Positions 1-64,000 of a DNA stretch of 64,000 nucleotides are shown one piece after another. Source of the stretch: Longimicrobiales bacterium (GTDB taxonomy: Bacteria > Gemmatimonadota > Gemmatimonadetes > Longimicrobiales > Gaopeijiaceae); the NCBI GenBank assembly GCA_965200255.1, contig OZ241371.1:2187288-2251287 (forward strand). The letters run 5' to 3'. Position 1 is the first letter of the stretch, and the number at the start of each line of letters is the position of its first letter. The position numbers were made by a program, and so were the translations under genes. The notes under the pieces are model-generated. The model saw only the letters and a list, made by a program, of their open reading frames with translations. It searched no databases and was not told the origin of the DNA.

Positions 1-942
1 GCGCGGCGCCCCGCGATCGCTCTCCCACGCTGCGCGATACGTCAGCAATCGCCCGGCGACCAACTCGGTGGCCGACTCGGCGAGCTTTTCGCGCACCACC
101 TGGAACGCCCCGAGCGGCTTCCCGAACTGCGTGCGACCCCGCGCATGCGCGACCGCCTCGTGAAGCGCGCGGGCCGCCATGCCGCACGCTGCCGCGGCCA
201 CCGTGGGACGCAGCCGATCAAGCGCCGCCATGCCCGTCTTGAACCCCGTGCCCGGCTCCCCCAACATCGCCGCAACCGGCACGCGGCAGTCGTCGAAGCG
301 AATCTCGCCCAACGGATGCGGCACGCTCATGGGCAGCGCCCCCGCAAAGGCAAGCCCTTCCGCGTCGGCGGGCACCACGAAGCACGAGATCCCCCGCGTT
401 CCGCCGCCCGGTTCGGTCGCCGCAAACACCACGTAGAAGTCCGCGATTCCGGCATTCGAGATCAACGTCTTGTCGCCGCACAGCAGGTAGCCGTCGGGCG
501 CGCCTTCGTCGGGCCCCAGCCGCAGGCCTCGCGTCTTCATCGACCCCACGTCCGACCCGGCTTCCCGCTCCGTCATCGCGAACGCGCCCACCGCCTCGCC
601 CTTCAGCGCCTTCGCCACCCAACCACCCGGGTCCGCCCCCACGATCAACCCCGGCGTCGCACTCAACGCCTGCAGCGCAAACGCCGCGTCTGCGAGCGGC
701 GACCACCACGACAGCGCTTCGCGCGCAATCACGCAGCCGCGCACGCTCCCTTCCGCGATCGGCTCGAACAACCGCGCCCGTCCCATGCCAACCACCAACG
801 CCCGAACCTCGGCCGCGTCCCCATTGTGCGCATCTTGGTGATCGGCCGTCCATTCCCGACAGAACGCATCCACGCGCTCCCGATACTCCCGATGCGACGG
901 CTCGACAAACGGCGCGACGACGTCGAGCGACAGCCCGGTCAC
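1..942 (-). CDS. acyl-CoA dehydrogenase (C-terminal end runs off the window)
   Basis: Absent from the ORF track because there is no stop codon in the window. Hand translation of the minus frame ending at nt 1 gives GAFAMTEREAGSDVGS (541-600) and MAARALHEAVAHARGRTQFGKPLGAFQVVREKLAESATELVAGRLLTYRAAWESDRG (1-180), typical ACAD motifs. The probable start is GTG at 942-940, but it is uncertain. Confidence 0.8.
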   Translation of the reverse strand, partial: MTGLSLDVVAPFVEPSHREYRERVDAFCREWTADHQDAHNGDAAEVRALVVGMGRARLFEPIAEGSVRGCVIAREALSWWSPLADAAFALQALSATPGLIVGADPGGWVAKALKGEAVGAFAMTEREAGSDVGSMKTRGLRLGPDEGAPDGYLLCGDKTLISNAGIADFYVVFAATEPGGGTRGISCFVVPADAEGLAFAGALPMSVPHPLGEIRFDDCRVPVAAMLGEPGTGFKTGMAALDRLRPTVAAAACGMAARALHEAVAHARGRTQFGKPLGAFQVVREKLAESATELVAGRLLTYRAAWESDRGAPR

Positions 943-976
943 GGCATCCGCGTTCTCGCCGGGCCGCTGCCCCGGC

Positions 977-1798
977 CTACTTGAAACGCGGCTGTCGCTT
1001 CTCAACAAACGCCTCGTAGGCCTCGCGAAAATTGGGACTCATCATGCACACGGCCTGTGCAGCCGCCTCCGACTCAAGTGCCTTGCGAAGCGTCATGTGG
1101 GCCTCTCGCTTAAGCGACTCCTTGGTCACGGAGAGCGCAAACGACGGCCCGCGCGCCAACTCTTCGGCCAGCGCCGTCGCCTCGTCCAACACGTCGCCGT
1201 CCGGCACGACGCGGTTGTAGAGGCCAATCCGGTGGGCTTCCGCAGCGTCGAGAAACGCCCCGGTCATGAGCAGCTCGCTCGCTCGTCCCAAACCGACGAT
1301 ACGCGGCAGCAGCCAGGCCGCCCCCATGTCCGCCCCCGAAAGTCCAACGCGCGTAAATAGATACGAAATCTGCGCGGACTCGCTCGCCACGCGCATGTCG
1401 CAAGCCGTGGCGATCACCGCACCTGCCCCCGCAACCGTCCCGTTGAGCGCGGCAATGAGCGGCTGGCGACACTGCCGCATGGCGAGGACCAGGTCGCAGG
1501 TCATCTTGGTAAACTCCACCATGTCTTCCAGGTCGCGGCCGAACAGCTTGCCGATGATCTCATCGACGTCGCCACCGCTGCAGAACCCGCGTCCCGCGCC
1601 CGTGATCACGATCGCACGGATTTCGGGTTCGTCGTCCACTTCCCGAAACGTGTTCCGCAGCTCGTCGTACACCTCGAACGTGAGCGCGTTCAATCGCTCC
1701 GGGCGGTTCAGCGTGATCCGAGCAACCTGCGTGTCTTTGTCGTAGTCCATCCGAAACGAGCTCGGCGTGGGGAAGGTAGGGGATTTGAAGTCGATCAT
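977..1798 (-). CDS. enoyl-CoA hydratase/isomerase (crotonase family)
   Basis: 273 aa ORF with ITLNRPERLNALT and VITGAGRGFCSGGD crotonase signatures. Its ATG overlaps the stop of the upstream RidA gene (ATGA). Confidence 0.9.
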   Translation of the reverse strand: MIDFKSPTFPTPSSFRMDYDKDTQVARITLNRPERLNALTFEVYDELRNTFREVDDEPEIRAIVITGAGRGFCSGGDVDEIIGKLFGRDLEDMVEFTKMTCDLVLAMRQCRQPLIAALNGTVAGAGAVIATACDMRVASESAQISYLFTRVGLSGADMGAAWLLPRIVGLGRASELLMTGAFLDAAEAHRIGLYNRVVPDGDVLDEATALAEELARGPSFALSVTKESLKREAHMTLRKALESEAAAQAVCMMSPNFREAYEAFVEKRQPRFK

Positions 1799-2235
1799 GG
1801 CTCCTCCTTGACAGTGGTGTCTCGAATGGTGTGTGGTCCGTCCCGGCGCGCCTGCGGAATTGCCGCCGTCGCTTCAATTTCTACGACCGCGCGCGGATCC
1901 ACCAGATCCGCTACGGCAACGAGCGCCATGGCGGGGAAGTGCTTCCCAAACACCGCGCGGTATTCGGCCCCGATCTCGGCCAGCGATCCTCGATAGGCTT
2001 CCATATCGGTCACGTACATCGTAAGCCTTCCAACGTCCGCAACCTTCCCCCCTGCAACCTCCACCACGCGCGCAACCTTGGCAAGCGCGGCCCCGAACTG
2101 CGCGGCAAGGCCCTGCCGCTCCACCCCAATCTGGCCCGCCACGAACAGCACCCGACAGCCTTCCGGCGCCAGCATGCCGTTGTTCCAGCCGCGCGGAGAT
2201 CCGAGCTCGACCGGATTGACGATCGTGAACGTCAC
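1795..2235 (-). CDS. RidA/YjgF/L-PSP family reactive-intermediate deaminase
   Basis: Distal part of ORF 1795..2709: VTFTIVNP...LFVAGQIG...MYVTDM...VDPRAVVEIEATA. GTG at 2235-2233 overlaps the SDR stop (GTGA). The upstream ~160 codons of that ORF are an out-of-frame shadow of the SDR gene. Confidence 0.8.
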   Translation of the reverse strand: MTFTIVNPVELGSPRGWNNGMLAPEGCRVLFVAGQIGVERQGLAAQFGAALAKVARVVEVAGGKVADVGRLTMYVTDMEAYRGSLAEIGAEYRAVFGKHFPAMALVAVADLVDPRAVVEIEATAAIPQARRDGPHTIRDTTVKEEP

Positions 2236-3017
2236 GACCCGGCCCCCGTCCCGCTGCCCCCGCCACCCCGCACCACCAGCTCGACTCCGTGCAGTGCCGA
2301 CGCTTCGTCCGGCATGAACGTCATCACGGCGTGCGCGACCTCGTCGGCGGTGATGAGGCGGCCTCCTGGCTGCCTGTCCGCCAGGTTGTCCCGCACGGCC
2401 GCCGCGTCTCGTCCCGTGGTCGTCGCGATGAACGCGATGTTGCGATCCGTCATGGGGGTGTCCACGTAAGCGGGACACACCGAGTTGACCGTGACGCCGG
2501 TCCCCGCAAGCTCGGCTGCCAGACAGCGGGCCATCCCGATCAGCGCATGCTTGGACGCCGTGTACGAAGTGATGTAGCGATTGCCCTCGAGGCTGGCGAC
2601 CGACGCGACGTTCACGACGCGTCCCCAACGCCGCGCCAACATGGCGGGCAACAACGCCTGCGTCACCAGCAGCGGCCCCACGGCGTTCACGCGGTGCAGG
2701 TGCTCCCACTGCTCGCGCGTCACGCGGAGGAACGGCGCCGACCCCGCGATCCCGGCATTGTTCACCACGACGTCGACCGTCCCCAGCAGCGCCTGCGCCC
2801 GACTCGCCATGATCGCCACCGAATCGGGGTCTGCCACGTCGCAGACCACCGCGTGGGCCACGCCGCCCTCGTCTCGCAGCGTTGCGGCCACCGTCTCAAT
2901 CTCGTCGGCGGTTCGCGCGCATACCACCACTCCCACGCCCGCCTGGCTCAGCGCCCGCGCCACGGCCGCCCCGATGCCCCGACCACCGCCCGTCACCACG
3001 GCTCCGCGCCCCGCCAT
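2232..3017 (-). CDS. short-chain dehydrogenase/reductase (3-oxoacyl-ACP reductase-like)
   Basis: VVTGGGRGIGAAVA Rossmann motif, NNAG, and YTASKHAL catalytic Y-x3-K. ATG at 3017; an alternative GTG lies at 3023. Confidence 0.9.
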   Translation of the reverse strand: MAGRGAVVTGGGRGIGAAVARALSQAGVGVVVCARTADEIETVAATLRDEGGVAHAVVCDVADPDSVAIMASRAQALLGTVDVVVNNAGIAGSAPFLRVTREQWEHLHRVNAVGPLLVTQALLPAMLARRWGRVVNVASVASLEGNRYITSYTASKHALIGMARCLAAELAGTGVTVNSVCPAYVDTPMTDRNIAFIATTTGRDAAAVRDNLADRQPGGRLITADEVAHAVMTFMPDEASALHGVELVVRGGGGSGTGAGS

Positions 3018-3026
3018 ACCCACGGG

Positions 3027-3845
3027 CTAGCTCCTCAACGCTTCCGCCAGGGACTCCGTCACGATCTTCCCCAGGACCTGCAAGGTTGCCTGCCCTTCTT
3101 CCCGGGTCGCGGCGGCCGGACTGCCGCAGTAGGCCGCGTCCACGCCCGCCTCTTCAAAGGTAGCCGCGCCCTTGCGGATCGCCACCGACAGCGACGCCGG
3201 GTTCTCCGGCAAGGTCCGCCGCACGCCGTCGCGCACCAGCTCGGGCGCAGCGGCCAGCACCACCGACGTCTCGTAGCAGCCGGCATGGCACGCGCCGCTT
3301 TTGAATTCGTCGGTGAGAAGCGAGGCCCATCGTCGCCGGGTCAGGTCGGGGTGCACAATGGGCATTTCGCCGCGGTGACGCTGCGCCGCTTCGCGGATCG
3401 AGGCCAAGTGGGCCGGGTCGAGGTGCGCATTGACCACCACCAGCGCGACCGCCCCTTGCCGCTCCAACGAGGCCGCCACGTCGGCCAGCAGCGCGGCGAA
3501 GGTCGCGGGCCGCACCGAAATCGTGCCCGGAAAGCCTGCCGCAAAGGGCGCCGCCGTGTAGGCCAGGGGGGGCAGCACCGCGGCGTGGTAGCCGTCGCGC
3601 CGCAGGGCTGGCAGCGCGGCCCTGGCGGCGGCGGTCGCAATGATCACGTCGGTGATCAGCGGAAGGTGGGGGCCGTGCGCTTCCACCGCGCCGACCGGCA
3701 GCAATGCGACCACGCGGGAGCCGGGTGGGGTCGCCGCACTCGCCGCCGCCCGCGCATCGGCACGCCCCCGCCCGAGTCCCAGGGCGTGCAGGTCGGTCCA
3801 GGTCGCGCTTCCCCAATCACATTCGTTCATTTGACCTTCTTCCAT
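3027..3845 (-). CDS. creatininase-family amidohydrolase
   Basis: LLPVGAVEAHGPHLPLITD and GACHAGCYETS motifs typical of the creatininase/MftE-like family. Start taken at the internal Met (MEEGQMNEC), because the first 34 codons of the ORF overlap the divergent CoA-ligase start region. Confidence 0.75.
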   Translation of the reverse strand: MEEGQMNECDWGSATWTDLHALGLGRGRADARAAASAATPPGSRVVALLPVGAVEAHGPHLPLITDVIIATAAARAALPALRRDGYHAAVLPPLAYTAAPFAAGFPGTISVRPATFAALLADVAASLERQGAVALVVVNAHLDPAHLASIREAAQRHRGEMPIVHPDLTRRRWASLLTDEFKSGACHAGCYETSVVLAAAPELVRDGVRRTLPENPASLSVAIRKGAATFEEAGVDAAYCGSPAAATREEGQATLQVLGKIVTESLAEALRS

Positions 3846-3857
3846 CGTCCACCAAAC

Positions 3858-3893
3858 ATAATCCCCATGGACCATATAATCCCCATGGACCGC
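3858..3893 (+). repeat. 18-bp tandem duplication (ataatccccatggacc at/gc) spanning the CoA-ligase start
   Basis: Read directly: units at 3858-3875 and 3876-3893, 16/18 identical. This yields two in-frame ATGs (3867 and 3885). Confidence 0.85.
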
Positions 3894-5444
3894 CTCAACA
3901 TCGCCGACTACTTCCTGGACGACCGCGTCGCGGAAGGCCTGGGCCATCGGGTCGCCCTGCGCACCCGGCGCACGACCGTTTCCTATGCCGCGTTGCAGGC
4001 GCGCGCCAACCGTTTCGCCAATGCCCTGCGGGACCTGGGCGTGCGGCCCGAAGAACGGGTGCTCATCGCGCTCCCGGACACCCCCGACTTCGCCGCCGCC
4101 CTATTCGGCGCGCTCAAACTCGGCGCCGTCGGCGTCATGGTGAACTGCTTCCTCGGCGAGCGACGAATCCGCGAGCTGTACGACTACACCCGCGCCTCGG
4201 CCGTCGTGCTCGACGCGGCCCGTCACGAAGTCTTCCTCGCCGCCGCCGCCAACGCGAGCCACGCGCCGCGCCTCCTCGTTCTCCAAACCCCCGACGGAGA
4301 CGCCCGCGTCAACGCCGCCGCCCCGCGCTTCGACAACTTCCCCTCGCACTCCGACGACCCGGCCATCTGGCTGTTTTCCGGGGGCACCACGGGCCTGCCC
4401 AAAGCGGTCGTGCAGAGCCACGCGTCATTCGTCAACTCGACCCTTTGCTACGCCCGCCAAGTCATTGATTACGGGCCGGACGACATTACCCTCTCGGTTC
4501 CCAAACTACACTTCGGCTACGCCACCGGTTCCAACCTTTTCTTCCCGCTTGCCGTGGGCGCGTCCGCCGTCCTCTTCTCCGAACGCTGCACCGCCGACGA
4601 GCTCTTCGCCCAGATCGCGCGACACCGTCCCACCATCCTGATCAACGTACCCACCATGGTCAGCCACATGGTCTCCCACCCCGACGCCCATCGCCGCGAC
4701 CTGACCTCCCTCCGCCTTGCAACCTCCGCAGGCGAACCGCTCCCGCCCTCCCTGCACCGCCGCTGGAACGACACCTTCGGCGTCGAGCTGCTCGACGGTC
4801 TGGGCACCGCCGAAATGTGGCACGTCTTCATCTCGAATCGGCCCGGCGACGTACGTCCCGGCACCCTGGGCGCCGCCGTCCCAGGCTTCAAGGTGCAGCT
4901 GTGCGACGACCACGGCCGCCCGGTGCCCCACGGCGAGGTCGGCCGCATGCGCGTTCGCGGACAATCGCGCGCCCACGGCTATTGGCAACGGCCCAACGCC
5001 ACCCGACGCGCCTTCGCCCACGACTGGTACGTATCCGGCGACATGATGACCCGCGACGAGCAAGGCTACTTCACCTACCAGGGCCGCGACGACGATCTGC
5101 TCAAGGTCGCCGGCAAGTGGTTTTCCCCACGCGAAGCCGAGGAGTGCCTGCTCAAACACCCCGATGTGCGCGAAGCCGCGGTCGTTGGGGTGGAGAATGA
5201 AGACGGCCTTGTCGTCCCGGTGGCGTTCGTCGTGCCAAATCGGGCCGCAGCGTCACATTTGAGCGGGCGAAACGACGACCCTCCCGAACCCGGCAACGCG
5301 TCCCTCCAGACGCACCTTCGCGCGCACTTGGCGTCCTACAAGGTCCCCCGCGCAATCCACGTCCTCGACGATTTCCCTCGTACTCATCTCGGCAAGGTCG
5401 ACCGCGGCGGCCTCAAGCACATGGCGCGGTTGAGCGGCGGGTAG
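3867..5444 (+). CDS. AMP-dependent aryl/acyl-CoA ligase (benzoate-CoA ligase-like)
   Basis: Distal 525 codons of ORF 2289..5444: WLFSGGTTGLPKAV AMP-binding motif, YVSGDMMTRDEQGYFTYQGRDDDLLKVAGKW, PRTHLGKVDR. An alternative ATG lies at 3885. Confidence 0.85.
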   Translation: MDHIIPMDRLNIADYFLDDRVAEGLGHRVALRTRRTTVSYAALQARANRFANALRDLGVRPEERVLIALPDTPDFAAALFGALKLGAVGVMVNCFLGERRIRELYDYTRASAVVLDAARHEVFLAAAANASHAPRLLVLQTPDGDARVNAAAPRFDNFPSHSDDPAIWLFSGGTTGLPKAVVQSHASFVNSTLCYARQVIDYGPDDITLSVPKLHFGYATGSNLFFPLAVGASAVLFSERCTADELFAQIARHRPTILINVPTMVSHMVSHPDAHRRDLTSLRLATSAGEPLPPSLHRRWNDTFGVELLDGLGTAEMWHVFISNRPGDVRPGTLGAAVPGFKVQLCDDHGRPVPHGEVGRMRVRGQSRAHGYWQRPNATRRAFAHDWYVSGDMMTRDEQGYFTYQGRDDDLLKVAGKWFSPREAEECLLKHPDVREAAVVGVENEDGLVVPVAFVVPNRAAASHLSGRNDDPPEPGNASLQTHLRAHLASYKVPRAIHVLDDFPRTHLGKVDRGGLKHMARLSGG

Positions 5445-5445
5445 C

Positions 5446-8400
5446 ATGGCCGCAACAGCGACGGCGGGCGTCTACGAGGGCATCCACAACGAGCAGGAGT
5501 TCTACAGCAACCATTACCTCGCCGAGTTCCTGGGCAAGGACATCCAGGAGACCGTCAAGCGGTGGACCGCCGAGGGCGCCGCATCGGGACAGCCGCCGCC
5601 CCACGCGGCCTTGGGCAAGCTGGCCGCCGAGTTCGCCCGCTCCCGCGCTCGGTTCGCCGAGCCGGCGGGCCGCAGCCACGCCACAACCCGCGACTCCCGC
5701 GAGGCCCAACCAAGCTTCGCCGCCGGGCACGCCATCGGGAAACGCCTCGCCCTCCAAAACGCGTGGCACCGCCAGCTGCTGGACGTCCTGGGATACGATT
5801 GGAGCCCACGCGACCACCTCCTCGACGACGGCGTCGACATCCCCATCCTGGCCAGCGCGACGGCATCGACCGGCGGGGCCGCATCGCGCGGCAACCCCGA
5901 CCTCCTGGTCATCGGCGCGCTCGACCCCTCCACGGACGACCCCAGCCCGCTCGATCTCCGCCCCCTGCGCCAACAGTTTCGCAGCGAAGCCCCGCCCCCG
6001 GACGACCTGTTGCGGGAAGATTGGGAGCGCATCGTCACCCGCCGCGTCTTCGCCCAGGACCGTCCGCCACGCTGGGTTCTGCTCCTGTCTTTCGGCCAGG
6101 CATTGCTGATCGAGCGCGGCAAGTGGTCGCACGGTCGCCTGTTGCGCTTCGATCTCGCCGAGATTCTGGGTCGCGGGGACGCCGCCGCCGTCAAGGCCGC
6201 GGCCGTGCTGTTGCACCGCGAGTCGCTGGTTCCGGCGTCGGGTTCCGGGCCGTCGCTTCTGGACGAGCTCGACGGCAACAGCCATCGCCACGCGTTCGGG
6301 GTCTCGCAGGACCTCAAATACGCCATGCGCGAGTCGATCGAGCTGATCGGCAACGAGGCCATACGCTACCTGCGCGAAGTGCGGCACGAGCGGGTGTACA
6401 ACCTCGACGGGGACTTGGCCGACGCGCTTGGGCGCGAATGTCTCCGCTACATGTACCGCCTCCTCTTCCTCTTCTACATCGAAGCGAGGCCCGAACTTGG
6501 CTACGCGCCGCTGAACTCGGACGCGTACCGCAAGGGATACGGCCTCGAGCGACTGCGCGACCTGGAGATGGTCGAGTTGGCCACGCCGGAATCGCGCGAC
6601 GGCTTCTACTTGCACGAGAGCGTGCGCATGCTTTTCCGCCTGCTGTCGGAGGGGTTCGACGGCGATCGCTGGGGCGGAACCCGCGACCTGTTCGGGAACG
6701 TGGAACCCCTCCAAATCGGTTTCTCGATCCGCGCGCTCGACAGCGCCCTGTTCCGCGAAGGATCGACGCCGCTGCTCGACAAGGTGAAGCTGCGCAACCA
6801 CATACTGCAACGGGTGATCCGCCTGCTGTCGCTCAATCGTCCGGTCAAGAGCGGCAAGAGCAGCCGAATCCGGCGGCGCGGGCGCATTCGTACGCGCACC
6901 TGGGCATCAACCAGCTGGGATCGGTCTACGAATCGCTGATTGCCTACCGGGGCTTCTTCGCCGAGCAAGACTTGTACGAGGTCAAGAAGGCCGGCACGAC
7001 CCCCGATCCGCTGCACAGCGCGTGGTTCGTGTCCGCGACCGACCTCGACGAATACCGCGACGACGAGAAGGTCTACTATCGCGACGCGGACGGCCGCCGC
7101 CGCTTGCGCATGTACAAGAAAGGCACGTTCGTCTACCGCCTGCAGGGCCGCGACCGCGAGAAATCGGCCAGCTACTACACGCCCGAATCGCTGACGCGCT
7201 GCGTGGTCAAGCACACGTTGAACGAGCGAATAGCCGACGACACGCCCGCCGACGAGATCCTGCGCCTGACGGTGTGCGAGCCCGCCATGGGGTCCGCCGC
7301 CTTCCTGAACGAAGCGGTCAACCAGTTGGCCGAACGCTACTTGCAGCGAAAGCAGCGCGAGCTTCGGACCAGGATCGAGCACGAGGACTACCCCGACGCA
7401 CTGCAACGCGTACGCCACTACATCGCCGACCGCAACGTCTACGGGGTGGACCTGAATCCGATGGCGGTCGAGCTTGCCGAAGTCTCTCTGTGGTTGAACT
7501 GCATTCACCGGGACGGCCACGTGCCCTGGTTCGGCTACCAGCTCACCTGCGGCAACTCGCTGGTGGGCGCAAGGCGCCAGGTTTATCCGGTGGATCAGGT
7601 GCAAAAGCAGAAGGGGCAGAAGAAGGCCGACCTTTGGTTCAACCACGCCCCGGACCGCGTGAATCCCGCTTTCGATATGCGGCGGCCGGAGAGCACGGTG
7701 TACCATTTTCTGCTTCCCGACCATGGCATGGCGAGCTACAAGGACAAGGCGGCGAAAGCCCTCGAACCCGCCCATTTCACTCGCATCGGCGCATGGCGCA
7801 AGACGTTCTGCAAGGCGTTTTCGGCGACGGACGCGGCCGAGCTCGAGCGTCTCTCGGACGTGGTGGACAAGCTGTGGAACCTGCACGTGAAACAGCTCGC
7901 GCGCGATCACCTCGAGACGGAAGACACCCAACTCGTGTGGGGCCAGCCGGACCCCGAGCGCCCTCGGCGCACGCCCAACGCGTGGAAGGACCGCATTCGC
8001 GATCAGGGGATCTTCGCGGAGGGCGGCGCGGTGGCGAGTCCGTACCGCCGCCTCAAGCTGGTGATGGACTACTGGTGCGCGCTGTGGTTCTGGCCGATTG
8101 CGGAGTCTGATTTGCTGCCCAGCCGGGACGAGTTCCTGGACGAGCTATCGCTGATCTTGACGGCCGACGCGAGGCGAGAGGACCAGCCCGAGCAGATCGA
8201 GATGCTGTTCGGCGAAGAATACGCGGAGCACGGCCGCGAGATGGCCGAGCGGGTGGTGGACGAGGCCGGGATGCTGGACTTGGCCGAGCTGTTCGCCCGC
8301 TCCCCGCGCCTAAGCCTGGTGGACGAGCTGGCCGCGCGGCACCGGTTCCACCACTGGGAGCTCCACTTCGCCGACGTGTTCTACGGGACGGGGGAGGACG

Positions 8401-10515
8401 GGAAGGTGCGGGGCGGCTTCGACGTGGTCCTGGGGAACCCGCCGTGGGTGAAGGTGGAGTGGAAGGAGAGCGGGGTGTTGGGAGACTATCGTCCGTTGGT
8501 GGCGATTCGGAAGTACCGGGCGGCGCGGATTGCTGCGATGCGGAGCGACGCGTTCGAGGAGCGCGCCGGGTTGCGGGACGCCTGGTTCGAAGAGATGGAG
8601 GGCGCGAGCGCCATGCAGGCGTTCTTGAACGCGGTGCAGAACCACCCATTTCTCCGTGGCCAAAAAGCCAACTTGTACAAGTGCTTCGTGCCGCGGGCGT
8701 GGATGATTACGGGCGAAGACGGGGTGGCGGGGTTGCTGCATCCCGAGGGTGTGTATGATGACCCGAGCGGTGGCGTTTTCCGGGAGGCATTGTATCCACG
8801 GTTGCGGTCACACTATCAGTTCTTGAACGAGTTGAAACTGTTCGAGGAGGTGGACCACCACACCAAGTTCAGCGTCAACGTCTACGGCAGGGCGTTGACG
8901 ACACCGCGGTTCAAGCATATCGCCAACCTCTTCGCACCTGCGACCGTTGACGCCTGTCTTGACCACAACGGCCAGGGACCTGTGCCGGGTATCAAAGACG
9001 ATGACAACAAGTGGAACACCGCTGGCCATTCACACCGTATTGTCAAGGTCGATGTCGATGGCCTTGCCGTGTTTGCGACGTTGTACGATGCGCCGAACAC
9101 GCCGGCGCGCCGTGCACGGTTGCCCGCCCTGCATGCCGAGACGTTGCTGCGAGTGCTGCGCAAACTTGCCGCACATCCCTTGCGGCTCGGCGACTTGACG
9201 AAGGAGGATTTCACTGTGTCGCAGCATTGGAATGAAACGATTGCCCAACGTGACGGCACCATCCGCCGCAGAACCCGGTTTCCAGAGACCGCGCCCGATT
9301 TGGTGTTCTCGGGCCCCCACTTCTTCGTCGGCAACCCGAGCTACAAGACGCCGCGCCGGACCTGCACGCTGAGCAGCCACTACGATGTCCTGGACCTCAC
9401 CACCGTGCCGGACGACTACCTGCCACGCACCAACTACATCCCAGCGTGCACACCCACCGAGTACGCACGGCGCACGCCCCGCGTATCGTGGATCGAGCCC
9501 GGCGAGGCGCCGCCCGGCGAGGCATCGCCCAGTGAGGCGCCGCCCGGCAAGGCACCGCTCGGCGAGGCGCCACCCGGTAAGGAAAAATCGCGCAAGGTCA
9601 CGGACTACTACCGCGTGATGAATCGTGAGATGGTAGCCCCTGCCATGGAACGCACGCTCATCCCGACGCTGATTCCAAGGGAAGCCGCACTGATCCACAC
9701 GAATGCAGCCACCGCATTTCGCCGAGCGGGCGAAGGCGTGGACTTCGCCGCCCTCACGATGTCCACCGTCCTCGACTTCTTCATCAAGAGCACCGGAACC
9801 GGCAATGTGAACCTCGCCTGGCTCTCCCGTCTTCCCCTCCTCACCCCCGACACCCCTTCCGGCCTCCGCGCCGCTCTACGTCTCCGCACCCTCCTGCTCA
9901 ACTGCCTCACGATTCACTACGCCGAGCTCTGGGACGAGCTCTACGATCCCGCCTTCATCAGCCGACCGCTGGACCAGGGACGATCCCCGCCTGCCATCTC
10001 ACCATTTCACGGACCTTGAAGCCGAATGGTCGTGGTTCACCCCGCTGCGTACCGACTTTGCGCGCCGTCAGGCCCTCGTCGAAATCGACGTACTGGCCGC
10101 CATGGCGCTCAATCTCACCCTCGACGAGCTCCTGACCCTCTACCGCGTCCAGTTTCCCGTCCTGCGACATTACGAATCGGACACCTGGTATGACGCGAAC
10201 GGTCGCACTGTATTCACATCCTCCAAGGGACTTCCCGGCGTCGGCCTCCCCCGCACGGCGCGAAAAGGGGACACCGCATACGGCCTCCGCACGCCCCACC
10301 GCAGCGACACCGGCATCGCCCTCGGCTGGAACGACGTGCGGCACCTCGCGAACGGCGTCGTCACCCGCACAATCGAAGACGACACCCTGCCCGACGGCCC
10401 CTTCGAGCGCACTATCGAGTACCACGCCCCCTTCGACCGCTGCGACCGCGAGGAAGACTACCGCACGGCCTGGGACGCCTTCGAGCGACGGTTCGGGACG
10501 GGGAAGTCGCTCTGA
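5446..10515 (+). pseudogene. giant Eco57I/PglX-like gamma-class N6-adenine DNA methyltransferase, interrupted by two frameshifts (~6865-6885 and ~9955-9970)
   Basis: Three + strand ORF pieces join into ~1,690 codons: 5446-~6880 (frame 1), ~6882-~9965 (frame 3), ~9967-10515 (frame 1). Motifs, in order: EQEFYSNHYL; SYAHLGINQLGSVYESL; YYTPESLTRCVV; motif I CEPAMGSAAFL; motif IV VLGNPPWVKVEW; RRQALVEIDVLAAMALNLTLDELLTLYRVQFPVL; DTWYDANGRTVFTS. The pseudogene call is provisional because the indels could be assembly errors. Confidence 0.7.
9501..9575 (+). repeat. in-frame 5 x 15-nt tandem repeat (GEAPP/GEASP/SEAPP/GKAPL/GEAPP) inside the methyltransferase
   Basis: Read directly: ggcgaggcgccgccc-like units at 9501, 9516, 9531, 9546 and 9561. 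Confidence 0.9.
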
Positions 10516-10679
10516 TGCAACGGGATACGACCCAGACATAGCTTTCCGAACCACCGCCTGCAAGTCCATCGCCGCCCAAGGACATCGCGCGAAACAACGG
10601 GCCGCCAAGGACGAACCACGGCGAGAACTCGAACGAGCGGGCCAAGGAGAGATACGGCAGGCCACGCTGCGAAGACATC

Positions 10680-11093
10680 ATGGCGCGCGGGATCAGAACG
10701 CCGCTAGAATACAAGGACCATCCCATCGACTTGTTGAAGGAGGCCACCGACATGCACAGCACCGCCGCTGCCTACCGCCAGTCCCTCGACGATCTGATGA
10801 ACCAAAGCCGCGAGCAGGGGATCCGCCAGGGCCGCGAGCAGGGGATCCGCCAGGGCCGCGAGCAGGGGATTCGCCAGGGCCGCGAGCAGGGAATCCGCCA
10901 CGGCGAGAAACAGAGCTTGGTGCGCCTAGCCACGTTGAAGTTCGGACGGGACGCGGGTGAAGCGTTTTCGAACTTGGTCGGCAGCTCCAGGGGAGCGGAT
11001 TTGGACGGCTTGGCCGCCGCGATTCTGGAAAGCGAATCGGCCAGCGCGTTGCTCGACCGCGCCAGGAATCTGCCCGGTCAGGCTGCCCCGTAA
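10680..11093 (+). CDS. stand-alone Rpn C-terminal-domain ORF (137 aa) with REQGIRQG x4 expansion
   Basis: ATG ORF. LEYKDHPIDLLKEATDMHSTAAAYRQSLDDL...KFGRDAGEAFSNLVGSSRGADLDGLAAAILESES..LLDRARNLPGQAAP is nearly identical to the C-terminus of the neighbouring full-length Rpn. Whether it is expressed is unknown. Confidence 0.5.
   Translation: MARGIRTPLEYKDHPIDLLKEATDMHSTAAAYRQSLDDLMNQSREQGIRQGREQGIRQGREQGIRQGREQGIRHGEKQSLVRLATLKFGRDAGEAFSNLVGSSRGADLDGLAAAILESESASALLDRARNLPGQAAP
10704..11093 (+). repeat. segmental duplication, copy A (rpn 3' region)
   Basis: Near-identical by eye to 11879-12172, apart from the 24-bp repeat expansion. Weaker similarity continues ~30 nt past both stop codons. Confidence 0.85.
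10809..10904 (+). repeat. in-frame 4 x 24-bp tandem repeat (cgcgagcaggggatccgccagggc)
   Basis: Read directly: units at 10809, 10833, 10857 and 10881. The first two are identical; the last two carry 1-3 substitutions. Confidence 0.9.
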
Positions 11094-11254
11094 GGCATCG
11101 GCTTCCAAAGCCCTGAAGCCACAGGATACGACCGAGGAACAAATGTCTTGCGCGCATCCAAAATTAGTCCCATCCAGCTATGGCAACGCCCCTGACTTTC
11201 CTGCACCGTTAACGGGACAAGCGCGACCCTCGCGCTCCGAACGTCAGGGAGCCC

Positions 11255-12172
11255 ATGTACGACGTCATCCTGAAGCGGCTGTTCGCCAACCCCATTATGG
11301 TGGAAGAGACCATCCGAAGTCACTTGCCCGACTGGGCCGAGCGGTTGGATTTCTCCACGCTGCGGCAGGACCCGACCGAGCTCATCGGCGAGAAAGCCCT
11401 CAAGCGCCTACCCGACGTCGCGTGGAGCGCTCGCTCGAAGGCGGACGACACCGACTTCCTGCTCCTGCTTGAGTTTCAAGGCGCTTCGGATCCCGACATG
11501 GCGGCGCGCACGACGGCCAGCAAGGTCCTGGCCGTCCAGGCGCATCGCCGCAAGCAACGATCGGACAAGCAGCGGCCCCCGCGCAATATTGAAATCGAAG
11601 TGGTCGTGCTGTATCATGGCGCGGTCCGATGGACAGCCAGCAGGGGCATGGACGAGATCGTGCGGGGGCGGCGCGTCGACAGGTATCACTTGCTCGATCC
11701 GATGCTGCCCGAGGCGTCCCGCCTGACCCGACGGCACCTGCCGGAACTGTTTCTGATCACTTCGCGCGCCCGGACCGTGGGTGAATTCGGGTTCCCGTTC
11801 TCGGAAATCGTTCGAGTGGTGGACGAGGTTGGCGATCCGGAGCTTGAGAAAGCCGCGTTGCGCGCGCTCAAGGAATTGTTAGAGTACAAGGACCATCCCA
11901 TCGACTTGTTGAAGGAGGCCACCGACATGCACAGCACCGCCGCTGCTTACCGTCAGTCCCTCGACGATCTGATCCGCCAGGGCGAGAAACAGACCTTGGT
12001 GCGAATGGCGGCCATGAAGTTCGGACGGGACGCGGGTGAAGCGTTATCGAACTTGGTCGGAAGCTCCAGGGGAGCGGATTTGGACGGCTTGGCCGCCGCG
12101 ATTCTGGAAAGCGAATCGGCCAACGCGTTGCTCGACCGCGCCAGGAATCTGCCCGGTCAGGCCGCTCCATAA
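11255..12172 (+). CDS. Rpn family recombination-promoting nuclease / putative transposase (PD-(D/E)XK, YhgA-like)
   Basis: 305 aa: MYDVILKRLFANP..., then DVAWSARSKADDTDFLLLLEFQGASDPDMAARTTASKVL (the D...EFQ core typical of the family), then a C-terminal helical domain. Confidence 0.8.
   Translation: MYDVILKRLFANPIMVEETIRSHLPDWAERLDFSTLRQDPTELIGEKALKRLPDVAWSARSKADDTDFLLLLEFQGASDPDMAARTTASKVLAVQAHRRKQRSDKQRPPRNIEIEVVVLYHGAVRWTASRGMDEIVRGRRVDRYHLLDPMLPEASRLTRRHLPELFLITSRARTVGEFGFPFSEIVRVVDEVGDPELEKAALRALKELLEYKDHPIDLLKEATDMHSTAAAYRQSLDDLIRQGEKQTLVRMAAMKFGRDAGEALSNLVGSSRGADLDGLAAAILESESANALLDRARNLPGQAAP
11879..12172 (+). repeat. segmental duplication, copy B (rpn 3' region)
   Basis: Matches 10704-11093 but carries only a partial repeat unit (atccgccagggc). 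Confidence 0.85.
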
Positions 12173-12392
12173 GCTACGGCTCCGAGGTCCCTGAGGTACG
12201 CATCCCGGCGCCGGTAGAGCCGCACGCCCATGGACAGCCTGTTGCGTGACGCCTTCGACGGCGCTCCTACGAGCCGTCCGCGGTAACATGGTGGCGCGTT
12301 TTCCGCTACGCTAATGGGGTCATTTTCTCGCCACCTCCCCGCTCCGTCGCCCACCACGCCCTGCAACCTACCGTGCCCCAGCCCCCGACGCC

Positions 12393-12953
12393 ATGAACCA
12401 CCCTCTCACCATTCCCGTCCTCGTGGGGTCAGTGCGACGGGGGCGCCAGTCGATCAAGGCGGCCCGCTTCGCCAGCCAAAGGCTCGAACGAGCCGGCGCA
12501 TGCGCCCCGCTGCTTGATCTGGCCGAGATCAACCTCCCGATCATGGAGGAGCGTCTCGGCAAGCGCGACGACCCACCCGCGGGGCTGGTCGGATTCTCTC
12601 AATCGATTCGCGACGCCGACGCGGTGGTGGTCGTCAGTCCCGAGTACAATGGGTCCATGCCGGGCGTGCTCAAGAACGCGCTGGACTACCTCTACGGGGA
12701 ATGGTACCGGAAACCGGTGGGAATTGTGACAGTATCGGGCGGCGGCTTCGGCGGCGTGCAGGTCCACAACCACCTTCAGCTGCTTTTTCTGCGACTGAAG
12801 GCGCTTCCCGTAGCGGGCATGGCCGTTTCTCAGGTTGCTCGCAGCTTCAGCGAGTCAGGCAAACCGACAAGCGACCGATACCTCAAGTCCTTCGCAGGCT
12901 TCATCGACACGTTGACCTGGTACGCGCGCGTGATCAACGCCGCAACGGAGTAA
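12393..12953 (+). CDS. NAD(P)H-dependent FMN reductase family oxidoreductase
   Basis: 186 aa: IPVLVGSVRRGRQS, VVVSPEYNGSMPGVLKNALDYL. Confidence 0.85.
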   Translation: MNHPLTIPVLVGSVRRGRQSIKAARFASQRLERAGACAPLLDLAEINLPIMEERLGKRDDPPAGLVGFSQSIRDADAVVVVSPEYNGSMPGVLKNALDYLYGEWYRKPVGIVTVSGGGFGGVQVHNHLQLLFLRLKALPVAGMAVSQVARSFSESGKPTSDRYLKSFAGFIDTLTWYARVINAATE

Positions 12954-12999
12954 GTAGACATGCCAGACGCCCTGCCTGCATTCAGCGGCCGCTAGACCA

Positions 13000-14547
13000 A
13001 TGGGATCGTTCTATCTCACGACGCCGATCTACTACGCTTCGGGCGAACCTCACTTGGGACACGCGTACACCACCATTCTGGCCGACGTTCTGGCGCGCTA
13101 CCACCGCCGGGCCGGAGACGACGTGCTCTTCCTCACCGGAACCGACGAGCACGGCCAGAAGATCCAGGAGGCTGCCGCGGAGCACGGCCTGACCCCTTTG
13201 GAACTCTGCGACCTCATGGCCGACCGCTTCAAGGCGGCCTGGGTCGAGCTCGGCATCTCCAACGATCGCTTCATCCGCACCACGGAGCCGGAGCATATCG
13301 CCGTCGTGAGCGCGCTGCTGGAACGCCTGTACGACAACGGGTTCATCTACGAGGCGGACTACGCGGGTTGGTATTCGGTCAGTCAGGAACGGTACTTCAC
13401 CGAAAAGGAGATTGGACCGGACCGCGTCGATCCCATCGCCGGCAAGCCCGTCACGAGGATTCGCGAGAAGAACTGGTTCTTCAAGATGAGCCTGTTTCGC
13501 GATCGTCTGATTGCGCACATCAAGGAGCACCCGGAATGGATCGTGCCGGCAACGCGCCGAAACGAGGTGCTCGGCTTCCTGAACCGACCGCTCGACGACC
13601 TTTCCATTTCCCGACCCCGCTCTCGGATCAGCTGGGGGATTCCCATTCCGTGGGATCCGGACCAGGTGACCTACGTTTGGGTGGACGCGCTCACCAACTA
13701 CGTGACAGCTTCCGGAGCGATTGATCCCGGTGCGCCCAGGGAAAAGCGAGGGTTCGGCGATCCCCTGCCGTCGCGCTGGCCGGCCGATGTTCACCTAATG
13801 GGAAAGGACATCATCACGACGCACGCGGTGTATTGGCCTATCCTGCTCATGGGGGCCGACTTGGCGTTGCCGCGGAAGATTCTCGCACACGGATGGTGGG
13901 TGGTCGGCGACACCAAGATGTCCAAGTCGCTGGGCAACGTGGTGGACCCCCTCGACCTGCGCAACGTCTATGGGACCGACGCGGTGCGCTGGTACCTGAT
14001 GCGCGAAATGGCCACGGGCCAGGACGCCTCGTACACGCCCGAGCGCTTTCTCATCCGATACGACGAATTGCGCAACATCTTCGGCAACCTGGCCCACCGC
14101 ACTCTTTCCATGATCAAGCGCTATCGGGGCGGTATCGTACCCGGGGCTCGCGACGACGGCCTCGAGGCGGAAACCGCGACCGCCCTTGCGGAATACCGAC
14201 GCGGACTCGATCGCTACCGACTCCACGAGGGGTTCGCGGCGGCCATGGATCTGGCTAGAGCAGCCAACGGGTTCATCGAAGGGTCGGAGCCATGGGCGCT
14301 CGCGCGGGACCCTCGGCGGGACGCCGACCTGGATCAGGTGCTCGCCACCTTGGCGCGCACGCTGGCCGTGTTGGCCTGCCTGTTCGAGCCCGTAACGCCA
14401 GCGAAGGCGGCCGAGCTGGCAACCCGGCTGGGTCTCGCCGAAGTCCCACATTTTGCGGACTTGGGCGACGTGCGCTTGGCCGGACTCCAGACCACCGTAC
14501 GGACGCCGTTGTTCCCGCGCGTAGACGCTGCCCGCGCGGAAGCTTGA
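13000..14547 (+). CDS. metG: methionine--tRNA ligase (short form)
   Basis: TTPIYYASGEPHLGHAYTT (HIGH region) and KMSKSLGNVVDP (KMSKS). Confidence 0.95.
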   Translation: MGSFYLTTPIYYASGEPHLGHAYTTILADVLARYHRRAGDDVLFLTGTDEHGQKIQEAAAEHGLTPLELCDLMADRFKAAWVELGISNDRFIRTTEPEHIAVVSALLERLYDNGFIYEADYAGWYSVSQERYFTEKEIGPDRVDPIAGKPVTRIREKNWFFKMSLFRDRLIAHIKEHPEWIVPATRRNEVLGFLNRPLDDLSISRPRSRISWGIPIPWDPDQVTYVWVDALTNYVTASGAIDPGAPREKRGFGDPLPSRWPADVHLMGKDIITTHAVYWPILLMGADLALPRKILAHGWWVVGDTKMSKSLGNVVDPLDLRNVYGTDAVRWYLMREMATGQDASYTPERFLIRYDELRNIFGNLAHRTLSMIKRYRGGIVPGARDDGLEAETATALAEYRRGLDRYRLHEGFAAAMDLARAANGFIEGSEPWALARDPRRDADLDQVLATLARTLAVLACLFEPVTPAKAAELATRLGLAEVPHFADLGDVRLAGLQTTVRTPLFPRVDAARAEA

Positions 14548-14589
14548 CCTGGGCGACGGCACCGGGTATCGTGTTGGGTTGACGAGTGC

Positions 14590-15555
14590 TTGGGATTCCC
14601 TTGGAGGTGCGTGATTAGCGGCAACAAAGGTAAATGGACGGTGCTCTTCCTACGAGAAGGAACCGATAGGATACGACAATTCTCGCCGTCCGCGTGGGTG
14701 GTGCGCCGCGGATTCGTGTTGGCGTGCGCGCTGGTTGGGTTGCTGGCCGGGGCGACCGGGTATTTCCTCTTCGACACTGGAGTTCGCGGACGCGCGGCGC
14801 TTCTCGCCCGCGAGAATCGCCTGCTCATGGCCGAGGTGGAGCAGATGCGCGCCTCGGTTTCCGAGCTGGACCGTCGAATCGCCGTGCTGGCGGAAAAAGA
14901 CCGCAGAGTGCGACTGGTTGCAGGCTTGCTTGAGATCGACGAAGACGTGCTCGACGTCGGCATCGGTGGGCCGGGCCTCGAATCAGCCAACGAGAGCGAG
15001 CTGTGGGCGTTGGACCGAGAGGCGTCCGAAGCCGCCTACGCGATTCGCTACGACCTGGCGTTCCTGTTGCGCAGGGCCAACCTGTTGAGCAGCAGTTTCT
15101 CCGAGACGGAGGAATCCCTGGAGGAGCGACGGGAACGCCTCAGATTCACCCCGTCCATCCTTCCGACCAAGGGACCGATTTCGAGCGCCTTCAACGTCAG
15201 CAGGCTGCATCCCGTCTTCAGGATCTACGCGCCGCACGACGGCATCGACCAGAACGCCGAGCGCGGCACCCCGTTCGTGGCCACCGCCGACGGCGTGGTG
15301 TCGTTCGCGGGGTGGAAGCCCGGCTTGGGCAACACGGTCGAAATAGACCACGGCTTTGGTGCAACTACGGTTTACGGTCACGCCTCCAAGTTGTTGGTGG
15401 CCGCCGGCGCCAGGGTGTGGCGCGGAGACGTGATCGGTCTCGTCGGCTGCACCGGCGTGTGCACCGGGCCGCACGTACACTACGAGGTCCACATCGACGG
15501 TCGCCCGGTCGATCCGCTGCGGTACGTGCTGCGCAGCATTCCAGGGACGGAGTGA
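14590..15555 (+). CDS. M23 family metallopeptidase (LytM/NlpD-like)
   Basis: HDGIDQNAERGTPFVATADGVV...GNTVEIDHGFG..TVYGHAS...GCTGVCTGPHVHYEV. The start is uncertain: TTG at 14590, or GTG at 14611 after GGAGG. Confidence 0.85.
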   Translation: MGFPWRCVISGNKGKWTVLFLREGTDRIRQFSPSAWVVRRGFVLACALVGLLAGATGYFLFDTGVRGRAALLARENRLLMAEVEQMRASVSELDRRIAVLAEKDRRVRLVAGLLEIDEDVLDVGIGGPGLESANESELWALDREASEAAYAIRYDLAFLLRRANLLSSSFSETEESLEERRERLRFTPSILPTKGPISSAFNVSRLHPVFRIYAPHDGIDQNAERGTPFVATADGVVSFAGWKPGLGNTVEIDHGFGATTVYGHASKLLVAAGARVWRGDVIGLVGCTGVCTGPHVHYEVHIDGRPVDPLRYVLRSIPGTE

Positions 15556-15653
15556 GTTAGCCAAGCTTTGCGTTCTTTACACGGAAGGTCTTCTGGGCTT
15601 ATTTTGGGCGTTCCGATATCCTCAAGCATTGCGTGAACTTCAGGGAGCAAGCA

Positions 15654-16427
15654 ATGACGCGACTGAAAAATGGCATCGTGCTGGCGGCGATTCTGGCACC
15701 AATCACCTTGGCGGCATGTGGTCCGGCGGACGTGAGCGTGTACGTGGCGCTCGGCGACGACGAGAACCCCGATCCACTCGACGCCGTAGAGGTGCGGCTC
15801 CTGCCGTACGATCGCGATCAGATTTTCGATTCTCTTGCGGCAGCGGCGACCGCGCCGGAGCCGCAGATTCCAGCCGATCTGCTGGCCGCCCAGGAAGAGA
15901 TCGCTGCGGCCCAGCAAGAGTGGAGAGACGCCGAGGATCGCTGGAACATTCTGCGGGACACTCTGAACACGCTCAACACGGCCTTGGAAGGCCTCAATCC
16001 AGGCGAAAGTCTGTACCGGGCGATCTATAACGAGTGGCAGGATCTTGAATCGGAGCTGAACCGCACCGAGGGACGCGTCGCCGCGCTGTTCAATACCTTT
16101 AACGAGCTGCAGCAGGCGGCAATCGGAAGGATGGACAGCATGAGGGCGGTGCAAGGCGACTGGGCAGACATGGCGTTCGAGGACTACGATCTGGTCCGGG
16201 CCGCAAGATTGGACGCGACGGGACTCGAGGAGCTCGCGGACACGACGGACGCAAACGGCATCGCGGACTTCCAGGACGGCGTCGCGCCTGGCATGTACTG
16301 GGTAAACGCTCGACACTCGCTGCCGTACGACGAGCTCTACTGGAACGTCGCGATTACGGTGACGCGCGAAGAGCCGCTGATCCTGCGCCTCATGCGAGAA
16401 AACGCCGAAGTTCGACCCATATTCTGA
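15654..16427 (+). CDS. hypothetical lipoprotein (coiled-coil-rich)
   Basis: ATG preceded by GGGAG. Signal peptide plus lipobox, MTRLKNGIVLAAILAPITLAAC. No recognised catalytic motif. Confidence 0.6.
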   Translation: MTRLKNGIVLAAILAPITLAACGPADVSVYVALGDDENPDPLDAVEVRLLPYDRDQIFDSLAAAATAPEPQIPADLLAAQEEIAAAQQEWRDAEDRWNILRDTLNTLNTALEGLNPGESLYRAIYNEWQDLESELNRTEGRVAALFNTFNELQQAAIGRMDSMRAVQGDWADMAFEDYDLVRAARLDATGLEELADTTDANGIADFQDGVAPGMYWVNARHSLPYDELYWNVAITVTREEPLILRLMRENAEVRPIF

Positions 16428-16433
16428 CCGCGC

Positions 16434-17075
16434 TTGGGGGGCGGCCAGGTCGTCGGGATTGTGCTCGCGGCGGGGTCGTCCTCGCGCATGGGCACTTCGA
16501 AGGCGCTGCTTGACGCCGACGGCGTCACGTTCGTGGCAAGACTTGTCGATGTGCTGCGTCGAGGGGGTTGTGCGCCGGTGATCGTGGTGACCGCTGCGGG
16601 GTCCGGGGCGCTACCAGCCGAGGTGGATCGGTGCGGGGGACTTCCCGTCGTGAACCCACGAGGCGCGGGGGGTCAGATCGCGTCGCTCCGCGTGGCCTTG
16701 GACCACGCGCGCGTTGGGGGCAATCCGTCCGGCTGTGCGCATCCGCCCGACGCGTTCGTGTTCACGCCCGTCGACAATCCCGCCGTGCGCGCTCGTACGG
16801 TCGACAAGCTGATTCGCGGATGGCGGCAATCGCGGCTGCCCATCGTGATGCCGAGGTATGGCAGCCAACGAGGTCATCCGGTGCTGGTCGACATGAGGAT
16901 CGTGGACGAGTTTCGCGAACCGGGCTTGCAGGAAGGCGCCCGCTCGGTGGTGCGGCGCGACCCCGCGCGCGTCCTTGAAGTGACGGTCGACGATCGCGGT
17001 ACTGTCGACGACATCGACACGCCGCGTCGCTATCGTGCACGGTTTGGTGCGAATCGGGGCCCCGGCCAAGCGTGA
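16434..17075 (+). CDS. MobA/MocA-like molybdenum cofactor nucleotidyltransferase
   Basis: VGIVLAAGSSSRMGTSKALL N-terminal nucleotidyltransferase motif, FVFTPVDNP. Stop overlaps the next start (GTGA). Confidence 0.75.
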   Translation: MGGGQVVGIVLAAGSSSRMGTSKALLDADGVTFVARLVDVLRRGGCAPVIVVTAAGSGALPAEVDRCGGLPVVNPRGAGGQIASLRVALDHARVGGNPSGCAHPPDAFVFTPVDNPAVRARTVDKLIRGWRQSRLPIVMPRYGSQRGHPVLVDMRIVDEFREPGLQEGARSVVRRDPARVLEVTVDDRGTVDDIDTPRRYRARFGANRGPGQA

Positions 17076-17917
17076 GAATCTCTGCGGCGCGGGTAGCCGC
17101 CCGGGTACTGGAAGCGCTCGAAAAGGGGGAACGCATTGTTACCGCCGTGGTCGTCGATGCGGCGGACCAATCGATGATCGGGCGGCGTTGGTGGCTTTGC
17201 GGCAGGCGCAGCCGGGGCACGCTCGGAAGCCTAGCATTGGACGCGGTGGTGGCCGCGGCGGCGCCGTCGCTCTTCCCCTCAAGAGAATCCCGAGGGGCGC
17301 TCAGTCGCAAGTTCAGGTATGGCGACGGAGACAAGACCGCCCTGGTCTACCTGGAGCTGCACGGTCCGCCCGCCAGGATGGTGATTGTCGGTGCGGGACA
17401 CATCGCGATCCCGCTGGCGCGGATGGGCGCCATGCTCGGAATGCGGGTGGAAGTGCTTGACGACCGTGCGCAATTTGCTGCGGCGGAACGGTTTCCAGAC
17501 GCCGACGCGGTGCGCGTGATTGATTTCCGCGATCCGTTTGCGGCGACCGCCCTCGGCCCGCCCGACCATGTGATTCTGGTGACGCGCGGGCACAGCTTCG
17601 ACTACGAATGCCTGGTGCGGCTGCTGCGTATGGAGGAGCCGCCCGGCTACATTGGGATGATCGGCAGCAGGCGGCGGGTCCGCGCGACACACGAGCAGCT
17701 CGTGCGCGAAGGCTTCACGATCACGCAGATGAAGCGGGTTCGGGCGCCGGTCGGGCTGGATCTTGGCGGGCAGACCCCGGCCGAGATCGCGGTTGCGGTG
17801 GTCGCGGAAATCATCCTGTTTCATGCGGGCGGAACGGGAGCGCCCCTGGTGGACAAAGAGCGCGTCGTGGAACGATTCTTTGGCGGTGCGGCCGATGCCG
17901 GCGTCGCACGCACCTGA
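17072..17917 (+). CDS. XdhC/CoxI family Moco-insertion accessory protein
   Basis: MVIVGAGHIAIPLARMGAMLGMRVEVLDDR Rossmann segment, YIGMIGSRRRV, APVGLDLGGQTPAEIAVAV. Confidence 0.85.
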   Translation: MRISAARVAARVLEALEKGERIVTAVVVDAADQSMIGRRWWLCGRRSRGTLGSLALDAVVAAAAPSLFPSRESRGALSRKFRYGDGDKTALVYLELHGPPARMVIVGAGHIAIPLARMGAMLGMRVEVLDDRAQFAAAERFPDADAVRVIDFRDPFAATALGPPDHVILVTRGHSFDYECLVRLLRMEEPPGYIGMIGSRRRVRATHEQLVREGFTITQMKRVRAPVGLDLGGQTPAEIAVAVVAEIILFHAGGTGAPLVDKERVVERFFGGAADAGVART

Positions 17918-17935
17918 CCGAGTCGAGGGGGAGAC

Positions 17936-18265
17936 ATGGACGAGAAGGAAGTGATTGCCCAGCTGGCCAGCTTGGCGGAGCCGGTGGTCCTGGCCACGAT
18001 TGTGTCCGCGAAGGGCTCGACCCCGCGCAAGACGGGTGCACGGATGCTGATCGGCCGTGAAGGGGTGATCGCCGGAACCGTCGGCGGCGGTTGTGGCGAA
18101 GGCGAGGTCATCGCGGCCGCTCAGGATCTCTTCGAGGGCGGGCCCCCCACGACGGTGCGGGTCGATCTTACGGACGACTTCACCTCGTGGAGCCCTGCAG
18201 TCTGCGGCGGGATCATGAACGTGTTCATTGAACAGGCGAACCCGGAGCGGTTCGGGGACCGGTAA
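17936..18265 (+). CDS. XdhC N-terminal-domain-only protein
   Basis: 109 aa: VLATIVSAKGSTPRKTGARMLI...GTVGGGCGE. RBS GGGGGAGA lies upstream. Confidence 0.75.
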   Translation: MDEKEVIAQLASLAEPVVLATIVSAKGSTPRKTGARMLIGREGVIAGTVGGGCGEGEVIAAAQDLFEGGPPTTVRVDLTDDFTSWSPAVCGGIMNVFIEQANPERFGDR

Positions 18266-18341
18266 CGTGCAGTCGGGGCGTCCGTGCGCCGACGCCGCGG
18301 CACTACCGGCGCCTCGGGCGTTGCCGCCGCCCGGGTCGTGG

Positions 18342-18863
18342 GTGGACATACGCTACCACAGGATCGAGCGACCCACCGAGACCTATCGGCAACTGGTCCT
18401 GGAAAGCGGCAATGCAGGAATTGTCACCTTCCAGTCACGAACGCCCATCGGTGCGCCGCTCCAGATTGGCGGCACCCCGATTCTCGAACCCGGTTCTCCG
18501 GTCGTGTGGTTCACCTTCCCCGGAGCATGGCACGATATCGGCCTGTTTCACCTTGCCGACGGGACGCCTACGGGGCTGTACGCCAACGCGTTGACCCCGG
18601 TTGAGTTCGCAGGACCCGCTACGTGGGAGACGACCGACCTATGTCTCGACGTCTGGATCCCGGCCGACGGCCCGGCGCGACTCCTTGACGAGGCCGATCT
18701 GGAGCAGGCCGAAAAGACGGGACTGATCCAGCACCAACTTGCCCGGCGGGCGCGGGAAGAATCCGTCGCCTTGTTGCGAGGTCACCGTGCCGGTACCTGG
18801 CCACCGGCCCTGGTGCAGGAATGGTCGTTGGCGCGGGCGTTGGCTCAAATGCCCGAACGGTGA
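18342..18863 (+). CDS. DUF402 family protein (FomD-like nucleoside phosphatase fold)
   Basis: Distal part of ORF 18228..18863: WFTFPGAWHDIGLFH...TTDLCLDVWI...LLDEADLEQA. A GTG start at 18342 is proposed; the upstream part overlaps the xdhC-N gene. Confidence 0.6.
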   Translation: MDIRYHRIERPTETYRQLVLESGNAGIVTFQSRTPIGAPLQIGGTPILEPGSPVVWFTFPGAWHDIGLFHLADGTPTGLYANALTPVEFAGPATWETTDLCLDVWIPADGPARLLDEADLEQAEKTGLIQHQLARRAREESVALLRGHRAGTWPPALVQEWSLARALAQMPER

Positions 18864-18876
18864 CGGGGCTGGCGGC

Positions 18877-19338
18877 CTATCCGGCGCGACTCCGCAGCCG
18901 CCCCACCTCGGGCACGGTCGCCGCAAACACCACCGTCATGAGGATCGCCGACGCGACGCAGTAGCGGCACCACGCCTGGATGACCATCGCCTCCAGGTAG
19001 GTCAGGTATGCGCTGAACAGCACGCCGGCCAGGGCTCCGCCAAAGAGGAGAAACGAAATCGCCCGCGAGTGGACGAACCGGCCCTGCAACCCTGCAAGCG
19101 ACAACGCCAACAGTGCCAGATACCCGGCAAACCCGATCGCGGACACGGGCACGGGCCCAACCCACGCATACTTTGACGACTGTACCAAGCTGCACGCGCC
19201 GCTGCCGCACGGCACCGGCGGCACCCACCCCAGGTTGCTGGCCATCAGAAAAAAGGCCAGAAACACGCCCACCAGAGACAGGACGGCCACCGCCATGCGG
19301 TTGACCGGCGGGCGGTTGACCGGCAGACCGGGCGCCAT
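18877..19338 (-). CDS. vitamin K epoxide reductase (VKOR) family membrane protein
   Basis: Multi-TM protein with CGSGAC and CRYC cysteine pairs. Start taken at the internal Met (MAPGLPV), so that it does not overlap dsbA. Confidence 0.8.
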   Translation of the reverse strand: MAPGLPVNRPPVNRMAVAVLSLVGVFLAFFLMASNLGWVPPVPCGSGACSLVQSSKYAWVGPVPVSAIGFAGYLALLALSLAGLQGRFVHSRAISFLLFGGALAGVLFSAYLTYLEAMVIQAWCRYCVASAILMTVVFAATVPEVGRLRSRAG

Positions 19339-19340
19339 GG

Positions 19341-19380
19341 TCAGTTGCCGGTGATCGCCGTCAATTGCCGGTGATCGCCT
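19341..19380. repeat. 20-bp tandem duplication of the dsbA 3' end
   Basis: tcagttgccggtgatcgccg / tcaattgccggtgatcgcct, 18/20 identical. The second unit contains the dsbA stop; the first unit forms the entire dsbA-vkor spacer. Confidence 0.85.
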
Positions 19381-20035
19381 CGACCGCCTGCTGGATGTCG
19401 ATGAACTGATACCCGCCGAGTCTTTGAGCGCGCCCACCGTCGTGATGCACGAAGATGGAGGGCGTACCGGTTACCCCCATCCGGATCCCCGCCAACTGAT
19501 TCGCCGTAACGACATCGGCCTTCATGTCGCTGTCGAGGCAGCTCCTGAAGGCTTGGGTGTCCAGTTCCAACCCTTCGGCCAAGTCGTTGAAGTGACCCAC
19601 CGGGCTGCTCGGCACGGACCATTCGCGCAAAGTACGGTAAACCTCGTCGTGGTAGTCCCAATAGCGGTCCTGGTCGCCGGCGCACCGAGCCGCGCGCGCC
19701 GCAAGGAAGGAATGGGGCAAACCGGCCGTCGGGAAGTCATGGTAGACGAACTTGGCTTGGCCCGTCTGGATATAGGCCAGGTCGACTTGCGGCTTGACCT
19801 GCGTTGCGAAGATCTGGCAGGCCGGGCATTGGTAGTTGCCGAATTCCATGATCGTGATCGGCGCGTTCGGGTCGCCATACACCACGCCTTGGGCCAGCGC
19901 GACAAGGTCCTCGTTGTCCAGCTCGCCAAGGTCAACCGGCTCGCTCGCGGCCGACCCGCTGCCCCGCATGGACATCCCTACGACCGCCAACCCGACAACG
20001 GCCACGACTCCGATGATGATGTAGAAGTTCTTCAT
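19361..20035 (-). CDS. DsbA-family thiol:disulfide oxidoreductase
   Basis: N-terminal TM/signal sequence and the thioredoxin active site FGNYQCPACQIF. Confidence 0.85.
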   Translation of the reverse strand: MKNFYIIIGVVAVVGLAVVGMSMRGSGSAASEPVDLGELDNEDLVALAQGVVYGDPNAPITIMEFGNYQCPACQIFATQVKPQVDLAYIQTGQAKFVYHDFPTAGLPHSFLAARAARCAGDQDRYWDYHDEVYRTLREWSVPSSPVGHFNDLAEGLELDTQAFRSCLDSDMKADVVTANQLAGIRMGVTGTPSIFVHHDGGRAQRLGGYQFIDIQQAVEAITGN

Positions 20036-20085
20036 GCCAGTCTGCTCCAGCTAGAGTTTGCGTCTGCCCCGCCGATGGGTCTGAC

Positions 20086-20799
20086 TCAAAGATAGCACGA
20101 CGAAAGCAGATTGATGACGGCGCGGGTGTCCCCAAACCCTGGCACCACATGGTCGGCGCCGGTCTCCCGCAGCTCGGCCTCGGAGAATCCGCCCGTCGCA
20201 ACCGCCACGGTCGCTGCCCCGTTCGCCTTCCCGCAGGCCACGTCCCGAGGCGTGTCGCCGATGACGACCGCGTCCTGGGTCCTGAACGGCCGCCCCCAGT
20301 GTTCCACGGCCCGCTCGCAAGCAATGCGGGGCAGCTCGTCGCGCATTTCGTGATCCGACCCGAAGCCGCCCACCGCAAAGTGCCGCCACAGACCTGCCGA
20401 ACGAAGCTTGAGCCGGGCGCCGCCCTTGACGTTGCCGGTCACCAGGCCGAGGTAAACGTCGCGGCGGGCCGCCAGGGCATGGATCAGGTCTCGAACGCCG
20501 GGCAGCACCGTAACGGGGTCGTGAGGAAGCTTCGCCTCCAGCCCCGCAAGGTAGCGCTCCCAGAAGGCCGGTTGCCGGGCGTTGATCTCTTGAGGATCGC
20601 GGCCCGCCGCCGTCAAGAGCTCGCGGAGGATGCGCGGGTCGGTCTTGCCCGCGAAGTCGTGGCGAGCGATCGGTCCCGTGGCGCCGAAGGTGGCCTGCAT
20701 GGCGTGGGCGAACGCCGTACGCCCCGGGCCGCCGGTCGTGAGGGTGCCGTCGATGTCGAAGAGCAGGAGCACGGCCTGGTGGGTTACGGGTATGCGCAC
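20086..20799 (-). CDS. HAD-superfamily hydrolase (phosphoglycolate phosphatase-like)
   Basis: LLFDIDGTL motif I, GLVTGN, VVIGDTPRDVACGKANG motif. GTG start. Confidence 0.8.
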   Translation of the reverse strand: MRIPVTHQAVLLLFDIDGTLTTGGPGRTAFAHAMQATFGATGPIARHDFAGKTDPRILRELLTAAGRDPQEINARQPAFWERYLAGLEAKLPHDPVTVLPGVRDLIHALAARRDVYLGLVTGNVKGGARLKLRSAGLWRHFAVGGFGSDHEMRDELPRIACERAVEHWGRPFRTQDAVVIGDTPRDVACGKANGAATVAVATGGFSEAELRETGADHVVPGFGDTRAVINLLSSCYL

Positions 20800-20842
20800 C
20801 GAAAGCGGCGAGACGCCGGGCTGGCCGCCGGGGCCCAGGATC

Positions 20843-21844
20843 TTAGCACGGGGGATCGGTGCTCAGGATCTCGCCGAGCAGGGAGGTGTCGAGGTTGCCG
20901 CCCGAGAGAACTGCGCAGACTTTGCGCCCCCGCGTCGCGACGCGACCCGCGAGCAGCGCCGCCACCGTGGCCGCGCCCGAGTACTCGACCACCAGCTTGC
21001 GGCGCGCAATGAGGTGGGCCGCCGCGCGCCGGATGTCGTCGTCTTCGACGAGCACCACGTCGTCCAGGAACGCGACCGCGTGGGCGTAGGTGAGGTCGCC
21101 GGCGCGCGTCGGCGCGAGGCCGTCGGCGATCGTGTCGATCTTGCCGAGCAGGGTCGGTTGCCCTGCGTCGAGGGCGCGCCGCATGGTCGGGGCCCCCCTT
21201 GGCTCCACGCCGATCGCCGAAGCGGCGGGCTTCAAGCGCCGGAGCGCAGCCGCACAACCGGCCATCTGCCCTCCTCCCCCAATCGGCACCAACAGCGTGT
21301 CCACATCCGGCCATTCCTCGAAGACTTCCAGCGCCACCGTCCCCTGGCCCGCGATAATCCACTCGTGATCGAACGGAGGGACCATGACCAACCCTTCCGC
21401 GGCGGCGATTTCCTCCGCCCGCACCCTGCGATGCTCGGAGGTGGTTCCGGCGAACTCCACCCGCGCTCCCAAACGCCGAGCCCCGTCGCTCTTGACCTTG
21501 GGCGCGGTTGTGGGCATGACGACCACGGCCCGCACGCCCTTCAGCCCGGCGGCAAACGCCACCGCCTGCGCGTGGTTGCCCGAAGAGTAGGTGATCACGC
21601 CTCGCGCCAGCGCTTCGCGGGGAAGCTGGGCCAGGAAGTTGCAGGCCCCCCGCGCCTTGAACGCGCCCGCCTTCTGCAGGGACTCGCACTTGAGTCGCAC
21701 TTCGCCGCCCACGGCTTCGGACAAATCCGCGTCGGGCACCAAAGGCGTACGGACGACCGTCCCCCGGATGCGTTCTGCGGCCGCCTCGATTTCGGACAGC
21801 CCGACCAGCGGCGGGACGGTGGTGGAGCCGTTAGTCGTCGTCAT
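20843..21844 (-). CDS. PLP-dependent threonine/serine dehydratase (threonine ammonia-lyase-like)
   Basis: [16 protein letters not shown] (PLP lysine motif), [11 protein letters not shown]. The ATG at 21844 lies inside the last codons of gyrA (14-nt overlap). Confidence 0.85.
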
Positions 21845-24281
21845 CGCGCACCACCCGAGCGACATCGACCACGGCATCGCCCCGGTCGAGGTTGACCATG
21901 CGCACGCCCTGCGTCGCGCGGCCAATGACCCGCATGTCCGAAACGGGCTGCCGGTTCACGACGCCGTTACGGGTAATCACCATGAGCTGGTCTTCGTCGG
22001 TGACCCCCCTCACGGCAACCACCGGCCCGGTCTTCTTCGACAGCTTGAGATTGATCACGCCCAGGCCGCCTCGTTGCTGGAGCCGGTAGTCGCCGATGTC
22101 GCTGCGTTTCCCCATGCCCGTTTCGGTCGCGGCGAGCAGGGTTTCGTCGGCGCGGCGCCGCACCACCATGCCTACAACCTCGTCTCCCCTGCCAAGCTTG
22201 ATTCCGATCACGCCTTCCGTGTTGCGCCCCATGGGTCGCACGTCGGATTCCTGGAAGCGGATGGCCTTGCCGAGCCGGGTGGCCAGGACGATTTCGTTGC
22301 CGCCGTCGGTGATGCGGACATCGATGAGCTCGTCCCCTTCGCGAAACTTGATCGCGTAGATGCCCATGGCTCGCACGTTGCCGTATGCGGAGAGGGGCGT
22401 CTTCTTGACGACACCGTTCTTGGTGCAGAACAGCACGAAGCGGTCGCCGGTGAACTCTCGCACGGGAAGCACGGACGCGACCCTTTCGTCGGGGGCCAGA
22501 TCGAGGAAGTTCACGATGGGCTTGCCCTTGGAATAGCGTCCGCCCTGGGGAATCCCCCACACCTTGACCCAGTGGCAGCGACCCTGGTCGGTAAACACCA
22601 TGAGGTAGTCGTGCGTCGCGGCGACGAACAGGTGCTCGACCCAGTCCTCCTGTTTGGTCTCCATGCCCTGGAGCCCGCGGCCGCCGCGTCTCTGGGCACG
22701 ATAGGTGTCGATGGGGATGCGCTTGACGTAGCCCTGACGGGACATGGTCAACACCATGTCTTCGTCGGCGATGAGGTCCTCGACGTCGAACGACGACACG
22801 GCGCCCACAATCTCGCTGCGGCGCTCGTCGCCATAGCGGGCGGCGACTTCGCGGAGCTCGTCCTTGACGATGCCCATGCGCACGGAGCGGTCGGACAGAA
22901 TGCGCACCAGCTCGGCAATGCGCGCCCTGACCTGGGCGAGCTCGGTGTCGAGCTTCTCCATCTCGAGACCCGTCAAGCGGGCCAGCCGCATGTCGAGAAT
23001 GGCGCGGGCCTGCCGCTCCGATAGGTCGAATTCGTTGCGCAGCGCGACGGCTGCGGCGGCGGCATCGCGAGAGGCGCGGATGATCCTCACCACGTCGTCA
23101 ATGTTGTCTACCGCGATCCGGAGGCCCTCGAGCACATGTTCGCGAGCCCTGGCGGCGGCAAGGTCGAATTCGCTGCGCCTGACGACCACCGTGTGGCGAT
23201 GATCCACGAAGTGCGCGAGCATGTCCCGCAGCGGCATGGTCCGAGGCACGCCGTCTACCAGGGCAAGCAGAATCACGCCGAACGTGGACTGCATTTGGGT
23301 GTGCTTGTAGAGCCGGTTCAGGACGACCTGGGGCACGGCGTCGCGCTTGAGCTCGATGACGATGCGCAGGCCGTCGCGGTCGGACTCGTCGCGCAGGTCG
23401 CGAATCGAGGTGATCTTCTTGTCGCGCACCAGGGCGGCGATCTGCTCGATGAGACGGGCCTTGTTCACCATGAACGGGATTTCGCTGACGACGATCGTGG
23501 CCGATCCCTTCCTGTCCTCTTCAATGTCGGCCCTGGCCCGAATCACCACGCGACCGCGCCCGGTGCGGTACGCTTCCTTGATCCCGTCGGTACCGCAGAT
23601 GTAGCCGCCCGTGGGGAAGTCCGGTCCGGTGATGCGTCGCTCGAGTTCCCGCTGAGAAATACCGGGGTCGTCGATCATTGCCACCAACCCCGAGACCACC
23701 TCGCGCAGGTTGTGGGGCGGGATGTTGGTCGCCATTCCCACGGCAATGCCGGACGAACCGTTGACCAGCAGATTCGGCGCCTTGCAGGGGAGCACCGACG
23801 GCTCCTTGAGGCGTCCGTCGAAGTTTTCGTCGAAGCGAACCGTGTCCTTGTCGATGTCGGCGAGCAGCTCCATGGAGAAACGCTGCAGGCGGGCCTCGGT
23901 GTAGCGGTAGGCCGCCGCCGAATCACCGTCGATGGACCCGAAGTTCCCCTGCCCGTCCACCAGCGGATACCGGAGCGAAAAGTCCTGCACCATGCGGACC
24001 AGCGCGTCGTAGACCGCCCCGTCGCCGTGCGGATGATACTTGCCGAGCACCTCGCCCACGACCGTCGCGCACTTCTTGTACGCGCGTCCCGGCGACAACC
24101 CCAGCTGCGACATCGCGTACAGAATGCGACGGTGTACGGGCTTGAGTCCATCGCGCACGTCGGGTAGCGCGCGCTGCACGTTCACGCTCATCGAATAGTC
24201 GATGAACGACTCGCGCATCTCCTGTTCCAGGATCCGTTCCAGGACCCGTTCGCCGGTGCTTCTGGAATCGTTTTCGAGCAT
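21831..24281 (-). CDS. gyrA: DNA gyrase subunit A
   Basis: 816 aa: [44 protein letters not shown], and C-terminal beta-pinwheel repeats. Confidence 0.97.
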
Positions 24282-24397
24282 ACTGGGGGCAGGCGGAGGG
24301 GATCAAACGGACAAGCTGCGAGGTGGCCGGGTGAAGGCCTGAAATGCTGCCGCAAGGCGCGTTCCCGCAGGTCGCGCGCGTTTGCGGATAACTATTT

Positions 24398-24426
24398 ATT
24401 ATAACGGTTTAGCTAGCTTCGTTCAA
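24398..24426 (-). promoter_or_regulatory. near-consensus sigma70-type promoter upstream of gyrA
   Basis: On the minus strand: TTGAAC (24426-24421), a 17-nt spacer, then TATAAT (24403-24398). It sits in the only AT-rich patch of the intergenic region, ~115 nt upstream of the gyrA ATG. Confidence 0.5.
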
Positions 24427-24446
24427 GGTGGCTGCCACCCAACCGA

Positions 24447-26339
24447 CTACCCCGGATTCACCAGTACCGTAATGTGGGTCGGATGCTCCGCCGAACGGTA
24501 CACTCGCTGGGTCGCTTTCTGGAAATCCGCCTCGACCGCCTCGAAGATATTCGGCACCCATGTTTGCGGGTTCCGGCCGATGATCGGGAACCACGTGCTC
24601 TGGACCTGCACCATGATTCGGTGGCCGGCCAGGAAGCGGTGGTCGCGGTCTCGCAGGCTGATCCGGTAGGGCGTCACTTCGTGCGGAACCACCGGCTCGG
24701 GTTCGCGATAGCTGTTGCGGAAGCGCGCCCGGAAGACTTCGCCGGCCACCATGTACTGGTAGCCTCGCAGCGCGGGATTGGGGTGATCTTCGGGGTACAC
24801 GTCGATCAGCTTCACGATCCAGTCCGCGCCGCCTCCGCTGGTCGACGCGTACAGGTTGGCCACGATGTCGCCGGTAATCGCGAACCCTTCGTCAAGGGGC
24901 TCGGACTCCCACGTCAGCACGTCCGGGCGTCCGTCCACGAAGCGCTGATCCTCGGCCTGCCACAGGTGCCAACGATCGTAGTGGATGGGCCGATACTGGA
25001 ACGGCACCGGTTTGTCCGGATCCGAGACGTACTCGTCGTAGGCGTCGCCGTCCGATGCGGGGGGCGGATCGAACGAGACGACGCCGTCGGCGCGCAGATA
25101 GACGTTGCGCGACGTCATGCCTCCGGCCGGCCAGCTGTCGTACCGTTTCCACTCGTTCGAGCCGGTCTGGAAGGTGATCGCCTCGGCGTCGGGCAGCGAT
25201 CCCTTGTCCTTCAGCCAGTAGGCGAACCAGGGAGCGTGTATCTGCTCGCGAAAATAGCGGGCGGTGGGGCTGCCCAGGTCCATGTCGAGCACCTTGGCGC
25301 CCACCTCGTCGAAGCTCCAGCCCCCATGTCGCCACGGACCGAGCACCAGGAAGTTCTCGTTGTTCTCGTCGTCGGCCTCGAGCTGCTTGTAGACCTCGAT
25401 GGGACCGTAGAAGTCCTCGGCGTCGTACCAGCCGGTGACGTGAAGCGCGGGAACGGTGACGCCCTGCAAGTACGGAAACACGCCGCACATTTCCGTCTCC
25501 CAGTACTCGTCCATGTTGGGGTGCGCCACGAAATCGTTCCACATGCGCGACTTGCCGTGCAGAATCTCGGCGTTGACCCGCGAGAGCGGGCCCATTTCCA
25601 GGTATCGCGCGTATTTGTCCCATGCGCCCTCGGGGGGCCAATCCTCGGGAGGCATCTCGAACCGCACCGCCGCCTCGTACGCGTAGCTCAACCTGAAGGC
25701 GCCGTTGTGGTGGAAGTCGTCGCCGATGAACATGTCGGCGCAGGTGGCCTGGGGCGACACCGCGGCCAGCGCGGGGTGGGGATCGACCATGGCGCGCGTG
25801 GCCAGGAAGCCGCCGTACGAGATGCCCCACGTGCCCACGCGCCCGTTGTTGCCGGGCACGTTGTTCACCCGCCAGTCGATCGTGTCGTAGAAATCGGTGG
25901 ACTCGTCGGTGCCGTCCACGTCGCCGGGACGCCGATTCGGTCCCAGCGCGACGAATTCGCCCTCGGACTCGTAGCGCCCGCGCAGATCCTGCAGGACGAA
26001 GATGTATCCTTCGTTAAAGAACTCGGTATACCAGTCCAGGCGGATCGAGTACTCTTGTTCCTGCGGATTGGCGTAGTAGGGCGTGCGCTCCAGCATGATG
26101 GGCAGCGGGCCCTGCTGATTGCGCGGTACGTAGATCTCGGTATGCAGGCGCACCCCGTCGCGCATGGGAACCATGACGTCCCATTTGGGCTCGAAGACCA
26201 TCGCGAGGTCAACGTCCGCGCGGTCCTCGTAGGGATAGCGCGTCATGATTTCCTGGGCGCCCGCCGCAGACGAGGCCGCGAGGAGCACCGTCGTGGCGAG
26301 GGCCGCGGCAAAAACGAACCTGCTGGATCGAAAGAACAT
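24447..26339 (-). CDS. CocE/NonD family hydrolase (S15 X-Pro dipeptidyl-peptidase-like), secreted
   Basis: Signal peptide MFFRSSRFVFAAALATTVLLAASSAAGA, WGISYGGF nucleophile elbow, and a C-terminal jelly-roll region. Confidence 0.85.
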   Translation of the reverse strand: MFFRSSRFVFAAALATTVLLAASSAAGAQEIMTRYPYEDRADVDLAMVFEPKWDVMVPMRDGVRLHTEIYVPRNQQGPLPIMLERTPYYANPQEQEYSIRLDWYTEFFNEGYIFVLQDLRGRYESEGEFVALGPNRRPGDVDGTDESTDFYDTIDWRVNNVPGNNGRVGTWGISYGGFLATRAMVDPHPALAAVSPQATCADMFIGDDFHHNGAFRLSYAYEAAVRFEMPPEDWPPEGAWDKYARYLEMGPLSRVNAEILHGKSRMWNDFVAHPNMDEYWETEMCGVFPYLQGVTVPALHVTGWYDAEDFYGPIEVYKQLEADDENNENFLVLGPWRHGGWSFDEVGAKVLDMDLGSPTARYFREQIHAPWFAYWLKDKGSLPDAEAITFQTGSNEWKRYDSWPAGGMTSRNVYLRADGVVSFDPPPASDGDAYDEYVSDPDKPVPFQYRPIHYDRWHLWQAEDQRFVDGRPDVLTWESEPLDEGFAITGDIVANLYASTSGGGADWIVKLIDVYPEDHPNPALRGYQYMVAGEVFRARFRNSYREPEPVVPHEVTPYRISLRDRDHRFLAGHRIMVQVQSTWFPIIGRNPQTWVPNIFEAVEADFQKATQRVYRSAEHPTHITVLVNPG

Positions 26340-26458
26340 GATGGCTCAAGCGGTTTGAAGCGGATTCCGGCGACAGCGTGACCCCGGACGCCGTGTGACC
26401 TTACGGGGCTCGGCATCACCGAGCAACCTGCTTCTGCCATGAGGGACCCGCTGGTCCC

Positions 26459-27484
26459 TCACGCCATCGCCACGAAATCGAATCCCTCGGCGAGGCCCGC
26501 CCCCCGCGCCGCGACGCGCACGCTCGCGCGTCCCGCCGATCGCGCTACCGCACCCACGTGGAGCGCGCTTGACCGCACGGGAGCGGCTGCGGCGCAAAGG
26601 ACCGGCGCGCCGTGGATTGCCTGACCGATTTTGCGCGGGTCGACTTCGACGAAGGCCTCGACCGCGACGCCCTGCCGCATGAACTCAAGCGCGAGCGCTT
26701 TCCCGGTGGGACCCGCCCCCCACACCACCACCCCCGAGCGCCCGCGCAGCAAGCTGCGACGCAGGTGGTGCACGCGGCAGGCGCGGAACGCCCGCAGAGA
26801 GTAGGCAGGGTGGGTGCGGCTCAGGCGGTCGTCGCCGTTTCCCCAGTCAAGCAGTACTTGCGGTGCGGCCACGAAGCGGTGGCCGCGACGCCAAAGTCGC
26901 AGCAGCAGGTCGTAGTCCTCCGGCCAGGTGCGGTCGCGGTAGCCGCCGACGGCATCGAGCACCGCGCGCCGAAACATGAAGGTGGGGTGCGCCAGGGGGC
27001 ATTCCACGAAGATGTTGGCCGCGACCGTGTCCCAGTCGGTCATGGCGTTGAGCCACGCGAGATACTCGGCGGACCGTGGCGTGACGCTCGACGCCGGGAC
27101 GTAACGCACGCCGGTGCCGCAGCCGCCGAGCTCGGGCGAACGTTCGAGAAGATCAAGCTGCGTGGCCAGTCGAGACGGGTGACACACGTCGTCCGCGTCC
27201 ATGCGGGCCACAAACGGGCCCCGCGCTTCGGCCAACCCGCGTTGCAGGGCCGCCACGATCCCCAAGGGCTGCGTGCGCACCAGGCGGAAGCGGCAATCCT
27301 GCCGCGTGCGCTCCCGTACCACCTGCGCGGTATCGTCGCGCGAGCCATCGTCCACCACCACGACTTCGAATGGTGCGAGCGTCTGCGCGGCGAGAGATTC
27401 CAGGGCGCTGCCCAGCGTCGCGGCGCCGTCTCGGACCGGCAGCACCACGGACACCAGCGCCGTGCGGCGGTCACCGCCCGTCAA
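26459..27484 (-). CDS. family 2 glycosyltransferase with C-terminal Rossmann-like extension
   Basis: VSVVLPVRDGAATLGSALESLAAQT..FEVVVVDDGSRDDT (GT2 motif), DADD. The C-terminus carries VVVWGAGPTGKALA. The start is uncertain (TTG at 27484 or GTG at 27454) because the long ORF overlaps the uvrA 3' end. Confidence 0.75.
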   Translation of the reverse strand: MTGGDRRTALVSVVLPVRDGAATLGSALESLAAQTLAPFEVVVVDDGSRDDTAQVVRERTRQDCRFRLVRTQPLGIVAALQRGLAEARGPFVARMDADDVCHPSRLATQLDLLERSPELGGCGTGVRYVPASSVTPRSAEYLAWLNAMTDWDTVAANIFVECPLAHPTFMFRRAVLDAVGGYRDRTWPEDYDLLLRLWRRGHRFVAAPQVLLDWGNGDDRLSRTHPAYSLRAFRACRVHHLRRSLLRGRSGVVVWGAGPTGKALALEFMRQGVAVEAFVEVDPRKIGQAIHGAPVLCAAAAPVRSSALHVGAVARSAGRASVRVAARGAGLAEGFDFVAMA

Positions 27485-30341
27485 CGCCAGCCCCCGCCAC
27501 CTCCGCCAGGAATCGCCCGGTGACGCTTTCCGGTACGGCGGCCACCTCTTCCGGCCTCCCCATGGCCACGATTTCGCCACCCCGCTCGCCCGCCCCCGGA
27601 CCCAGGTCGATCACCCAGTCCGCCGCCCGAATCACGTCGAGGTCGTGCTCGACCACGATCAGCGTGTTGCCGGCGGCCACCAGCTTGTGCAGCACCCTGA
27701 CGAGCTGGGCGACGTCTTCGCCCGACAGCCCTGTGGTCGGCTCGTCAAGCACGTACACCTTGCGTTTGCCCTTCCTGGAAGACGCGCCGATCAGCTCGCG
27801 CGCGATCTTGAGACGCTGTGCCTCGCCACCGGACAGATGCGTGGCGGGCTGCCCAAGCCGCAAATAGCCCAGCCCCACCCGTTGCAGCCGCCAGAGCGCT
27901 TTGCCGAGCCGCCGTTCGCGCACGAAGAACCGGATCGCGCGATCGACGGTAAACCCCAGCACGTCGGCCACGTTGTGGCCCCGCACCTCGACGGCGAGAA
28001 CCTCGGGTCGGTAGCGCTTGCCCGCGCAGATCTCGCACTGCACGTGAATGTCGGCCATGAACACCATCTCGACGCGAACGAATCCGGCGCCCTTGCATGC
28101 TTCGCAGCGACCTCCCTTTACGTTGAACGAGAAGCTGCGCATGTCGAGCCCGGCGGCGCGGGCGGCGGGTTGACTGGCAAAGATCCGCCGAATCTCGCCC
28201 CATGCGCTCACGTAGGTTACGGGATTGGAGCGGGGCGTTCGCCCGATCGGACTCTGGTCCACGAGCACCACGTCGTCAACGTAGTCCAGGCCGGTCAGGA
28301 ATCGATACGAGCCCACCTGGTCGCCAAGGTGCTCCTTTGCAGAGGTGCGGCCGTCTCCGAGCTCCCGCTCCAGGGCCCGGTAGAGGATATCGTGCACAAG
28401 CGTCGACTTGCCCGACCCCGAAACGCCCGTCACCACGGTCATTGCGCCAACGGGGAACCCTGCCGACACGCCGCGAAGATTGTGCAACGCCGCACCTTCG
28501 AGCCGGATGCGCGCGCCGTCAACCGGATTGCGCGGGGGCGCGACTCGCGCGACCGCGTCGCCCGGGGACGCCGACCCGGAGAGATACCGCCCCGTCGTCG
28601 TGTCGGCCTGGCCGAGCAGGGACGGCGAACCTTCGAACGTCACTTCGCCGCCGCGCTCCCCCGATCCTGGGCCCAGTTCCACGACGTGATCGGCCGCCCG
28701 GATCGCCGCGGCGTTGTGCTCCACCACGACGACCGTGTTTCCGGCGTCGCGCAGGCGCGCCAGCAAACCAAGCAAGGCGTCGATATCCTGGGGGTGCAGG
28801 CCGACCGACGGCTCGTCCAGCACATACAACGTGTCTACCAGCTTGGAACCCAGCGAGTTGGCCAGCGTAATCCGCTGCGCTTCTCCTCCCGACAGCGTCC
28901 GCATCTGCCGGCTCAGCGTGAGATACCCGAGTCCCACGTCAATCAGGAAGCGGACGCGCGCAGACAGCTCCATCAGAATCGTGTGAGCGATACGCGCTTC
29001 CATGGGCCTCAGGTCAAGGCGGTCGAGCCACGACGGGAGATCCTCGATCGGCAGTTCGCAGACTTGACCAATATGGCGATCGCCGACGGCAACGTAGCTC
29101 GCCTCGCGTCGCAGCCGCGAGCCACCGCAGTCCTTGCAGGGCATCGGTCGTTGGTATCGCCGCAGAAAGATGCGGATGTACTGCTTGTACCGCTTGCGCT
29201 CCTGTGAAGCCAGGAACTTCATGACGCCCCGGAACCTGCCCTTACCGTAGAGCACTGCGTGGCGGAATTCGCGGGGCAGGTCCTGCCAGGGCGTGTAGGG
29301 CGACACGCCCTGGTTTGACGCGAACCGCTGCAGGGCGGCGCGTTGCCGCTTGTAGCGAGGTTTCGACCAGGGATCGACCGCGCCCTCTTTGAGCGAGAAC
29401 TCCGGGTTTGGCGTGATCAGCGCGGGATCGTATTCCAGGGTTGCGCCGAAACCGGTGCAGGTGGGGCAGCTGCCGTAGGGGCTGTTGAACGAGAAGAGCT
29501 TGGGTTCGGGTTGCAGGAACGAGATTTCAGGATGGCGCGGGCAGCGAAACGCCTCGGAGAAGCGCAGGACTTGTGCAGGGGGCGTGCCCGCGGCGATGAC
29601 GACGGCTTCCCCTTCTCCCTCGCGAAAGCACGTCGTAAACGAGTCGGCCACCCGGTCGCGCCAGCTGCGGTCGGGCTTGTTTTCCACCTTGATTCGGTCC
29701 ACCACGACCGTAACGTCGCGGGCTTCGCTGAGATCGGGTACGGTAACGCCCGGCTGGGCTTCCGGGGCCAGCAAGTCCGAAACTCGGGCGGGCGCGCCGT
29801 CGGCCAGGACGCGCACGAAACCCAACGCGCGTAGGTTGGTGGCGATTAGTCGGTGCGACACGCTGTCGCTGCGGGTCAGCGGAAATCCGATCATGATTCG
29901 GGTGCCGGCCGGCAGGTTGGCCACCGCGTCGGCGGCGCTGGTCACCGAATCGGGACGCACTTCTTCGCCGCAATCGGGACAACGCGTGCGCCCCACGCGG
30001 GCAAAGAGAAGGCGCAGGAAGTCATGGACCTCGGTTGCGGTTCCCACGGTCGAGCGGCTTGACGTGGTCGGGCTGCGCTGTTCGATGGCCACGGCCGGCG
30101 AGAGCCCCTCGATCCGATCCACGTCGGGCTTCTGGAGACAGTCCAGAAACTGCTTGGCATACGTGGACACGGCTTCGACGTAGCGCCGTTGCCCCGCCGC
30201 GAAGAGCGTGTCGAGAGCCAGCGAGGACTTGCCCGAACCCGACGGCCCGGTGATGACCGTGAGCGCGTTGCGCGGCAAATCCAGGTTGATCCCCTTCAGG
30301 TTGTGCTGTCGCGCGCCCCTGATGCGAATCGGCTCGTCCAT
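27471..30341 (-). CDS. uvrA: excinuclease ABC subunit A (UvrA family)
   Basis: ITGPSGSGKSSLALDTLFAAGQRRYVE, LSGGEAQRITLA, VLDEPSVGLHPQD, a second ATPase module VTGVSGSGKSTL / LSGGEAQRLKIA / VLDEPTTGL, and zinc-finger cysteines. Start taken at MDEPIRIRG. Whether it is canonical UvrA or a paralogue was not resolved. Confidence 0.9.
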   Translation of the reverse strand: MDEPIRIRGARQHNLKGINLDLPRNALTVITGPSGSGKSSLALDTLFAAGQRRYVEAVSTYAKQFLDCLQKPDVDRIEGLSPAVAIEQRSPTTSSRSTVGTATEVHDFLRLLFARVGRTRCPDCGEEVRPDSVTSAADAVANLPAGTRIMIGFPLTRSDSVSHRLIATNLRALGFVRVLADGAPARVSDLLAPEAQPGVTVPDLSEARDVTVVVDRIKVENKPDRSWRDRVADSFTTCFREGEGEAVVIAAGTPPAQVLRFSEAFRCPRHPEISFLQPEPKLFSFNSPYGSCPTCTGFGATLEYDPALITPNPEFSLKEGAVDPWSKPRYKRQRAALQRFASNQGVSPYTPWQDLPREFRHAVLYGKGRFRGVMKFLASQERKRYKQYIRIFLRRYQRPMPCKDCGGSRLRREASYVAVGDRHIGQVCELPIEDLPSWLDRLDLRPMEARIAHTILMELSARVRFLIDVGLGYLTLSRQMRTLSGGEAQRITLANSLGSKLVDTLYVLDEPSVGLHPQDIDALLGLLARLRDAGNTVVVVEHNAAAIRAADHVVELGPGSGERGGEVTFEGSPSLLGQADTTTGRYLSGSASPGDAVARVAPPRNPVDGARIRLEGAALHNLRGVSAGFPVGAMTVVTGVSGSGKSTLVHDILYRALERELGDGRTSAKEHLGDQVGSYRFLTGLDYVDDVVLVDQSPIGRTPRSNPVTYVSAWGEIRRIFASQPAARAAGLDMRSFSFNVKGGRCEACKGAGFVRVEMVFMADIHVQCEICAGKRYRPEVLAVEVRGHNVADVLGFTVDRAIRFFVRERRLGKALWRLQRVGLGYLRLGQPATHLSGGEAQRLKIARELIGASSRKGKRKVYVLDEPTTGLSGEDVAQLVRVLHKLVAAGNTLIVVEHDLDVIRAADWVIDLGPGAGERGGEIVAMGRPEEVAAVPESVTGRFLAEVAGAGVDGR

Positions 30342-30414
30342 TAGATTTTCCCGACCCTGGAACGGCGTGACTTGCTCCACACCCCGACAATCTACCAAGA
30401 CCAGCGACCAACCC

Positions 30415-31482
30415 ATGGACATCTACCCTCGCACGGACTATCGCGGCCTTGACCGCTACCTGCCGGACCGATCGCCGATCAGCGCCGATCTGGGAGACAA
30501 TCGCAACCTCTGGGGGGCGCACCCGGCCGCGCTGGACGTGATGGCTGGCGCGGGCACGCGGGAAGCGTGCGAATACCCCGGCAGCTATTCGGAGCGTCTT
30601 GTGGACGCCGTGGCCGCGCGGCTCGGCATCGGCGCGGAACACGTGACCACGGGGGCGGGCGGAACGGGCGTGCTCGACGCGCTCATGCGGGCGGTAGCGC
30701 CCACCACCATGCGCTTTCTGGATCCCGGATGGCCCGCCGCGGGCATGCTGGCGACGATGAACGGGCACCGACCCGTCGCGGTGGAATGGCACGCGGCCAT
30801 GGCCGATCCGGTGGCCTTCGCCGGACCCGATCCCGCGATCGTGTTCGTGGCGAATCCCGGCAACCCCACCGGGCTGGCCATTCCCGACGATTGGATCCGC
30901 GCCGTCTGCGAGCATACCGAGGCGGTGGGAAGCGTGCTGATCATCGACGAAGCCTACGGGGAATACAATCGCGACGCGTCCGATACGACGCCCTTCGATT
31001 TGGCCCTGGGCGGCGAACGCACGATCTGCGTCAAGACCCTGTCGAAGGCCTACGGGCTGGCGGGGCTCCGGGCCGGATACGGTGTTGCCCACCCGTCGCT
31101 CGCACTCGAAGTGGACAAGGCGCGCGGTCCGTTCGTCGTGTCGGGGCTGACTTCGGCGGCGGCCGCGGCGGCGATCGCGAGCGATTCTTCCTGGTTGGCG
31201 GACACGGTCGCCGAGACGCGCGTGAATCGCAGCTGCGTGCAAGAGTGCCTGCGTTACCGGGGCTACGAGGTGCCGGAATCGGCGGCCAACTTCGTCTTCA
31301 TCCTGCGTCCCGAGCCGGAACTCGCCGACATGACGCAGAAGCTGGAGCGCTGCGGCGTGCGGGTGCGGCCGTTCTCGGGGCCGACCGCGTTGGCCAACGG
31401 GCTGCGGGCCACGGTGGGCCCCTGGGACAAGATGCAGCGGCTGCTGGAGGGGCTCGACCGGATCGCCGCGGGGAACATTTGA
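30415..31482 (+). CDS. class I/II aminotransferase (histidinol-phosphate aminotransferase-like)
   Basis: Distal part of ORF 30208..31482, from ATG 30415: NPGNPTG, LIIDEAYGEY, TLSKAYGLAGLRAGY (PLP lysine). Confidence 0.8.
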   Translation: MDIYPRTDYRGLDRYLPDRSPISADLGDNRNLWGAHPAALDVMAGAGTREACEYPGSYSERLVDAVAARLGIGAEHVTTGAGGTGVLDALMRAVAPTTMRFLDPGWPAAGMLATMNGHRPVAVEWHAAMADPVAFAGPDPAIVFVANPGNPTGLAIPDDWIRAVCEHTEAVGSVLIIDEAYGEYNRDASDTTPFDLALGGERTICVKTLSKAYGLAGLRAGYGVAHPSLALEVDKARGPFVVSGLTSAAAAAAIASDSSWLADTVAETRVNRSCVQECLRYRGYEVPESAANFVFILRPEPELADMTQKLERCGVRVRPFSGPTALANGLRATVGPWDKMQRLLEGLDRIAAGNI

Positions 31483-31507
31483 CAGTGTACGGCAAGGGCG
31501 GCTAGCA

Positions 31508-33277
31508 GTGTACGAAGAGGAGGTACTCGGCAAGGCGTACGACGCGCGGCTCATGGCCCGTCTGCTGCGCTACGTGCGGCCGTACAAGCTGCAAGTGGGG
31601 GGCGCTCTGCTCCTCCTCATGCTGGCGGCGCTGCTGGCCGTGGTTGGCCCCTACCTCACCAAGATCGCCCTCGACGAGGCCATTCCAAGCGGCGATGGTC
31701 GCCAGCTCGCCTTCCTCGCCATTCTATTCCTGGCGACGACAGTGCTCATCTTCGTCTTTCAATATGCGCAAGCGCTCGTCACGACCTGGCTGGGACAGCG
31801 CGTCGTGTACGATTTGCGCACCCAGATCTTCCGCAAGTTGCAACAGCTGGACCTCGCGTTCTACGATCGCAATCCCGTGGGCCGTCTCATGACCCGGATC
31901 ACCTCGGACGTGGAGACGCTCAACGAGCTGTTCAGTTCCGGCGTGGTTACGGTTTTCGGCGACCTCTTCATTCTCATTTTCATTGTGGCGGCCATGCTGC
32001 AAATGGACGCCGAGCTCGCCCTGGTCACCTTCAGCGTGCTTCCCTTCGTGGTTTACGCAGCGTTCCTGTTCAGGTCGAAAATCCGATCCGCGTATCGCGA
32101 CATTCGGGTGCGCCTGGCCCGCTTGAACGCGTTCTTGCAGGAGCGCTTCACCGGAATTCGGGTCGTGCAGCTCTTCAATCGCGAAGACGCCGACGTTGAA
32201 CGCTTCAAGGCCCTCGACGACGACTACCTTCATGCGCACCTTCGCTCGATTACCTACTACGCACTGTTCTTCCCAATCATCCAGCTGTTTACCGCGATTG
32301 CGCTGGCCCTGATCATCTGGTACGGCGGCGGGGCCATGATTCAGGGCGCGGTAACAATCGGCGTACTCGCGGCGTTCCTCGACTATGCTCGCAGCTTCTT
32401 CCGTCCCATTCAGGATCTCTCGGAAAAATACAATCTATTGCAAGGCGCAATGGCGTCGTCCGAGCGCATCTTCCGGCTCCTGGACCGCCAACCGCAAATC
32501 ACGGAATCCTCGGCGCCGCGGGCTCTGCCGACGGGTGCTGGCGGCGAAATTCGCTTCGAAAACGTCTGGTTCGCCTACCGGGAGCGCGACTGGGTCATCC
32601 GCGATCTTTCCTTCACCGTAGCCCCCGGCGAGAAGTTGGCCATAGTCGGTCACACTGGCGCCGGCAAGACCACAATCATTAATCTGTTGATGAGATTCTA
32701 CGAGCCGCAACGGGGGCGCATTCTTGTGGACGGCGTGCCGATCGAGAAGGTGCGCCTGCGGGATTTGCGCACCCGAATCGGCCTCGTGCTCCAGGACATC
32801 TTCCTCTTCAGCCAGTCCGTGGAATACAACGTCAAACTCGGATCGTCCACAATCGACGCGCACGCCGTGTCGTCGGCGCTGGAGGCGGTTGGCGCCGCCC
32901 CCTTCGTGGCGCGGCTGCCTCAGGGAACCGATCAACCTCTCGAAGAACGGGGCGCCAGCTTGTCGGTCGGCGAACGGCAGCTCCTTTCCTTCGCCCGCGC
33001 CCTGGCCTTCGACCCCGCCATTCTGGTACTGGACGAAGCCACCAGCTCGGTCGATTCCGAGATCGAAGCCCGCATCGAAGAGGCCACCAGTCGCCTGATG
33101 CGAGGCCGCACCTCGCTGGTGATCGCTCACCGGCTGTCCACGGTGCGGGGCGCCGACCGGATCCTCGTCATGCACCATGGACGCCTCGTCGAAGAAGGCA
33201 GCCACGACGACCTTCTGGCCAGCGAAGGCGTCTATCGCCGCCTGCACGAGCTCCAGTTCGCGGGGGCTGCGGCGTGA
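31508..33277 (+). CDS. ABC exporter, fused permease/ATPase (MsbA-like)
   Basis: Six-TM N-terminal half, Walker A GHTGAGKTT, signature LSVGERQLLSFARAL, Walker B ILVLDEATS. Confidence 0.9.
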   Translation: MYEEEVLGKAYDARLMARLLRYVRPYKLQVGGALLLLMLAALLAVVGPYLTKIALDEAIPSGDGRQLAFLAILFLATTVLIFVFQYAQALVTTWLGQRVVYDLRTQIFRKLQQLDLAFYDRNPVGRLMTRITSDVETLNELFSSGVVTVFGDLFILIFIVAAMLQMDAELALVTFSVLPFVVYAAFLFRSKIRSAYRDIRVRLARLNAFLQERFTGIRVVQLFNREDADVERFKALDDDYLHAHLRSITYYALFFPIIQLFTAIALALIIWYGGGAMIQGAVTIGVLAAFLDYARSFFRPIQDLSEKYNLLQGAMASSERIFRLLDRQPQITESSAPRALPTGAGGEIRFENVWFAYRERDWVIRDLSFTVAPGEKLAIVGHTGAGKTTIINLLMRFYEPQRGRILVDGVPIEKVRLRDLRTRIGLVLQDIFLFSQSVEYNVKLGSSTIDAHAVSSALEAVGAAPFVARLPQGTDQPLEERGASLSVGERQLLSFARALAFDPAILVLDEATSSVDSEIEARIEEATSRLMRGRTSLVIAHRLSTVRGADRILVMHHGRLVEEGSHDDLLASEGVYRRLHELQFAGAAA

Positions 33278-33690
33278 CCAAGCCGAAACCCAGGCTGCTC
33301 AGCGGCGGAAACCCACAAATCGCAAAGGCCGATGGAGACGCCCCCGTGCAAGCCTACATCGCGGCCATGCCGGGTTGGAAGCGGGCCGCCGGACGCCGCC
33401 TGGACAAGCTGATCGTGGCAACCGTGCCCAACGCGCGCAAAGCCGTGCGGTGGAACTCGCCCTTCTACGGAGTCGCAGGGCAGGGCTGGTTCATCAGCTA
33501 CCACTGTTTCACCAGGTACATCAAGGTCACGTTCTTCCGCGGGACCTCGCTTGACCCCGTGCCTCCGGTAGCGTCCAAGCACGACGAAGTGCGCTACTTC
33601 CACATTCACGAAGACGACCCGTTCGACGAAGATCTGCTGGCAAACTGGATTCGGCAGGCGGCGGCGCTCCCGGGTGAGCGGTTGTTCTAG
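33274..33690 (+). CDS. DUF1801 (YdhG-like) domain protein
   Basis: 138 aa: KAVRWNSPFYGV..GWFISYHCFTRYIKVTFFRG. GTGA overlap with the ABC gene stop. Confidence 0.7.
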   Translation: MTKPKPRLLSGGNPQIAKADGDAPVQAYIAAMPGWKRAAGRRLDKLIVATVPNARKAVRWNSPFYGVAGQGWFISYHCFTRYIKVTFFRGTSLDPVPPVASKHDEVRYFHIHEDDPFDEDLLANWIRQAAALPGERLF

Positions 33691-33721
33691 CCACCCGCCA
33701 GGGCAGACCACGGACGGGCTG

Positions 33722-34486
33722 CTACGTCGGCTGGTCCAGCGGCCTCACCAGCACCTCGCTCACCGCAACATGCGACGGCGCGGTCACCGCGTAAATCACC
33801 GCGCGGGCCACGTCCTCGGCCTGCAGCGCCCGCTTGTCGGCCCAGCGCGCCGCCCACGCGTCGCGCGCCGCCGGGTCCGGCAGCGTGTCGATCAGCTCGG
33901 TGTCGACGTACCCCGGCTGGATGTCGGTGGCGCGGATGCCGTGCTCGGCGCCGAGCTCCAGGTGCAGGCCCCACGACAGGCATCGCACCGCAAACTTGGT
34001 CGCGGCGTAGACGGTGCCGCCGGGGAATGGTCGCCGACCGGCCACCGATCCCACATTGACGATATGCCCGCTCCCTCGTTCGAGCAGGTGGGGTAGCGTC
34101 GCGGCGATGCCGTGCAGCACGCCGTTCACGTTCACGTCGACCATGCGCGTCCAGTCCTCGACGCGGGCCTCGGTCAGTGGCGACAGCGGCATGATCCCGG
34201 CGTTGTTCACCAGGATGTCCAAGCGCCCGAAGGCCTCGACAGTCGCAGCCACCAGTGCCTGCACGTCGGCGAGTCTGGTGACGTCGGTCGGCACCGCGAT
34301 GACCCGCGCACCCATCGCTTCCAGCTTGCGCGCGTCCGCTTCCAGGCGGTCGCGACGGCGCGCCGCAAGCGCGACTGCCGCGCCTTCCTCGGCCAAGGCC
34401 CATGCCACGGCCCTGCCAATCCCCGACGACGCGCCGGTGATTACGGCTGCTTTTCCAGCCAATCGATTGCCCGTTGTATGTTCCAC
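33722..34486 (-). CDS. short-chain dehydrogenase/reductase
   Basis: KAAVITGASSGIGRAVA, NNAG, YAATKFAV. A GTG start at 34486 is proposed (AAGGAAG 8 nt upstream). The longer ORF to 34594 is unlikely to be real. Confidence 0.85.
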   Translation of the reverse strand: MEHTTGNRLAGKAAVITGASSGIGRAVAWALAEEGAAVALAARRRDRLEADARKLEAMGARVIAVPTDVTRLADVQALVAATVEAFGRLDILVNNAGIMPLSPLTEARVEDWTRMVDVNVNGVLHGIAATLPHLLERGSGHIVNVGSVAGRRPFPGGTVYAATKFAVRCLSWGLHLELGAEHGIRATDIQPGYVDTELIDTLPDPAARDAWAARWADKRALQAEDVARAVIYAVTAPSHVAVSEVLVRPLDQPT

Positions 34487-34593
34487 GATCTCCACTTCCT
34501 TGTTTGGTGTACTGGCGGCGGACCGCCCTTTGGTGAAACTTTGATGATCGCAGGATTCAGCCCGCAGCTCTAGCCCTCGATACGGATCACCCA

Positions 34594-35904
34594 TTGAACA
34601 AGCCCGACCTGTCCAGCCTACTCCCGCGTGGCCCCCGTACCACTCGGCGCAGACCAGGCGGCGCTCGCCCGAAACGAGTCGCCAAGGTCAACTACGAAGC
34701 GCGCATCAGAGCCGACGCGTCCCTGGCCGACCTCGACCTGGAGCTCGCTGCATCGTTCTTCCGCGACACGCCCGCGGGCAATAAGCCCGTGCTGGACGCG
34801 CTGCAAGATTACGGGCTCGTCAAGGGCGCAGCGCCGAACTGGAAGATCACGAATGCAGCCTTGCTGCTCTTTGCCGGGACATCGGCGCGCCACTGGAATC
34901 CGGGCGCCGGCATCCGGGTGATGCGCGTCGCGGGCACGGCCCGAATCCACGGCCACCGCCAGAGCGTCACCTGGATGGCCTACGCGGGGCCGCCCCTGGC
35001 AAGCGCAACCCCCGAAGGGTTTCGGCTCGTCGCGGGACAGGTCGGCACTTCGGAGCCTCTTCGGCACATCTTCTTCCGCCCCGTTCCCGAGTATCCTGAG
35101 GTCGCCTGGCGGGAGATTCTGATCAACGCGGTTGCGCACCGCGAATATGACGGGATCGCCGAGACCGAAATCGTGTTCTATGACGATCGGGTCGAGGTGA
35201 CGAATCCAGGGATCCCTCTCGAGCCGTTCACCGTCGACGACGTCACGCAGGGGAATGTGGTCGCGAAGGCGCGGAATCCCGTGCTGAGCAGGATCATGGG
35301 CGACAAGGGCCTGATGCGGGGCACCGCAACCGGCTTGGTGCGCGTGTGCAAAGCGCTGTCAAGCACGCTGCTCGACGAACCCGAGTTTTCGGCGAACGCC
35401 GGGCGTTTCACCGTCACCCTGCGCAACAAGCCCCAGTTCGCCACCGCCGGACCGGGTTGGGCCTGGGTGGTCAGCAGGCTGCCGGTGAATCGGGAGCAGA
35501 CTCGCATTCTGCTGGCCTGTCCGGACGGTTTCACCGAAGACGAATACGTGCGACTGAATCTGGTCCCTGTGGACGAGGCCCGGAGGCATGTCCAGCAGCT
35601 GGTGGACAAGGACATCGTTTGGCCGGAGCTGGTAGACGACGTGGACGACATCGTCTATTACCTGTCCGCGAACCTGGACGCGCAGCGGTGGTTTCTGGAA
35701 GACCGTGTTCCGAAGCTTCAGGAGCATTTTCGGGATCGCTCGCGACTGCGGTATAGGGACTACCGTGCGCTCTTCGAGACCAGCTATCCCGCTACGAAGC
35801 GGGAGCTCGAGGATTTGGCCAACGAAGGATTCCTCAATCGCGCGGGCCGGGGACGCGCAACGCACTACCTGCCGACTGCAGCGCTCCGCAAGTCAAGAAA
35901 CTGA
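34594..35904 (+). CDS. COG2865-type ATP-binding/putative transcriptional regulator (HATPase_c_4-like) lacking the usual N-terminal AlbA_2 domain
   Basis: WREILINAVAHREYD...VEVTNPG...ARNPVLSRIM motifs, as in RecG-like/Schlafen-associated regulators. The C-terminal ~150 aa look wHTH-like. TTG start, uncertain. Confidence 0.6.
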   Translation: MNKPDLSSLLPRGPRTTRRRPGGARPKRVAKVNYEARIRADASLADLDLELAASFFRDTPAGNKPVLDALQDYGLVKGAAPNWKITNAALLLFAGTSARHWNPGAGIRVMRVAGTARIHGHRQSVTWMAYAGPPLASATPEGFRLVAGQVGTSEPLRHIFFRPVPEYPEVAWREILINAVAHREYDGIAETEIVFYDDRVEVTNPGIPLEPFTVDDVTQGNVVAKARNPVLSRIMGDKGLMRGTATGLVRVCKALSSTLLDEPEFSANAGRFTVTLRNKPQFATAGPGWAWVVSRLPVNREQTRILLACPDGFTEDEYVRLNLVPVDEARRHVQQLVDKDIVWPELVDDVDDIVYYLSANLDAQRWFLEDRVPKLQEHFRDRSRLRYRDYRALFETSYPATKRELEDLANEGFLNRAGRGRATHYLPTAALRKSRN

Positions 35905-35970
35905 TGGATCCGGCGCGCTCCCGCGTAGTTCAGAGGTCGGACGACACTCACTAATGGAAAGGAAGAAACA

Positions 35971-36857
35971 ATGGGTTTTCTGGCAATTGCCGCAGTTTTG
36001 ATCGTGATCGGCGGGGTGGTGTGGACCATTCCGTCGCGGAGCACCAAGGTGCCCAACAAGCTGGCGGGCATGGCCATCATGGTCGTAGGGCTGATTCTGG
36101 TGGTCATGAACACGGTGGTCGTCGTGCGCGTGGGCGAGGTGGGCGTGCAGCACTTCCTCGGCAACGTGTCCGCGCGACCCCTCGAGGCCGGGGTGAACGT
36201 GATCAACCCGCTGGCCAGCGTGGAACGCATGTCGGTGCGAGAACAGTCGTTCCCCCCGCAGGGCGGTGTGGAACAGATTGAGGCGCAGACGTCCGAGCAG
36301 CTCAACGTGGCGCTCGAGGTGTCGATCCTCTTCCGGATAAACGGGGGCAACGCGCCGAGCCTCTACGAGGGAATCGGCTCCGAAACGGTGATCAAGAATC
36401 AGATCGTGCTCAACGCGGTCAGGAACGGCGTCCGCGACGCGGTGGCGACCAAGTCGATCAACGAGATCTTCTCGCCGACCGGCGCGACGTGGCCGAAGCC
36501 ATGAAGACCGAGATCCAGGCCAAGGCGGGCGACCGGATCGAGGTCCTGGACGTGTTTGTGCGCGATATCCAGGCACCCCCGCGCGTTCGCGAGGCGATTG
36601 AGCAGAAGCTCGAACGCGAACAGCAGGTCGCCGCGGAAGAGTTCCAGACGCAGATCATCCAGGAACGGGCGCGACAGCAGGCCGAAGAGGCGAAGGGAAT
36701 CGCAGAGGCCCAGCGGATCATTTCCGAGGGGCTGACGCAGGAATACCTGACGTTCTTCTACATCGAGCAGCTGGCGCAGATGCCGGAAGGATCGCTGGTC
36801 TACGTGCCCACCGAGGGAGGGATCCCGCTGATCAGGAATCTCGGCGGGGGCAGGTGA
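35971..36857 (+). pseudogene. SPFH/prohibitin (band 7) family protein split by a 1-nt frameshift near 36472-36476
   Basis: ORF 35971..36504 holds the N-terminal TM plus SPFH core (VVVRVGEVGVQHF...) and ends ...INEIFS. The alternative frame continues ADRRDVAEAMKTEIQAK...DIQAPPRVREAIEQKLEREQQ (ORF 36489..36857). This could be an assembly indel. Confidence 0.7.
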
Positions 36858-37987
36858 GGCGCGCCTCGCCCTCCAAGGCGCGACACATGGGGCGGCCGCG
36901 GGCATTCGTGCTCGCGGCCGTCGCGTTCATCATCGCCGCGGCGGCACTGTTGCCCGGTGCAGCCTGCTCCCCGATGTACGTGATCAAGGCCGGATGGGCC
37001 GAAGCCAAGATCCTGCGTGCCCGTCAGCCCATTTCCGAGGTGATCGCCGCGCCTTCCACCGACGAGGACACCCGCGCGAAGCTCGCGCTGGCGCGCGAGG
37101 CCCGAGAGTTCGCAATGACCGATCTGGGGCTGGACGTCGGCGACAGCTACACGACCTACGCCCAGCTCGAGCGCGACACCCTGGCCATGGTGCTGTCGGC
37201 GGCCTATCGCGACCGCCTCGTATCGCGCACATGGTGGTTCCCGATCGTGGGACATGTGCCCTATCGGGGCTTCTTCGATCTGGAAGACGCCCTCGACGAG
37301 CAGCGCAAGCTGGAAGAGGATGGGTTCGACACTTACCTGCGCCCCACGTCGGCGTTCAGCACGCTGGGCTGGTTTTCGGATCCGCTGGTCTCGACCGTCG
37401 TGCGGTACGACGAGGTCGAGCTCGTCGCCACGATCATCCACGAGCTGTCGCACAACCACCTCTTCGTGCCGGGACAGGTGCGTTTCAACGAGAGCTTCGC
37501 GACATGGGTGGGGAGAACCGGCGCTGCCGAGTTCTTTTGCACGCGGCCCGGCGGCCCGGCGTCGCTGTGGTGCGGAAGGGCGCGGGGGCGATGGCAGGAC
37601 GTGCAGCGCTTCTCGCAGTTCATCGACGGGCTCGTAGACGATCTCGAGACGGTCTACGCGGATTCGACGCTAACCGGCCACGACAAGCTTGCGCGCCGCG
37701 ACGAGGTCTTCGCCCTGCATCGCAGGCGCTTTCGCGAAGAGGTCCAGCCACGGTTCGTGAACCTCACGTTTGCGAGCTTCGACAACCTTCCCCTCAACAA
37801 CGCCACACTCCTCAGCCGCATGCGCTACTACCACCGGCTTCCCGAATTCCACGCCGTGCTCGAGGCGAACGGCGGGTCCCTGCGAGATGCGATCGAGACG
37901 GTGCGACTCGGCGTCCAGGAAACGGACGATCCCTTCAGCGTGCTGCAAGATTCTGCGGGGTCGTTTAGCTTTCGGACTTGGCCGTGA
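36854..37987 (+). CDS. predicted zinc aminopeptidase lipoprotein (PF10023-like, HExxH)
   Basis: IIHELSHNHLFVPGQVRFNESFATWVG. Lipobox LLPGAAC. GTGA overlap with the SPFH stop. An alternative ATG lies at 36887. Confidence 0.7.
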   Translation: MRRASPSKARHMGRPRAFVLAAVAFIIAAAALLPGAACSPMYVIKAGWAEAKILRARQPISEVIAAPSTDEDTRAKLALAREAREFAMTDLGLDVGDSYTTYAQLERDTLAMVLSAAYRDRLVSRTWWFPIVGHVPYRGFFDLEDALDEQRKLEEDGFDTYLRPTSAFSTLGWFSDPLVSTVVRYDEVELVATIIHELSHNHLFVPGQVRFNESFATWVGRTGAAEFFCTRPGGPASLWCGRARGRWQDVQRFSQFIDGLVDDLETVYADSTLTGHDKLARRDEVFALHRRRFREEVQPRFVNLTFASFDNLPLNNATLLSRMRYYHRLPEFHAVLEANGGSLRDAIETVRLGVQETDDPFSVLQDSAGSFSFRTWP

Positions 37988-38032
37988 GTGCGGCCCGATA
38001 AACCGGCGTTCCCTCCCGAAGTCATTCCCTCC

Positions 38033-40534
38033 ATGCCCCCGAAAGCTGACAATTCCTACGATCCCACTGCGGTCGAAAGCCGATGGCAGGCCAAGTGGGA
38101 TCGAGACGGTACCAACACGTTCACCATCGACGAGCTACGGACCGCTGAGCGCCCCTTCTTCAACTTGATGATGTTCCCGTACCCTTCCGCTGAGGGGTTG
38201 CACGTGGGGAACATCTACGCGTTCACCGGCGCCGATGTGTTTGGACGCTTCAAGCGCCTGCAAGGGTACGACGTCTTCGAACCGATGGGTTTCGACGCCT
38301 TCGGAATCCACTCCGAGAACTTCGCGCTGAAGACTGGCGTGCACCCATCGCGGCTGATTCCCGCCAACGTCGCCAACTTCCGGCGTCAGCTGCGGCGGAT
38401 CGGGGGAATGTTCGACTGGGAGCACGCGGTCAACACGACCGATCCGGCCTATTATCGCTGGACCCAGTGGATTTTCCTGCAGCTCTTCAAGGCGGGGCTG
38501 GCGGAGAAGAAGGAAGCTCCGGTGAACTGGTGTCCGTCGTGCATGACCGTGCTCGCCAACGAGCAAGTCATTGTGGGGCAATGCGAACGGTGCAGTACCG
38601 GGGTCGAGCAGCGCTTCATACGCCAATGGTTCCTGAAGATTACCGACTACGCGGATCGACTGCTGGACAACCTGAAGCGCATCGACTGGTCGGATACGAC
38701 GCTCAAGGCGCAGGCCAACTGGATCGGACGGTCGCGGGGCGCGCAGCTTCGCTTTGCGGTGGTGCGGGACAATGGGAGCGCGGTGCGGGACGGACGAGGC
38801 GCACTGGACATCGAGACGTTCACGACCCGTCCGGACACGATCTTCGGGGCCACCTACGTGGTGCTGGCTCCCGAGCATCCGCTGGTCGATGTCGTTACCA
38901 GCGACGAGCAACGGGAGGCCGTGGACGCCTACCGCGCCAAGACGAAGGCGATGGATCTGGTTGCCCGCAAGAAGATCGAGAAACAGAAGACGGGGGTCTT
39001 CACGGGCGGACACTGCATTAATCCGGCGACGGGCGTGCGCGTACCGATCTGGATTGCCGACTATGTGCTGATGGGGTACGGCACCGGCGCGATCATGGCC
39101 GTGCCTGGACACGACGAGCGCGATTTCGACTTTGCCCAGGCGCATGGACTTGCGATTGCCAGGGTGATCGCGGCGCCGGGCGAAGACGCGGACACGCCGC
39201 TTGCGACGGCATACGAGTGGCCGACGGGCACGCTGGTCAATTCGGGCGCGTACGACGGCCTGCCGGTGCGCGAAGCGAAGCGCCGGATCGTCGCGGATCT
39301 TGCTGCCGAGGGGCGCGCTGAAGACAGGATCACCTTCCGGCTGCACGACTGGTGCATCTCGCGGCAGCGATACTGGGGACCGCCAATCCCGATCATACAT
39401 TGCGACGATTGCGGCGCCGTGCCGGTTCCCGAAGCGGACCTGCCGGTAATCCTTCCCGACGTGGACGACTTCCGACCGGACCAGTCGGGGGTGAGTCCGT
39501 TGGCGCGGGTCAAGGAATGGTACGAGGCGCCCTGCCCCGCCTGCGGCCGCGACGCCGCGCGCGAGACCGACGTCTCGGACGTGTTCCTGGACAGCGCCTG
39601 GTATTTTCTGCGCTACCCCTCCACCGATTTCGACGACCGTCCTTTCGACGCCGAGATCACGCGACGCTGGCTGCCCGTCGACATGTACATCGGCGGCAAC
39701 GAGCACGCGGTGCTACACCTGCTCTACTCGCGGTTCGTAATCATGGCCCTGCGCGACATGGGGTGGATCGAGTTCGAGGAACCCTACGACCAGTTTCGCG
39801 CTCACGGCCTGATCATTCGCGAAGGCGCCAAGATGTCGAAGAGCAAGGGCAACGTGATTGTGCCCGATCCGATCATCGAGCGCTACGGGGCCGACACGTT
39901 CCGGCTTTATCTGATGTTTCTGGGACCGTTCATGGAAGGCGGCGACTACCAGGATCGCGGCATCTCGGGCCCGCACGGCTTTCTGCATCGCCTGTGGGAA
40001 TCGGTGGTGCCCGATCGCGGCGACCTTTCCGAAGACCCGCCCGATCCAGCGATCGAACGCGTCGTGCATCGCACGATTCAACGCGTGACCGACCAGCTCG
40101 CGAATCTGCGCTACAACACGGCCATCGCATCCATGATGGAATGCCTGAACGCGGTCCGGGCGGGAGGCCGCAGGCCGGTTCGCGCCGAAGTGGAGCCCCT
40201 GGTGTGCATGATCGCGCCGTTTGCGCCCCACGTCGCCGAGGAGCTGTGGCGCCGCCTCGGACACGACGGCAGCATTTTCGACGGCGCCAACTGGCCGACC
40301 TTCGACCCCGCGAAATGCGTGGTGGAGCGCACCCGCATGGCCGTACAGGTGAACGGGCGCGTGCGCGGCACGGTAGTCATGCCCGTTGGCGCTGGCCGAG
40401 ACGAGGTCGTGGCGCAGGCGCGGGCGGAGCCGAACGTCGCTCGCCACCTTGAGGGCACCGATGTGCGCCGGATCATTCACGTGCCGAATCGGCTCCTGAA
40501 CTTCGTGGTCACAACCCAACAGAAGCGAGGCTGA
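38033..40534 (+). CDS. leuS: leucine--tRNA ligase
   Basis: [14 protein letters not shown] (HIGH-like), an editing domain, and [13 protein letters not shown] at 38033 preferred over the track's GTG at 37988. Confidence 0.95.
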
Positions 40535-40538
40535 CGCC

Positions 40539-42575
40539 ATGCCCCACAGCGTGGGCGGGTCAACGAGTACCGAAAAGCTGGCAATCGACGCAATCAAGGT
40601 TCTGGCCATGGACGCCGTGCAGGCGGCCAACTCCGGGCACCCCGGGACGCCCATGGCCCTCGCGCCGTGCGGCTACGTCCTGTGGACGCGACACTTGAAG
40701 CACAACCCGCGCGATCCGCACTGGTTTGACCGCGACCGCTTCGTCTTGTCGGCGGGTCACGCGTCCATGTTTCTGTACAGCCTGCTGTACCTCGCCGGCT
40801 ACGATCTGTCTCTGGACGATATTCGCCGGTTCCGGCAGTGGAACAGCAAGACGCCGGGCCACCCCGAGTACGGACACACGCCGGGAGTGGAAACGACGAC
40901 CGGTCCTCTGGGCCAGGGCGTGGGCAACACGGTCGGGATGGCGCTCGCGGAGCGGTGGCTGTCCGATCGCTACAATCGCCCCGGTCACGCAATCGTCGAC
41001 CACCATACTTACGCGCTTTGCTCCGACGGCGACCTGATGGAGGGCATCTCGCACGAGGCGGCCGAAATCGCCGGTCACCAGCGGCTCGGCAAGCTGATCT
41101 GGATCTTCGACGACAACCGGATCACGATCGAAGGGTCCACGGATCTCGCCACCGCCACCGACCAGATACAACGTTTTCAAGGCTACGGTTGGCACACGCT
41201 CCGCGTCGAGGACGGAACTGACCTGGATGCAATTGATGGGGCGCTGAGGGCGGCCAAGGCGGAAACGGCTCGTCCTACGCTCATCGTCCTGCGCACCACG
41301 ATTGCCCAGGGGAGTCCCAACATGGCCGGTTCGGCGTCCACGCATGGCGCACCCCTCGGGGCCGATGAAATCGCCGCCACCAAACGCCATATCGGCTACC
41401 CTTCGCTCGAGCCCTTCCACGTGGACCCGGCGGCGCTGGCGCATTGGCGCGCATTCGCCGCCGCCGGCATGGCCGCGCAGGAGGAATGGAACCGTCGCTG
41501 CGACGGGTTCCGCGCCGCATTCCCGGCCCTTTCCGCCGATTTCGAGCGGGTGGCCGCAGGCGACCTTCCCGCGCGCTGGGAAGACGCGCTGCCGGATTTG
41601 GTCAACGCCCCCGCGAACGCCACGAGGAGCCATTCCGGCGCCGTATTGCAAGGCGCGGCTGGCGCGATCCCCACCATGATCGGGGGGTCGGCGGATCTGG
41701 GCGGCTCCAACAAAACCGACATTGCCGGCGGCGGCGACCTTCTGGCCGAACGTCACGGGGGGCGGATCATCCATTTCGGGGTTCGCGAGCACGCGATGGG
41801 CGCGATCATGAACGGGATGGCGCTTCACGGGGGGGTTCAGCCCTTCGGCGGCACCTTTCTGGTGTTCTCCGACTACATGCGCCCGGCAATACGGCTTGCG
41901 GCCCTGATGGGCCTTCCGGTCATCTACGTCTTCACCCATGACAGTATCGGGCTGGGCGAGGACGGACCCACGCATCAGCCCGTCGAGCATCTTGCTGCGC
42001 TCCGCGCCATTCCGGGCCTGTTGGACCTGCGACCGGCCGACGGACCCGAGACGGCGGAAGCGTGGCGCGCGGCGATTGGCAACCGCACGGGACCGTCGTT
42101 CCTGGCGCTGACTCGGCAGAAGGTGCCCTGGACCGACCGGGGGCCACGGGGTCCATCGGCAGAAGGCCTTCGCCAGGGCGGCTATGTGCTGCGCGAGGCG
42201 CGGGCCGGCAAACCCCACGCGATCGTCATCGCTTCGGGGTCCGAAGTGGGTACCGCACTGGACGCCAGGGAACTTTTGGCGGCAGACGGCATAGACATAC
42301 GTGTGGTCAGCTTGCCCAGCTGGCGCCTCTTCGAGGCACAACCCGCGGCCTACCAGGACGAGGTTCTTCCTCCCGGCGTGCCAAAGGTGTCGGTTGAAGC
42401 GGGCTGTACGATGGGGTGGAGCCGGTGGGTCGGGAGTGACGGCGCCTCGATAGGAATCGATCACTTCGGCGCATCGGCTCCGTTTGAAGAGATCTACCGA
42501 CGCTTTGGCGTGACCGCGGAAGCGGTGCGGCAAGCCGTACGCAGCAAGACACGGGAAACGACCATAGCGACATGA
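40539..42575 (+). CDS. tkt: transketolase
   Basis: [61 protein letters not shown]. Confidence 0.95.
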
Positions 42576-44683
42576 ATGCCACGAAGGGGAGCGCCTGTCT
42601 GAGCGCGATTGTACGCGGGGCAATACGGGCGCTGCTTTTCTCGGCCATCGCTTGGATCGGGAGCTTGGCGGCTGTTGGGACCGTGTCCGCCCAGGACACC
42701 ACATCGGTCGTGAGGATACGTGGATTGCGCGTCGAGGCGCCCCGTCCGTCGGCGACGACCGGGGGCACCAGCGCGGTCGAAATCGACACCGACTCGATGA
42801 GCGTGGTGGCCGCCGCAACCGCGGAAGACTTCCTGCGCCGCCTGCCGCTGGTCCAGATGCGCAGCAACTCGCGCGGCGAAGTCCAACCGGACCTTCGCGG
42901 CGCCGACGACCGCCAGATCGCGGTGCTGCTCGACGGGATACCGCTGACCTTGGGATGGGATCACCGGACCGACCTGTCCATCGTCCCCCTGACTGCGGTG
43001 CGCAAGGTAACTCTGCTGCGGGGCCTCTCGTCCGTGCTGCACGGTCCCAACGTTCTCGGAGGCGCCATCGAATTCGACGTGGCTCGGGGGCCGTCCGACC
43101 AAACCGACCCCCGGACCTTTTCGGGCGCCTTCTCCCTGGACCATCAGGGAGGGACGAACATTGCCACCATCGCCGGTGCCGCGTTCACTGGAAATCGCGC
43201 CGACTGGGTCTTGAGAGCGGGAGCCGGGTATCGGGACACGCCCGGCCTGTCGCTGCCGGATGCCGCCCGCTCCGACCCGGAACTGGAGGTGGACCTCCTG
43301 ACAAATGCCGACGGGCTGCGTCTCAACTCCGACCGGCGGTTGTCGGACGGATTCGTTTCCATGCGATATCAACACGCGGACGGCGGCTGGTTCTCGGGCT
43401 TGGTTACCGCAGTCCGGGGGCGTCGCGGCGTTCCCCCCGAAGCGCACGTTGCCGACCCTCGGCTGTGGAGGTACCCGGACCAGCGTCGCGTGGTGGCGGC
43501 CCTATCCGGGGGAACCGGCCAGCAGCAAGGCAACCGCGGGCGGGGCGACGTGGAAGCCGCATTCGGGATCGACCGTTCGTTGGGTGAGATCGAGGAATAC
43601 GCGTCGCCGGCATACCAATCGGTGGTGGGGGGCGAGACCGGGTCGTCAACAACCGTCACGGGGCGACTTCTGGGAGACTATCGCTTCGACGCGGGGCCGG
43701 AGCTGCGAAGCGCGTTCACAATTGCCGATGTGCGGTACAACGAGACCTTCTCTGATCGTCAAACCTTCGATTACGAACAGCGTCTGTGGAGCCTCGGGAC
43801 CGAAGTCGAGTTCGGTAACGGCGACGAGCACGGATCGGGAATGGGCAACCTGAGGTGGAGTCTCGGGGCCTCGCTCGATGGATCCGACACGCCTCTGTCG
43901 GGCGACAAACCGCCCGTGAACACGATATGGGACTGGGGACTGCGGACGGGCGTCACCATGCTCGGTGCGGGAGGAAGCGTGCTTTACCACGCCGGCGTCA
44001 GTCGTCGCACGAGGTTTCCGTCCTTGCGCGAGCTCTACTCGGGAGCGCTGGGTCGCTTCGAGCCCAATCCCGACCTGCGACCGGAAAGCCAAAAGGCCGG
44101 CGAAGTGGGCATAACGGTGAGCGTGGGCGACGCGCGGCTGCAAGTTGCAGGATTTCACCAACGCCTGACCAACGGGATCGTGCGCACCAGGTCGGTAGCG
44201 GACGGGCAGACCAGGTTCAAGCGCGTGAACCGGGATCACATTCGGGCGACGGGCGTGGAATTGCTCGCCGCCGGGACCCGAGGCCGCCTGAGCTACGGGG
44301 GCGATTTGACGCTAAAGCGCGTACGGATCCTGGATCCGAGCATTGCGGGCCGCGACGACCGACACGCCGAGTACGAACCGGCCTTGTCTTCTACCGTGAA
44401 CCTGGGCGTCATGGCCCCCGCAGCGGTCAACGTGAGTGGCTTCCTGCGCTATCGAGGCGTCCAGTACTGTGAGAGCGTCGAGACCGCCGGCATGCATAGA
44501 ATGGACGCGAGCGCCACGCTGGACCTGGAGGCGCGGCGGGGATTCGTGATCGGTACGGGCGCGTCCGAGCGCCGCCTGGTCGGCACCGTGGGCGTGGCCA
44601 ACGTGGCCGATGCGATCGTGCTGGACCAGTGTGGCCTACCTCAGCCGGGGCGGACGCTGCGAATCCAGTTCAACGTTGGGTGA
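42572..44683 (+). CDS. TonB-dependent outer-membrane receptor
   Basis: Signal peptide ending TVSAQD, plug-domain motifs ([32 protein letters not shown]), and a long beta-barrel region. ATGA overlap with the tkt stop. Confidence 0.85.
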
Positions 44684-45095
44684 CCCGCCGCCGTCCGCCG
44701 CGCGCAGCGCCATCATGGCGCGGGTCGGGTCCAAGGACACGGCGCCCGAAATGATCGTCAGGCGACTGCTTCACGGCATGGGATACCGCTACCGCCTGCA
44801 CAGACCCGACCTGCCGGGCAAGCCCGACATCTGTTTCCCTTCCCGCCGCAAGGTGATCTTCGTTCACGGCTGCTTCTGGCATCGCCATGAGGGATGTCCA
44901 AGGACCACGACGCCGAAGACGCGCTCCACCTACTGGCAGGACAAGTTCGCCGGCAACATGGTGCGCGACAAGAGAAACGTGAGCGACCTGGGCGAGCTCG
45001 GCTGGGAATCGATGATCGTGTGGGAATGCCAGACGAAGGACCTCGATGCGTTGACGGATCGACTGGTCGCGTTTCTGGACGGGACGGGTAGCTGA
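44676..45095 (+). CDS. vsr: very-short-patch repair endonuclease
   Basis: RSAIMARVGSKDTAPEMIVRRLLHGMGYRYRLH...KVIFVHGCFWHRHEGC...YWQDKFAGN..RD. TTG at 44676 overlaps the receptor stop; an alternative ATG lies at 44715. Confidence 0.85.
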   Translation: MGDPPPSAARSAIMARVGSKDTAPEMIVRRLLHGMGYRYRLHRPDLPGKPDICFPSRRKVIFVHGCFWHRHEGCPRTTTPKTRSTYWQDKFAGNMVRDKRNVSDLGELGWESMIVWECQTKDLDALTDRLVAFLDGTGS

Positions 45096-45124
45096 TCGGG
45101 GGGTATCGTGGCCCCTTCAGCTCT

Positions 45125-45958
45125 TCAAATCACCTCCAGGACCGTCAGGCGCAACCAGCCGACCTTACCATCGGCCAGGACAACCTCGACCCAATCGCCA
45201 GACCGTCGGTCGATCCGCACCTTGGTGCCTTCGTGCAGCGTGAAGACCGTGAGGCCGCCTTCGTCGGACGGCGCACTCAGGACCCGCACCTCGGGCGTGG
45301 TGACGACCGCCTCCTCAGGTTGGCCCAATCCGACTTCCCTGATCAGCAACGTGCCTCCAAGAACGACCGTCCCCACGGCACCGCCAACCGCGCTCCTCGA
45401 CATCGCGGTACGCCATCGCCGGGGCCGACGCAGCACCATGCCAACGACTCCGAGCCCGAGGATAGCGTAACATGCCCCCGCGGCCACACCGAGCCAAGCC
45501 CTTGGAATGAGGGTCATCCACCAGTCAAATGCCGACAGCATCCAGAATCGCGGCAGCGGCTCGATCCGGTCCTGGAGCATCTCGTTGACGAGCACCAGGT
45601 TGGCGCGAGCGTCTTCGTCGCCGGGGTCGAGCCGGATGGCTCGTTCGTAGTTGAGCACGGCCTGGGCCACGTCGCCAAGACGGAAGTGCGCGTTGCCCAG
45701 ATTGTAGTAGAGCGCCGCCGACTCGTAGCCGCTTTCGAGCACCGCCCGGTAGCTGTTGGCAGCTCCGTCGAAATCGCCCTCGCGGTAGAGACGATTGCCT
45801 TCCGCAAAGGCTGATTGTTGCGCTGTTGCGGTCCCAGCCGTCGCGAGCGAGGTGGAAGCTAGCGCGATGGCGACGAGGACTGGGAACATCGCCCACGACG
45901 GCCGTGGCTGCGTATGAGGGAGCCGCGCGTGCGCGGTGGCGTCGGGCCGTAGCATCAT
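45125..45958 (-). CDS. batE: BatE-like TPR + C-terminal SH3 domain membrane protein
   Basis: TPR repeats (AALYYNLGNAHFRLGDVAQAVLNYERAIRLDP), TM segments, and an SH3b-like tail (LHEGTKVRIDRRSGDWVEV). ATGA overlap with batD. Confidence 0.75.
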   Translation of the reverse strand: MMLRPDATAHARLPHTQPRPSWAMFPVLVAIALASTSLATAGTATAQQSAFAEGNRLYREGDFDGAANSYRAVLESGYESAALYYNLGNAHFRLGDVAQAVLNYERAIRLDPGDEDARANLVLVNEMLQDRIEPLPRFWMLSAFDWWMTLIPRAWLGVAAGACYAILGLGVVGMVLRRPRRWRTAMSRSAVGGAVGTVVLGGTLLIREVGLGQPEEAVVTTPEVRVLSAPSDEGGLTVFTLHEGTKVRIDRRSGDWVEVVLADGKVGWLRLTVLEVI

Positions 45959-47808
45959 CGCGAAAGCTCCCGTGCAAGATCGGCCATGATCGCCGCTGCG
46001 CGAGCGAGCACGTCTTCCGGCGGTTCTCGGTCTGCGCCCACGGGGGCAAAGCGCTGCCGATCGCAGTCGTCCAGGCAGGCGAAGAGGCGGTCGAGCGTCT
46101 CCTGGGTTGCGCCTCTGCGTGCAGCGACGCGGCCGGCCTCATTTCTCACCAGTCCCGCTTCGGCAATGTTCAGCTTGTCGGCCAACAATCCCTCCAGCGC
46201 CCCTGCCACCTCGGCGTAGAAGGCACGCGGATCATCGGCGGCGACCCGCCTCGCCCGAGCGAGCCGCTTTTTCGCCATCCGGCCAGCTCGTCGCACTCGG
46301 GCGTACGCCACGTCGCCTGCCAGGCGGTCCCGATGTCGGCGAAGCACCAGGGCGCCTCCCGCGGCGACCAGGGGCAGCAATATGACGACCCAGAACCTGG
46401 ATGTGACGAACAGGGGTTCGTTCATCCGCCTGAAACTGGGCGCGTCGGTTTCGATGAACCGGATTTCATCGCGGAGGGTCTCGACCGCCGTTGGGACGGT
46501 TGCCGCGCCGTCCCCGGACGCTGCGTCCCCGGCGACGCTGACCACGACGGGGTCCGACCTGGCGGTCCCATACAGGCCTGTGCCCGGATCGAAGTACGAT
46601 GCTTCTATGGAGGGGATCGCCAGCTCGCCGGGAGCACGCGGGATCAACACGTACTCGAACGTGCGCGTACCCTGTATGCTGCCACCGCCTTCGGCGATGC
46701 GGTCGCTGGTTTCGGGTGGGAACGCTTCGAACTCGACGGGAAACGCGATTTGGGGCGGGGACAGCGTGCGCAGATTGCCGCTTCCGGCATACTCGACGCT
46801 GAACGTAACGGCTTCGTTCGTTTCCGCGTTCGCGTGACTCGCCGTGGCCGATACCGCGAGCGTGCCAACATGTCCGGCAAAGGACGCGGGGCGGCCTTCG
46901 GCGGGCAGGGGGACGACCTCGATCGTGACCGGCCGCGACGCCACGGCCACCGGAACGCGTCGGTCGAGGAGGCTGGACATGTCGAAAATGTCCGCGAACG
47001 GATCGAAGGTACGATCGCGCATCCGCACCTGCGCCTCGATGGTCAGAGGGTCAAGCGTCTTGGTGCCCGGACTGGTCGGGAAGAGAATCATGCGACGTAC
47101 GGTCGCCACGAGGTACTGGCTGCCGTCGCGCACGACCTGTTCGGTTTGCGGCGAACTTGGCTGCTCCAGCTCTTCCGACCAGAAACCCGTGGCTTGCGGC
47201 AGCGTGGTTATGCTGTAGCTCTGCACCGGTACCCGCGTGAAGATCTGGTACCCGACGGTAATGGGTTCGTTCTCGAACACGCGGGTCGACGACACCCTGG
47301 TCTCGACGAACAAGTCTTCCGGCAAGATGTTGGCGCCCCTATTGCCACCACTTGGGGGCGCCCCCGAGCCTGGCGGCGGTGGAGCGTCGGAAACCACCAG
47401 GGCGACCGGGTCGGTTTCCACGGTGCGATCGCCTACGGTTACGCGGACCGCACCAATCTCGAACGTACCCTCTCTGAGCGCCTGGAAGCGGTATTGGTAG
47501 GTCACCGCCATGGTGGTCCGGCCGTTCACGATCTGGATCGACGTAGACGTGCCCGCGCCCAGAAACGTCGCGAAGTCTTCCATGTCCGGGAGCACGGGAT
47601 CGGAATCAACCTGTTGTGTGCCAGAGACTTCCACGTTCAGTACGAACTGTTGTCCCACCCCCGCCTGAGGGGGGCTCACGAAGGCGCGTGCACTGACATC
47701 CTGCGCGAGACCAAGTCGAGGCAAGGCGAAGACGGCGCACAGCAGCGCGCATGCCGGCATACGGAGAATGAATGCACGCCTCTGGCAGCGCGTGTACGAG
47801 CCGCTCAC
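45955..47808 (-). CDS. batD: BatD-like oxygen-tolerance protein
   Basis: 617 aa: signal peptide, repeated beta-rich domains, a late TM, and a C-terminal helical region. Position and size match BatD in Bat operons. Confidence 0.7.
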   Translation of the reverse strand: MSGSYTRCQRRAFILRMPACALLCAVFALPRLGLAQDVSARAFVSPPQAGVGQQFVLNVEVSGTQQVDSDPVLPDMEDFATFLGAGTSTSIQIVNGRTTMAVTYQYRFQALREGTFEIGAVRVTVGDRTVETDPVALVVSDAPPPPGSGAPPSGGNRGANILPEDLFVETRVSSTRVFENEPITVGYQIFTRVPVQSYSITTLPQATGFWSEELEQPSSPQTEQVVRDGSQYLVATVRRMILFPTSPGTKTLDPLTIEAQVRMRDRTFDPFADIFDMSSLLDRRVPVAVASRPVTIEVVPLPAEGRPASFAGHVGTLAVSATASHANAETNEAVTFSVEYAGSGNLRTLSPPQIAFPVEFEAFPPETSDRIAEGGGSIQGTRTFEYVLIPRAPGELAIPSIEASYFDPGTGLYGTARSDPVVVSVAGDAASGDGAATVPTAVETLRDEIRFIETDAPSFRRMNEPLFVTSRFWVVILLPLVAAGGALVLRRHRDRLAGDVAYARVRRAGRMAKKRLARARRVAADDPRAFYAEVAGALEGLLADKLNIAEAGLVRNEAGRVAARRGATQETLDRLFACLDDCDRQRFAPVGADREPPEDVLARAAAIMADLARELSR

Positions 47809-47810
47809 TC

Positions 47811-48620
47811 CTACCAGTCCTTTCTGGGTTGCCGACCACGCACCTGGGCAGTCTTTCGGTTGACCTCGCCCGGATCCTCGGTAATCGCCTGAAGCAACCG
47901 CTCCGCTTGTTCCGGAGTCATCTGCGTTGGCGTCGCCTCCGATCCCCCCTCTCCTTCGCGCTGATCCTGGGGGGAACCATCACCTTCGGGTTGGCCGTCC
48001 TGCGGGCGCGGTTCCTGGCCGTCCTCCCCTTCCTGCGAGGGGGCGCCACTTTCCTGATCGTCCTGCGGCTGTGGCTCGCCCTGGCCACTTTCGGGTTGCC
48101 CTTCCGACTGCTGGTCGTCTTCACCTTGCTCGCCGTCGCCTTGCTGTTGTTGCTGCTGCTGTTGCTCCAGCTGCTGAAGCGCCAACTCCAGGTTGTGCTT
48201 TGCGTCGCGGTCGTCGGGGTTCAGCCGCAACGACTGCTTGTACGCCTCCACAGCCGCGCCCGGTTGTTGTTGCATAATCAGGGCGTTGCCCAGGTTGTAC
48301 ATGGCCTCGGACCGCCATTCCGGGTCCGCTCCCTCCGCCGCTTCCAGGAATGCCTCCATCGCCCTCTGGAACTCCTGGCTGCCGTAGAGTGCATTGCCCT
48401 CGTTGAAGCGGGCCAGCGGGAGCCCCGGCACTTCTTCCAGGGCCTCGAGGTACTTCGCGTGGGCCTCCTGATAGCGTCCCGCTTCGTAGAGGCGGTTTCC
48501 GGCGTCCACGTCGCGGCGGCCTTCCTGGCCCACAGCCGGTGCCGCCGAGAAAACCGCAGCAGCGGCGGCGCAGCAGACCATCGGGAAAGGCTTCACCATC
48601 CGGTAGGGGTACGGTTTCAC
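47811..48620 (-). CDS. batC: BatC-like TPR protein with Gln/acidic low-complexity tail
   Basis: TPR repeats (GNRLYEAGRYQEAHAKYLEALE; NLGNALIMQQQPGAAVEAYKQSLRLNP), then QQLEQQQQQQQQGDGEQGEDDQQSEGQPE. Confidence 0.75.
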   Translation of the reverse strand: MKPYPYRMVKPFPMVCCAAAAAVFSAAPAVGQEGRRDVDAGNRLYEAGRYQEAHAKYLEALEEVPGLPLARFNEGNALYGSQEFQRAMEAFLEAAEGADPEWRSEAMYNLGNALIMQQQPGAAVEAYKQSLRLNPDDRDAKHNLELALQQLEQQQQQQQQGDGEQGEDDQQSEGQPESGQGEPQPQDDQESGAPSQEGEDGQEPRPQDGQPEGDGSPQDQREGEGGSEATPTQMTPEQAERLLQAITEDPGEVNRKTAQVRGRQPRKDW

Positions 48621-49663
48621 GGAACCTCCTTCAATCCTGCGGTCATGCGTTGAATCGGGGGCGGACGCTTACGTCGTCCCGGTATCATGAATTCGACGAT
48701 CAGTAGCAGCAAGGCCCCTCCGAGAAAGATCTGGAACTGTTCTTCGAACTGGGTGACCTCACGCGATTCCACCTCACGGCCTCCGTCTTCGATCCGCTCC
48801 ACCAATCGCTCCAGCCCCCCGGTGCCCTGGCCGATTCGATGATACTCTCCACCCGTCTGGAGTGCGATATCCTGCAAAACGGTTTCGTTCAGGCGAGTCG
48901 TGATCACGTTGCCCTGATCGTCGCGACGGAACCTGCCCCGCGCTTCCACACCCTCTACATCGGGGAGCGGCACGCCCTCCACCGACCCCACGCCCACCAT
49001 GTGAATCGTCACTTGCGCTTCGGAGGCCGCCGAAATGGCCTGTGCGAGCCCTCCCTCGTGATCTTCCCCGTCCGTGACGATCACCACGATGCGGTTCTCG
49101 GTCGGGGTTTCGTCGAGGGCCTCGACGGCAACCGCGATGGCTTTGGCGAGATCCGTGCCCTGCGTGGACATGAGCGTGGGGTCCATCGCCGCGAGAAACA
49201 TCATGGCGGCGCCGTAGTCCGCGGTGAGGGGGCTCTGCACGAACGCGTCTCCGGCAAACGCCACCAGCCCGACGCGATCGCCATCGAGCCGCTGGATGAT
49301 GCGACCAATCTCGATCTTGGCCCGTTCCAGACGGTTGGGCGCGACGTCTTCCGCGTACATCGAGCGCGACACGTCCAGCGCCAGGACGACATCCTGCCCT
49401 TGCCGCCGCAACGTCTCGACGCGGGTGCCGAACTGCGGGCGAGCCAGCGCAAAGCCTAGCAGGCCGATCGCGGCGAGCAGCAGGACCGTCTTCCATCGCA
49501 CTGCGACGACGTTGACCGACGCTCGCAAACGGCGGACCAGCGTGCGGTCGCCGAACCTGTCCAGCAGGGAGCGGTCGCGACGCGCTGCGGACCAATACAA
49601 CAGGCCCAACAACGGGACGAGGCTCAAGGCCCACAGCCAGGGAACGGCTCCGAAACGAAACAT
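48617..49663 (-). CDS. batB: BatB-like VWA domain membrane protein
   Basis: N-terminal TMs, VWA MIDAS motif VLALDVSRSM, a C-terminal TM. Confidence 0.85.
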   Translation of the reverse strand: MFRFGAVPWLWALSLVPLLGLLYWSAARRDRSLLDRFGDRTLVRRLRASVNVVAVRWKTVLLLAAIGLLGFALARPQFGTRVETLRRQGQDVVLALDVSRSMYAEDVAPNRLERAKIEIGRIIQRLDGDRVGLVAFAGDAFVQSPLTADYGAAMMFLAAMDPTLMSTQGTDLAKAIAVAVEALDETPTENRIVVIVTDGEDHEGGLAQAISAASEAQVTIHMVGVGSVEGVPLPDVEGVEARGRFRRDDQGNVITTRLNETVLQDIALQTGGEYHRIGQGTGGLERLVERIEDGGREVESREVTQFEEQFQIFLGGALLLLIVEFMIPGRRKRPPPIQRMTAGLKEVP

Positions 49664-50655
49664 CAGGGCAATGTCCGCAGCCAGGTGCGCCCGAGTACCA
49701 CTTCCGTCAGGAGCAGCAGCAACCCGGCGGCAAGCGGCAGCACGAAGCGCTCACCGTAGCTGGTGAAGTTCTCGACAATGATCTCGGTGGTCTCCAGCTC
49801 GTCAATCTCCGCATAGATGGCCTCGAGGCTCTCGCGATCTGTGGCGCGGTAGTAGCGCCCACCCGTAGTCTCCGCCGTGGCGCGCAGAACGGGCTCGTCT
49901 ACATCGACCCGCGTGGTCACATAGCGGCGCGATCCAAAGCGATCCGTCACCGGGACCCGGGCCATGCCGCGCGCGCCCGCTCCTATGGTATAGACGCGGA
50001 CCCCCAGGGCTTGGGCTGCCTGGGCGGCGGTGAGCGGGTCGATTTCTCCCCGATTGTTGCGACCATCGGTCAGCAGAACGACCACCTTCGATGCGGCCTC
50101 GCTGGCCTGCAGTCGCTTCACGGCGGTGGCCAGTCCCATGCCCACGGCGGTGCCGTCCTCGACCATCCCGACTTCGAGTTCGCCCATGAGCGACGTGACG
50201 ACCGAGCGATCCAGCGTCAGCGGCGCCTGAGTAAACGCCTTGCCCGCAAAGATGACCAGGCCGATCCGGTCGTTCTGGCGCCCGGCAGCGAAATCCGACG
50301 CCACCGTTTTCGCCGCCTCCAAACGGTTGGGCGCCAGGTCTTCGGCAAGCATGGAGCTCGACACGTCGATGGCCAGCACGATGTCGATGCCTTCCGAAAC
50401 CACGTCCTCGCCCGTGACTCCGGTCTGAGGCCGCGCGAAGGCCGCTACCAGGCAGGCGAGCGCCAATCCGCGCAGCAAGGCCGGCAGATGTCGCAATCGC
50501 TGCCCCGCCCCGCCGTCGGCGCTGGCAAGCCCTGCGACGTTGGGGTGAGCGAGCGATCCTCGTCGCCGATTCCCACGCGACAGGTACCACCAACCCAGCA
50601 ATGGCACGGCCCCCAGGCAGAGCAGAAGCCACGGATCCTCAAAGCGAAAAATCAC
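49663..50655 (-). CDS. batA: BatA-like VWA domain membrane protein
   Basis: FEDPWLL N-terminus, VLAIDVSSSM MIDAS motif, a C-terminal TM. TGATG overlap with batB. Confidence 0.85.
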   Translation of the reverse strand: MIFRFEDPWLLLCLGAVPLLGWWYLSRGNRRRGSLAHPNVAGLASADGGAGQRLRHLPALLRGLALACLVAAFARPQTGVTGEDVVSEGIDIVLAIDVSSSMLAEDLAPNRLEAAKTVASDFAAGRQNDRIGLVIFAGKAFTQAPLTLDRSVVTSLMGELEVGMVEDGTAVGMGLATAVKRLQASEAASKVVVLLTDGRNNRGEIDPLTAAQAAQALGVRVYTIGAGARGMARVPVTDRFGSRRYVTTRVDVDEPVLRATAETTGGRYYRATDRESLEAIYAEIDELETTEIIVENFTSYGERFVLPLAAGLLLLLTEVVLGRTWLRTLP

Positions 50656-51608
50656 ACGGCCTCCCGATGCCCACCACTCGTCATCTCGACCAGCGATCTC
50701 GCCACGCCCACCAGCTCGCGCGAAGCGTCGGCGTCGGGACGCAACTTCGCGAATTTCACCAGATCGCAGCGGTTGAGGAAGTCGTCAAAGGTCTCGGTAA
50801 AGCGCATGTCGAGCGCGGCTTTGCGCAGCCCGGCGATCACTTCGCGCGTGGTCATTTCCAGCGCAGGCACTTCGAGCTGCCCTTCGACGTAGGTGCGCAT
50901 GATCTCGGAGACCTGCACGTGCCATGCCTTGACCTGGCCGCGCTCCAACAGCGAGGAGCGCTCCAGCTCGTCGAGCGCTTCCAGTGCCACCAGATGGTGC
51001 GGTCGCGGCGGCACGCTCGGTTTTGCGATTTCGACCACGGGCCGGGCCCGAGACCGGCGATGCAAATACACGGCGCCGGCACCCAACGCCGCGGCGAGCA
51101 GCAGCCACGGCGCCACCAGCCACCAGTTCCGCGCAATCGACAGCGGGCCTTTGATTTCGCGCAGATCGCCCGACTCGTCCAGCCCCACGCTCTCGACGCC
51201 CACGCGAAAGAGGTCGGTGAACAGTGTACGCGTCGCGCCGTCCGGCCCTACCAGGGACACCGCGATCGGCGGGATCTCGAGCTCGCCGAGCTCGAAACTG
51301 GTGACCGTGTATGCGGCCGAGCTCGGGCCGTCGTCGTCGTTCGGGGCGTTCGTCGCGATGCGGGCGCCGATGACCTCAAACGGCGAGACGTCGAGCGAAT
51401 CGGCCCACTGCACCGACCAGTCCGCAGGGTGATCCACGCGGATCCGCACCCCCAGGGGGTCCCCCAAATGAATCACCGTCGTGTCGACCTCCATGACCAC
51501 CTGGAACTCCTGCCGCGCCGCGAGTGTCTGGGACCCCAGCGCGAATAGGGCGGCAGCCAACGCGACGAAACTGCAACCGATGGTCGTGCGGCGCGTCGTC
51601 GCCCTCAC
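50652..51608 (-). CDS. DUF4381-like membrane protein of the Bat operon
   Basis: Signal peptide, a mid-protein TM (WWLVAPWLLLAAALGAGAV), and a C-terminal CDLVKFAKLRP motif. ATGA overlaps on both sides. Confidence 0.6.
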   Translation of the reverse strand: MRATTRRTTIGCSFVALAAALFALGSQTLAARQEFQVVMEVDTTVIHLGDPLGVRIRVDHPADWSVQWADSLDVSPFEVIGARIATNAPNDDDGPSSAAYTVTSFELGELEIPPIAVSLVGPDGATRTLFTDLFRVGVESVGLDESGDLREIKGPLSIARNWWLVAPWLLLAAALGAGAVYLHRRSRARPVVEIAKPSVPPRPHHLVALEALDELERSSLLERGQVKAWHVQVSEIMRTYVEGQLEVPALEMTTREVIAGLRKAALDMRFTETFDDFLNRCDLVKFAKLRPDADASRELVGVARSLVEMTSGGHREAV

Positions 51609-52483
51609 CGTACCCGCCTGCCCCGCTGCTCGAAGAACCGTCGCAGCGCCTGTTCGTACGGCACCCCGGTGGTCACGTCGATCGCGTCGACCTTGCTGCG
51701 TCGGAAGAGCTCGTCCACGCGGGCTCGCACCGCAGCGCGATCCTGGCCGTATCGAGCCTGAAACGAACGAGCCGACGTATTGACGACGGCGCGCCGCCCC
51801 GTCTCCGGATCCTCAAACTCGACGAGCCCCATCGGCGGGATTTCCGTCTCGCGTACGTCGCCAACGCGCACCGCAACCAGATCGTGGCGTCGGGCCGCCA
51901 CCGAGAGCGCCTGCTCGTACCCCTCGGCGAGAAAGTCCGAAACCAGAAACGTCACCGCGCGGCGTCGCGTCACGCGGGCCAGATACTCCAACGCACCCGC
52001 AATGTCGGTACCCGTCCCTTCCACTGTATGGTAGAGCAGCTCGCGCAACACCCGCAGCGCGTGGCGGCGTCCCTTGCGCGGCGGCACAAACCGCTCGATT
52101 CGATCCGAGAACAGAATCAGCCCGACCTTGTCGTTGTTCTTGATCGCGCTAAACGCCAGAACGCCGCACAGTTCGGCCGCCAGCTCGGCCTTCATCCGAC
52201 TACGCGTGCCAAAGTACGCAGACGCGCTTACGTCCACGACGAGCATCAACGTCAGCTCGCGCTCCTCCTCGAACACCTTGACGTGCGGCGAGCCCGTCCG
52301 CGCCGTGACGTTCCAGTCAATCCCGCGGATATCGTCGCCGTAACGGTATTCCCGCACCTCGGCAAAACTCATGCCGCGCCCCTTGAACACGGAATGGTAT
52401 TCGCCGGAAAAAATGTCGTTCACCAAGCCGCGCGTAGAAATCTCCAGCAGCCTGACCTGCTTCAGAATCTCGCGGGGAATCAT
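51605..52483 (-). CDS. DUF58 domain protein (MoxR-associated VWA-like)
   Basis: GEYHSVFKGRGMSFAEVREYRYGDDIRGIDWN, typical of DUF58. Confidence 0.85.
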   Translation of the reverse strand: MIPREILKQVRLLEISTRGLVNDIFSGEYHSVFKGRGMSFAEVREYRYGDDIRGIDWNVTARTGSPHVKVFEEERELTLMLVVDVSASAYFGTRSRMKAELAAELCGVLAFSAIKNNDKVGLILFSDRIERFVPPRKGRRHALRVLRELLYHTVEGTGTDIAGALEYLARVTRRRAVTFLVSDFLAEGYEQALSVAARRHDLVAVRVGDVRETEIPPMGLVEFEDPETGRRAVVNTSARSFQARYGQDRAAVRARVDELFRRSKVDAIDVTTGVPYEQALRRFFEQRGRRVR

Positions 52484-52510
52484 GCGTCGTACCGCTCCAA
52501 CCGCTTTGCG

Positions 52511-53500
52511 CTACGGCACTTCGATCGTATCCAGCACCCGACCGACCACGTCTTCCGTGGTTACTTCTTCCGCCTCCGCTTCGTAGGTCAGAATGAGTCG
52601 GTGCCGCAACACGTCCATGGCCACGGACCGCACGTCTTCCGGCGTCACGTAGCCACGGTGCCGCAGAAAAGCATGTGCTCGCGAGGTCCGGGCCAGGCAG
52701 ATGGTGGCTCTGGGCGAGGCCCCGAATGCGATGAGCGGGTCCAGCTCTTGCAGGCCACACTGCGTAGGTTCTCGTGTTGCGAAAACAAGCTCGACGATAT
52801 AGCGCTCGACGCGGCTGTCCACATAAATCGTCTCTGTCGCACGGCGCGCCTGCATGATTTCCTGGGGATTCACGACGGGTTCGGCCTTGGGCATGGGCCC
52901 CGTGCTCATCCGGCGCATGATTTCGAGCTCTTCGTCGCGGTCGGGGTACCCCACCGACAGCTTGAGCATGAAGCGGTCCACCTGCGCTTCGGGCAGCGGA
53001 TACGTCCCCTCCTGATCGATGGGATTCTGCGTGGCCAGAACCAGGAACGGAGACGGCAGCGGGAAGGTGTTTTCGCCAATCGTGACCGTGTGTTCCTGCA
53101 TGGCTTCGAGCAGCGCGGACTGCACTTTGGCCGGCGAGCGGTTGATTTCGTCCGCGAGAATCACGTTGGCGAAGATCGGCCCCTTTTTGGTCTTGAACTC
53201 GGTCTCGCGCGGGTCGTAGATGAGCGTGCCGATCAGGTCGGCGGGAAGGAGATCGGGCGTAAACTGGATCCGCTGAAACGAGGTCTGGATCGCGTCCGCG
53301 AGGGTGCGCACGGTAAGGGTCTTGGCCAATCCGGGGACCCCCTCCATGAGCACGTGCCCGTCGGACAACAGGCCCACCAGCAAGCGCTCGACCATGGTTT
53401 TCTGGCCCACGATGACGCGGCCCACCTCGTTCAGCAGGCGATCCACGAACCCGCTGCTCTCGTTGATTTTCGTCTGGATGACTTCTATGTCCCGGTTCAT
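52511..53500 (-). CDS. moxR: MoxR family AAA+ ATPase
   Basis: From the internal Met MNRDIEV: GHVLMEGVPGLAKT (Walker A), ILADEINR (Walker B), LEAMQE. The upstream 107 codons of ORF 52511..53821 are repeat- and shadow-derived (RQRLIR x4). Confidence 0.9.
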   Translation of the reverse strand: MNRDIEVIQTKINESSGFVDRLLNEVGRVIVGQKTMVERLLVGLLSDGHVLMEGVPGLAKTLTVRTLADAIQTSFQRIQFTPDLLPADLIGTLIYDPRETEFKTKKGPIFANVILADEINRSPAKVQSALLEAMQEHTVTIGENTFPLPSPFLVLATQNPIDQEGTYPLPEAQVDRFMLKLSVGYPDRDEELEIMRRMSTGPMPKAEPVVNPQEIMQARRATETIYVDSRVERYIVELVFATREPTQCGLQELDPLIAFGASPRATICLARTSRAHAFLRHRGYVTPEDVRSVAMDVLRHRLILTYEAEAEEVTTEDVVGRVLDTIEVP

Positions 53501-53510
53501 TCCGCCTTTT

Positions 53511-53582
53511 CGTATCAATCGTTGTCGTCGTATCAATCGTTGTCGTCGTATCAATCGTTGTCGTCGTATCAATCGTTGTCGC
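53511..53582. repeat. 4 x 18-bp tandem repeat (cgtatcaatcgttgtcgt) immediately upstream of moxR
   Basis: Read directly: units at 53511, 53529, 53547 and 53565. Three are perfect; the fourth is 17/18. The last unit contains the stop codon of the upstream propeller gene. Confidence 0.95.
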
Positions 53583-54735
53583 GCGAGTCTTCCGCACCCG
53601 TGGCTTTCCACAATGCGATGCCGCCCGCCTGCTTCCCGATCTCCGCCGAGGCCACGCGCTCGCCCGTCGCGATCTCGATGACCTCGACGGTTCCCGGCTC
53701 TCCGCCTATTCCTTCGACGGTGACGATCGCATAGCGGCCGTCGGGCGTGACCACTACGCCGTGCGTCACGCGTCGGAGTGAGTCGATCAGGTGCAGCAGC
53801 TCGCCCGACGCCACGTCCCATATGCCGAGCTGGGCACTGCCCTTGAGGGTTGCAAGGAGCGTTGCGCCGTCGGGCGTCAGGTCCAGATTGTAGGGTGCTC
53901 CGGCGGCGTCAATTCGTCGCGTGACGCGCCACTCGTCAAGGTCGACTTCGAGGATCGCGTCGTCCCTGTTGCAGGGAACGAATACGCGTTTGCCATCGGG
54001 ATGCGGCGTGGTCCAGGTGGGGGAACAGCTGGCGTTGCGCGACGCGGGCATGTCGCCGTGCTGGTGGGCGGCTGCGCTGCCCGGTGCAGCCGCCGCGACG
54101 GGGGCGTTGGCGACCAGATCGAGCCGGCGGGTGACGTCAAGGGTCGCGCCGTCGATCTCGACCAGCTGGTCGTCCATCATGCACGCTGAGTAGTGCTTCG
54201 AGCCGTCGGCGTTGAAGCGCGACCCGTGCGGCATGGTGCAGGTGACCACGTCGGCGATCGGGAACATGGTCTCCAGATCGACGATCGTGACGGTCGAAGG
54301 CACGTGGTCGCCGTGAAAGTTCGCGTTGACCGCAAGCGCTAGCATGCCGTGCGGCGGCACGGCGATCGTGGCAGGAAAGAGTCCCAGATCGGCCACCGCA
54401 ACGACCGTGTCGGCCCCGGTGGCGTACTTGACCAAGCGGCCGTTGGGGAAGCCGTGCCCCAGGGTGAGATACCAGAACTCGCCGGCGGGATCCATCGCGA
54501 GGCCGTGCGGCGCCTCGATTTCGGCCACGAGCCATCCGGTCGGAATGGTCTTTTCGACGACTAGCTCGCCGCCCGCGTCGTAGCGCAGCAGCGAGACCTC
54601 GTCTTCGGATTCGGCGGCGACGTAGACCCAGTACGACTGCGCGGCGGCATGGCTTGGCCATGGCGCGATGCCTCCGCAAACCGCGACAAGCGCCGCGGCC
54701 AACGCGAACCGACCCATTACGGAACCAGACCCCAT
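53569..54735 (-). CDS. secreted YVTN/YncE-like beta-propeller protein
   Basis: Signal peptide (RFALAAALVAVCGG..AAA) and repeated propeller blades with PHG/TPDG-type motifs (APHGLAMDP, TPDGATLLAT, TPDGRYAIVT). Confidence 0.65.
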   Translation of the reverse strand: MGSGSVMGRFALAAALVAVCGGIAPWPSHAAAQSYWVYVAAESEDEVSLLRYDAGGELVVEKTIPTGWLVAEIEAPHGLAMDPAGEFWYLTLGHGFPNGRLVKYATGADTVVAVADLGLFPATIAVPPHGMLALAVNANFHGDHVPSTVTIVDLETMFPIADVVTCTMPHGSRFNADGSKHYSACMMDDQLVEIDGATLDVTRRLDLVANAPVAAAAPGSAAAHQHGDMPASRNASCSPTWTTPHPDGKRVFVPCNRDDAILEVDLDEWRVTRRIDAAGAPYNLDLTPDGATLLATLKGSAQLGIWDVASGELLHLIDSLRRVTHGVVVTPDGRYAIVTVEGIGGEPGTVEVIEIATGERVASAEIGKQAGGIALWKATGAEDSRDND

Positions 54736-56724
54736 TTATGGAATAAGCGCGCGCCGCGGCTGGAGCTTTACGGTCCACATTCCCGAGAAATACTCGGAGA
54801 AGAACAGGTTGCCCTTGTGCATCTGCGGCCCCCAGGTGAAGGGCGCGTTGGCGACCACGCCGTCTGGATCGTACGACTTGTAGACGGCGATCTCCCTGCC
54901 CTGGTGATACAGGTTCCCCTTCATTTCGCCGGAGATGTCGAGCACTCGCAGACCGCCCTGATAGAAGGCCGCGTAGAGGCGGTCGTCTTCGATCCACATG
55001 TTGTGTGACCCGGCCTCGGGGATCTCGTAACGCGCGACCTCTTCGGGGTTTTGGGGATCGGTGAAGTCCACCACGTGGATGTAGCCGGACATGAACTCCG
55101 GGGTGCGGCCATCCTCTTGGCCGTCGAAGGCGGGGGCGCCGATTTCGTCGCCCATGAAGATGTAGAACTTGCCCGTCGGGCTCTGGTAGGGGAACGCGGC
55201 GTGCGTGGCGCCGCCGATGTCGCGGAAGCGCGCGATCTCGACCGGGTTGGCCGGGCTGCCGCCCTTGTCGCCACCGCCTACGTCGATCACGGCCACGCCG
55301 TCGTTCCAGTTCGACGTGTACGCGATGCCGTCCACGATCCAGATGTCGTGAATGGCGTGGCCCGGCGTGTCGAGCTCGAAGCGGCCGACGCGGTGGGGAT
55401 TGGTCGGGTCGGCGATGTTGATGACGTCGAAGCGGGTGCCGTTGTTCACCGCGTAGACGTGGTCGTCGTAGATGAAGAGGTTGTGTACCCCACCGGTGAG
55501 CTCGTCGTCGTAGGTGGCGACGATTTCGATGTTGCGGGGGTCGGTGCAGTCCACGATGACGATTCCGTTGCGCCGGTTGGACGCGCCTTCGCGGGAAATC
55601 ACGCAGAGTTCGCCGTCTTCCGAGACCTTCACGTCGTTCGTCGTGCGGGCGTCGACGATGAGCGAATCGGTCAGCACCGGGCTGGCCGGGTCGGTTACAT
55701 CCCACCAGTACGTGCTGCCGTGGCCGCTGTGCGTGCCCGTGATTGCGTAGTCGCGACCATGGACGCCCTCCCACACCCACAAATCCGACGTCGAGACGTT
55801 GCGCACCGGCGCGTGGCCCACAAGCTGCACCTCTTCGACCACGTGACGCGGCAGAATCTCGACGGTTGCGTGGGCGGTGCGCCCGGGGACGTTCGCCGTA
55901 ACCGTGTAGACGCCCGGCTTGTAGGCCACGAAACGCCCTTGCTGGTCCACCTCCGCCGGTGGAATGTCGGCGGTGGCGATTTCGTCGGGGTCGGCGATCA
56001 GGCCGAAAGCGACGGGAATGTCGTTGACCGTGCCGCTTGGGCCCGTGGGCGTCGCGGTGAAGTGGATGACGTCGCCGGTGCGGCCCCGCGACTGGCTCGC
56101 CTCGACTGCCATTGCCGTAACCGGGTTGTCCGCGACCTGATAGGTGACTTCGCCCATCACGTCCTCGGCGCTTGCCGACAGGGTGACCGTTCCCGGGACG
56201 TGCGCCGTGAAGACGCCAAATCGGTCGACCGTGGCCACGGACGGATCGGAAGTGGTCCACGAGACGGCGACGTCGCGAATGTCGTCGGCGCGGTCGAACA
56301 CGGTGGCCTTGTGGCGCTGGGTAACGCCAACGTAGTAGCGACCGCCGGCGCTGGCGATTTCGACGCGGTCGAGTGGCGGAAACGCGACGGTGACGGTCAT
56401 GGCGCCGCTAATGCGGGTCGGCCCCAGAACGCGGGCCAGGACCTCGTATTCTCCACCCTTGAAGGCCTCGATTTCGCCGGTCGTGCGGTTCACGGCCAGC
56501 TTCCCGCGTCCGTCGCGCGAGAAAAAGAGGAAGGGGACATCGAGGGCGTCGCCGTTGGCGTCGTACGCGGTGGCCGAAATCTGCGCCGTCTCGCCGACCT
56601 GTAGCGAGAGCGTTGCCGGCGTGACTTCGACTCTGGTGATTTCCTGAGCGGCAATTCCGGGGCTCATGGGGGCTGCGAGCGCCAAGAGCGCCGCGCCTGA
56701 CAAGATTGCGCTGCGTGTCTTCAT
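54736..56724 (-). CDS. secreted Big_2 (x3) + LVIVD-repeat beta-propeller protein
   Basis: MKTRSAILSGAALLALAAP signal peptide. Ig-like units (VTPATLSLQVGETAQISATAYD). LVIVD-type repeats (IVIVDCTDPRNIEIV; FDVINIADPTNPHRV; VAVIDVGGG). Confidence 0.7.
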   Translation of the reverse strand: MKTRSAILSGAALLALAAPMSPGIAAQEITRVEVTPATLSLQVGETAQISATAYDANGDALDVPFLFFSRDGRGKLAVNRTTGEIEAFKGGEYEVLARVLGPTRISGAMTVTVAFPPLDRVEIASAGGRYYVGVTQRHKATVFDRADDIRDVAVSWTTSDPSVATVDRFGVFTAHVPGTVTLSASAEDVMGEVTYQVADNPVTAMAVEASQSRGRTGDVIHFTATPTGPSGTVNDIPVAFGLIADPDEIATADIPPAEVDQQGRFVAYKPGVYTVTANVPGRTAHATVEILPRHVVEEVQLVGHAPVRNVSTSDLWVWEGVHGRDYAITGTHSGHGSTYWWDVTDPASPVLTDSLIVDARTTNDVKVSEDGELCVISREGASNRRNGIVIVDCTDPRNIEIVATYDDELTGGVHNLFIYDDHVYAVNNGTRFDVINIADPTNPHRVGRFELDTPGHAIHDIWIVDGIAYTSNWNDGVAVIDVGGGDKGGSPANPVEIARFRDIGGATHAAFPYQSPTGKFYIFMGDEIGAPAFDGQEDGRTPEFMSGYIHVVDFTDPQNPEEVARYEIPEAGSHNMWIEDDRLYAAFYQGGLRVLDISGEMKGNLYHQGREIAVYKSYDPDGVVANAPFTWGPQMHKGNLFFSEYFSGMWTVKLQPRRALIP

Positions 56725-56803
56725 TTGATACGGTTCCTCGCTGGTGTCCCGACCTGGGCGTGCGACCGGTGGCACCTGTGCCGCCAGCCTCTGTGAAACC
56801 TTA

Positions 56804-58687
56804 CTACTTGTCGGTCCGTTTCAACAGCCCCAGGTCGCGTACGCTTTCCACCAGCCGGATGAATTCGCCCCGATAGCCTCGCGTATCGGCGCCTCGGGAC
56901 TTGTCGGCCAACGCAACGACGTCGTCGAGCGTAAGGTCGCCAGCGTGCTCCGACGCGCGCAGGAGCATCCCAAACCCGGCCACCGCGGTCGCAAAGCGGA
57001 AATCCGTGGACGGAGACCGCACGCGATTGGACACGGGGTGTGCCAGAAGCTTGCTGCGGGTCGCGTCGGGGTCCTTGTAGCGAACCTTGACGAACAGCAG
57101 CTCGTCGCCGAAGTCGCTGAGCGGGGGATCGTCGGGCCGCGGCTGGTATCGTAGGTCGTCGACCTCCCTGCCCGGCACGTCCACGCCCGCCGGCACGACC
57201 TCGTAGAGCGCCGTAACCGTGTGTCCGGCACCGAGTTCGCCGGCATCTTTGGTGTCGTCGTTGAAATCTTCGTCGGCCAGCAGCCGGTTTTCGTAGCCAA
57301 TCAGGCGATATCCCGCGGCTTGGGCCGGGTTGAACTCGACTTGCAGCTTCACGTCCTTGGCCAGGGTGAGCAGTGTGCCGCCCATTTCTTCGACCAGCAC
57401 CTTGCGGGCCTCGAGCAAGCCGTCAACGTAATGGAAGTTGCCGTTTCCGTGATCGGCGATCTGTTCCATTTTCGAGTCCTTCAGGTTCCCCGTGCCGAAC
57501 CCGAGGACGGTGAGGAAAGTGCCGCTCTCGCGCTCCCGCTCGATCAGGCGCACCATCTCCGCATCGCTTGACGCCCCCACGTTGAAGTCGCCGTCCGTGG
57601 CGAGGATCACGCGGTTGTTGCCGCCTTCCAGGTGGTGCTTGCGCGCCACTTCGTAGGCGAGCTTGATTCCGGCGCCGCCCGCCGTGCTGCCTCCGGCCCG
57701 CATCTCTTCGAGCGCGGCGAGGATTTCGGCCTTCTGGTCGCCCGGCGTGGACGGAAGGATCAGTCCCGCGGCCCCCGCGTATACGACGATGGCCACCCGG
57801 TCGTGCGGGCGCAGCTGGTCCACAAGCAACGAGAACGCGCTCTTGAGGAGCGGCAACTTGTCGGGACTGTTCATTGAGCCGGACACGTCGAGCAGAAATA
57901 CCAGGTTGCTGGCCGGAAGATCTTCGGTGTTTATGGACTCGGCGTGCAGGGCGATCCTGACTAGGCGGTGTTCAGGCCTCCAGGGCGCGTCCCATACCTC
58001 CGCGGCGACGGCGAAGGGATGCTCGCCCGACACCGAACCCCACTCGTACGGGAAATAGTTGATCATCTCCTCGATGCGCACGGCGTCGACGGGAGGCCGT
58101 TCCCCCAATTGGATGAATCGGCGGACGTTCGCGTAGGAGGCCCGGTCCACGTCGATCGAGAACGTGGAGAGTGGCGATGCGTCCACGGTGCGGAAGTCGT
58201 TCTCGTCGATGCGTGCGTACGACTCGGTGTTCATGTCTCCGCGGTAGGCCGCCAAATCGCGGTGTGCGAACGAAAACGCGATTTCAGGCTCGGCCCTCCG
58301 CATGGCGGCTTCGACCGGGCCCGATATGATCAATTCGTCCAGCGACTGGATTTGCGCAGTCAACGCTGCATTCAGGACCGCGGTTTGGCCCGCCAGGACG
58401 TTCACTTGATGGCTCTGAGTGGCGTAGCCGACCAGCTGGATCGTGATTGTGCGGGGACCCGCCGGCACGGCTCGCAGCAGGTAGCGACCGGCGGCGTTCG
58501 TGACGGCGCCCAACGCGATTCCTTCGACGAGCACCTCGGCGCCGGGCAGCGGCTGGCCAGTGATTGCGTCGGTGACCTCTCCTGCGACCGTCCCCGTCTG
58601 CGCTTGCAATGGGGTGGCGGTCGTCGGCGCCGTGGTGAGCAGGGTCGCGATGATGGTAAACTGTAAGGCTGTTCTCGCCGATGGCAT
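56804..58687 (-). CDS. secreted VWA domain protein (YfbK-like) with N-terminal CarboxypepD_reg-like domain
   Basis: From MPSARTAL: GTVAGEVTDAITGQPLPGAEV; STFSIDVDRASYANVRRFI; MIDAS motif LVFLLDVSGSM; and a DUF3520-like C-terminus. Confidence 0.75.
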   Translation of the reverse strand: MPSARTALQFTIIATLLTTAPTTATPLQAQTGTVAGEVTDAITGQPLPGAEVLVEGIALGAVTNAAGRYLLRAVPAGPRTITIQLVGYATQSHQVNVLAGQTAVLNAALTAQIQSLDELIISGPVEAAMRRAEPEIAFSFAHRDLAAYRGDMNTESYARIDENDFRTVDASPLSTFSIDVDRASYANVRRFIQLGERPPVDAVRIEEMINYFPYEWGSVSGEHPFAVAAEVWDAPWRPEHRLVRIALHAESINTEDLPASNLVFLLDVSGSMNSPDKLPLLKSAFSLLVDQLRPHDRVAIVVYAGAAGLILPSTPGDQKAEILAALEEMRAGGSTAGGAGIKLAYEVARKHHLEGGNNRVILATDGDFNVGASSDAEMVRLIERERESGTFLTVLGFGTGNLKDSKMEQIADHGNGNFHYVDGLLEARKVLVEEMGGTLLTLAKDVKLQVEFNPAQAAGYRLIGYENRLLADEDFNDDTKDAGELGAGHTVTALYEVVPAGVDVPGREVDDLRYQPRPDDPPLSDFGDELLFVKVRYKDPDATRSKLLAHPVSNRVRSPSTDFRFATAVAGFGMLLRASEHAGDLTLDDVVALADKSRGADTRGYRGEFIRLVESVRDLGLLKRTDK

Positions 58688-58733
58688 TGCAGTCAGTCCT
58701 GTTCGCGGGTCCGGTAGCCTCGTGGGGTGGTGG

Positions 58734-60074
58734 TTATTGGTACCCCGCAGCGCGGAAATCGTTGCCGGGGCGTGTGGGATGGCTCCGTGCCAGTCCGCGT
58801 CGCCCTGGTTCAAAAAACCCATAGTGCTCCAGCATGAAGGCTCGAATGGCGCGTGCGGCCTTGGTCGCGTAGTCTGCGCGGTGCTGGGGGGTGTCGCGGA
58901 TGCCGGCGTAGTGATGCTCGATCTGGATTGCGCTGACGACCTCGGCGTCGCCGACGGATCCGTGCACCCGGGTGTTGTATCCGCCGCGGAAGTAGGGTGC
59001 GTCGCCAGGCCCGGGCGCATCGGGGCTGGGAACGGAGGGGATGCCCTCTTCGGCCAGAATCCCTCCGAGCGACGTGGGGCCTCGCAGCAGCTGCGAAAAG
59101 GGGATTGGCGAGGTGCGGCCTAGGTCGCGAATGCTCGTGCGCGCGACGACTTCCAATGAATTGAGTGCGATGTCGGGGCGGTTCAGTTCGTCGGAGCCGA
59201 GCAAGTATCCGAGCTCCAGCCGTTGGATGTCGTGCCCGTGGCCATGGATGTCAAAGTAGATTCCCTCGTCAAACTCCCCCGCGACGGTCGCGCGGGCGAC
59301 GCCGATCCACTCGTGGAACTCGTGCCAGGCTTGCTCGGCGTAGGGGTTTTCCTGGGCGGCCTCCACGATCTCTCGATTCGGATCGAGCTTGCTGCGGTGC
59401 AAGTGGGCAAGGATGACGTGGGGCGCGTAGCCGGTAAGGTCGATCAGCGCCTGCCGCATGGCGATCGTGAGTTCGAGCGAATTCGTGTCGTTCCGCACGA
59501 CCCCGTAGGTGCGGTTGGGAATCTCGGTTGGATGGAGTGCACCGCCGTGGGCGCTGGACAGGATGACCGGGAGCTCGCCCGGGATGTACTCGACGTAGTT
59601 CTTGCGGCCGAGGTAGCGCTCCCCGGGCGTGTACGTCGCGATCCGCGGCGGCAGGTACACTTCGAGGCTTGCCGTGCCGCGTGCGCTGCCGACGGTCGCG
59701 GTGACCGTGGCGAGGCCGGTGGAGATCGCTGTGACGAAGCCGTCTTCGGTGATCGAAGCGATGGTCGGGTCGTCGATGGACCAGCGAGGCGATGCGGACA
59801 CGATCGTGCCGTCGGGATCGCGTGCGACGGCCAGGTACCTGCCTCCGTCGCCCTCGCCTACCAGGAGCATGGCGTCGGGCGTGACGGCGATGGTGGCGAC
59901 GTTCGGAGCGGTCGGGGAGTCGGCGGCGCAGGCGAGGCCCAGGAGGGTGACGAGGAGGAAGAGGGCGGAGGTGGGGCGGGTGTTCAAGGGGTGGTTTTCT
60001 CGCGGAGATTGGACAGGAGCGCTTCGATCTGCTCGCGTTGCTCGGTCATGGTTGCCTCCTTGCCTCGTACGCAT
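58734..60074 (-). CDS. lipoprotein: Big_2 domain fused to an N-formylglutamate-amidohydrolase-like (FGase family) domain
   Basis: LLVTLLGLACA lipobox. Ig-like IAVTPDAMLLV...ATVTATVGSARG. Then VILSSAHGG...RNDTNSLEL...KLDPNRE...YFDIHGHGH. The family call is tentative and the start is uncertain. Confidence 0.5.
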   Translation of the reverse strand: MRTRQGGNHDRATRADRSAPVQSPRENHPLNTRPTSALFLLVTLLGLACAADSPTAPNVATIAVTPDAMLLVGEGDGGRYLAVARDPDGTIVSASPRWSIDDPTIASITEDGFVTAISTGLATVTATVGSARGTASLEVYLPPRIATYTPGERYLGRKNYVEYIPGELPVILSSAHGGALHPTEIPNRTYGVVRNDTNSLELTIAMRQALIDLTGYAPHVILAHLHRSKLDPNREIVEAAQENPYAEQAWHEFHEWIGVARATVAGEFDEGIYFDIHGHGHDIQRLELGYLLGSDELNRPDIALNSLEVVARTSIRDLGRTSPIPFSQLLRGPTSLGGILAEEGIPSVPSPDAPGPGDAPYFRGGYNTRVHGSVGDAEVVSAIQIEHHYAGIRDTPQHRADYATKAARAIRAFMLEHYGFFEPGRRGLARSHPTRPGNDFRAAGYQ

Positions 60075-60095
60075 CGGGCGGTCATCGTCCGTATC

Positions 60096-60135
60096 GGGGA
60101 ACGGTGGGGCTGGTGGGGGTGGGGCGCAAGGGGGG
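60096..60135 (+). other. G-quadruplex-type G-run cluster in an intergenic region
   Basis: Five G runs of 4-6 nt (60096, 60106, 60115, 60121, 60130) with 1-6 nt loops on the + strand, upstream of the minus-strand FGase-like gene. Confidence 0.4.
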
Positions 60136-60183
60136 AATCGAGCACATCTGGCCCAACAAGTACGGACCTTTTGCCGATAGCAG

Positions 60184-62163
60184 CTAACCGCCCCCAACCC
60201 CAAACGCCACCAACGTCCCCCCATCCGCCCCACCCGTGGCGATCACGACCAGCTGCCGCCCATCTCGCGTCTGGAAGGTCATCGGGTTGGCGTAGCCCGC
60301 CGCCGGCAATCGCCCCTCCCACAGCACGTCGCCCGTCTCCGCGTGGAAGGCGTACAGGACGTCGGACCCGCCCGTGAGAAAAACCAACCCGCCCGCCGTC
60401 ACAAACGGACCGGGCGGCGCAACAACGCCCAATCGGGACGGAAGCGCCACGCCTCGCAACGCAGGATTGCTCCGTATTTCCAGCCGTTCTCCCACCGCCT
60501 CCTGCCAGACGATCTCGCCCGCATTCATGTCAATCGCGGTAAGCGTACCCCAAGGCGGGTTCGAAATGGGGATGCCCGAGACGAGCAACGTGCGCGGCGC
60601 GTCGCGGTCGATCGCGTAGTCCGCAACCGTCGTCTCGGGATCGGCGGGCGCGATCTTGAGCAGGCTGGGCTGCTCGGAGGACTTGACGAAGAGCAGGCCG
60701 GAGTGTGGATCGAACGCCGCGCCGCCCCAGTTGCCGCCGCCCAGGATGCCGGGCATGGCGATGGTGCCCTCCATCGATGGCGGCTCGAAGAGGGGGCCGA
60801 AGCGGTAGCCCGCCGTGAGCGCCTCTGCTTGTCGCCGCAGCTCGGGCGTGAGGTCGATCAGGTCGTCGCGCGTGAAGCCTTGCCGTGCGAACGGGGGCGG
60901 TCGGGTGGGAAAGGGTTGGGTGCTGGCGGCGACCTCGCCGGGCACGTCGCTGGCCGAAACGGCGCGGTTCTCGATGGGCCACACGGGCTCGCCGGACTCG
61001 CGATCGAAGGTGTAGACGAAGCCGGTCTTGCCTGCGACCGCCACGGCGTCCAACGATGTGCCATCGCGATCCACGGTGAGCAACACGGGTGCGCCAGGGA
61101 GATCAAAATCCCAGAGACCGTGCCGCACGGTCTGGTAATGCCACGCGAGCTCGCCGGTGCGGGCGTCCAGCGCGACCAACGCCTCCGCGTAGAGATTGTC
61201 GCCCTTTCTGTGGCCGCCGTAATAGTCGTTTGACGGCGTGCCGATCCCGGCGAAGAGCAAGCCGCGCTCCTCGTCCACCACCATGGGAGCCCATGCGTTG
61301 GTGTGGCCGGTGTAGTCCCAGCTTCGGTCTTCCCACGTCTCGTTGCCAGGCTCGCCAGGCTGCGGAATCAGGTTGAACGACCAGACCAAGGCGCCCGTGT
61401 GCACGTCGAACGCCTGAATGTTGCCGGGCGGGTCGCGTGGATACACGAACCCGTCCCATACACCGTTGCCAATAATGAGCAGGTCCTCGAAAACGACCGG
61501 CGGCGAGGTCTGCGTGTAATGGAGCCGGTTGGTGCGCCACAGCAGGTTCTCGGTAAGGTCGATCTCGCCCCGGTGACCAAACGACGCAATCGGTTCGCCC
61601 GTGGCGCCGTCAAGAGCGATCAAGCGCCACCGTGTATTGAGAAAAACGCGCCGCTCGGCGGGACCGCTCCATACGGCCACGCCCCGATGCACGAACCCGG
61701 TCCCGTTCGGAGGCTGCCCCCACTCAGTGGTGCGCGGATCGAAGTCCCAGATCGTCTCGCCGGTGCTGCCGTCGAGCGCGATGACGCGGTTGTACGGCGT
61801 CGTGAAGTAGAGCGTGTCGTTGTACGCCACCGGCGTGGCCTCGAAGTTGCCCGGCCTGACCTGCTGGTTCCGCACGGGCGACAACGGTCCCGGAATCGGC
61901 AGCTCGTCCGTCTCCCAGCGCCACGCCACTTCGAGCTCGCCCACGTTCGCAACATCGATCTGGTCGAGCGGCGAATGCTTGCTGCCGCCGGCGTCGCGTC
62001 CGTAAGCCGGCCAGTCGGCGTCGGCGTCGCCGTGCGCGGTGGGCGCAACGGGCGTGCAAGCACCGGCCCCGACCGCAACGGCCGCGAGCAGCCCGCGAAC
62101 CACGACGCGCGCGTACCGAGCGGAGCGACCGGCCGGACCGGCAGTACCCTTGGGCTTCGTCAT
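60184..62163 (-). CDS. PQQ-dependent dehydrogenase (glucose/quinate/shikimate family beta-propeller)
   Basis: From MTKPKGT: ADWPAYGRDAGGSKHSPLDQI, the VAWRWE motif, and repeated W-containing propeller blades. Confidence 0.8.
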   Translation of the reverse strand: MTKPKGTAGPAGRSARYARVVVRGLLAAVAVGAGACTPVAPTAHGDADADWPAYGRDAGGSKHSPLDQIDVANVGELEVAWRWETDELPIPGPLSPVRNQQVRPGNFEATPVAYNDTLYFTTPYNRVIALDGSTGETIWDFDPRTTEWGQPPNGTGFVHRGVAVWSGPAERRVFLNTRWRLIALDGATGEPIASFGHRGEIDLTENLLWRTNRLHYTQTSPPVVFEDLLIIGNGVWDGFVYPRDPPGNIQAFDVHTGALVWSFNLIPQPGEPGNETWEDRSWDYTGHTNAWAPMVVDEERGLLFAGIGTPSNDYYGGHRKGDNLYAEALVALDARTGELAWHYQTVRHGLWDFDLPGAPVLLTVDRDGTSLDAVAVAGKTGFVYTFDRESGEPVWPIENRAVSASDVPGEVAASTQPFPTRPPPFARQGFTRDDLIDLTPELRRQAEALTAGYRFGPLFEPPSMEGTIAMPGILGGGNWGGAAFDPHSGLLFVKSSEQPSLLKIAPADPETTVADYAIDRDAPRTLLVSGIPISNPPWGTLTAIDMNAGEIVWQEAVGERLEIRSNPALRGVALPSRLGVVAPPGPFVTAGGLVFLTGGSDVLYAFHAETGDVLWEGRLPAAGYANPMTFQTRDGRQLVVIATGGADGGTLVAFGVGGG

Positions 62164-62170
62164 GCTCCCC

Positions 62171-64000
62171 CTACCGTTCCGCCCGCAAGGCATCGATGTC
62201 CTCGCGAATCCGCGACAGCGTGGTGCGCGTGTGGCCTGCCACCAACGCTTCGTCCATCGCTTCGGCAATACGGTTGCGCTCGCGCACCAGCACCGGCAGT
62301 GCGAACCCGCGCCGATCGCTTCCCTCCGGTGCGTCAACCAGAATCCGCCCGGGCGCCAACCCCGGAAGTGGGCCGAGCGTGATGCCCGGATCGGGGTGGT
62401 AGTTGTTCAAGGGCACGTACATTACCCGGTGCAGCGGACGCAGAAACGCCACTTGGCCGACGGCGCCCATCTGACTGGCCGCGGCGCGTTCGTCGAGCGT
62501 CGCCGCAACCTCCCGCAGCTGCTCCAACCGTTGCCCCAGGTGCCTGTCGAGCTGCAATGCCCCGCCCGCCTCTTCGTCTCGCACCGCGATCGCCTCGCCC
62601 AGCGCGTCAACCTGCGCAACCAGACTCAACGGGAATGGCGCGCCGGAAAGCAGGTGCGCCAGCGCGTGCGCGTAGAGGTCCGTGTCGGTCTTCAGCACGC
62701 CCGCGTCGATCTTGTCGAACGTGTCCTCGGTCGTGTGCCACCACCAGTAACCGCCGTCTTCGGCCAGCCTGACGTGATTGAACTGCAGGAGGGGTAGTCC
62801 GACGCCGTTGAAGGATTGATCTGAGTTGCGACCCGGTCGCGACGGCGAGATTGCCGCGTTCTGCGTCTGCGTCACTACCCGGCGGGCGAAGGGATGAAAC
62901 GCTTCCGGCGCGGCGGCGCCGAACACCTTGGCTCCGATCTGGCCCACCCCGTCGATGTTCATGTACGCCAAACCACGGTCGCGCAAATCGTTGTAGAACG
63001 CATCGGCATACCACTGCGAGCCGGCGTAGCGGGCGTTGCTGTGACCGGGCCACCATGCCACCACCAGACCGTGGCGGATCCGGTCGCGCCGCTCGTGGAA
63101 CGCCAGGGCCAGGGCGAGCATGACGGCGTTGGATGCGGCCTCGTCGGTGGCCCCGTAATGCCATCCGTCGATGTGCCCGCCCAGCACGACGTACGGGGCC
63201 CCCACGGTTTCGGCGGGCTCGATTGTGGCCACCAGGAGCCGCATCGGCTTCCAACCCGTGGCAACCTCGGTCTCGACGCGCAGCCGGACCGGTCCGGCCG
63301 CCATCCGAGCTCGCAAATCCTCGCCCGCGCTGCGCATAATCTGGGCCACCGGAATGCGCGGCAGACGGTGGTGGTTCATGAGCGAGGGGCTGCCCCACGT
63401 AGACGTTACGATGAGCTCGTTGAGGCGTTCTTCGGGGTTGACGAAGACGACCGCTGCCGCACCCAGGCGCTCCAGCACCATGGTGGGCACGTTGCGCGGC
63501 TGCCCGTCGACGATGGCGATCCTGCCGGTCAGGTCGGGCAGATCGGCGCCGAACTCCTCGCCATCGACGACGAGGCGCTCGCCGGTGCCGACTTCGAGCC
63601 TGGGCAAGTCGGCGAGCGTTCCCATGTCGACGACTTCGCCGACGGTACCCGGCGACGACGCCGAATAGGCCATGGTGATGGCCGCCGGGGCGAAGTCGGA
63701 GCCGGGTATCGACACGGTGGCCGAAACGGGGTCGCTGGCGTAAGCGGACAGTTCGTGCACCGCAAACGGGACGCCGTGCGCCTCCAGCGTGGCGCGTATC
63801 GTGTCGATCGCGGCGTTCTCGCCGGGACTGCCCGATGGTCGCACGTACTGCGTGATTGCGCTCGCATGGACCATGAGGTCGTCGGGGGTGATCGAGCCTT
63901 TGACCAACCGCGCGAGGTCGGCGACCTCAGACGGGGTAGGCGCAGGGATGTCTACCGTGCAGCCAGCGTGGATCAGGGCGGTCAAGGTCGCCGCCAGGAC
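62171..64000 (-). CDS. M28 family metallopeptidase with PA and TfR-like dimerisation domains (N-terminus off window)
   Basis: GGHIDGWHYGATDEAASNAVMLALA, WWPGHSNARYAGSQWY. The reading frame stays open to nt 64000 (VLAATLTALIHAGC), so the true start lies beyond the window. Confidence 0.8.
   Translation of the reverse strand, partial: VLAATLTALIHAGCTVDIPAPTPSEVADLARLVKGSITPDDLMVHASAITQYVRPSGSPGENAAIDTIRATLEAHGVPFAVHELSAYASDPVSATVSIPGSDFAPAAITMAYSASSPGTVGEVVDMGTLADLPRLEVGTGERLVVDGEEFGADLPDLTGRIAIVDGQPRNVPTMVLERLGAAAVVFVNPEERLNELIVTSTWGSPSLMNHHRLPRIPVAQIMRSAGEDLRARMAAGPVRLRVETEVATGWKPMRLLVATIEPAETVGAPYVVLGGHIDGWHYGATDEAASNAVMLALALAFHERRDRIRHGLVVAWWPGHSNARYAGSQWYADAFYNDLRDRGLAYMNIDGVGQIGAKVFGAAAPEAFHPFARRVVTQTQNAAISPSRPGRNSDQSFNGVGLPLLQFNHVRLAEDGGYWWWHTTEDTFDKIDAGVLKTDTDLYAHALAHLLSGAPFPLSLVAQVDALGEAIAVRDEEAGGALQLDRHLGQRLEQLREVAATLDERAAASQMGAVGQVAFLRPLHRVMYVPLNNYHPDPGITLGPLPGLAPGRILVDAPEGSDRRGFALPVLVRERNRIAEAMDEALVAGHTRTTLSRIREDIDALRAER

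Follow-up and report, generated by a model that had tools for sequence, protein, structure and literature searches.

An orphan armB gene with two frameshifts in a Gemmatimonadota chromosome, a probable relic of an ARMADA Type II defense system

What is a giant methyltransferase gene doing on its own, without recognizable partners, and in a form that can be read only across two frameshifts? The gene occupies positions 5446-10515 of a 64-kb stretch of a Gemmatimonadota chromosome, which we refer to as the window. The open reading frames are 5446-6939 (frame 1), 5562-10019 (frame 3), and 10102-10515 (frame 1), and a third-codon-position GC plot showed the coding frame switching at ~6900 and ~9900. 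An initial annotation had joined three plus-strand pieces into one protein. The pieces 5446-6888, 6888-9962, and 9964-10515 do concatenate into a single 1689-aa protein with no internal stop, and every motif quoted in that annotation is present: SYAHLGINQLGSVYESL, YYTPESLTRCVV, CEPAMGSAAFL (SAM motif CEPAMGSAAF, 7275-7304), and GNPPW (NPPW, 8436-8447). The repaired protein aligned end to end with >5,700 database proteins. The best 120 of these were mostly unbroken, ~1630-1720 aa long, and 57-65% identical to it.

By sequence, the gene is a homologue, over its full length, of the one for ArmB, the methyltransferase of ARMADA Type II. BLASTP aligned aa 12-1679 of the repaired protein with residues 5-1635 of ArmB from E. 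coli ATCC 8739 (47% identity, 1449 bits). ARMADA Type II is a four-gene antiphage system, armABCD, in which armA encodes an SNF2 helicase, armB a PglX-like N6-adenine methyltransferase, armC a YprA/DruE-like helicase-nuclease, and armD a UvrD-like helicase (Bell et al. 2025, PMC12458937). Defense in E. coli requires all four arm genes and the ArmB NPPW motif (PMC12458937), and it is abolished if armB or any partner is missing (PMC12458937, PMC13463889). The functionally tested residues of E. coli ArmB include N971 of the NPPW motif and G605 (Bell et al. 2025, PMC12458937). These align with N998 and, in the SAM-binding GxG, G616 of the window protein. Both were invariant in all 73 aligned sequences (the window copy and 72 locus homologues), and the catalytic residues checked were kept in 73/73.

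We then divided armB into three plus-strand segments by translation and alignment to intact homologues. Segment 1 (5446-6888, frame 1, aa 1-481) holds a predicted restriction-endonuclease-like alpha/beta domain (aa ~85-265) followed by helices. Segment 2 (6888-9962, frame 3, aa 482-1506) has the N6-adenine methyltransferase core, with the SAM and NPPW motifs, and a variable region. Segment 3 (9964-10515, frame 1, aa 1507-1689) encodes a conserved C-terminal domain and ends with the stop codon. Comparison with a paralogue and the family conservation profile delimited the variable region (8649-9944, plus strand, aa 1069-1500), which is probably the target-recognition region. Also inside armB is an in-frame 15-nt tandem repeat of (A/E)PPGE units (9497-9582, plus strand), where the paralogue is 15 aa shorter; the repeat is absent from aligned homologues.

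The N-terminal 480 aa had been described as carrying no nameable catalytic motif, and this can now be refined. AlphaFold gave a pLDDT of 82.6 for the whole N-terminal region and 91.8 for the subdomain at aa 85-265, which is confidently modelled as restriction-endonuclease-like with D167...(D/E)223-R-x-K226. D167, (D/E)223, R224, and K226 are conserved, and the (D/E)-R-x-K motif has non-canonical spacing. The top Foldseek match of aa 85-265 was the DrdV nuclease domain, a marginal hit (E 3e-3, TM 0.42-0.51). The restriction-endonuclease-like fold modelled for the ArmB N terminus is a feature of the family and not of this locus.

Next, we compared the neighborhoods of 82 loci encoding a homologue, using subsets chosen by flank length and confirming partner identities with PADLOC and Pfam. 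Among the 69 loci whose upstream flank reached 3.3 kb or more, 67 had ArmA, the SNF2 helicase, which was immediately adjacent in 50. Among the 63 with a downstream flank of 7 kb or more, 58 had the DruE-like helicase ArmC. Where both flanks were adequate, ArmA and/or ArmC was found every time (60/60). The window includes only 5.4 kb upstream of armB, whereas in one homologue locus ArmA lies 6.6 kb away on that side. The strict Type II order armA-armB-armC-armD was found among the homologues and not in the window, where tblastn detected no remnants of ArmA, ArmC, or ArmD in the whole 64 kb and Pfam detected no helicase. The initial annotation was right that these 64 kb contain no PglZ, BrxC, Drm, helicase, or specificity gene.

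The immediate neighbors are also as first described. Upstream is an AMP-binding acyl-CoA ligase gene (~3900-5444, plus strand; Pfam AMP-binding 1e-77, AMP-binding_C 9e-17), and its TAG (5442-5444) ends 1 nt before the armB ATG at 5446. The C terminus of the ligase has no similarity to ArmA C termini. Downstream, a full-length Rpn/YhgA-like PD-(D/E)XK protein of the recombination-promoting nuclease family is encoded at 11255-12172 (plus strand; Pfam PF04754 2.2e-9). It is preceded by a free-standing RpnS-like ORF (10680-11093, plus strand) that has only the Rpn C-terminal tail, as judged from direct repeats, TRF, and its translation. This tail copy is 89-97% identical to 11880-12173 (direct repeats D1/D4) and includes a 24-nt repeat (x4.1) at 10807-10904, found by TRF. 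The public record calls it as a gene. The first housekeeping genes past the island encode FMN reductase and methionyl-tRNA synthetase (12393-14547, plus strand). An undescribed pairing of methyltransferase and Rpn had been suggested, but such a module is unsupported: tblastn with both Rpn ORFs found no relative in the 82 loci, so that recurrent armB-rpn co-occurrence was 0/82, against ArmA and/or ArmC in 60/60.

A second armB paralogue lies elsewhere on the same 3.15-Mb contig, and with it and 40 intact homologues we located both frameshifts to within a few nucleotides. Frameshift 1 (6886-6889, plus strand) is 1 nt missing between att (I481) and tcg (S482). It splits RRGRISYAQLGINQLG, a motif that alignment to intact homologues showed to be invariant in the family. 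The 1-nt loss and the change from frame 1 to frame 3 had been recognized, but the site had been placed inside cggcggcgcgggcgc and is just 3' of it. The shifted tail that follows, IRTRTWASTSWDRSTNR, is also present in the paralogue (P0122). Frameshift 2 (9958-9964, plus strand) had been read as a 1-nt gain that changes frame 3 to frame 1. Homologue alignment and the paralogue agree, placing an extra C at 9962/9963 (atcagCCgac). Across this site the same-genome paralogue stays in one frame, YDPAFLSDRWTRDDP, with P0248 reading through as AFLSDRWTRDDP. Frameshift 1 is in both paralogues, and frameshift 2 is in the window copy only.

Because the window had 0 indels compared with three independent assemblies over 11.7 kb beside the gene, these sequence comparisons suggest that both frameshifts are probably real and not sequencing errors. 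The FMN reductase/metG stretch (12393-14547) was identical and without indels in independent assemblies L084-L086. A search of 5.8 billion protein clusters gave no intact allele with >65% identity among its best 120 matches. A point against this is that the source contig was apparently assembled from long metagenomic reads, and many homologues are fragmentary in assemblies of this type.

If both frameshifts were instead assembly or consensus errors, armB would be intact and solitary, and it would either encode a DNA methyltransferase that works as an orphan or serve as a backup to the other copy. The 3.15-Mb source contig is present only in NCBI/ENA metagenome-type records, sister assemblies have metaMDBG-style contig names, and a same-strain contig at 2x coverage shows 3 indels in 11 kb. 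Furthermore, many family members are split in metagenome-type assemblies, and the armB ORF has no other sign of decay. However, the indel-free comparison with three independent assemblies makes two errors within 5 kb unlikely, and neither site has a homopolymer longer than 2-3 nt. The near-identical paralogue does not have frameshift 2, the identical error would be needed twice for frameshift 1, and the long housekeeping genes of the window are all intact. Therefore, we consider this explanation unlikely.

If inactivation is real, it was very recent, because the coding sequence is otherwise pristine, with no in-frame stops and a GC3 that remains high. The excess of private substitutions in the window copy is explained by phylogenetic isolation. 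Measured against its paralogue it was no more degenerate (16 versus 12 matches to the family consensus, p = 0.57).

The paralogue protein is identical to the window protein over aa 126-1068, except for the called start residue at position 510. Identity then falls to about 82% over aa 1069-1500, which contain 77 of the 88 differences, and returns to about 97% beyond. Such a mosaic suggests a recent gene conversion or duplication event between the armB copies, which would have carried frameshift 1 along. The two copies are nearly alike outside the presumed recognition region, in keeping with armB as the variable ARMADA gene: across 426 E. coli genomes, it varies within islands that are otherwise conserved (PMC13463889).

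The same mosaic identity could mean that armB is kept in the window as a silent cassette. In that case, the paralogues would swap the variable target-recognition segment through their identical flanks and switch ARMADA specificity, akin to hsdS or pglX shufflons and possibly assisted by Rpn. The variability of armB within conserved E. coli islands (PMC13463889) and the recombination-promoting nuclease gene adjoining armB are both consistent with this. However, frameshift 1 is in both copies, so neither would serve as an expression locus if that frameshift is genuine. We found no invertase or integrase genes and no long inverted repeats at the locus, and Rpn was beside armB in 0/82 loci. Switching of this kind is therefore quite improbable. 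There is a correspondingly slim chance that the copies form a recombination or gene-conversion pair, with the window copy archived as an alternative specificity cassette and frameshift 1 an artefact or a reversible off-switch. If true, ARMADA would gain its first described case of cassette-type specificity variation.

The reading that we favor, and consider likely, is that the locus is an orphan, inactivated armB copy, a relic of the known ARMADA II rather than a system of a new kind. One of the original proposals had been the remnant of a decaying defense system, and this part stands, but the system is ARMADA Type II and none of those named then (Type IIG/IIL, BREX, or DISARM). By analogy to DISARM and BREX, ArmB of an intact system presumably marks host DNA, and its helicase-nuclease partners would act on DNA that is unmarked. 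The broken gene would yield, as its longest products, an N-terminal fragment of 497 aa and a methyltransferase core truncated at both its N and C termini. The window copy would therefore be unable to defend and, most likely, to methylate. It appears to be a recent relic within a small defense islet that also has an Rpn toxin-antitoxin-type module, between the CoA-ligase and FMN-reductase/metG genes of a Gemmatimonadota chromosome. If so, it is a clear example of how a multigene defense system decays, with the helicase and nuclease genes gone and the methyltransferase gene lingering with two very recent frameshifts. It also corrects the description of the protein, from a giant solitary Type IIG/PglX-like methyltransferase to ArmB of ARMADA II, a system first described in 2025. 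PADLOC v2 still labels the ArmB family Type IIG.

That label is one reason to ask if the protein might be a stand-alone Type IIG/IIL enzyme that combines nuclease, methyltransferase, and specificity functions in a single chain, needs no partners, and is simply frameshifted. Its best PADLOC model is REase_MTase_IIG (PDLC03614; 1e-268, 893 bits), Pfam finds an Eco57I domain, and the N-terminal subdomain resembles the DrdV nuclease domain. However, an Enterobacter locus (L072) with a complete armABCD operon has an armB whose DNA is 87.7% identical to that of E. coli, and PDLC03614 matches this armB too (1.6e-276), so the label covers ArmB. The family is also essentially never alone (0/60 loci lacked both ArmA and ArmC), all four genes are needed for E. 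coli defense (PMC12458937), the nuclease-like motif departs from the canonical form, and the fold is matched only marginally. We therefore regard a Type IIG/IIL enzyme as very improbable.

Even so, the architecture does resemble that of the Type IIL/IIG enzymes DrdV and MmeI, with an N-terminal REase-like domain, a gamma-class N6-adenine methyltransferase, and then a variable recognition region. The window protein differs in its score with Pfam MmeI_Mtase (22.4 bits, below the cut-off of 27) and in the spacing of its acidic-lysine motif, and the ArmB family differs in its dependence on three helicase partners. No PDB chain matched the window protein at the sequence level.

PglX of BREX is in the same broad architecture class, and ArmB was termed PglX-like in the ARMADA paper (PMC12458937). 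The initial label of Eco57I/PglX-like was fair at the domain level, where the core matches Pfam Eco57I (1.6e-13, 51.6 bits; cut-off 25.3) and N6_Mtase (4.6e-6). However, it does not extend to the BREX family, because the NCBIfam BREX-1, -2, and -6 PglX models gave 22-27 bits against cut-offs of 400-900. PglZ and BrxC were found neither in the window nor among the recurrent neighbor families of related loci.

Like ArmB, DrmMI of class 1 DISARM is a large N6-adenine methyltransferase encoded after an SNF2 helicase, and it too is accompanied by a DUF1998/MZB helicase. However, PADLOC DrmMI models match only the core of the window protein (aa ~549-752; 9e-49), with 164 bits compared with 893 for PDLC03614. 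The homologue loci have a single, fused, DruE-like 2100-aa helicase and not DrmA plus DrmB, and they have a UvrD-like helicase in place of the PLD protein DrmC.

E. coli ArmB (ATCC 8739 WP_001229643.1, NCTC 12900; EHEC OI-172, PMC13463889) differs from the window copy in its setting, because the latter has two frameshifts, no armA, armC, or armD, Rpn genes beside it in a Gemmatimonadota chromosome, and a second paralogue in the genome. Nevertheless, the two proteins are of the same length class (1642 versus 1689 aa) and have the same N-terminal and C-terminal domains, and the armA-armB-armC-armD order of E. coli recurs around homologues of the window gene.

The methyltransferase gene is spread over three + strand ORFs (5446-6939 in frame 1, 5562-10019 in frame 3, and 10102-10515 in frame 1), which the initial annotation read as pieces of one giant protein. 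In high-G+C DNA, the G+C content of third codon positions reveals the real coding frame. The window has a G+C content of 62-70%, and its third-position signal followed frame 1 to approximately 6900, frame 3 to approximately 9900, and frame 1 again to 10515. Joining segments 5446-6888, 6888-9962, and 9964-10515 gave a 1689-aa protein with no internal stops. Searching 5.8 billion protein clusters with this joined protein yielded over 5,700 relatives. The best 120 of them were mostly uninterrupted (approximately 1630-1720 aa), with 57-65% identity and 99-100% query coverage. Therefore, the split gene is real, far beyond chance, and the reading as a single protein is borne out.

The gene is armB, encoding the methyltransferase of ARMADA Type II, a recently described system. 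Pfam assigned Eco57I and N6_Mtase domains to the repaired protein. The NCBIfam BREX PglX models scored only 22-27 bits against cut-offs of 400-900, and the DrmMI models of PADLOC matched only the methyltransferase core. ARMADA Type II is the four-gene armABCD module of Bell et al. 2025 (PMC12458937), in which ArmA is a BrxHII/SNF2-like helicase, ArmB is a PglX-like methyltransferase, and ArmC is a YprA-like helicase bearing a C-terminal Vsr-type nuclease. All four genes are needed for defence in E. coli, which is abolished by ArmB N971A (in NPPW) and weakened by G605A (PMC12458937); an EHEC study confirms the ARMADA results (PMC13463889). The window protein is 47% identical to the tested ArmB of E. 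coli ATCC 8739 (aa 12-1679 versus 5-1635), and its N998 and G616 align with N971 and G605. The top PADLOC model was "REase_MTase_IIG" (PDLC03614, 1e-268). The same model scored 1.6e-276 on the armB gene of a complete armABCD operon in Enterobacter (locus L072), which has 87.7% DNA identity to E. coli armB. Therefore, the PADLOC label is simply older than ARMADA, and PADLOC-DB v2 (PDLC03614, "Type IIG restriction enzyme-methyltransferase") will report ArmB genes as Type IIG R-M.

Homologue loci contain the remainder of the module. When 185,579 species genomes were scanned, relatives turned up at 562 matched stretches. We fetched 80 of these loci and clustered their neighbouring ORFs together with those of two metagenome loci, making 82. 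An SNF2 helicase of approximately 980 aa was upstream in 67 of the 69 loci with at least 3.3 kb of upstream flank, and in 50 of those 67 it was directly adjacent on the same strand. Downstream, a DEAD/Helicase_C/MZB (DUF1998) protein of approximately 2100 aa was present in 58 of the 63 loci whose flank on that side reached at least 7 kb, and a UvrD-like helicase (approximately 700 aa) came next in 33 loci. PADLOC and Pfam named these partners DrmD/BrxH-like, DruE-like, and GajB-like. This four-gene module is ARMADA Type II. One armB match, in Candidatus Multivorans sp. (L048, 10001-16477 of OZ245033.1), spans 6.5 kb rather than approximately 5 kb, in two large pieces with a gap of approximately 1.2 kb, which could be an insertion element.

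The N-terminal 481 aa of ArmB were modeled with a pLDDT of 82.6. A fold search found no PDB neighbour of the whole 481-aa model, and a PDB sequence search with an ArmB homologue found no match. Within it, an alpha/beta sub-domain (aa 85-265, nt 5698-6240) had a pLDDT of 91.8. Its top PDB matches were the nuclease domain of DrdV, a Type IIL enzyme, at a marginal level (E values of 3e-3 to 4e-2, TM scores of 0.42-0.51), and the endonuclease-like protein TT1808. Conservation was high at D167 (63/73 sequences), an acidic residue at 223 (72/73), R224, and K226 (both 73/73), and the (D/E)-R-x-K spacing at 223-226 is non-canonical. The model of aa 85-265 has a restriction-endonuclease-like fold, which is only a family-level lead from which neither DNA cutting nor Type IIG identity follows. 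The main text of the ARMADA paper (PMC12458937) makes no mention of such a fold.

The initial annotation had also seen no PglZ, BrxC, DrmA/B/D, helicase, or specificity gene beside the methyltransferase, and this holds across the 64 kb. A Pfam scan of every sizeable coding-like ORF found that, armB and the Rpn genes aside, the window has only housekeeping or metabolic genes. Upstream are enoyl-CoA hydratase, SDR, creatininase, and CoA ligase genes, and downstream are FMN reductase, MetRS, M23 peptidase, XdhC, GyrA, UvrA, LeuRS, transketolase, and others. Searching the 64 kb by tblastn with representatives of ArmA, ArmC, and ArmD revealed neither remnants nor short relics of these partners. Thus, armB is solitary in the window; none of the 60 homologue loci with both flanks lacked both partners. 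As a caveat, the window shows just 5.4 kb upstream of armB, and in one homologue locus, ArmA is 6.6 kb away. No deletion scar was recognisable at the ligase/armB junction, the ligase C-terminus has no similarity to ArmA C-termini, and there is no tRNA in the window as a possible integration site. Among the downstream genes, XdhC_C (17072-17917) and XdhC_CoxI (17936-18265) occupy two distinct ORFs, and their order is opposite to that usual for these domains. The same arrangement occurs in a related genome (L088), so it is not a frameshift.

Two Rpn-related genes directly follow the armB stop. The first (10680-11093) is a copy of only the C-terminal tail of its neighbour, a full-length Rpn/YhgA-like gene (11255-12172), with 89-97% DNA identity, and it has 4.1 copies of a 24-nt unit (REQGIRQG). 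Rpn proteins are toxin-antitoxin-type anti-phage nucleases with a variable C-terminal domain that is the antitoxin (Zhong et al. 2023, PMC10400941). The tail copy resembles the RpnS antitoxin with variable repeats encoded by E. coli rpn genes, but in the window it forms a gene of its own, lying 5' of the full-length one. With armB and these anti-phage genes, 5446-12172 is thus a small defence islet flanked by metabolic and housekeeping genes. No relative of the window Rpn proteins was found in any of the 82 homologue loci. Therefore, the proposed methyltransferase-plus-Rpn module is not supported.

We used alignment with 40 intact homologues to position frameshift 1. The invariant motif RRGRISYAQLGINQLG has its RRGRI half in frame 1 and its SYAHLGINQLG half in frame 3, so one nucleotide has been lost between att and tcg (6886-6889). 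This frameshift had been recognised from the sequence but placed inside a G+C-rich tract; the alignment puts it just 3' of the tract. A variable linker contains frameshift 2. Here, a paralogue encoded by the same genome is read as ...YDPAFLSDRWTRDDP... without a change of frame, which pins the difference to one surplus C in atcagCCgac (9958-9964).

This second armB paralogue is encoded on the window's own 3,147,279-bp contig, outside the window, as two products. The N-terminal product (P0122) is identical to the window copy at 493 of 497 residues and terminates in the same out-of-frame tail, IRTRTWASTSWDRSTNR, so the paralogue carries frameshift 1 too. The second product (P0248, 1164 aa) continues uninterrupted across the frameshift 2 site to a normal C-terminus. 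Therefore, frameshift 2 is confined to the window copy. For frameshift 1, the choice is between a mutation passed on by inheritance or conversion and one error made twice. The paralogues are identical over aa 126-1068, except at position 510, the called start residue of P0248, and approximately 97% identical past aa 1500. Most of their differences (77/88) fall in aa 1069-1500, a span that takes in the family's least conserved block and is most likely the target-recognition region. This fits a published finding in E. coli, where ARMADA islands are conserved except for armB, which varies (PMC13463889). The mosaic of identical and divergent stretches suggests that the copies recently underwent gene conversion, and there is a small chance that the orphan armB serves as a specificity cassette. 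Also inside armB, 9497-9582 is an in-frame 15-nt tandem repeat (5.4 copies, (A/E)PPGE units); the paralogue is shorter there by 15 aa, and the repeat is missing from the homologues of the frameshift alignment.

Sequencing or assembly error is an improbable source of the frameshifts. Coverage by three independent assemblies, built from other sequencing runs, extends only to 11.7 kb of flanking DNA (12016-23726), where they have no indels and at most one mismatch each against the window. The consensus is thus accurate, and a pair of indel errors in a 5-kb stretch would not be expected. Error would also have to strike twice in the same way at frameshift 1. Look-ups of the exact products, for the four armB pieces as well as those of the paralogue, returned no contig, and two JGI metagenome scans with patterns tolerant of either allele at each frameshift had no match. 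The best 120 of the more than 5,700 protein relatives include no intact allele above 65% identity. The contig belongs to a Gemmatimonadota bacterium, and the GyrA encoded in the window shares 89% identity with GyrA from Gemmatimonadota MAGs, one of them the Longimicrobiales genome of locus L005. All four independent same-strain contigs (L083-L086) end within 11631-12660, inside or just past the Rpn 3' repeat, which suggests that the genome has several copies of this repeat and that they interrupt assembly. The same strain is present in SRR33960550, SRR33991098, SRR33991076, and ERZ25068762. Neither frameshift site has a long homopolymer. Programmed frameshifting and phase variation were rejected because slippery heptamers and simple-sequence tracts are absent at both sites. 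The idea that aa 481 is a natural split point or hotspot was likewise rejected, because 119 fragmentary family members have ends scattered evenly over aa 360-970.

Apart from its two indels, armB appears to be in good condition, free of in-frame stops and with every catalytic residue checked still present. Otherwise invariant columns hold 20 substitutions private to this copy (median, 3), but the count reaches 26 in an intact homologue that is just as isolated, which makes it uninformative on relaxed selection. Departures from the family consensus at sites differing between the paralogues were symmetric (16 versus 12, p = 0.57). Therefore, the inactivation, if real, is recent.

The window armB is an orphan, and this copy is most likely dead. 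This upholds the decaying remnant proposed in the initial annotation, not its new methyltransferase-Rpn module. A strict gene order has been reported for ARMADA Type II, but spacing is looser in several homologue loci. The armC gene is 5-8 kb downstream of armB in L001, L003, L004, L048, L070, and L079 (58-63% ArmB identity, among the highest to the window copy) and in L007 and L012 (53%). Toxin-antitoxin genes, Fic, and an AAA_15/DUF4435 ATPase are among those intervening in L001, and armA is 1-2.3 kb upstream of armB in L001, L004, L007, and L079. The window locus adds to the known ARMADA Type II and is most likely not a new type of system.

Follow-up and report, generated by a model that had tools for sequence, protein, structure and literature searches.

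An open reading frame (ORF) in the genome of an uncultured Longimicrobiales bacterium encodes only the tail of an Rpn protein, and lies just upstream of a full-length rpn gene. This raises the question of whether such a free-standing tail serves as an antitoxin to its neighbour, or is what remains of another gene. In the precedent from E. coli, RpnS proteins, which are short C-terminal isoforms made from internal starts, bind and block the full-length protein RpnL (Zhong et al. 2023, PMC10400941). An earlier note on this DNA gave the precedent correctly, and proposed from it a genetically separated toxin/antitoxin pair. Within the window, i.e. the entire 64,000-nt stretch of contig OZ241371.1 that was analysed, the ORF is probably what survives of a second, older rpn paralogue, namely its RpnS ('antitoxin') cistron, the nuclease half having been destroyed; its product would probably be translated, and would most likely be spare and non-cognate. 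Table 1 lists the relevant features.

The tail ORF and the intact rpn gene

From L9 onwards, the ORF aligns with residues 209–305 of the intact Rpn, whose gene follows after a gap of 161 nt. Outside a 32-aa insertion, which corresponds to the 24-nt tandem repeat, 90 of 97 residues are identical (93%); the near-identity to the last ~95 residues of the neighbour that had been noticed by eye is thus real. In the DNA, blastn aligned two stretches of the ORF with the intact tail, one of 94 nt at 96.8% identity (E 6e-37) and one of 202 nt at 92.6% (E 3e-79). That only the C-terminal domain of Rpn is encoded, and that an RpnS-type domain stands free beside a full-length rpn, is also correct: the tail aligns, and a Pfam scan of the fragment matched no family, PF04754 included. 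Matches of the fragment to FliH models in NCBIfam were far below the cut-offs and due to the (E/Q)G-rich repeat, and were rejected as spurious. A sequence that marks the fragment type, LVRLATL, lies at 10925–10935.

The N-terminal domain of the intact gene product places it in the Rpn/YhgA-like family (PF04754, COG5464); residues 3–137 match PF04754 (Transposase_31, YhgA-like) with a score of 37.6 bits (cut-off 21; E 2.2e-9). Its D...E-x-Q motif, composed of D54, E73 and Q75, is invariant in alignments of 12 and of 38 sequences, and these three are presumably the catalytic residues. The top Foldseek matches of the full-length AF2 model are weak, and are enriched in PD-(D/E)XK nucleases (PaqCI, Shedu, HamA, cap-snatching endonucleases). 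In the same model, helix 1 comprises residues 225–256, beginning at the predicted internal start M225. A promoter-like element inside the intact gene (TTGAAA-17-TATCAT, 11589–11617) is not conserved in other homologues and is absent from the fragment, and was discounted.

Like the intragenic RpnL/RpnS systems (E. coli RpnA–E and RpnP2, and C. difficile Rpn; Zhong et al. 2023), the intact gene combines a PF04754 N-domain with a conserved internal ribosome-binding site and ATG, some 80 codons from the stop. Its four-residue repeats likewise start 15 residues after the internal Met, and its helical tail opens with a long helix. Unlike for the E. coli proteins, toxicity, nuclease activity and internal initiation are here predictions from sequence, and the likeness to E. 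coli Rpn is marginal (NCBIfam RpnA model, E 0.04).

The tail also resembles the small proteins of Pfam DUF4351 (PF14261), with (Q/E)G-x-x repeats, L-x-x-L-x-x-(R/K)-F-G and two or three short helices in the same order. Comparison of the post-repeat tail with DUF4351 proteins by hhalign gave a probability of 96.4% (E 1e-9), and 8 of 24 aligned small homologues match PF14261. The window tail itself does not match the PF14261 model at E <= 1 and so falls outside DUF4351 at the cut-off; in a scan of the whole genome, this model matched only another paralogue (E 0.014, below cut-off), and the window tails were unmatched. Linked through these intermediate homologues, the window tail is a DUF4351 homologue beyond the model's reach.

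Table 1. Coordinates of the rpn fragment, its intact neighbour and associated features in the window.
Feature	Position	Strand	Remarks
6.7-kb block (armB-like methyltransferase gene, rpn fragment, intact rpn)	5447..12175	+	Inverted duplicate at G000:C1:2022576-2015898; 94% identity
Decayed nuclease-domain remnant (Rpn residues 78-113)	10526..10633	+	Of the same old paralogue; frame different from that of the tail
ORF as flagged, junction ATG to stop, 137 aa	10680..11093	+	Listed as 137-aa protein in public collection (P0001)
Rearrangement junction	10690..10705	+	Roughly 90 codons (about residues 125-208) missing; high similarity to neighbour from 10705
Shine–Dalgarno AAGGAGG, 8 nt 5' of ATG 10752	10737..10743	+	Predicted equivalent of internal RpnS ribosome-binding site; in both fragments and both intact copies
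Probable real cistron, 113-aa RpnS-like protein, M25 of ORF to stop	10752..11093	+	Copy-2 counterpart called from the same ATG
24-nt x4.1 tandem repeat, unit REQGIRQG (two 4-residue units each)	10807..10904	+	Lengthens helix 1
Gene-conversion tract	10946..11025	+	Window fragment = window intact copy; copy-2 fragment keeps paralogue-3-like sequence
Intact rpn (RpnL, 305 aa)	11255..12172	+	N-terminal PD-(D/E)XK-type domain
Internal Shine–Dalgarno AAGGAGG of intact rpn	11912..11918	+	
Predicted intragenic RpnS cistron, M225 to stop, 81 aa	11927..12172	+	

A predicted internal start

The likely start of translation is ATG 10752, with AAGGAGG upstream, rather than the junction ATG at 10680. An aligned in-frame ATG, preceded at a spacing of 7–11 nt by a Shine–Dalgarno sequence of at least 5 nt, is present in all 21 examined Rpn homologues of this Longimicrobiales genus, against only 3.9% for Shine–Dalgarno sequences at other codon positions. 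The encoded residues vary among these homologues (LKEA, LEEA, QGGW, KGGA), and variable repeats of four residues follow the aligned ATG in each of the 21. The distance from the initiating Met to the repeats is 8–20 residues in published RpnS proteins (Zhong et al. 2023, PMC10400941) and 15 residues, counted from M25, in the fragment. The conserved ribosome-binding site, ATG and repeats together match the published internal start of RpnS, as far as predicted signals can be compared.

The putative 10752–11093 cistron therefore has the attributes by which an RpnS is recognised: a predicted ribosome-binding site and ATG of its own at the internal-start position (AAGGAGG-N8-ATG, 10737–10754), the C-terminal domain without the nuclease domain, and variable four-residue repeats at the published distance from the Met and inside a long helix 1. 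The AF2 model of the 113-aa protein has a long helix (residues 2–64) followed by three short ones (pLDDT 83). The RpnA-S structure (PDB 7TH0), a bundle of three helices that dimerises through a long one, was not recovered when the AF2 models were searched against the PDB with Foldseek, which returned nothing at E <= 0.001; a PDB sequence search with the intact protein and a tail profile, from which RpnA-S was likewise absent, gave designed helical repeats and chance matches only.

A probable relic of an older paralogue and its second copy

The fragment appears to be the relic of an older, diverged rpn paralogue that has been 5'-truncated, internally deleted and frameshifted. Its 5' end is truncated where the armB-like gene ends, and the nuclease-domain remnant upstream of the ORF retains 56% amino acid and about 75% nucleotide identity to the corresponding part of Rpn. 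It had been suggested that ATG 10680 was created by the deletion junction. The correspondence between 'atc ATG gcg' and the out-of-frame 'tat cat ggc' of the intact copy is real, but the codon did not arise de novo: because the upstream remnant, in another frame, aligns its 'HHGARD' with 'LYHGAVRW' of the intact Rpn, the ATG must have pre-existed out of frame, and the rearrangement put the tail in frame with it. Gene conversion from the neighbouring intact rpn has since partly homogenised the fragment tail; the sole tract of inferable direction, at 10946–11025, ran from intact gene to fragment.

The arrangement predates duplication of the 6.7-kb block. A plasmid collection searched with this block gave only distant matches to armB-like methyltransferases, and no rpn. 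In copy 2 of the block, the CCC run at 10722–10724 has lost one nucleotide, which introduces a stop 18 codons after the equivalent of ATG 10680. ATG 10752 comes 30 nt after this frameshift, and from there on the cistron is undamaged, with a gene call of 101 aa (P0002). By the sign of decay that the earlier note had named as refuting, copy 2 thus speaks against the 137-aa frame; the part from ATG 10752 is preserved.

Whether selection has preserved that part can be gauged only from the in-genome duplicate, since the fragment has no close orthologues elsewhere: outside its own genome, the best match in a set of 5.8 billion proteins has 45% identity, and in 60 related genomes no match exceeds 35%. 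For the two fragment copies, dN/dS is 0.54 (14 non-synonymous and 8 synonymous changes), a value indistinguishable from neutral; the changes are too few for a firm estimate, and gene conversion confounds it. Outside the conversion tract, a hand count from the site table gives about 4 non-synonymous to 2 synonymous changes. Survival of an open 340-nt frame through 4–7% divergence is expected by chance.

These figures lend some weight to the reading that survives best among the rivals, namely that the fragment is a silent pseudogene scrap that gives rise to neither transcript nor protein, and owes its intact look solely to a rearrangement that is young relative to the mutation rate and to continuing repair by gene conversion from the functional neighbour. 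The direction of the conversion tract and the lack of orthologues in other genomes agree with this, as do the clearly dead nuclease remnant, the absence of any promoter-like site found upstream of the fragment, and the decay of the block, in which the window copy of armB is frameshifted. Even so, we consider this reading unlikely. A perfect AAGGAGG-N8-ATG has been kept in both copies; the copy-2 fragment sits between armB and armC, inside an apparently live operon; and YpaA, an E. coli protein encoded by a separate rpnSs gene, is expressed (Zhong et al. 2023, PMC10400941). Furthermore, the window fragment runs in the same direction as armB and rpn, and the + strand has no predicted terminator. 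The fragment would therefore probably be transcribed by read-through, and transcription of the block could hardly fail to bring some translation with it. Translation from 10752 would yield a helical protein of 113 residues, dimerising through its long first helix.

A survey of 77 related loci places the relic in context. It counted 66 genes that are complete, 22 tails that are complete but lack a complete nuclease domain, and about five broken tails; complete nuclease domains without a tail, away from locus ends, numbered only one or two. This strong excess of relics with intact tail and broken nuclease half, compared with the opposite kind, agrees with a rule by which toxicity dictates the order of loss. 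Relics of this shape would be expected when a gene-within-gene toxin/antitoxin decays, as the toxin half could go first and the antitoxin half could not, and the rule would explain why tail ORFs litter genomes without each needing a function. Orphan antitoxin relics of type II toxin-antitoxin loci are similar in that the toxin half has gone, the antitoxin half is left, and toxicity constrains which half goes first; unlike there, toxin and antitoxin share one overlapping reading frame in rpn, so that such a relic forms when one gene loses its 5' end or an internal stretch. A conserved free-standing gene for a tail-like protein of 77–81 aa in three MAGs has a dN/dS of 0.09–0.22; an orthologous pair of relics (L066 and L060) has only four differences and is uninformative for selection.

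Repeat number and the fate of the antitoxin model

The number of four-residue units in the first helix bears directly on whether the fragment could neutralise its neighbour. The window fragment has nine and the window intact rpn one; in copy 2, the fragment has six and the intact gene four, and paralogue 3 has about two to three. No fragment thus matches any intact copy, and the repeat number of the window fragment (9 versus 1, 4 and about 2–3) lacks the match that would be a sequence prerequisite for a cognate RpnL. In E. coli RpnC, one extra repeat unit abolished neutralisation (Zhong et al. 2023, PMC10400941).

It is therefore improbable that, as the earlier note had modelled it, the full-length Rpn next door is neutralised by a dedicated antitoxin encoded apart from it in the 137-aa ORF. 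The identity of the tails outside the repeat, the adjacency and shared direction of the two genes, and the known ability of RpnS proteins to bind and block RpnL all speak for such a role; against it stand the mismatch in repeat number in both blocks and the broken 10680 frame in copy 2. In addition, the pair is not genetically separated, because the neighbour has its own predicted internal RpnS cistron, whose ribosome-binding site and ATG (11912–11918, 11927) are conserved in 21 of 21 homologues of the genus. The product of the fragment would most likely be a spare, non-cognate RpnS, an orphan of the rpnSs type, since its helix is eight units (32 aa) longer than that of the neighbour, which would make its own RpnS; the non-cognate part of this reading extrapolates one experiment on E. 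coli RpnC to a distant phylum.

Very improbable is a cassette reservoir, in which tail-only copies with differing repeat numbers are kept as silent gene-conversion donors that re-tune the helix length and specificity of RpnL/RpnS under phage pressure: fragment and intact tails demonstrably exchange sequence, the four tails of the duplicated blocks carry 1, 4, 6 and 9 units, the intact copies have diverged about 4-fold more at synonymous sites in their C-terminal domains (dS 0.25) than in their N-domains (dS 0.06), which suggests imported sequence, and RpnL itself may promote such events, as speculated by Zhong et al. (PMC10400941), yet the one tract of inferable direction ran the opposite way, the arrangement bears no sign of selection, and slippage alone accounts for the changes in repeat number. 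If true, it would be a diversification mechanism for a phage-defence toxin/antitoxin, possibly promoted by Rpn and nested inside an ARMADA type II operon.

Read as a surviving RpnS cistron, the fragment has close parallels. Separate rpnSs genes (ypaA/rpnESs, rpnCSs, DUF4351) adjoin rpn genes, ypaA/rpnESs lying downstream of rpnE and rpnCSs downstream of rpnC in E. coli (Zhong et al. 2023, PNAS, PMC10400941); the arrangement is hence not new. Like these, the window fragment is a small ORF for the Rpn C-terminal domain only, adjoins a full-length rpn that retains its own internal RpnS, derives from an rpn gene by local rearrangement, and has variable four-residue repeats in its first helix. Unlike these, it lies upstream of the intact rpn, still trails a visible scrap of dead nuclease domain, and belongs to a MAG of an uncultured Longimicrobiales bacterium (Gemmatimonadota). 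Also, E. coli rpnSs genes cluster with their neighbours, whereas the fragment stems from a different, older paralogue that gene conversion later made partly similar.

Stand-alone Rpn tails beside intact rpn genes have already been described, and the window fragment is one more, unremarkable case, from a new phylum. The main value of the finding lies in annotation: the 137-aa ORF is best labelled an rpnSs-type relic with a likely product of 113 aa from 10752, and not a new split toxin/antitoxin. For the family, an uncultured genus of Gemmatimonadota has conserved the internal ribosome-binding site, ATG and four-residue repeats known from Rpn of E. coli and C. difficile, which supports the generality of the gene-within-gene design.

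A broken rpn copy beside an intact gene

From its residue 9 onward, the 137-aa open reading frame at 10680-11093 matches residues 209-305 of the 305-aa protein encoded at 11255-12172, whose gene begins 161 nt downstream; 90 of the 97 aligned residues are identical. The free-standing Rpn C-terminal ORF described in the earlier note is thus real. Its intact neighbour belongs to the Rpn/YhgA-like proteins, scoring 37.6 bits with Pfam PF04754 (cut-off 21), and has a confident AF2 model (pLDDT 89, pTM 0.81); D54, E73 and Q75 are invariant across homologues. At the DNA level the likeness comprises two blocks (96.8% identity over 94 nt and 92.6% over 202 nt), split by a tandem repeat.

Upstream of the short ORF, a diverged Rpn remnant begins about 10 nt past the stop codon (10515) of an Eco57I/PglX-like methyltransferase gene (armB-like). 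It shares 56% amino acid identity with Rpn, and about 75% nucleotide identity over 60-70 nt, and is close to none of the paralogues in the genome. Some 90 codons are absent between about 10690 and 10705. The proposal that the ATG at 10680 arose at a deletion junction holds as far as the sequence match goes (the common string ATCATGGCGCG equates it with the out-of-frame 'tAT CAT Ggc' of ancestral Y-H-G codons), but this ATG already existed out of frame before the rearrangement and is probably not the start in use. Together, the remnant in another frame, the missing codons and the ATCATGGCGCG match show that the locus is a broken rpn paralogue, 5'-truncated, internally deleted and frameshifted, of which the tail alone remains an open frame.

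Coordinates of features in the window and in related loci
Feature	Position	Strand	Remarks
Diverged remnant of Rpn residues 78-113	10526-10633	+	upstream of short ORF, other frame
Shine-Dalgarno (SD) AAGGAGG, spacing 8 nt, and Met	Met at 10752 (M25 of ORF)	+	fragment
24-nt tandem repeat, x4.1	10807-10904	+	in short ORF; encodes REQGIRQG units; splits the two DNA identity blocks
SD and internal ATG	11912-11918; ATG 11927 (M225)	+	inside intact rpn; same motif as fragment
Copy 2 of the block	within L121 (G000:C1:2004000-2023999)	minus	in L121 coordinates: rpn 11902-12855, fragment about 13017-13500, armB 13558-19044
Copy-2 armC-like helicase, ORF 1	L121 10717-11850	minus	377 aa, DEAD domain
Copy-2 armC-like helicase, ORF 2	L121 5423-10828	minus	1801 aa, Helicase_C + MZB
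77-81-aa tail-like gene	L059 ~5981-6592 (minus-strand coordinates); L103; L040 2991-3239; L038 4097-4333	minus for L059, L103, L038	

The genome carries a second, inverted copy (G000:C1:2022576-2015898, 94% identity) of the block 5447-12175, which comprises the armB-like gene, the fragment and the intact rpn. Both copies contain the fragment, which is therefore older than the duplication. In copy 2 the CCC run at 10722-10724 is shorter by one C, so that the frame from the equivalent of ATG 10680 hits a stop after 18 codons; this decay tells against the 137-aa frame as a gene. The copy-2 tail is still open, and its public gene call (P0002, 101 aa) begins MHSTAAAY. The duplication extends from the armB start (5447) to the intact rpn's stop codon (12172-12175), within about 3 nt; an edge at the rpn 3' end is in keeping with a published proposal in which local rearrangements are seeded by Rpn nucleases.

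In copy 2, armB (a single 1827-aa ORF) is followed by the rpn fragment, the intact rpn, an armC-like DEAD/Helicase_C/MZB helicase and an armD-like UvrD helicase whose N-terminus is ParE/RelE-like. With the rpn insertion set aside, the array fits the strict armA-B-C-D order (Bell et al. 2025) and resembles a complete ARMADA type II array. This order places the rpn pair inside a defence operon, between its armB and armC genes, in line with reports that defence islands are enriched in rpn genes. The two armC-like ORFs overlap by ~110 nt in different frames, and could represent a split gene or a frameshift. The window copy of the block is a stranded duplicate. No helicase genes follow it, and one extra base near 9962 (CAGCCGACC vs CAG-CGACC) causes a +1 frameshift relative to copy 2, dividing its armB-like gene into ORFs 5562-10019 and 10102-10515.

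Internal start and repeat helix

The start of the fragment gene is likely to be ATG 10752 rather than 10680, giving a protein of 113 aa. The identical SD and ATG recur in both copy-2 genes, fragment and intact. The internal start was aligned across 21 Rpn homologues encoded in this genome and in congeneric species (L016-L034, L003 and window 11912-11929), with identities to the window protein of about 30-35%. All 21 have the internal Met, preceded in each gene by an SD of 5 nt or more at a distance of 7-11 nt. The residues encoded by the SD region vary (LKEA, LEEA, QGGW, KEGA, KGGA), and just 3.9% of the remaining codon positions in these genes have a comparable SD. About 16 residues past this Met, the alignment widens into variable four-residue units (EGRV, QGIR and QGLE among them), and predicted RpnS proteins, the small C-terminal antitoxin forms, range from 75 to 111 aa.

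In the published description, RpnS is produced from an internal initiation site, with four-residue repeats beginning 8-20 residues after the initiating Met, in a long first helix (Zhong et al. 2023, PMC10400941). The predicted internal start and the repeat position in this genus match that account. Helix 1 spans residues 225-256 in the AF2 model of the intact protein vs 2-64 in that of the repeat-rich fragment; the repeats therefore extend the helix, as predicted in the same study. Past the repeats, the tail shows homology to proteins with DUF4351 (hhalign probability 96.4%, E 1e-9). PF14261 (DUF4351) is matched by 8 of 24 aligned small homologues, while the window's own tail gives no direct match to it. 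A promoter-like TTGAAA-17-TATCAT (10/12 matches) at 11589-11617, within the intact rpn and ~310 nt upstream of the internal start, is retained in copy 2 and absent from the fragment and from other homologues.

Gene conversion and the relation to the neighbour

The four tails of the two block copies were compared site by site with paralogue 3, another rpn of this genome (C1:611499-612413, 57% identical); this gene (L003) is full-length and shares the internal start. The lineage has an expanded family: the genome contains ~12 further, more distant PF04754-like N-domains (weaker matches). At 10925-10935, both fragments and paralogue 3 read LVRLATL, and both intact genes LVRMA(A/T)M. The window fragment and its intact neighbour do not differ at any site over 10946-11025; the copy-2 fragment differs at ~19 of these 80 sites and is paralogue-3-like (QDAG.., AEPDFDG). 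This pattern shows that the fragment tail was once roughly as far from its neighbour as the N-terminal scrap and was later overwritten patchwise by gene conversion; in the datable tract, the intact gene was the donor and the fragment the recipient. Concerted evolution thus accounts for the near-identity of the pair, which does not mark a recent copying of the neighbour.

Could the fragment nevertheless work as an antitoxin on the adjacent Rpn, as the earlier note proposed? The domain assignment and the analogy to RpnS are sound, and some expression is likely, given the perfect SD, the same direction as its neighbours and the lack of a predicted + strand terminator; the copy-2 fragment lies within an operon-like array. 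Three points argue against the antitoxin reading. Firstly, the conserved internal start gives the neighbour a predicted RpnS of its own, and toxin and antitoxin are therefore not genetically separated in this pair. Secondly, the four-residue units after 'DDL' number 9 in the window fragment and 6 in the copy-2 fragment, equal to neither intact gene (1 in the window, 4 in copy 2); in E. coli RpnC, one extra unit on a single partner already ended neutralisation, which was regained with the unit on both (Zhong et al. 2023, PMC10400941). Thirdly, purifying selection is not detectable since the duplication: fragment vs fragment, dN/dS is 0.54 (14 non-synonymous, 8 synonymous; not significant), with about 4 non-synonymous to 2 synonymous changes outside the conversion tract (hand count from the site table). 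That tail copies serve as donor cassettes for helix-length switching is very improbable.

Nor is the arrangement new. Among known genes, the fragment most resembles the free-standing E. coli rpnSs genes (ypaA/rpnESs, rpnCSs), described alongside intragenic RpnS antitoxins (Zhong et al. 2023, PMC10400941). Like these, the fragment is a tail-only ORF with a variable repeat helix that arose by local rearrangement and adjoins an intact rpn with its own RpnS (predicted here). Unlike them, it is positioned upstream of the intact gene, derives from an older paralogue with subsequent gene conversion, retains visible dead nuclease scrap, has a strongly mismatched repeat number and belongs to another phylum (the host is of an uncultured Longimicrobiales/Gemmatimonadota MAG lineage).

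Tail-only copies in related loci

Other genomes also contain C-terminal-only rpn ORFs. In 77 related loci (L044-L120), 66 complete rpn genes were found together with 22 complete tails without a joined complete nuclease domain, ~5 broken tails and, leaving out locus-end matches and frameshifted genes, 1-2 complete nuclease domains without a tail. The 22 tails comprise 5' truncations, internal deletions and a few frameshifted genes; the deletions recur, with N-terminal residues 1-40 or 1-125 fused straight to the tail. Essentially all tail-only copies reaching the start of the tail model retain the ATG and SD. Two complete tail domains stand in tandem (residues 335-424 and 499-575) within a 578-aa open frame of L079 (1976-3709, +); the opposite strand beneath this frame encodes an rpn nuclease domain.

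A 77-81-aa tail-like gene (MREQVHRDGVRQGLEQGLERG...RKFG...) adjoins rpn arrays, its repeat number differing by one unit. It is free-standing in three MAGs, with dN/dS of 0.09-0.22 at dS 0.4-0.57, and is therefore a selected stand-alone small gene; small free-standing homologues also occur close to rpn genes in other metagenome contigs. The excess of tail-intact relics is a prediction of a gene-within-gene toxin/antitoxin, because only the toxin half, and not the antitoxin half, can be the first to go. Such genes are thus expected to decay to tail-only ORFs, and individual function is not required of these.
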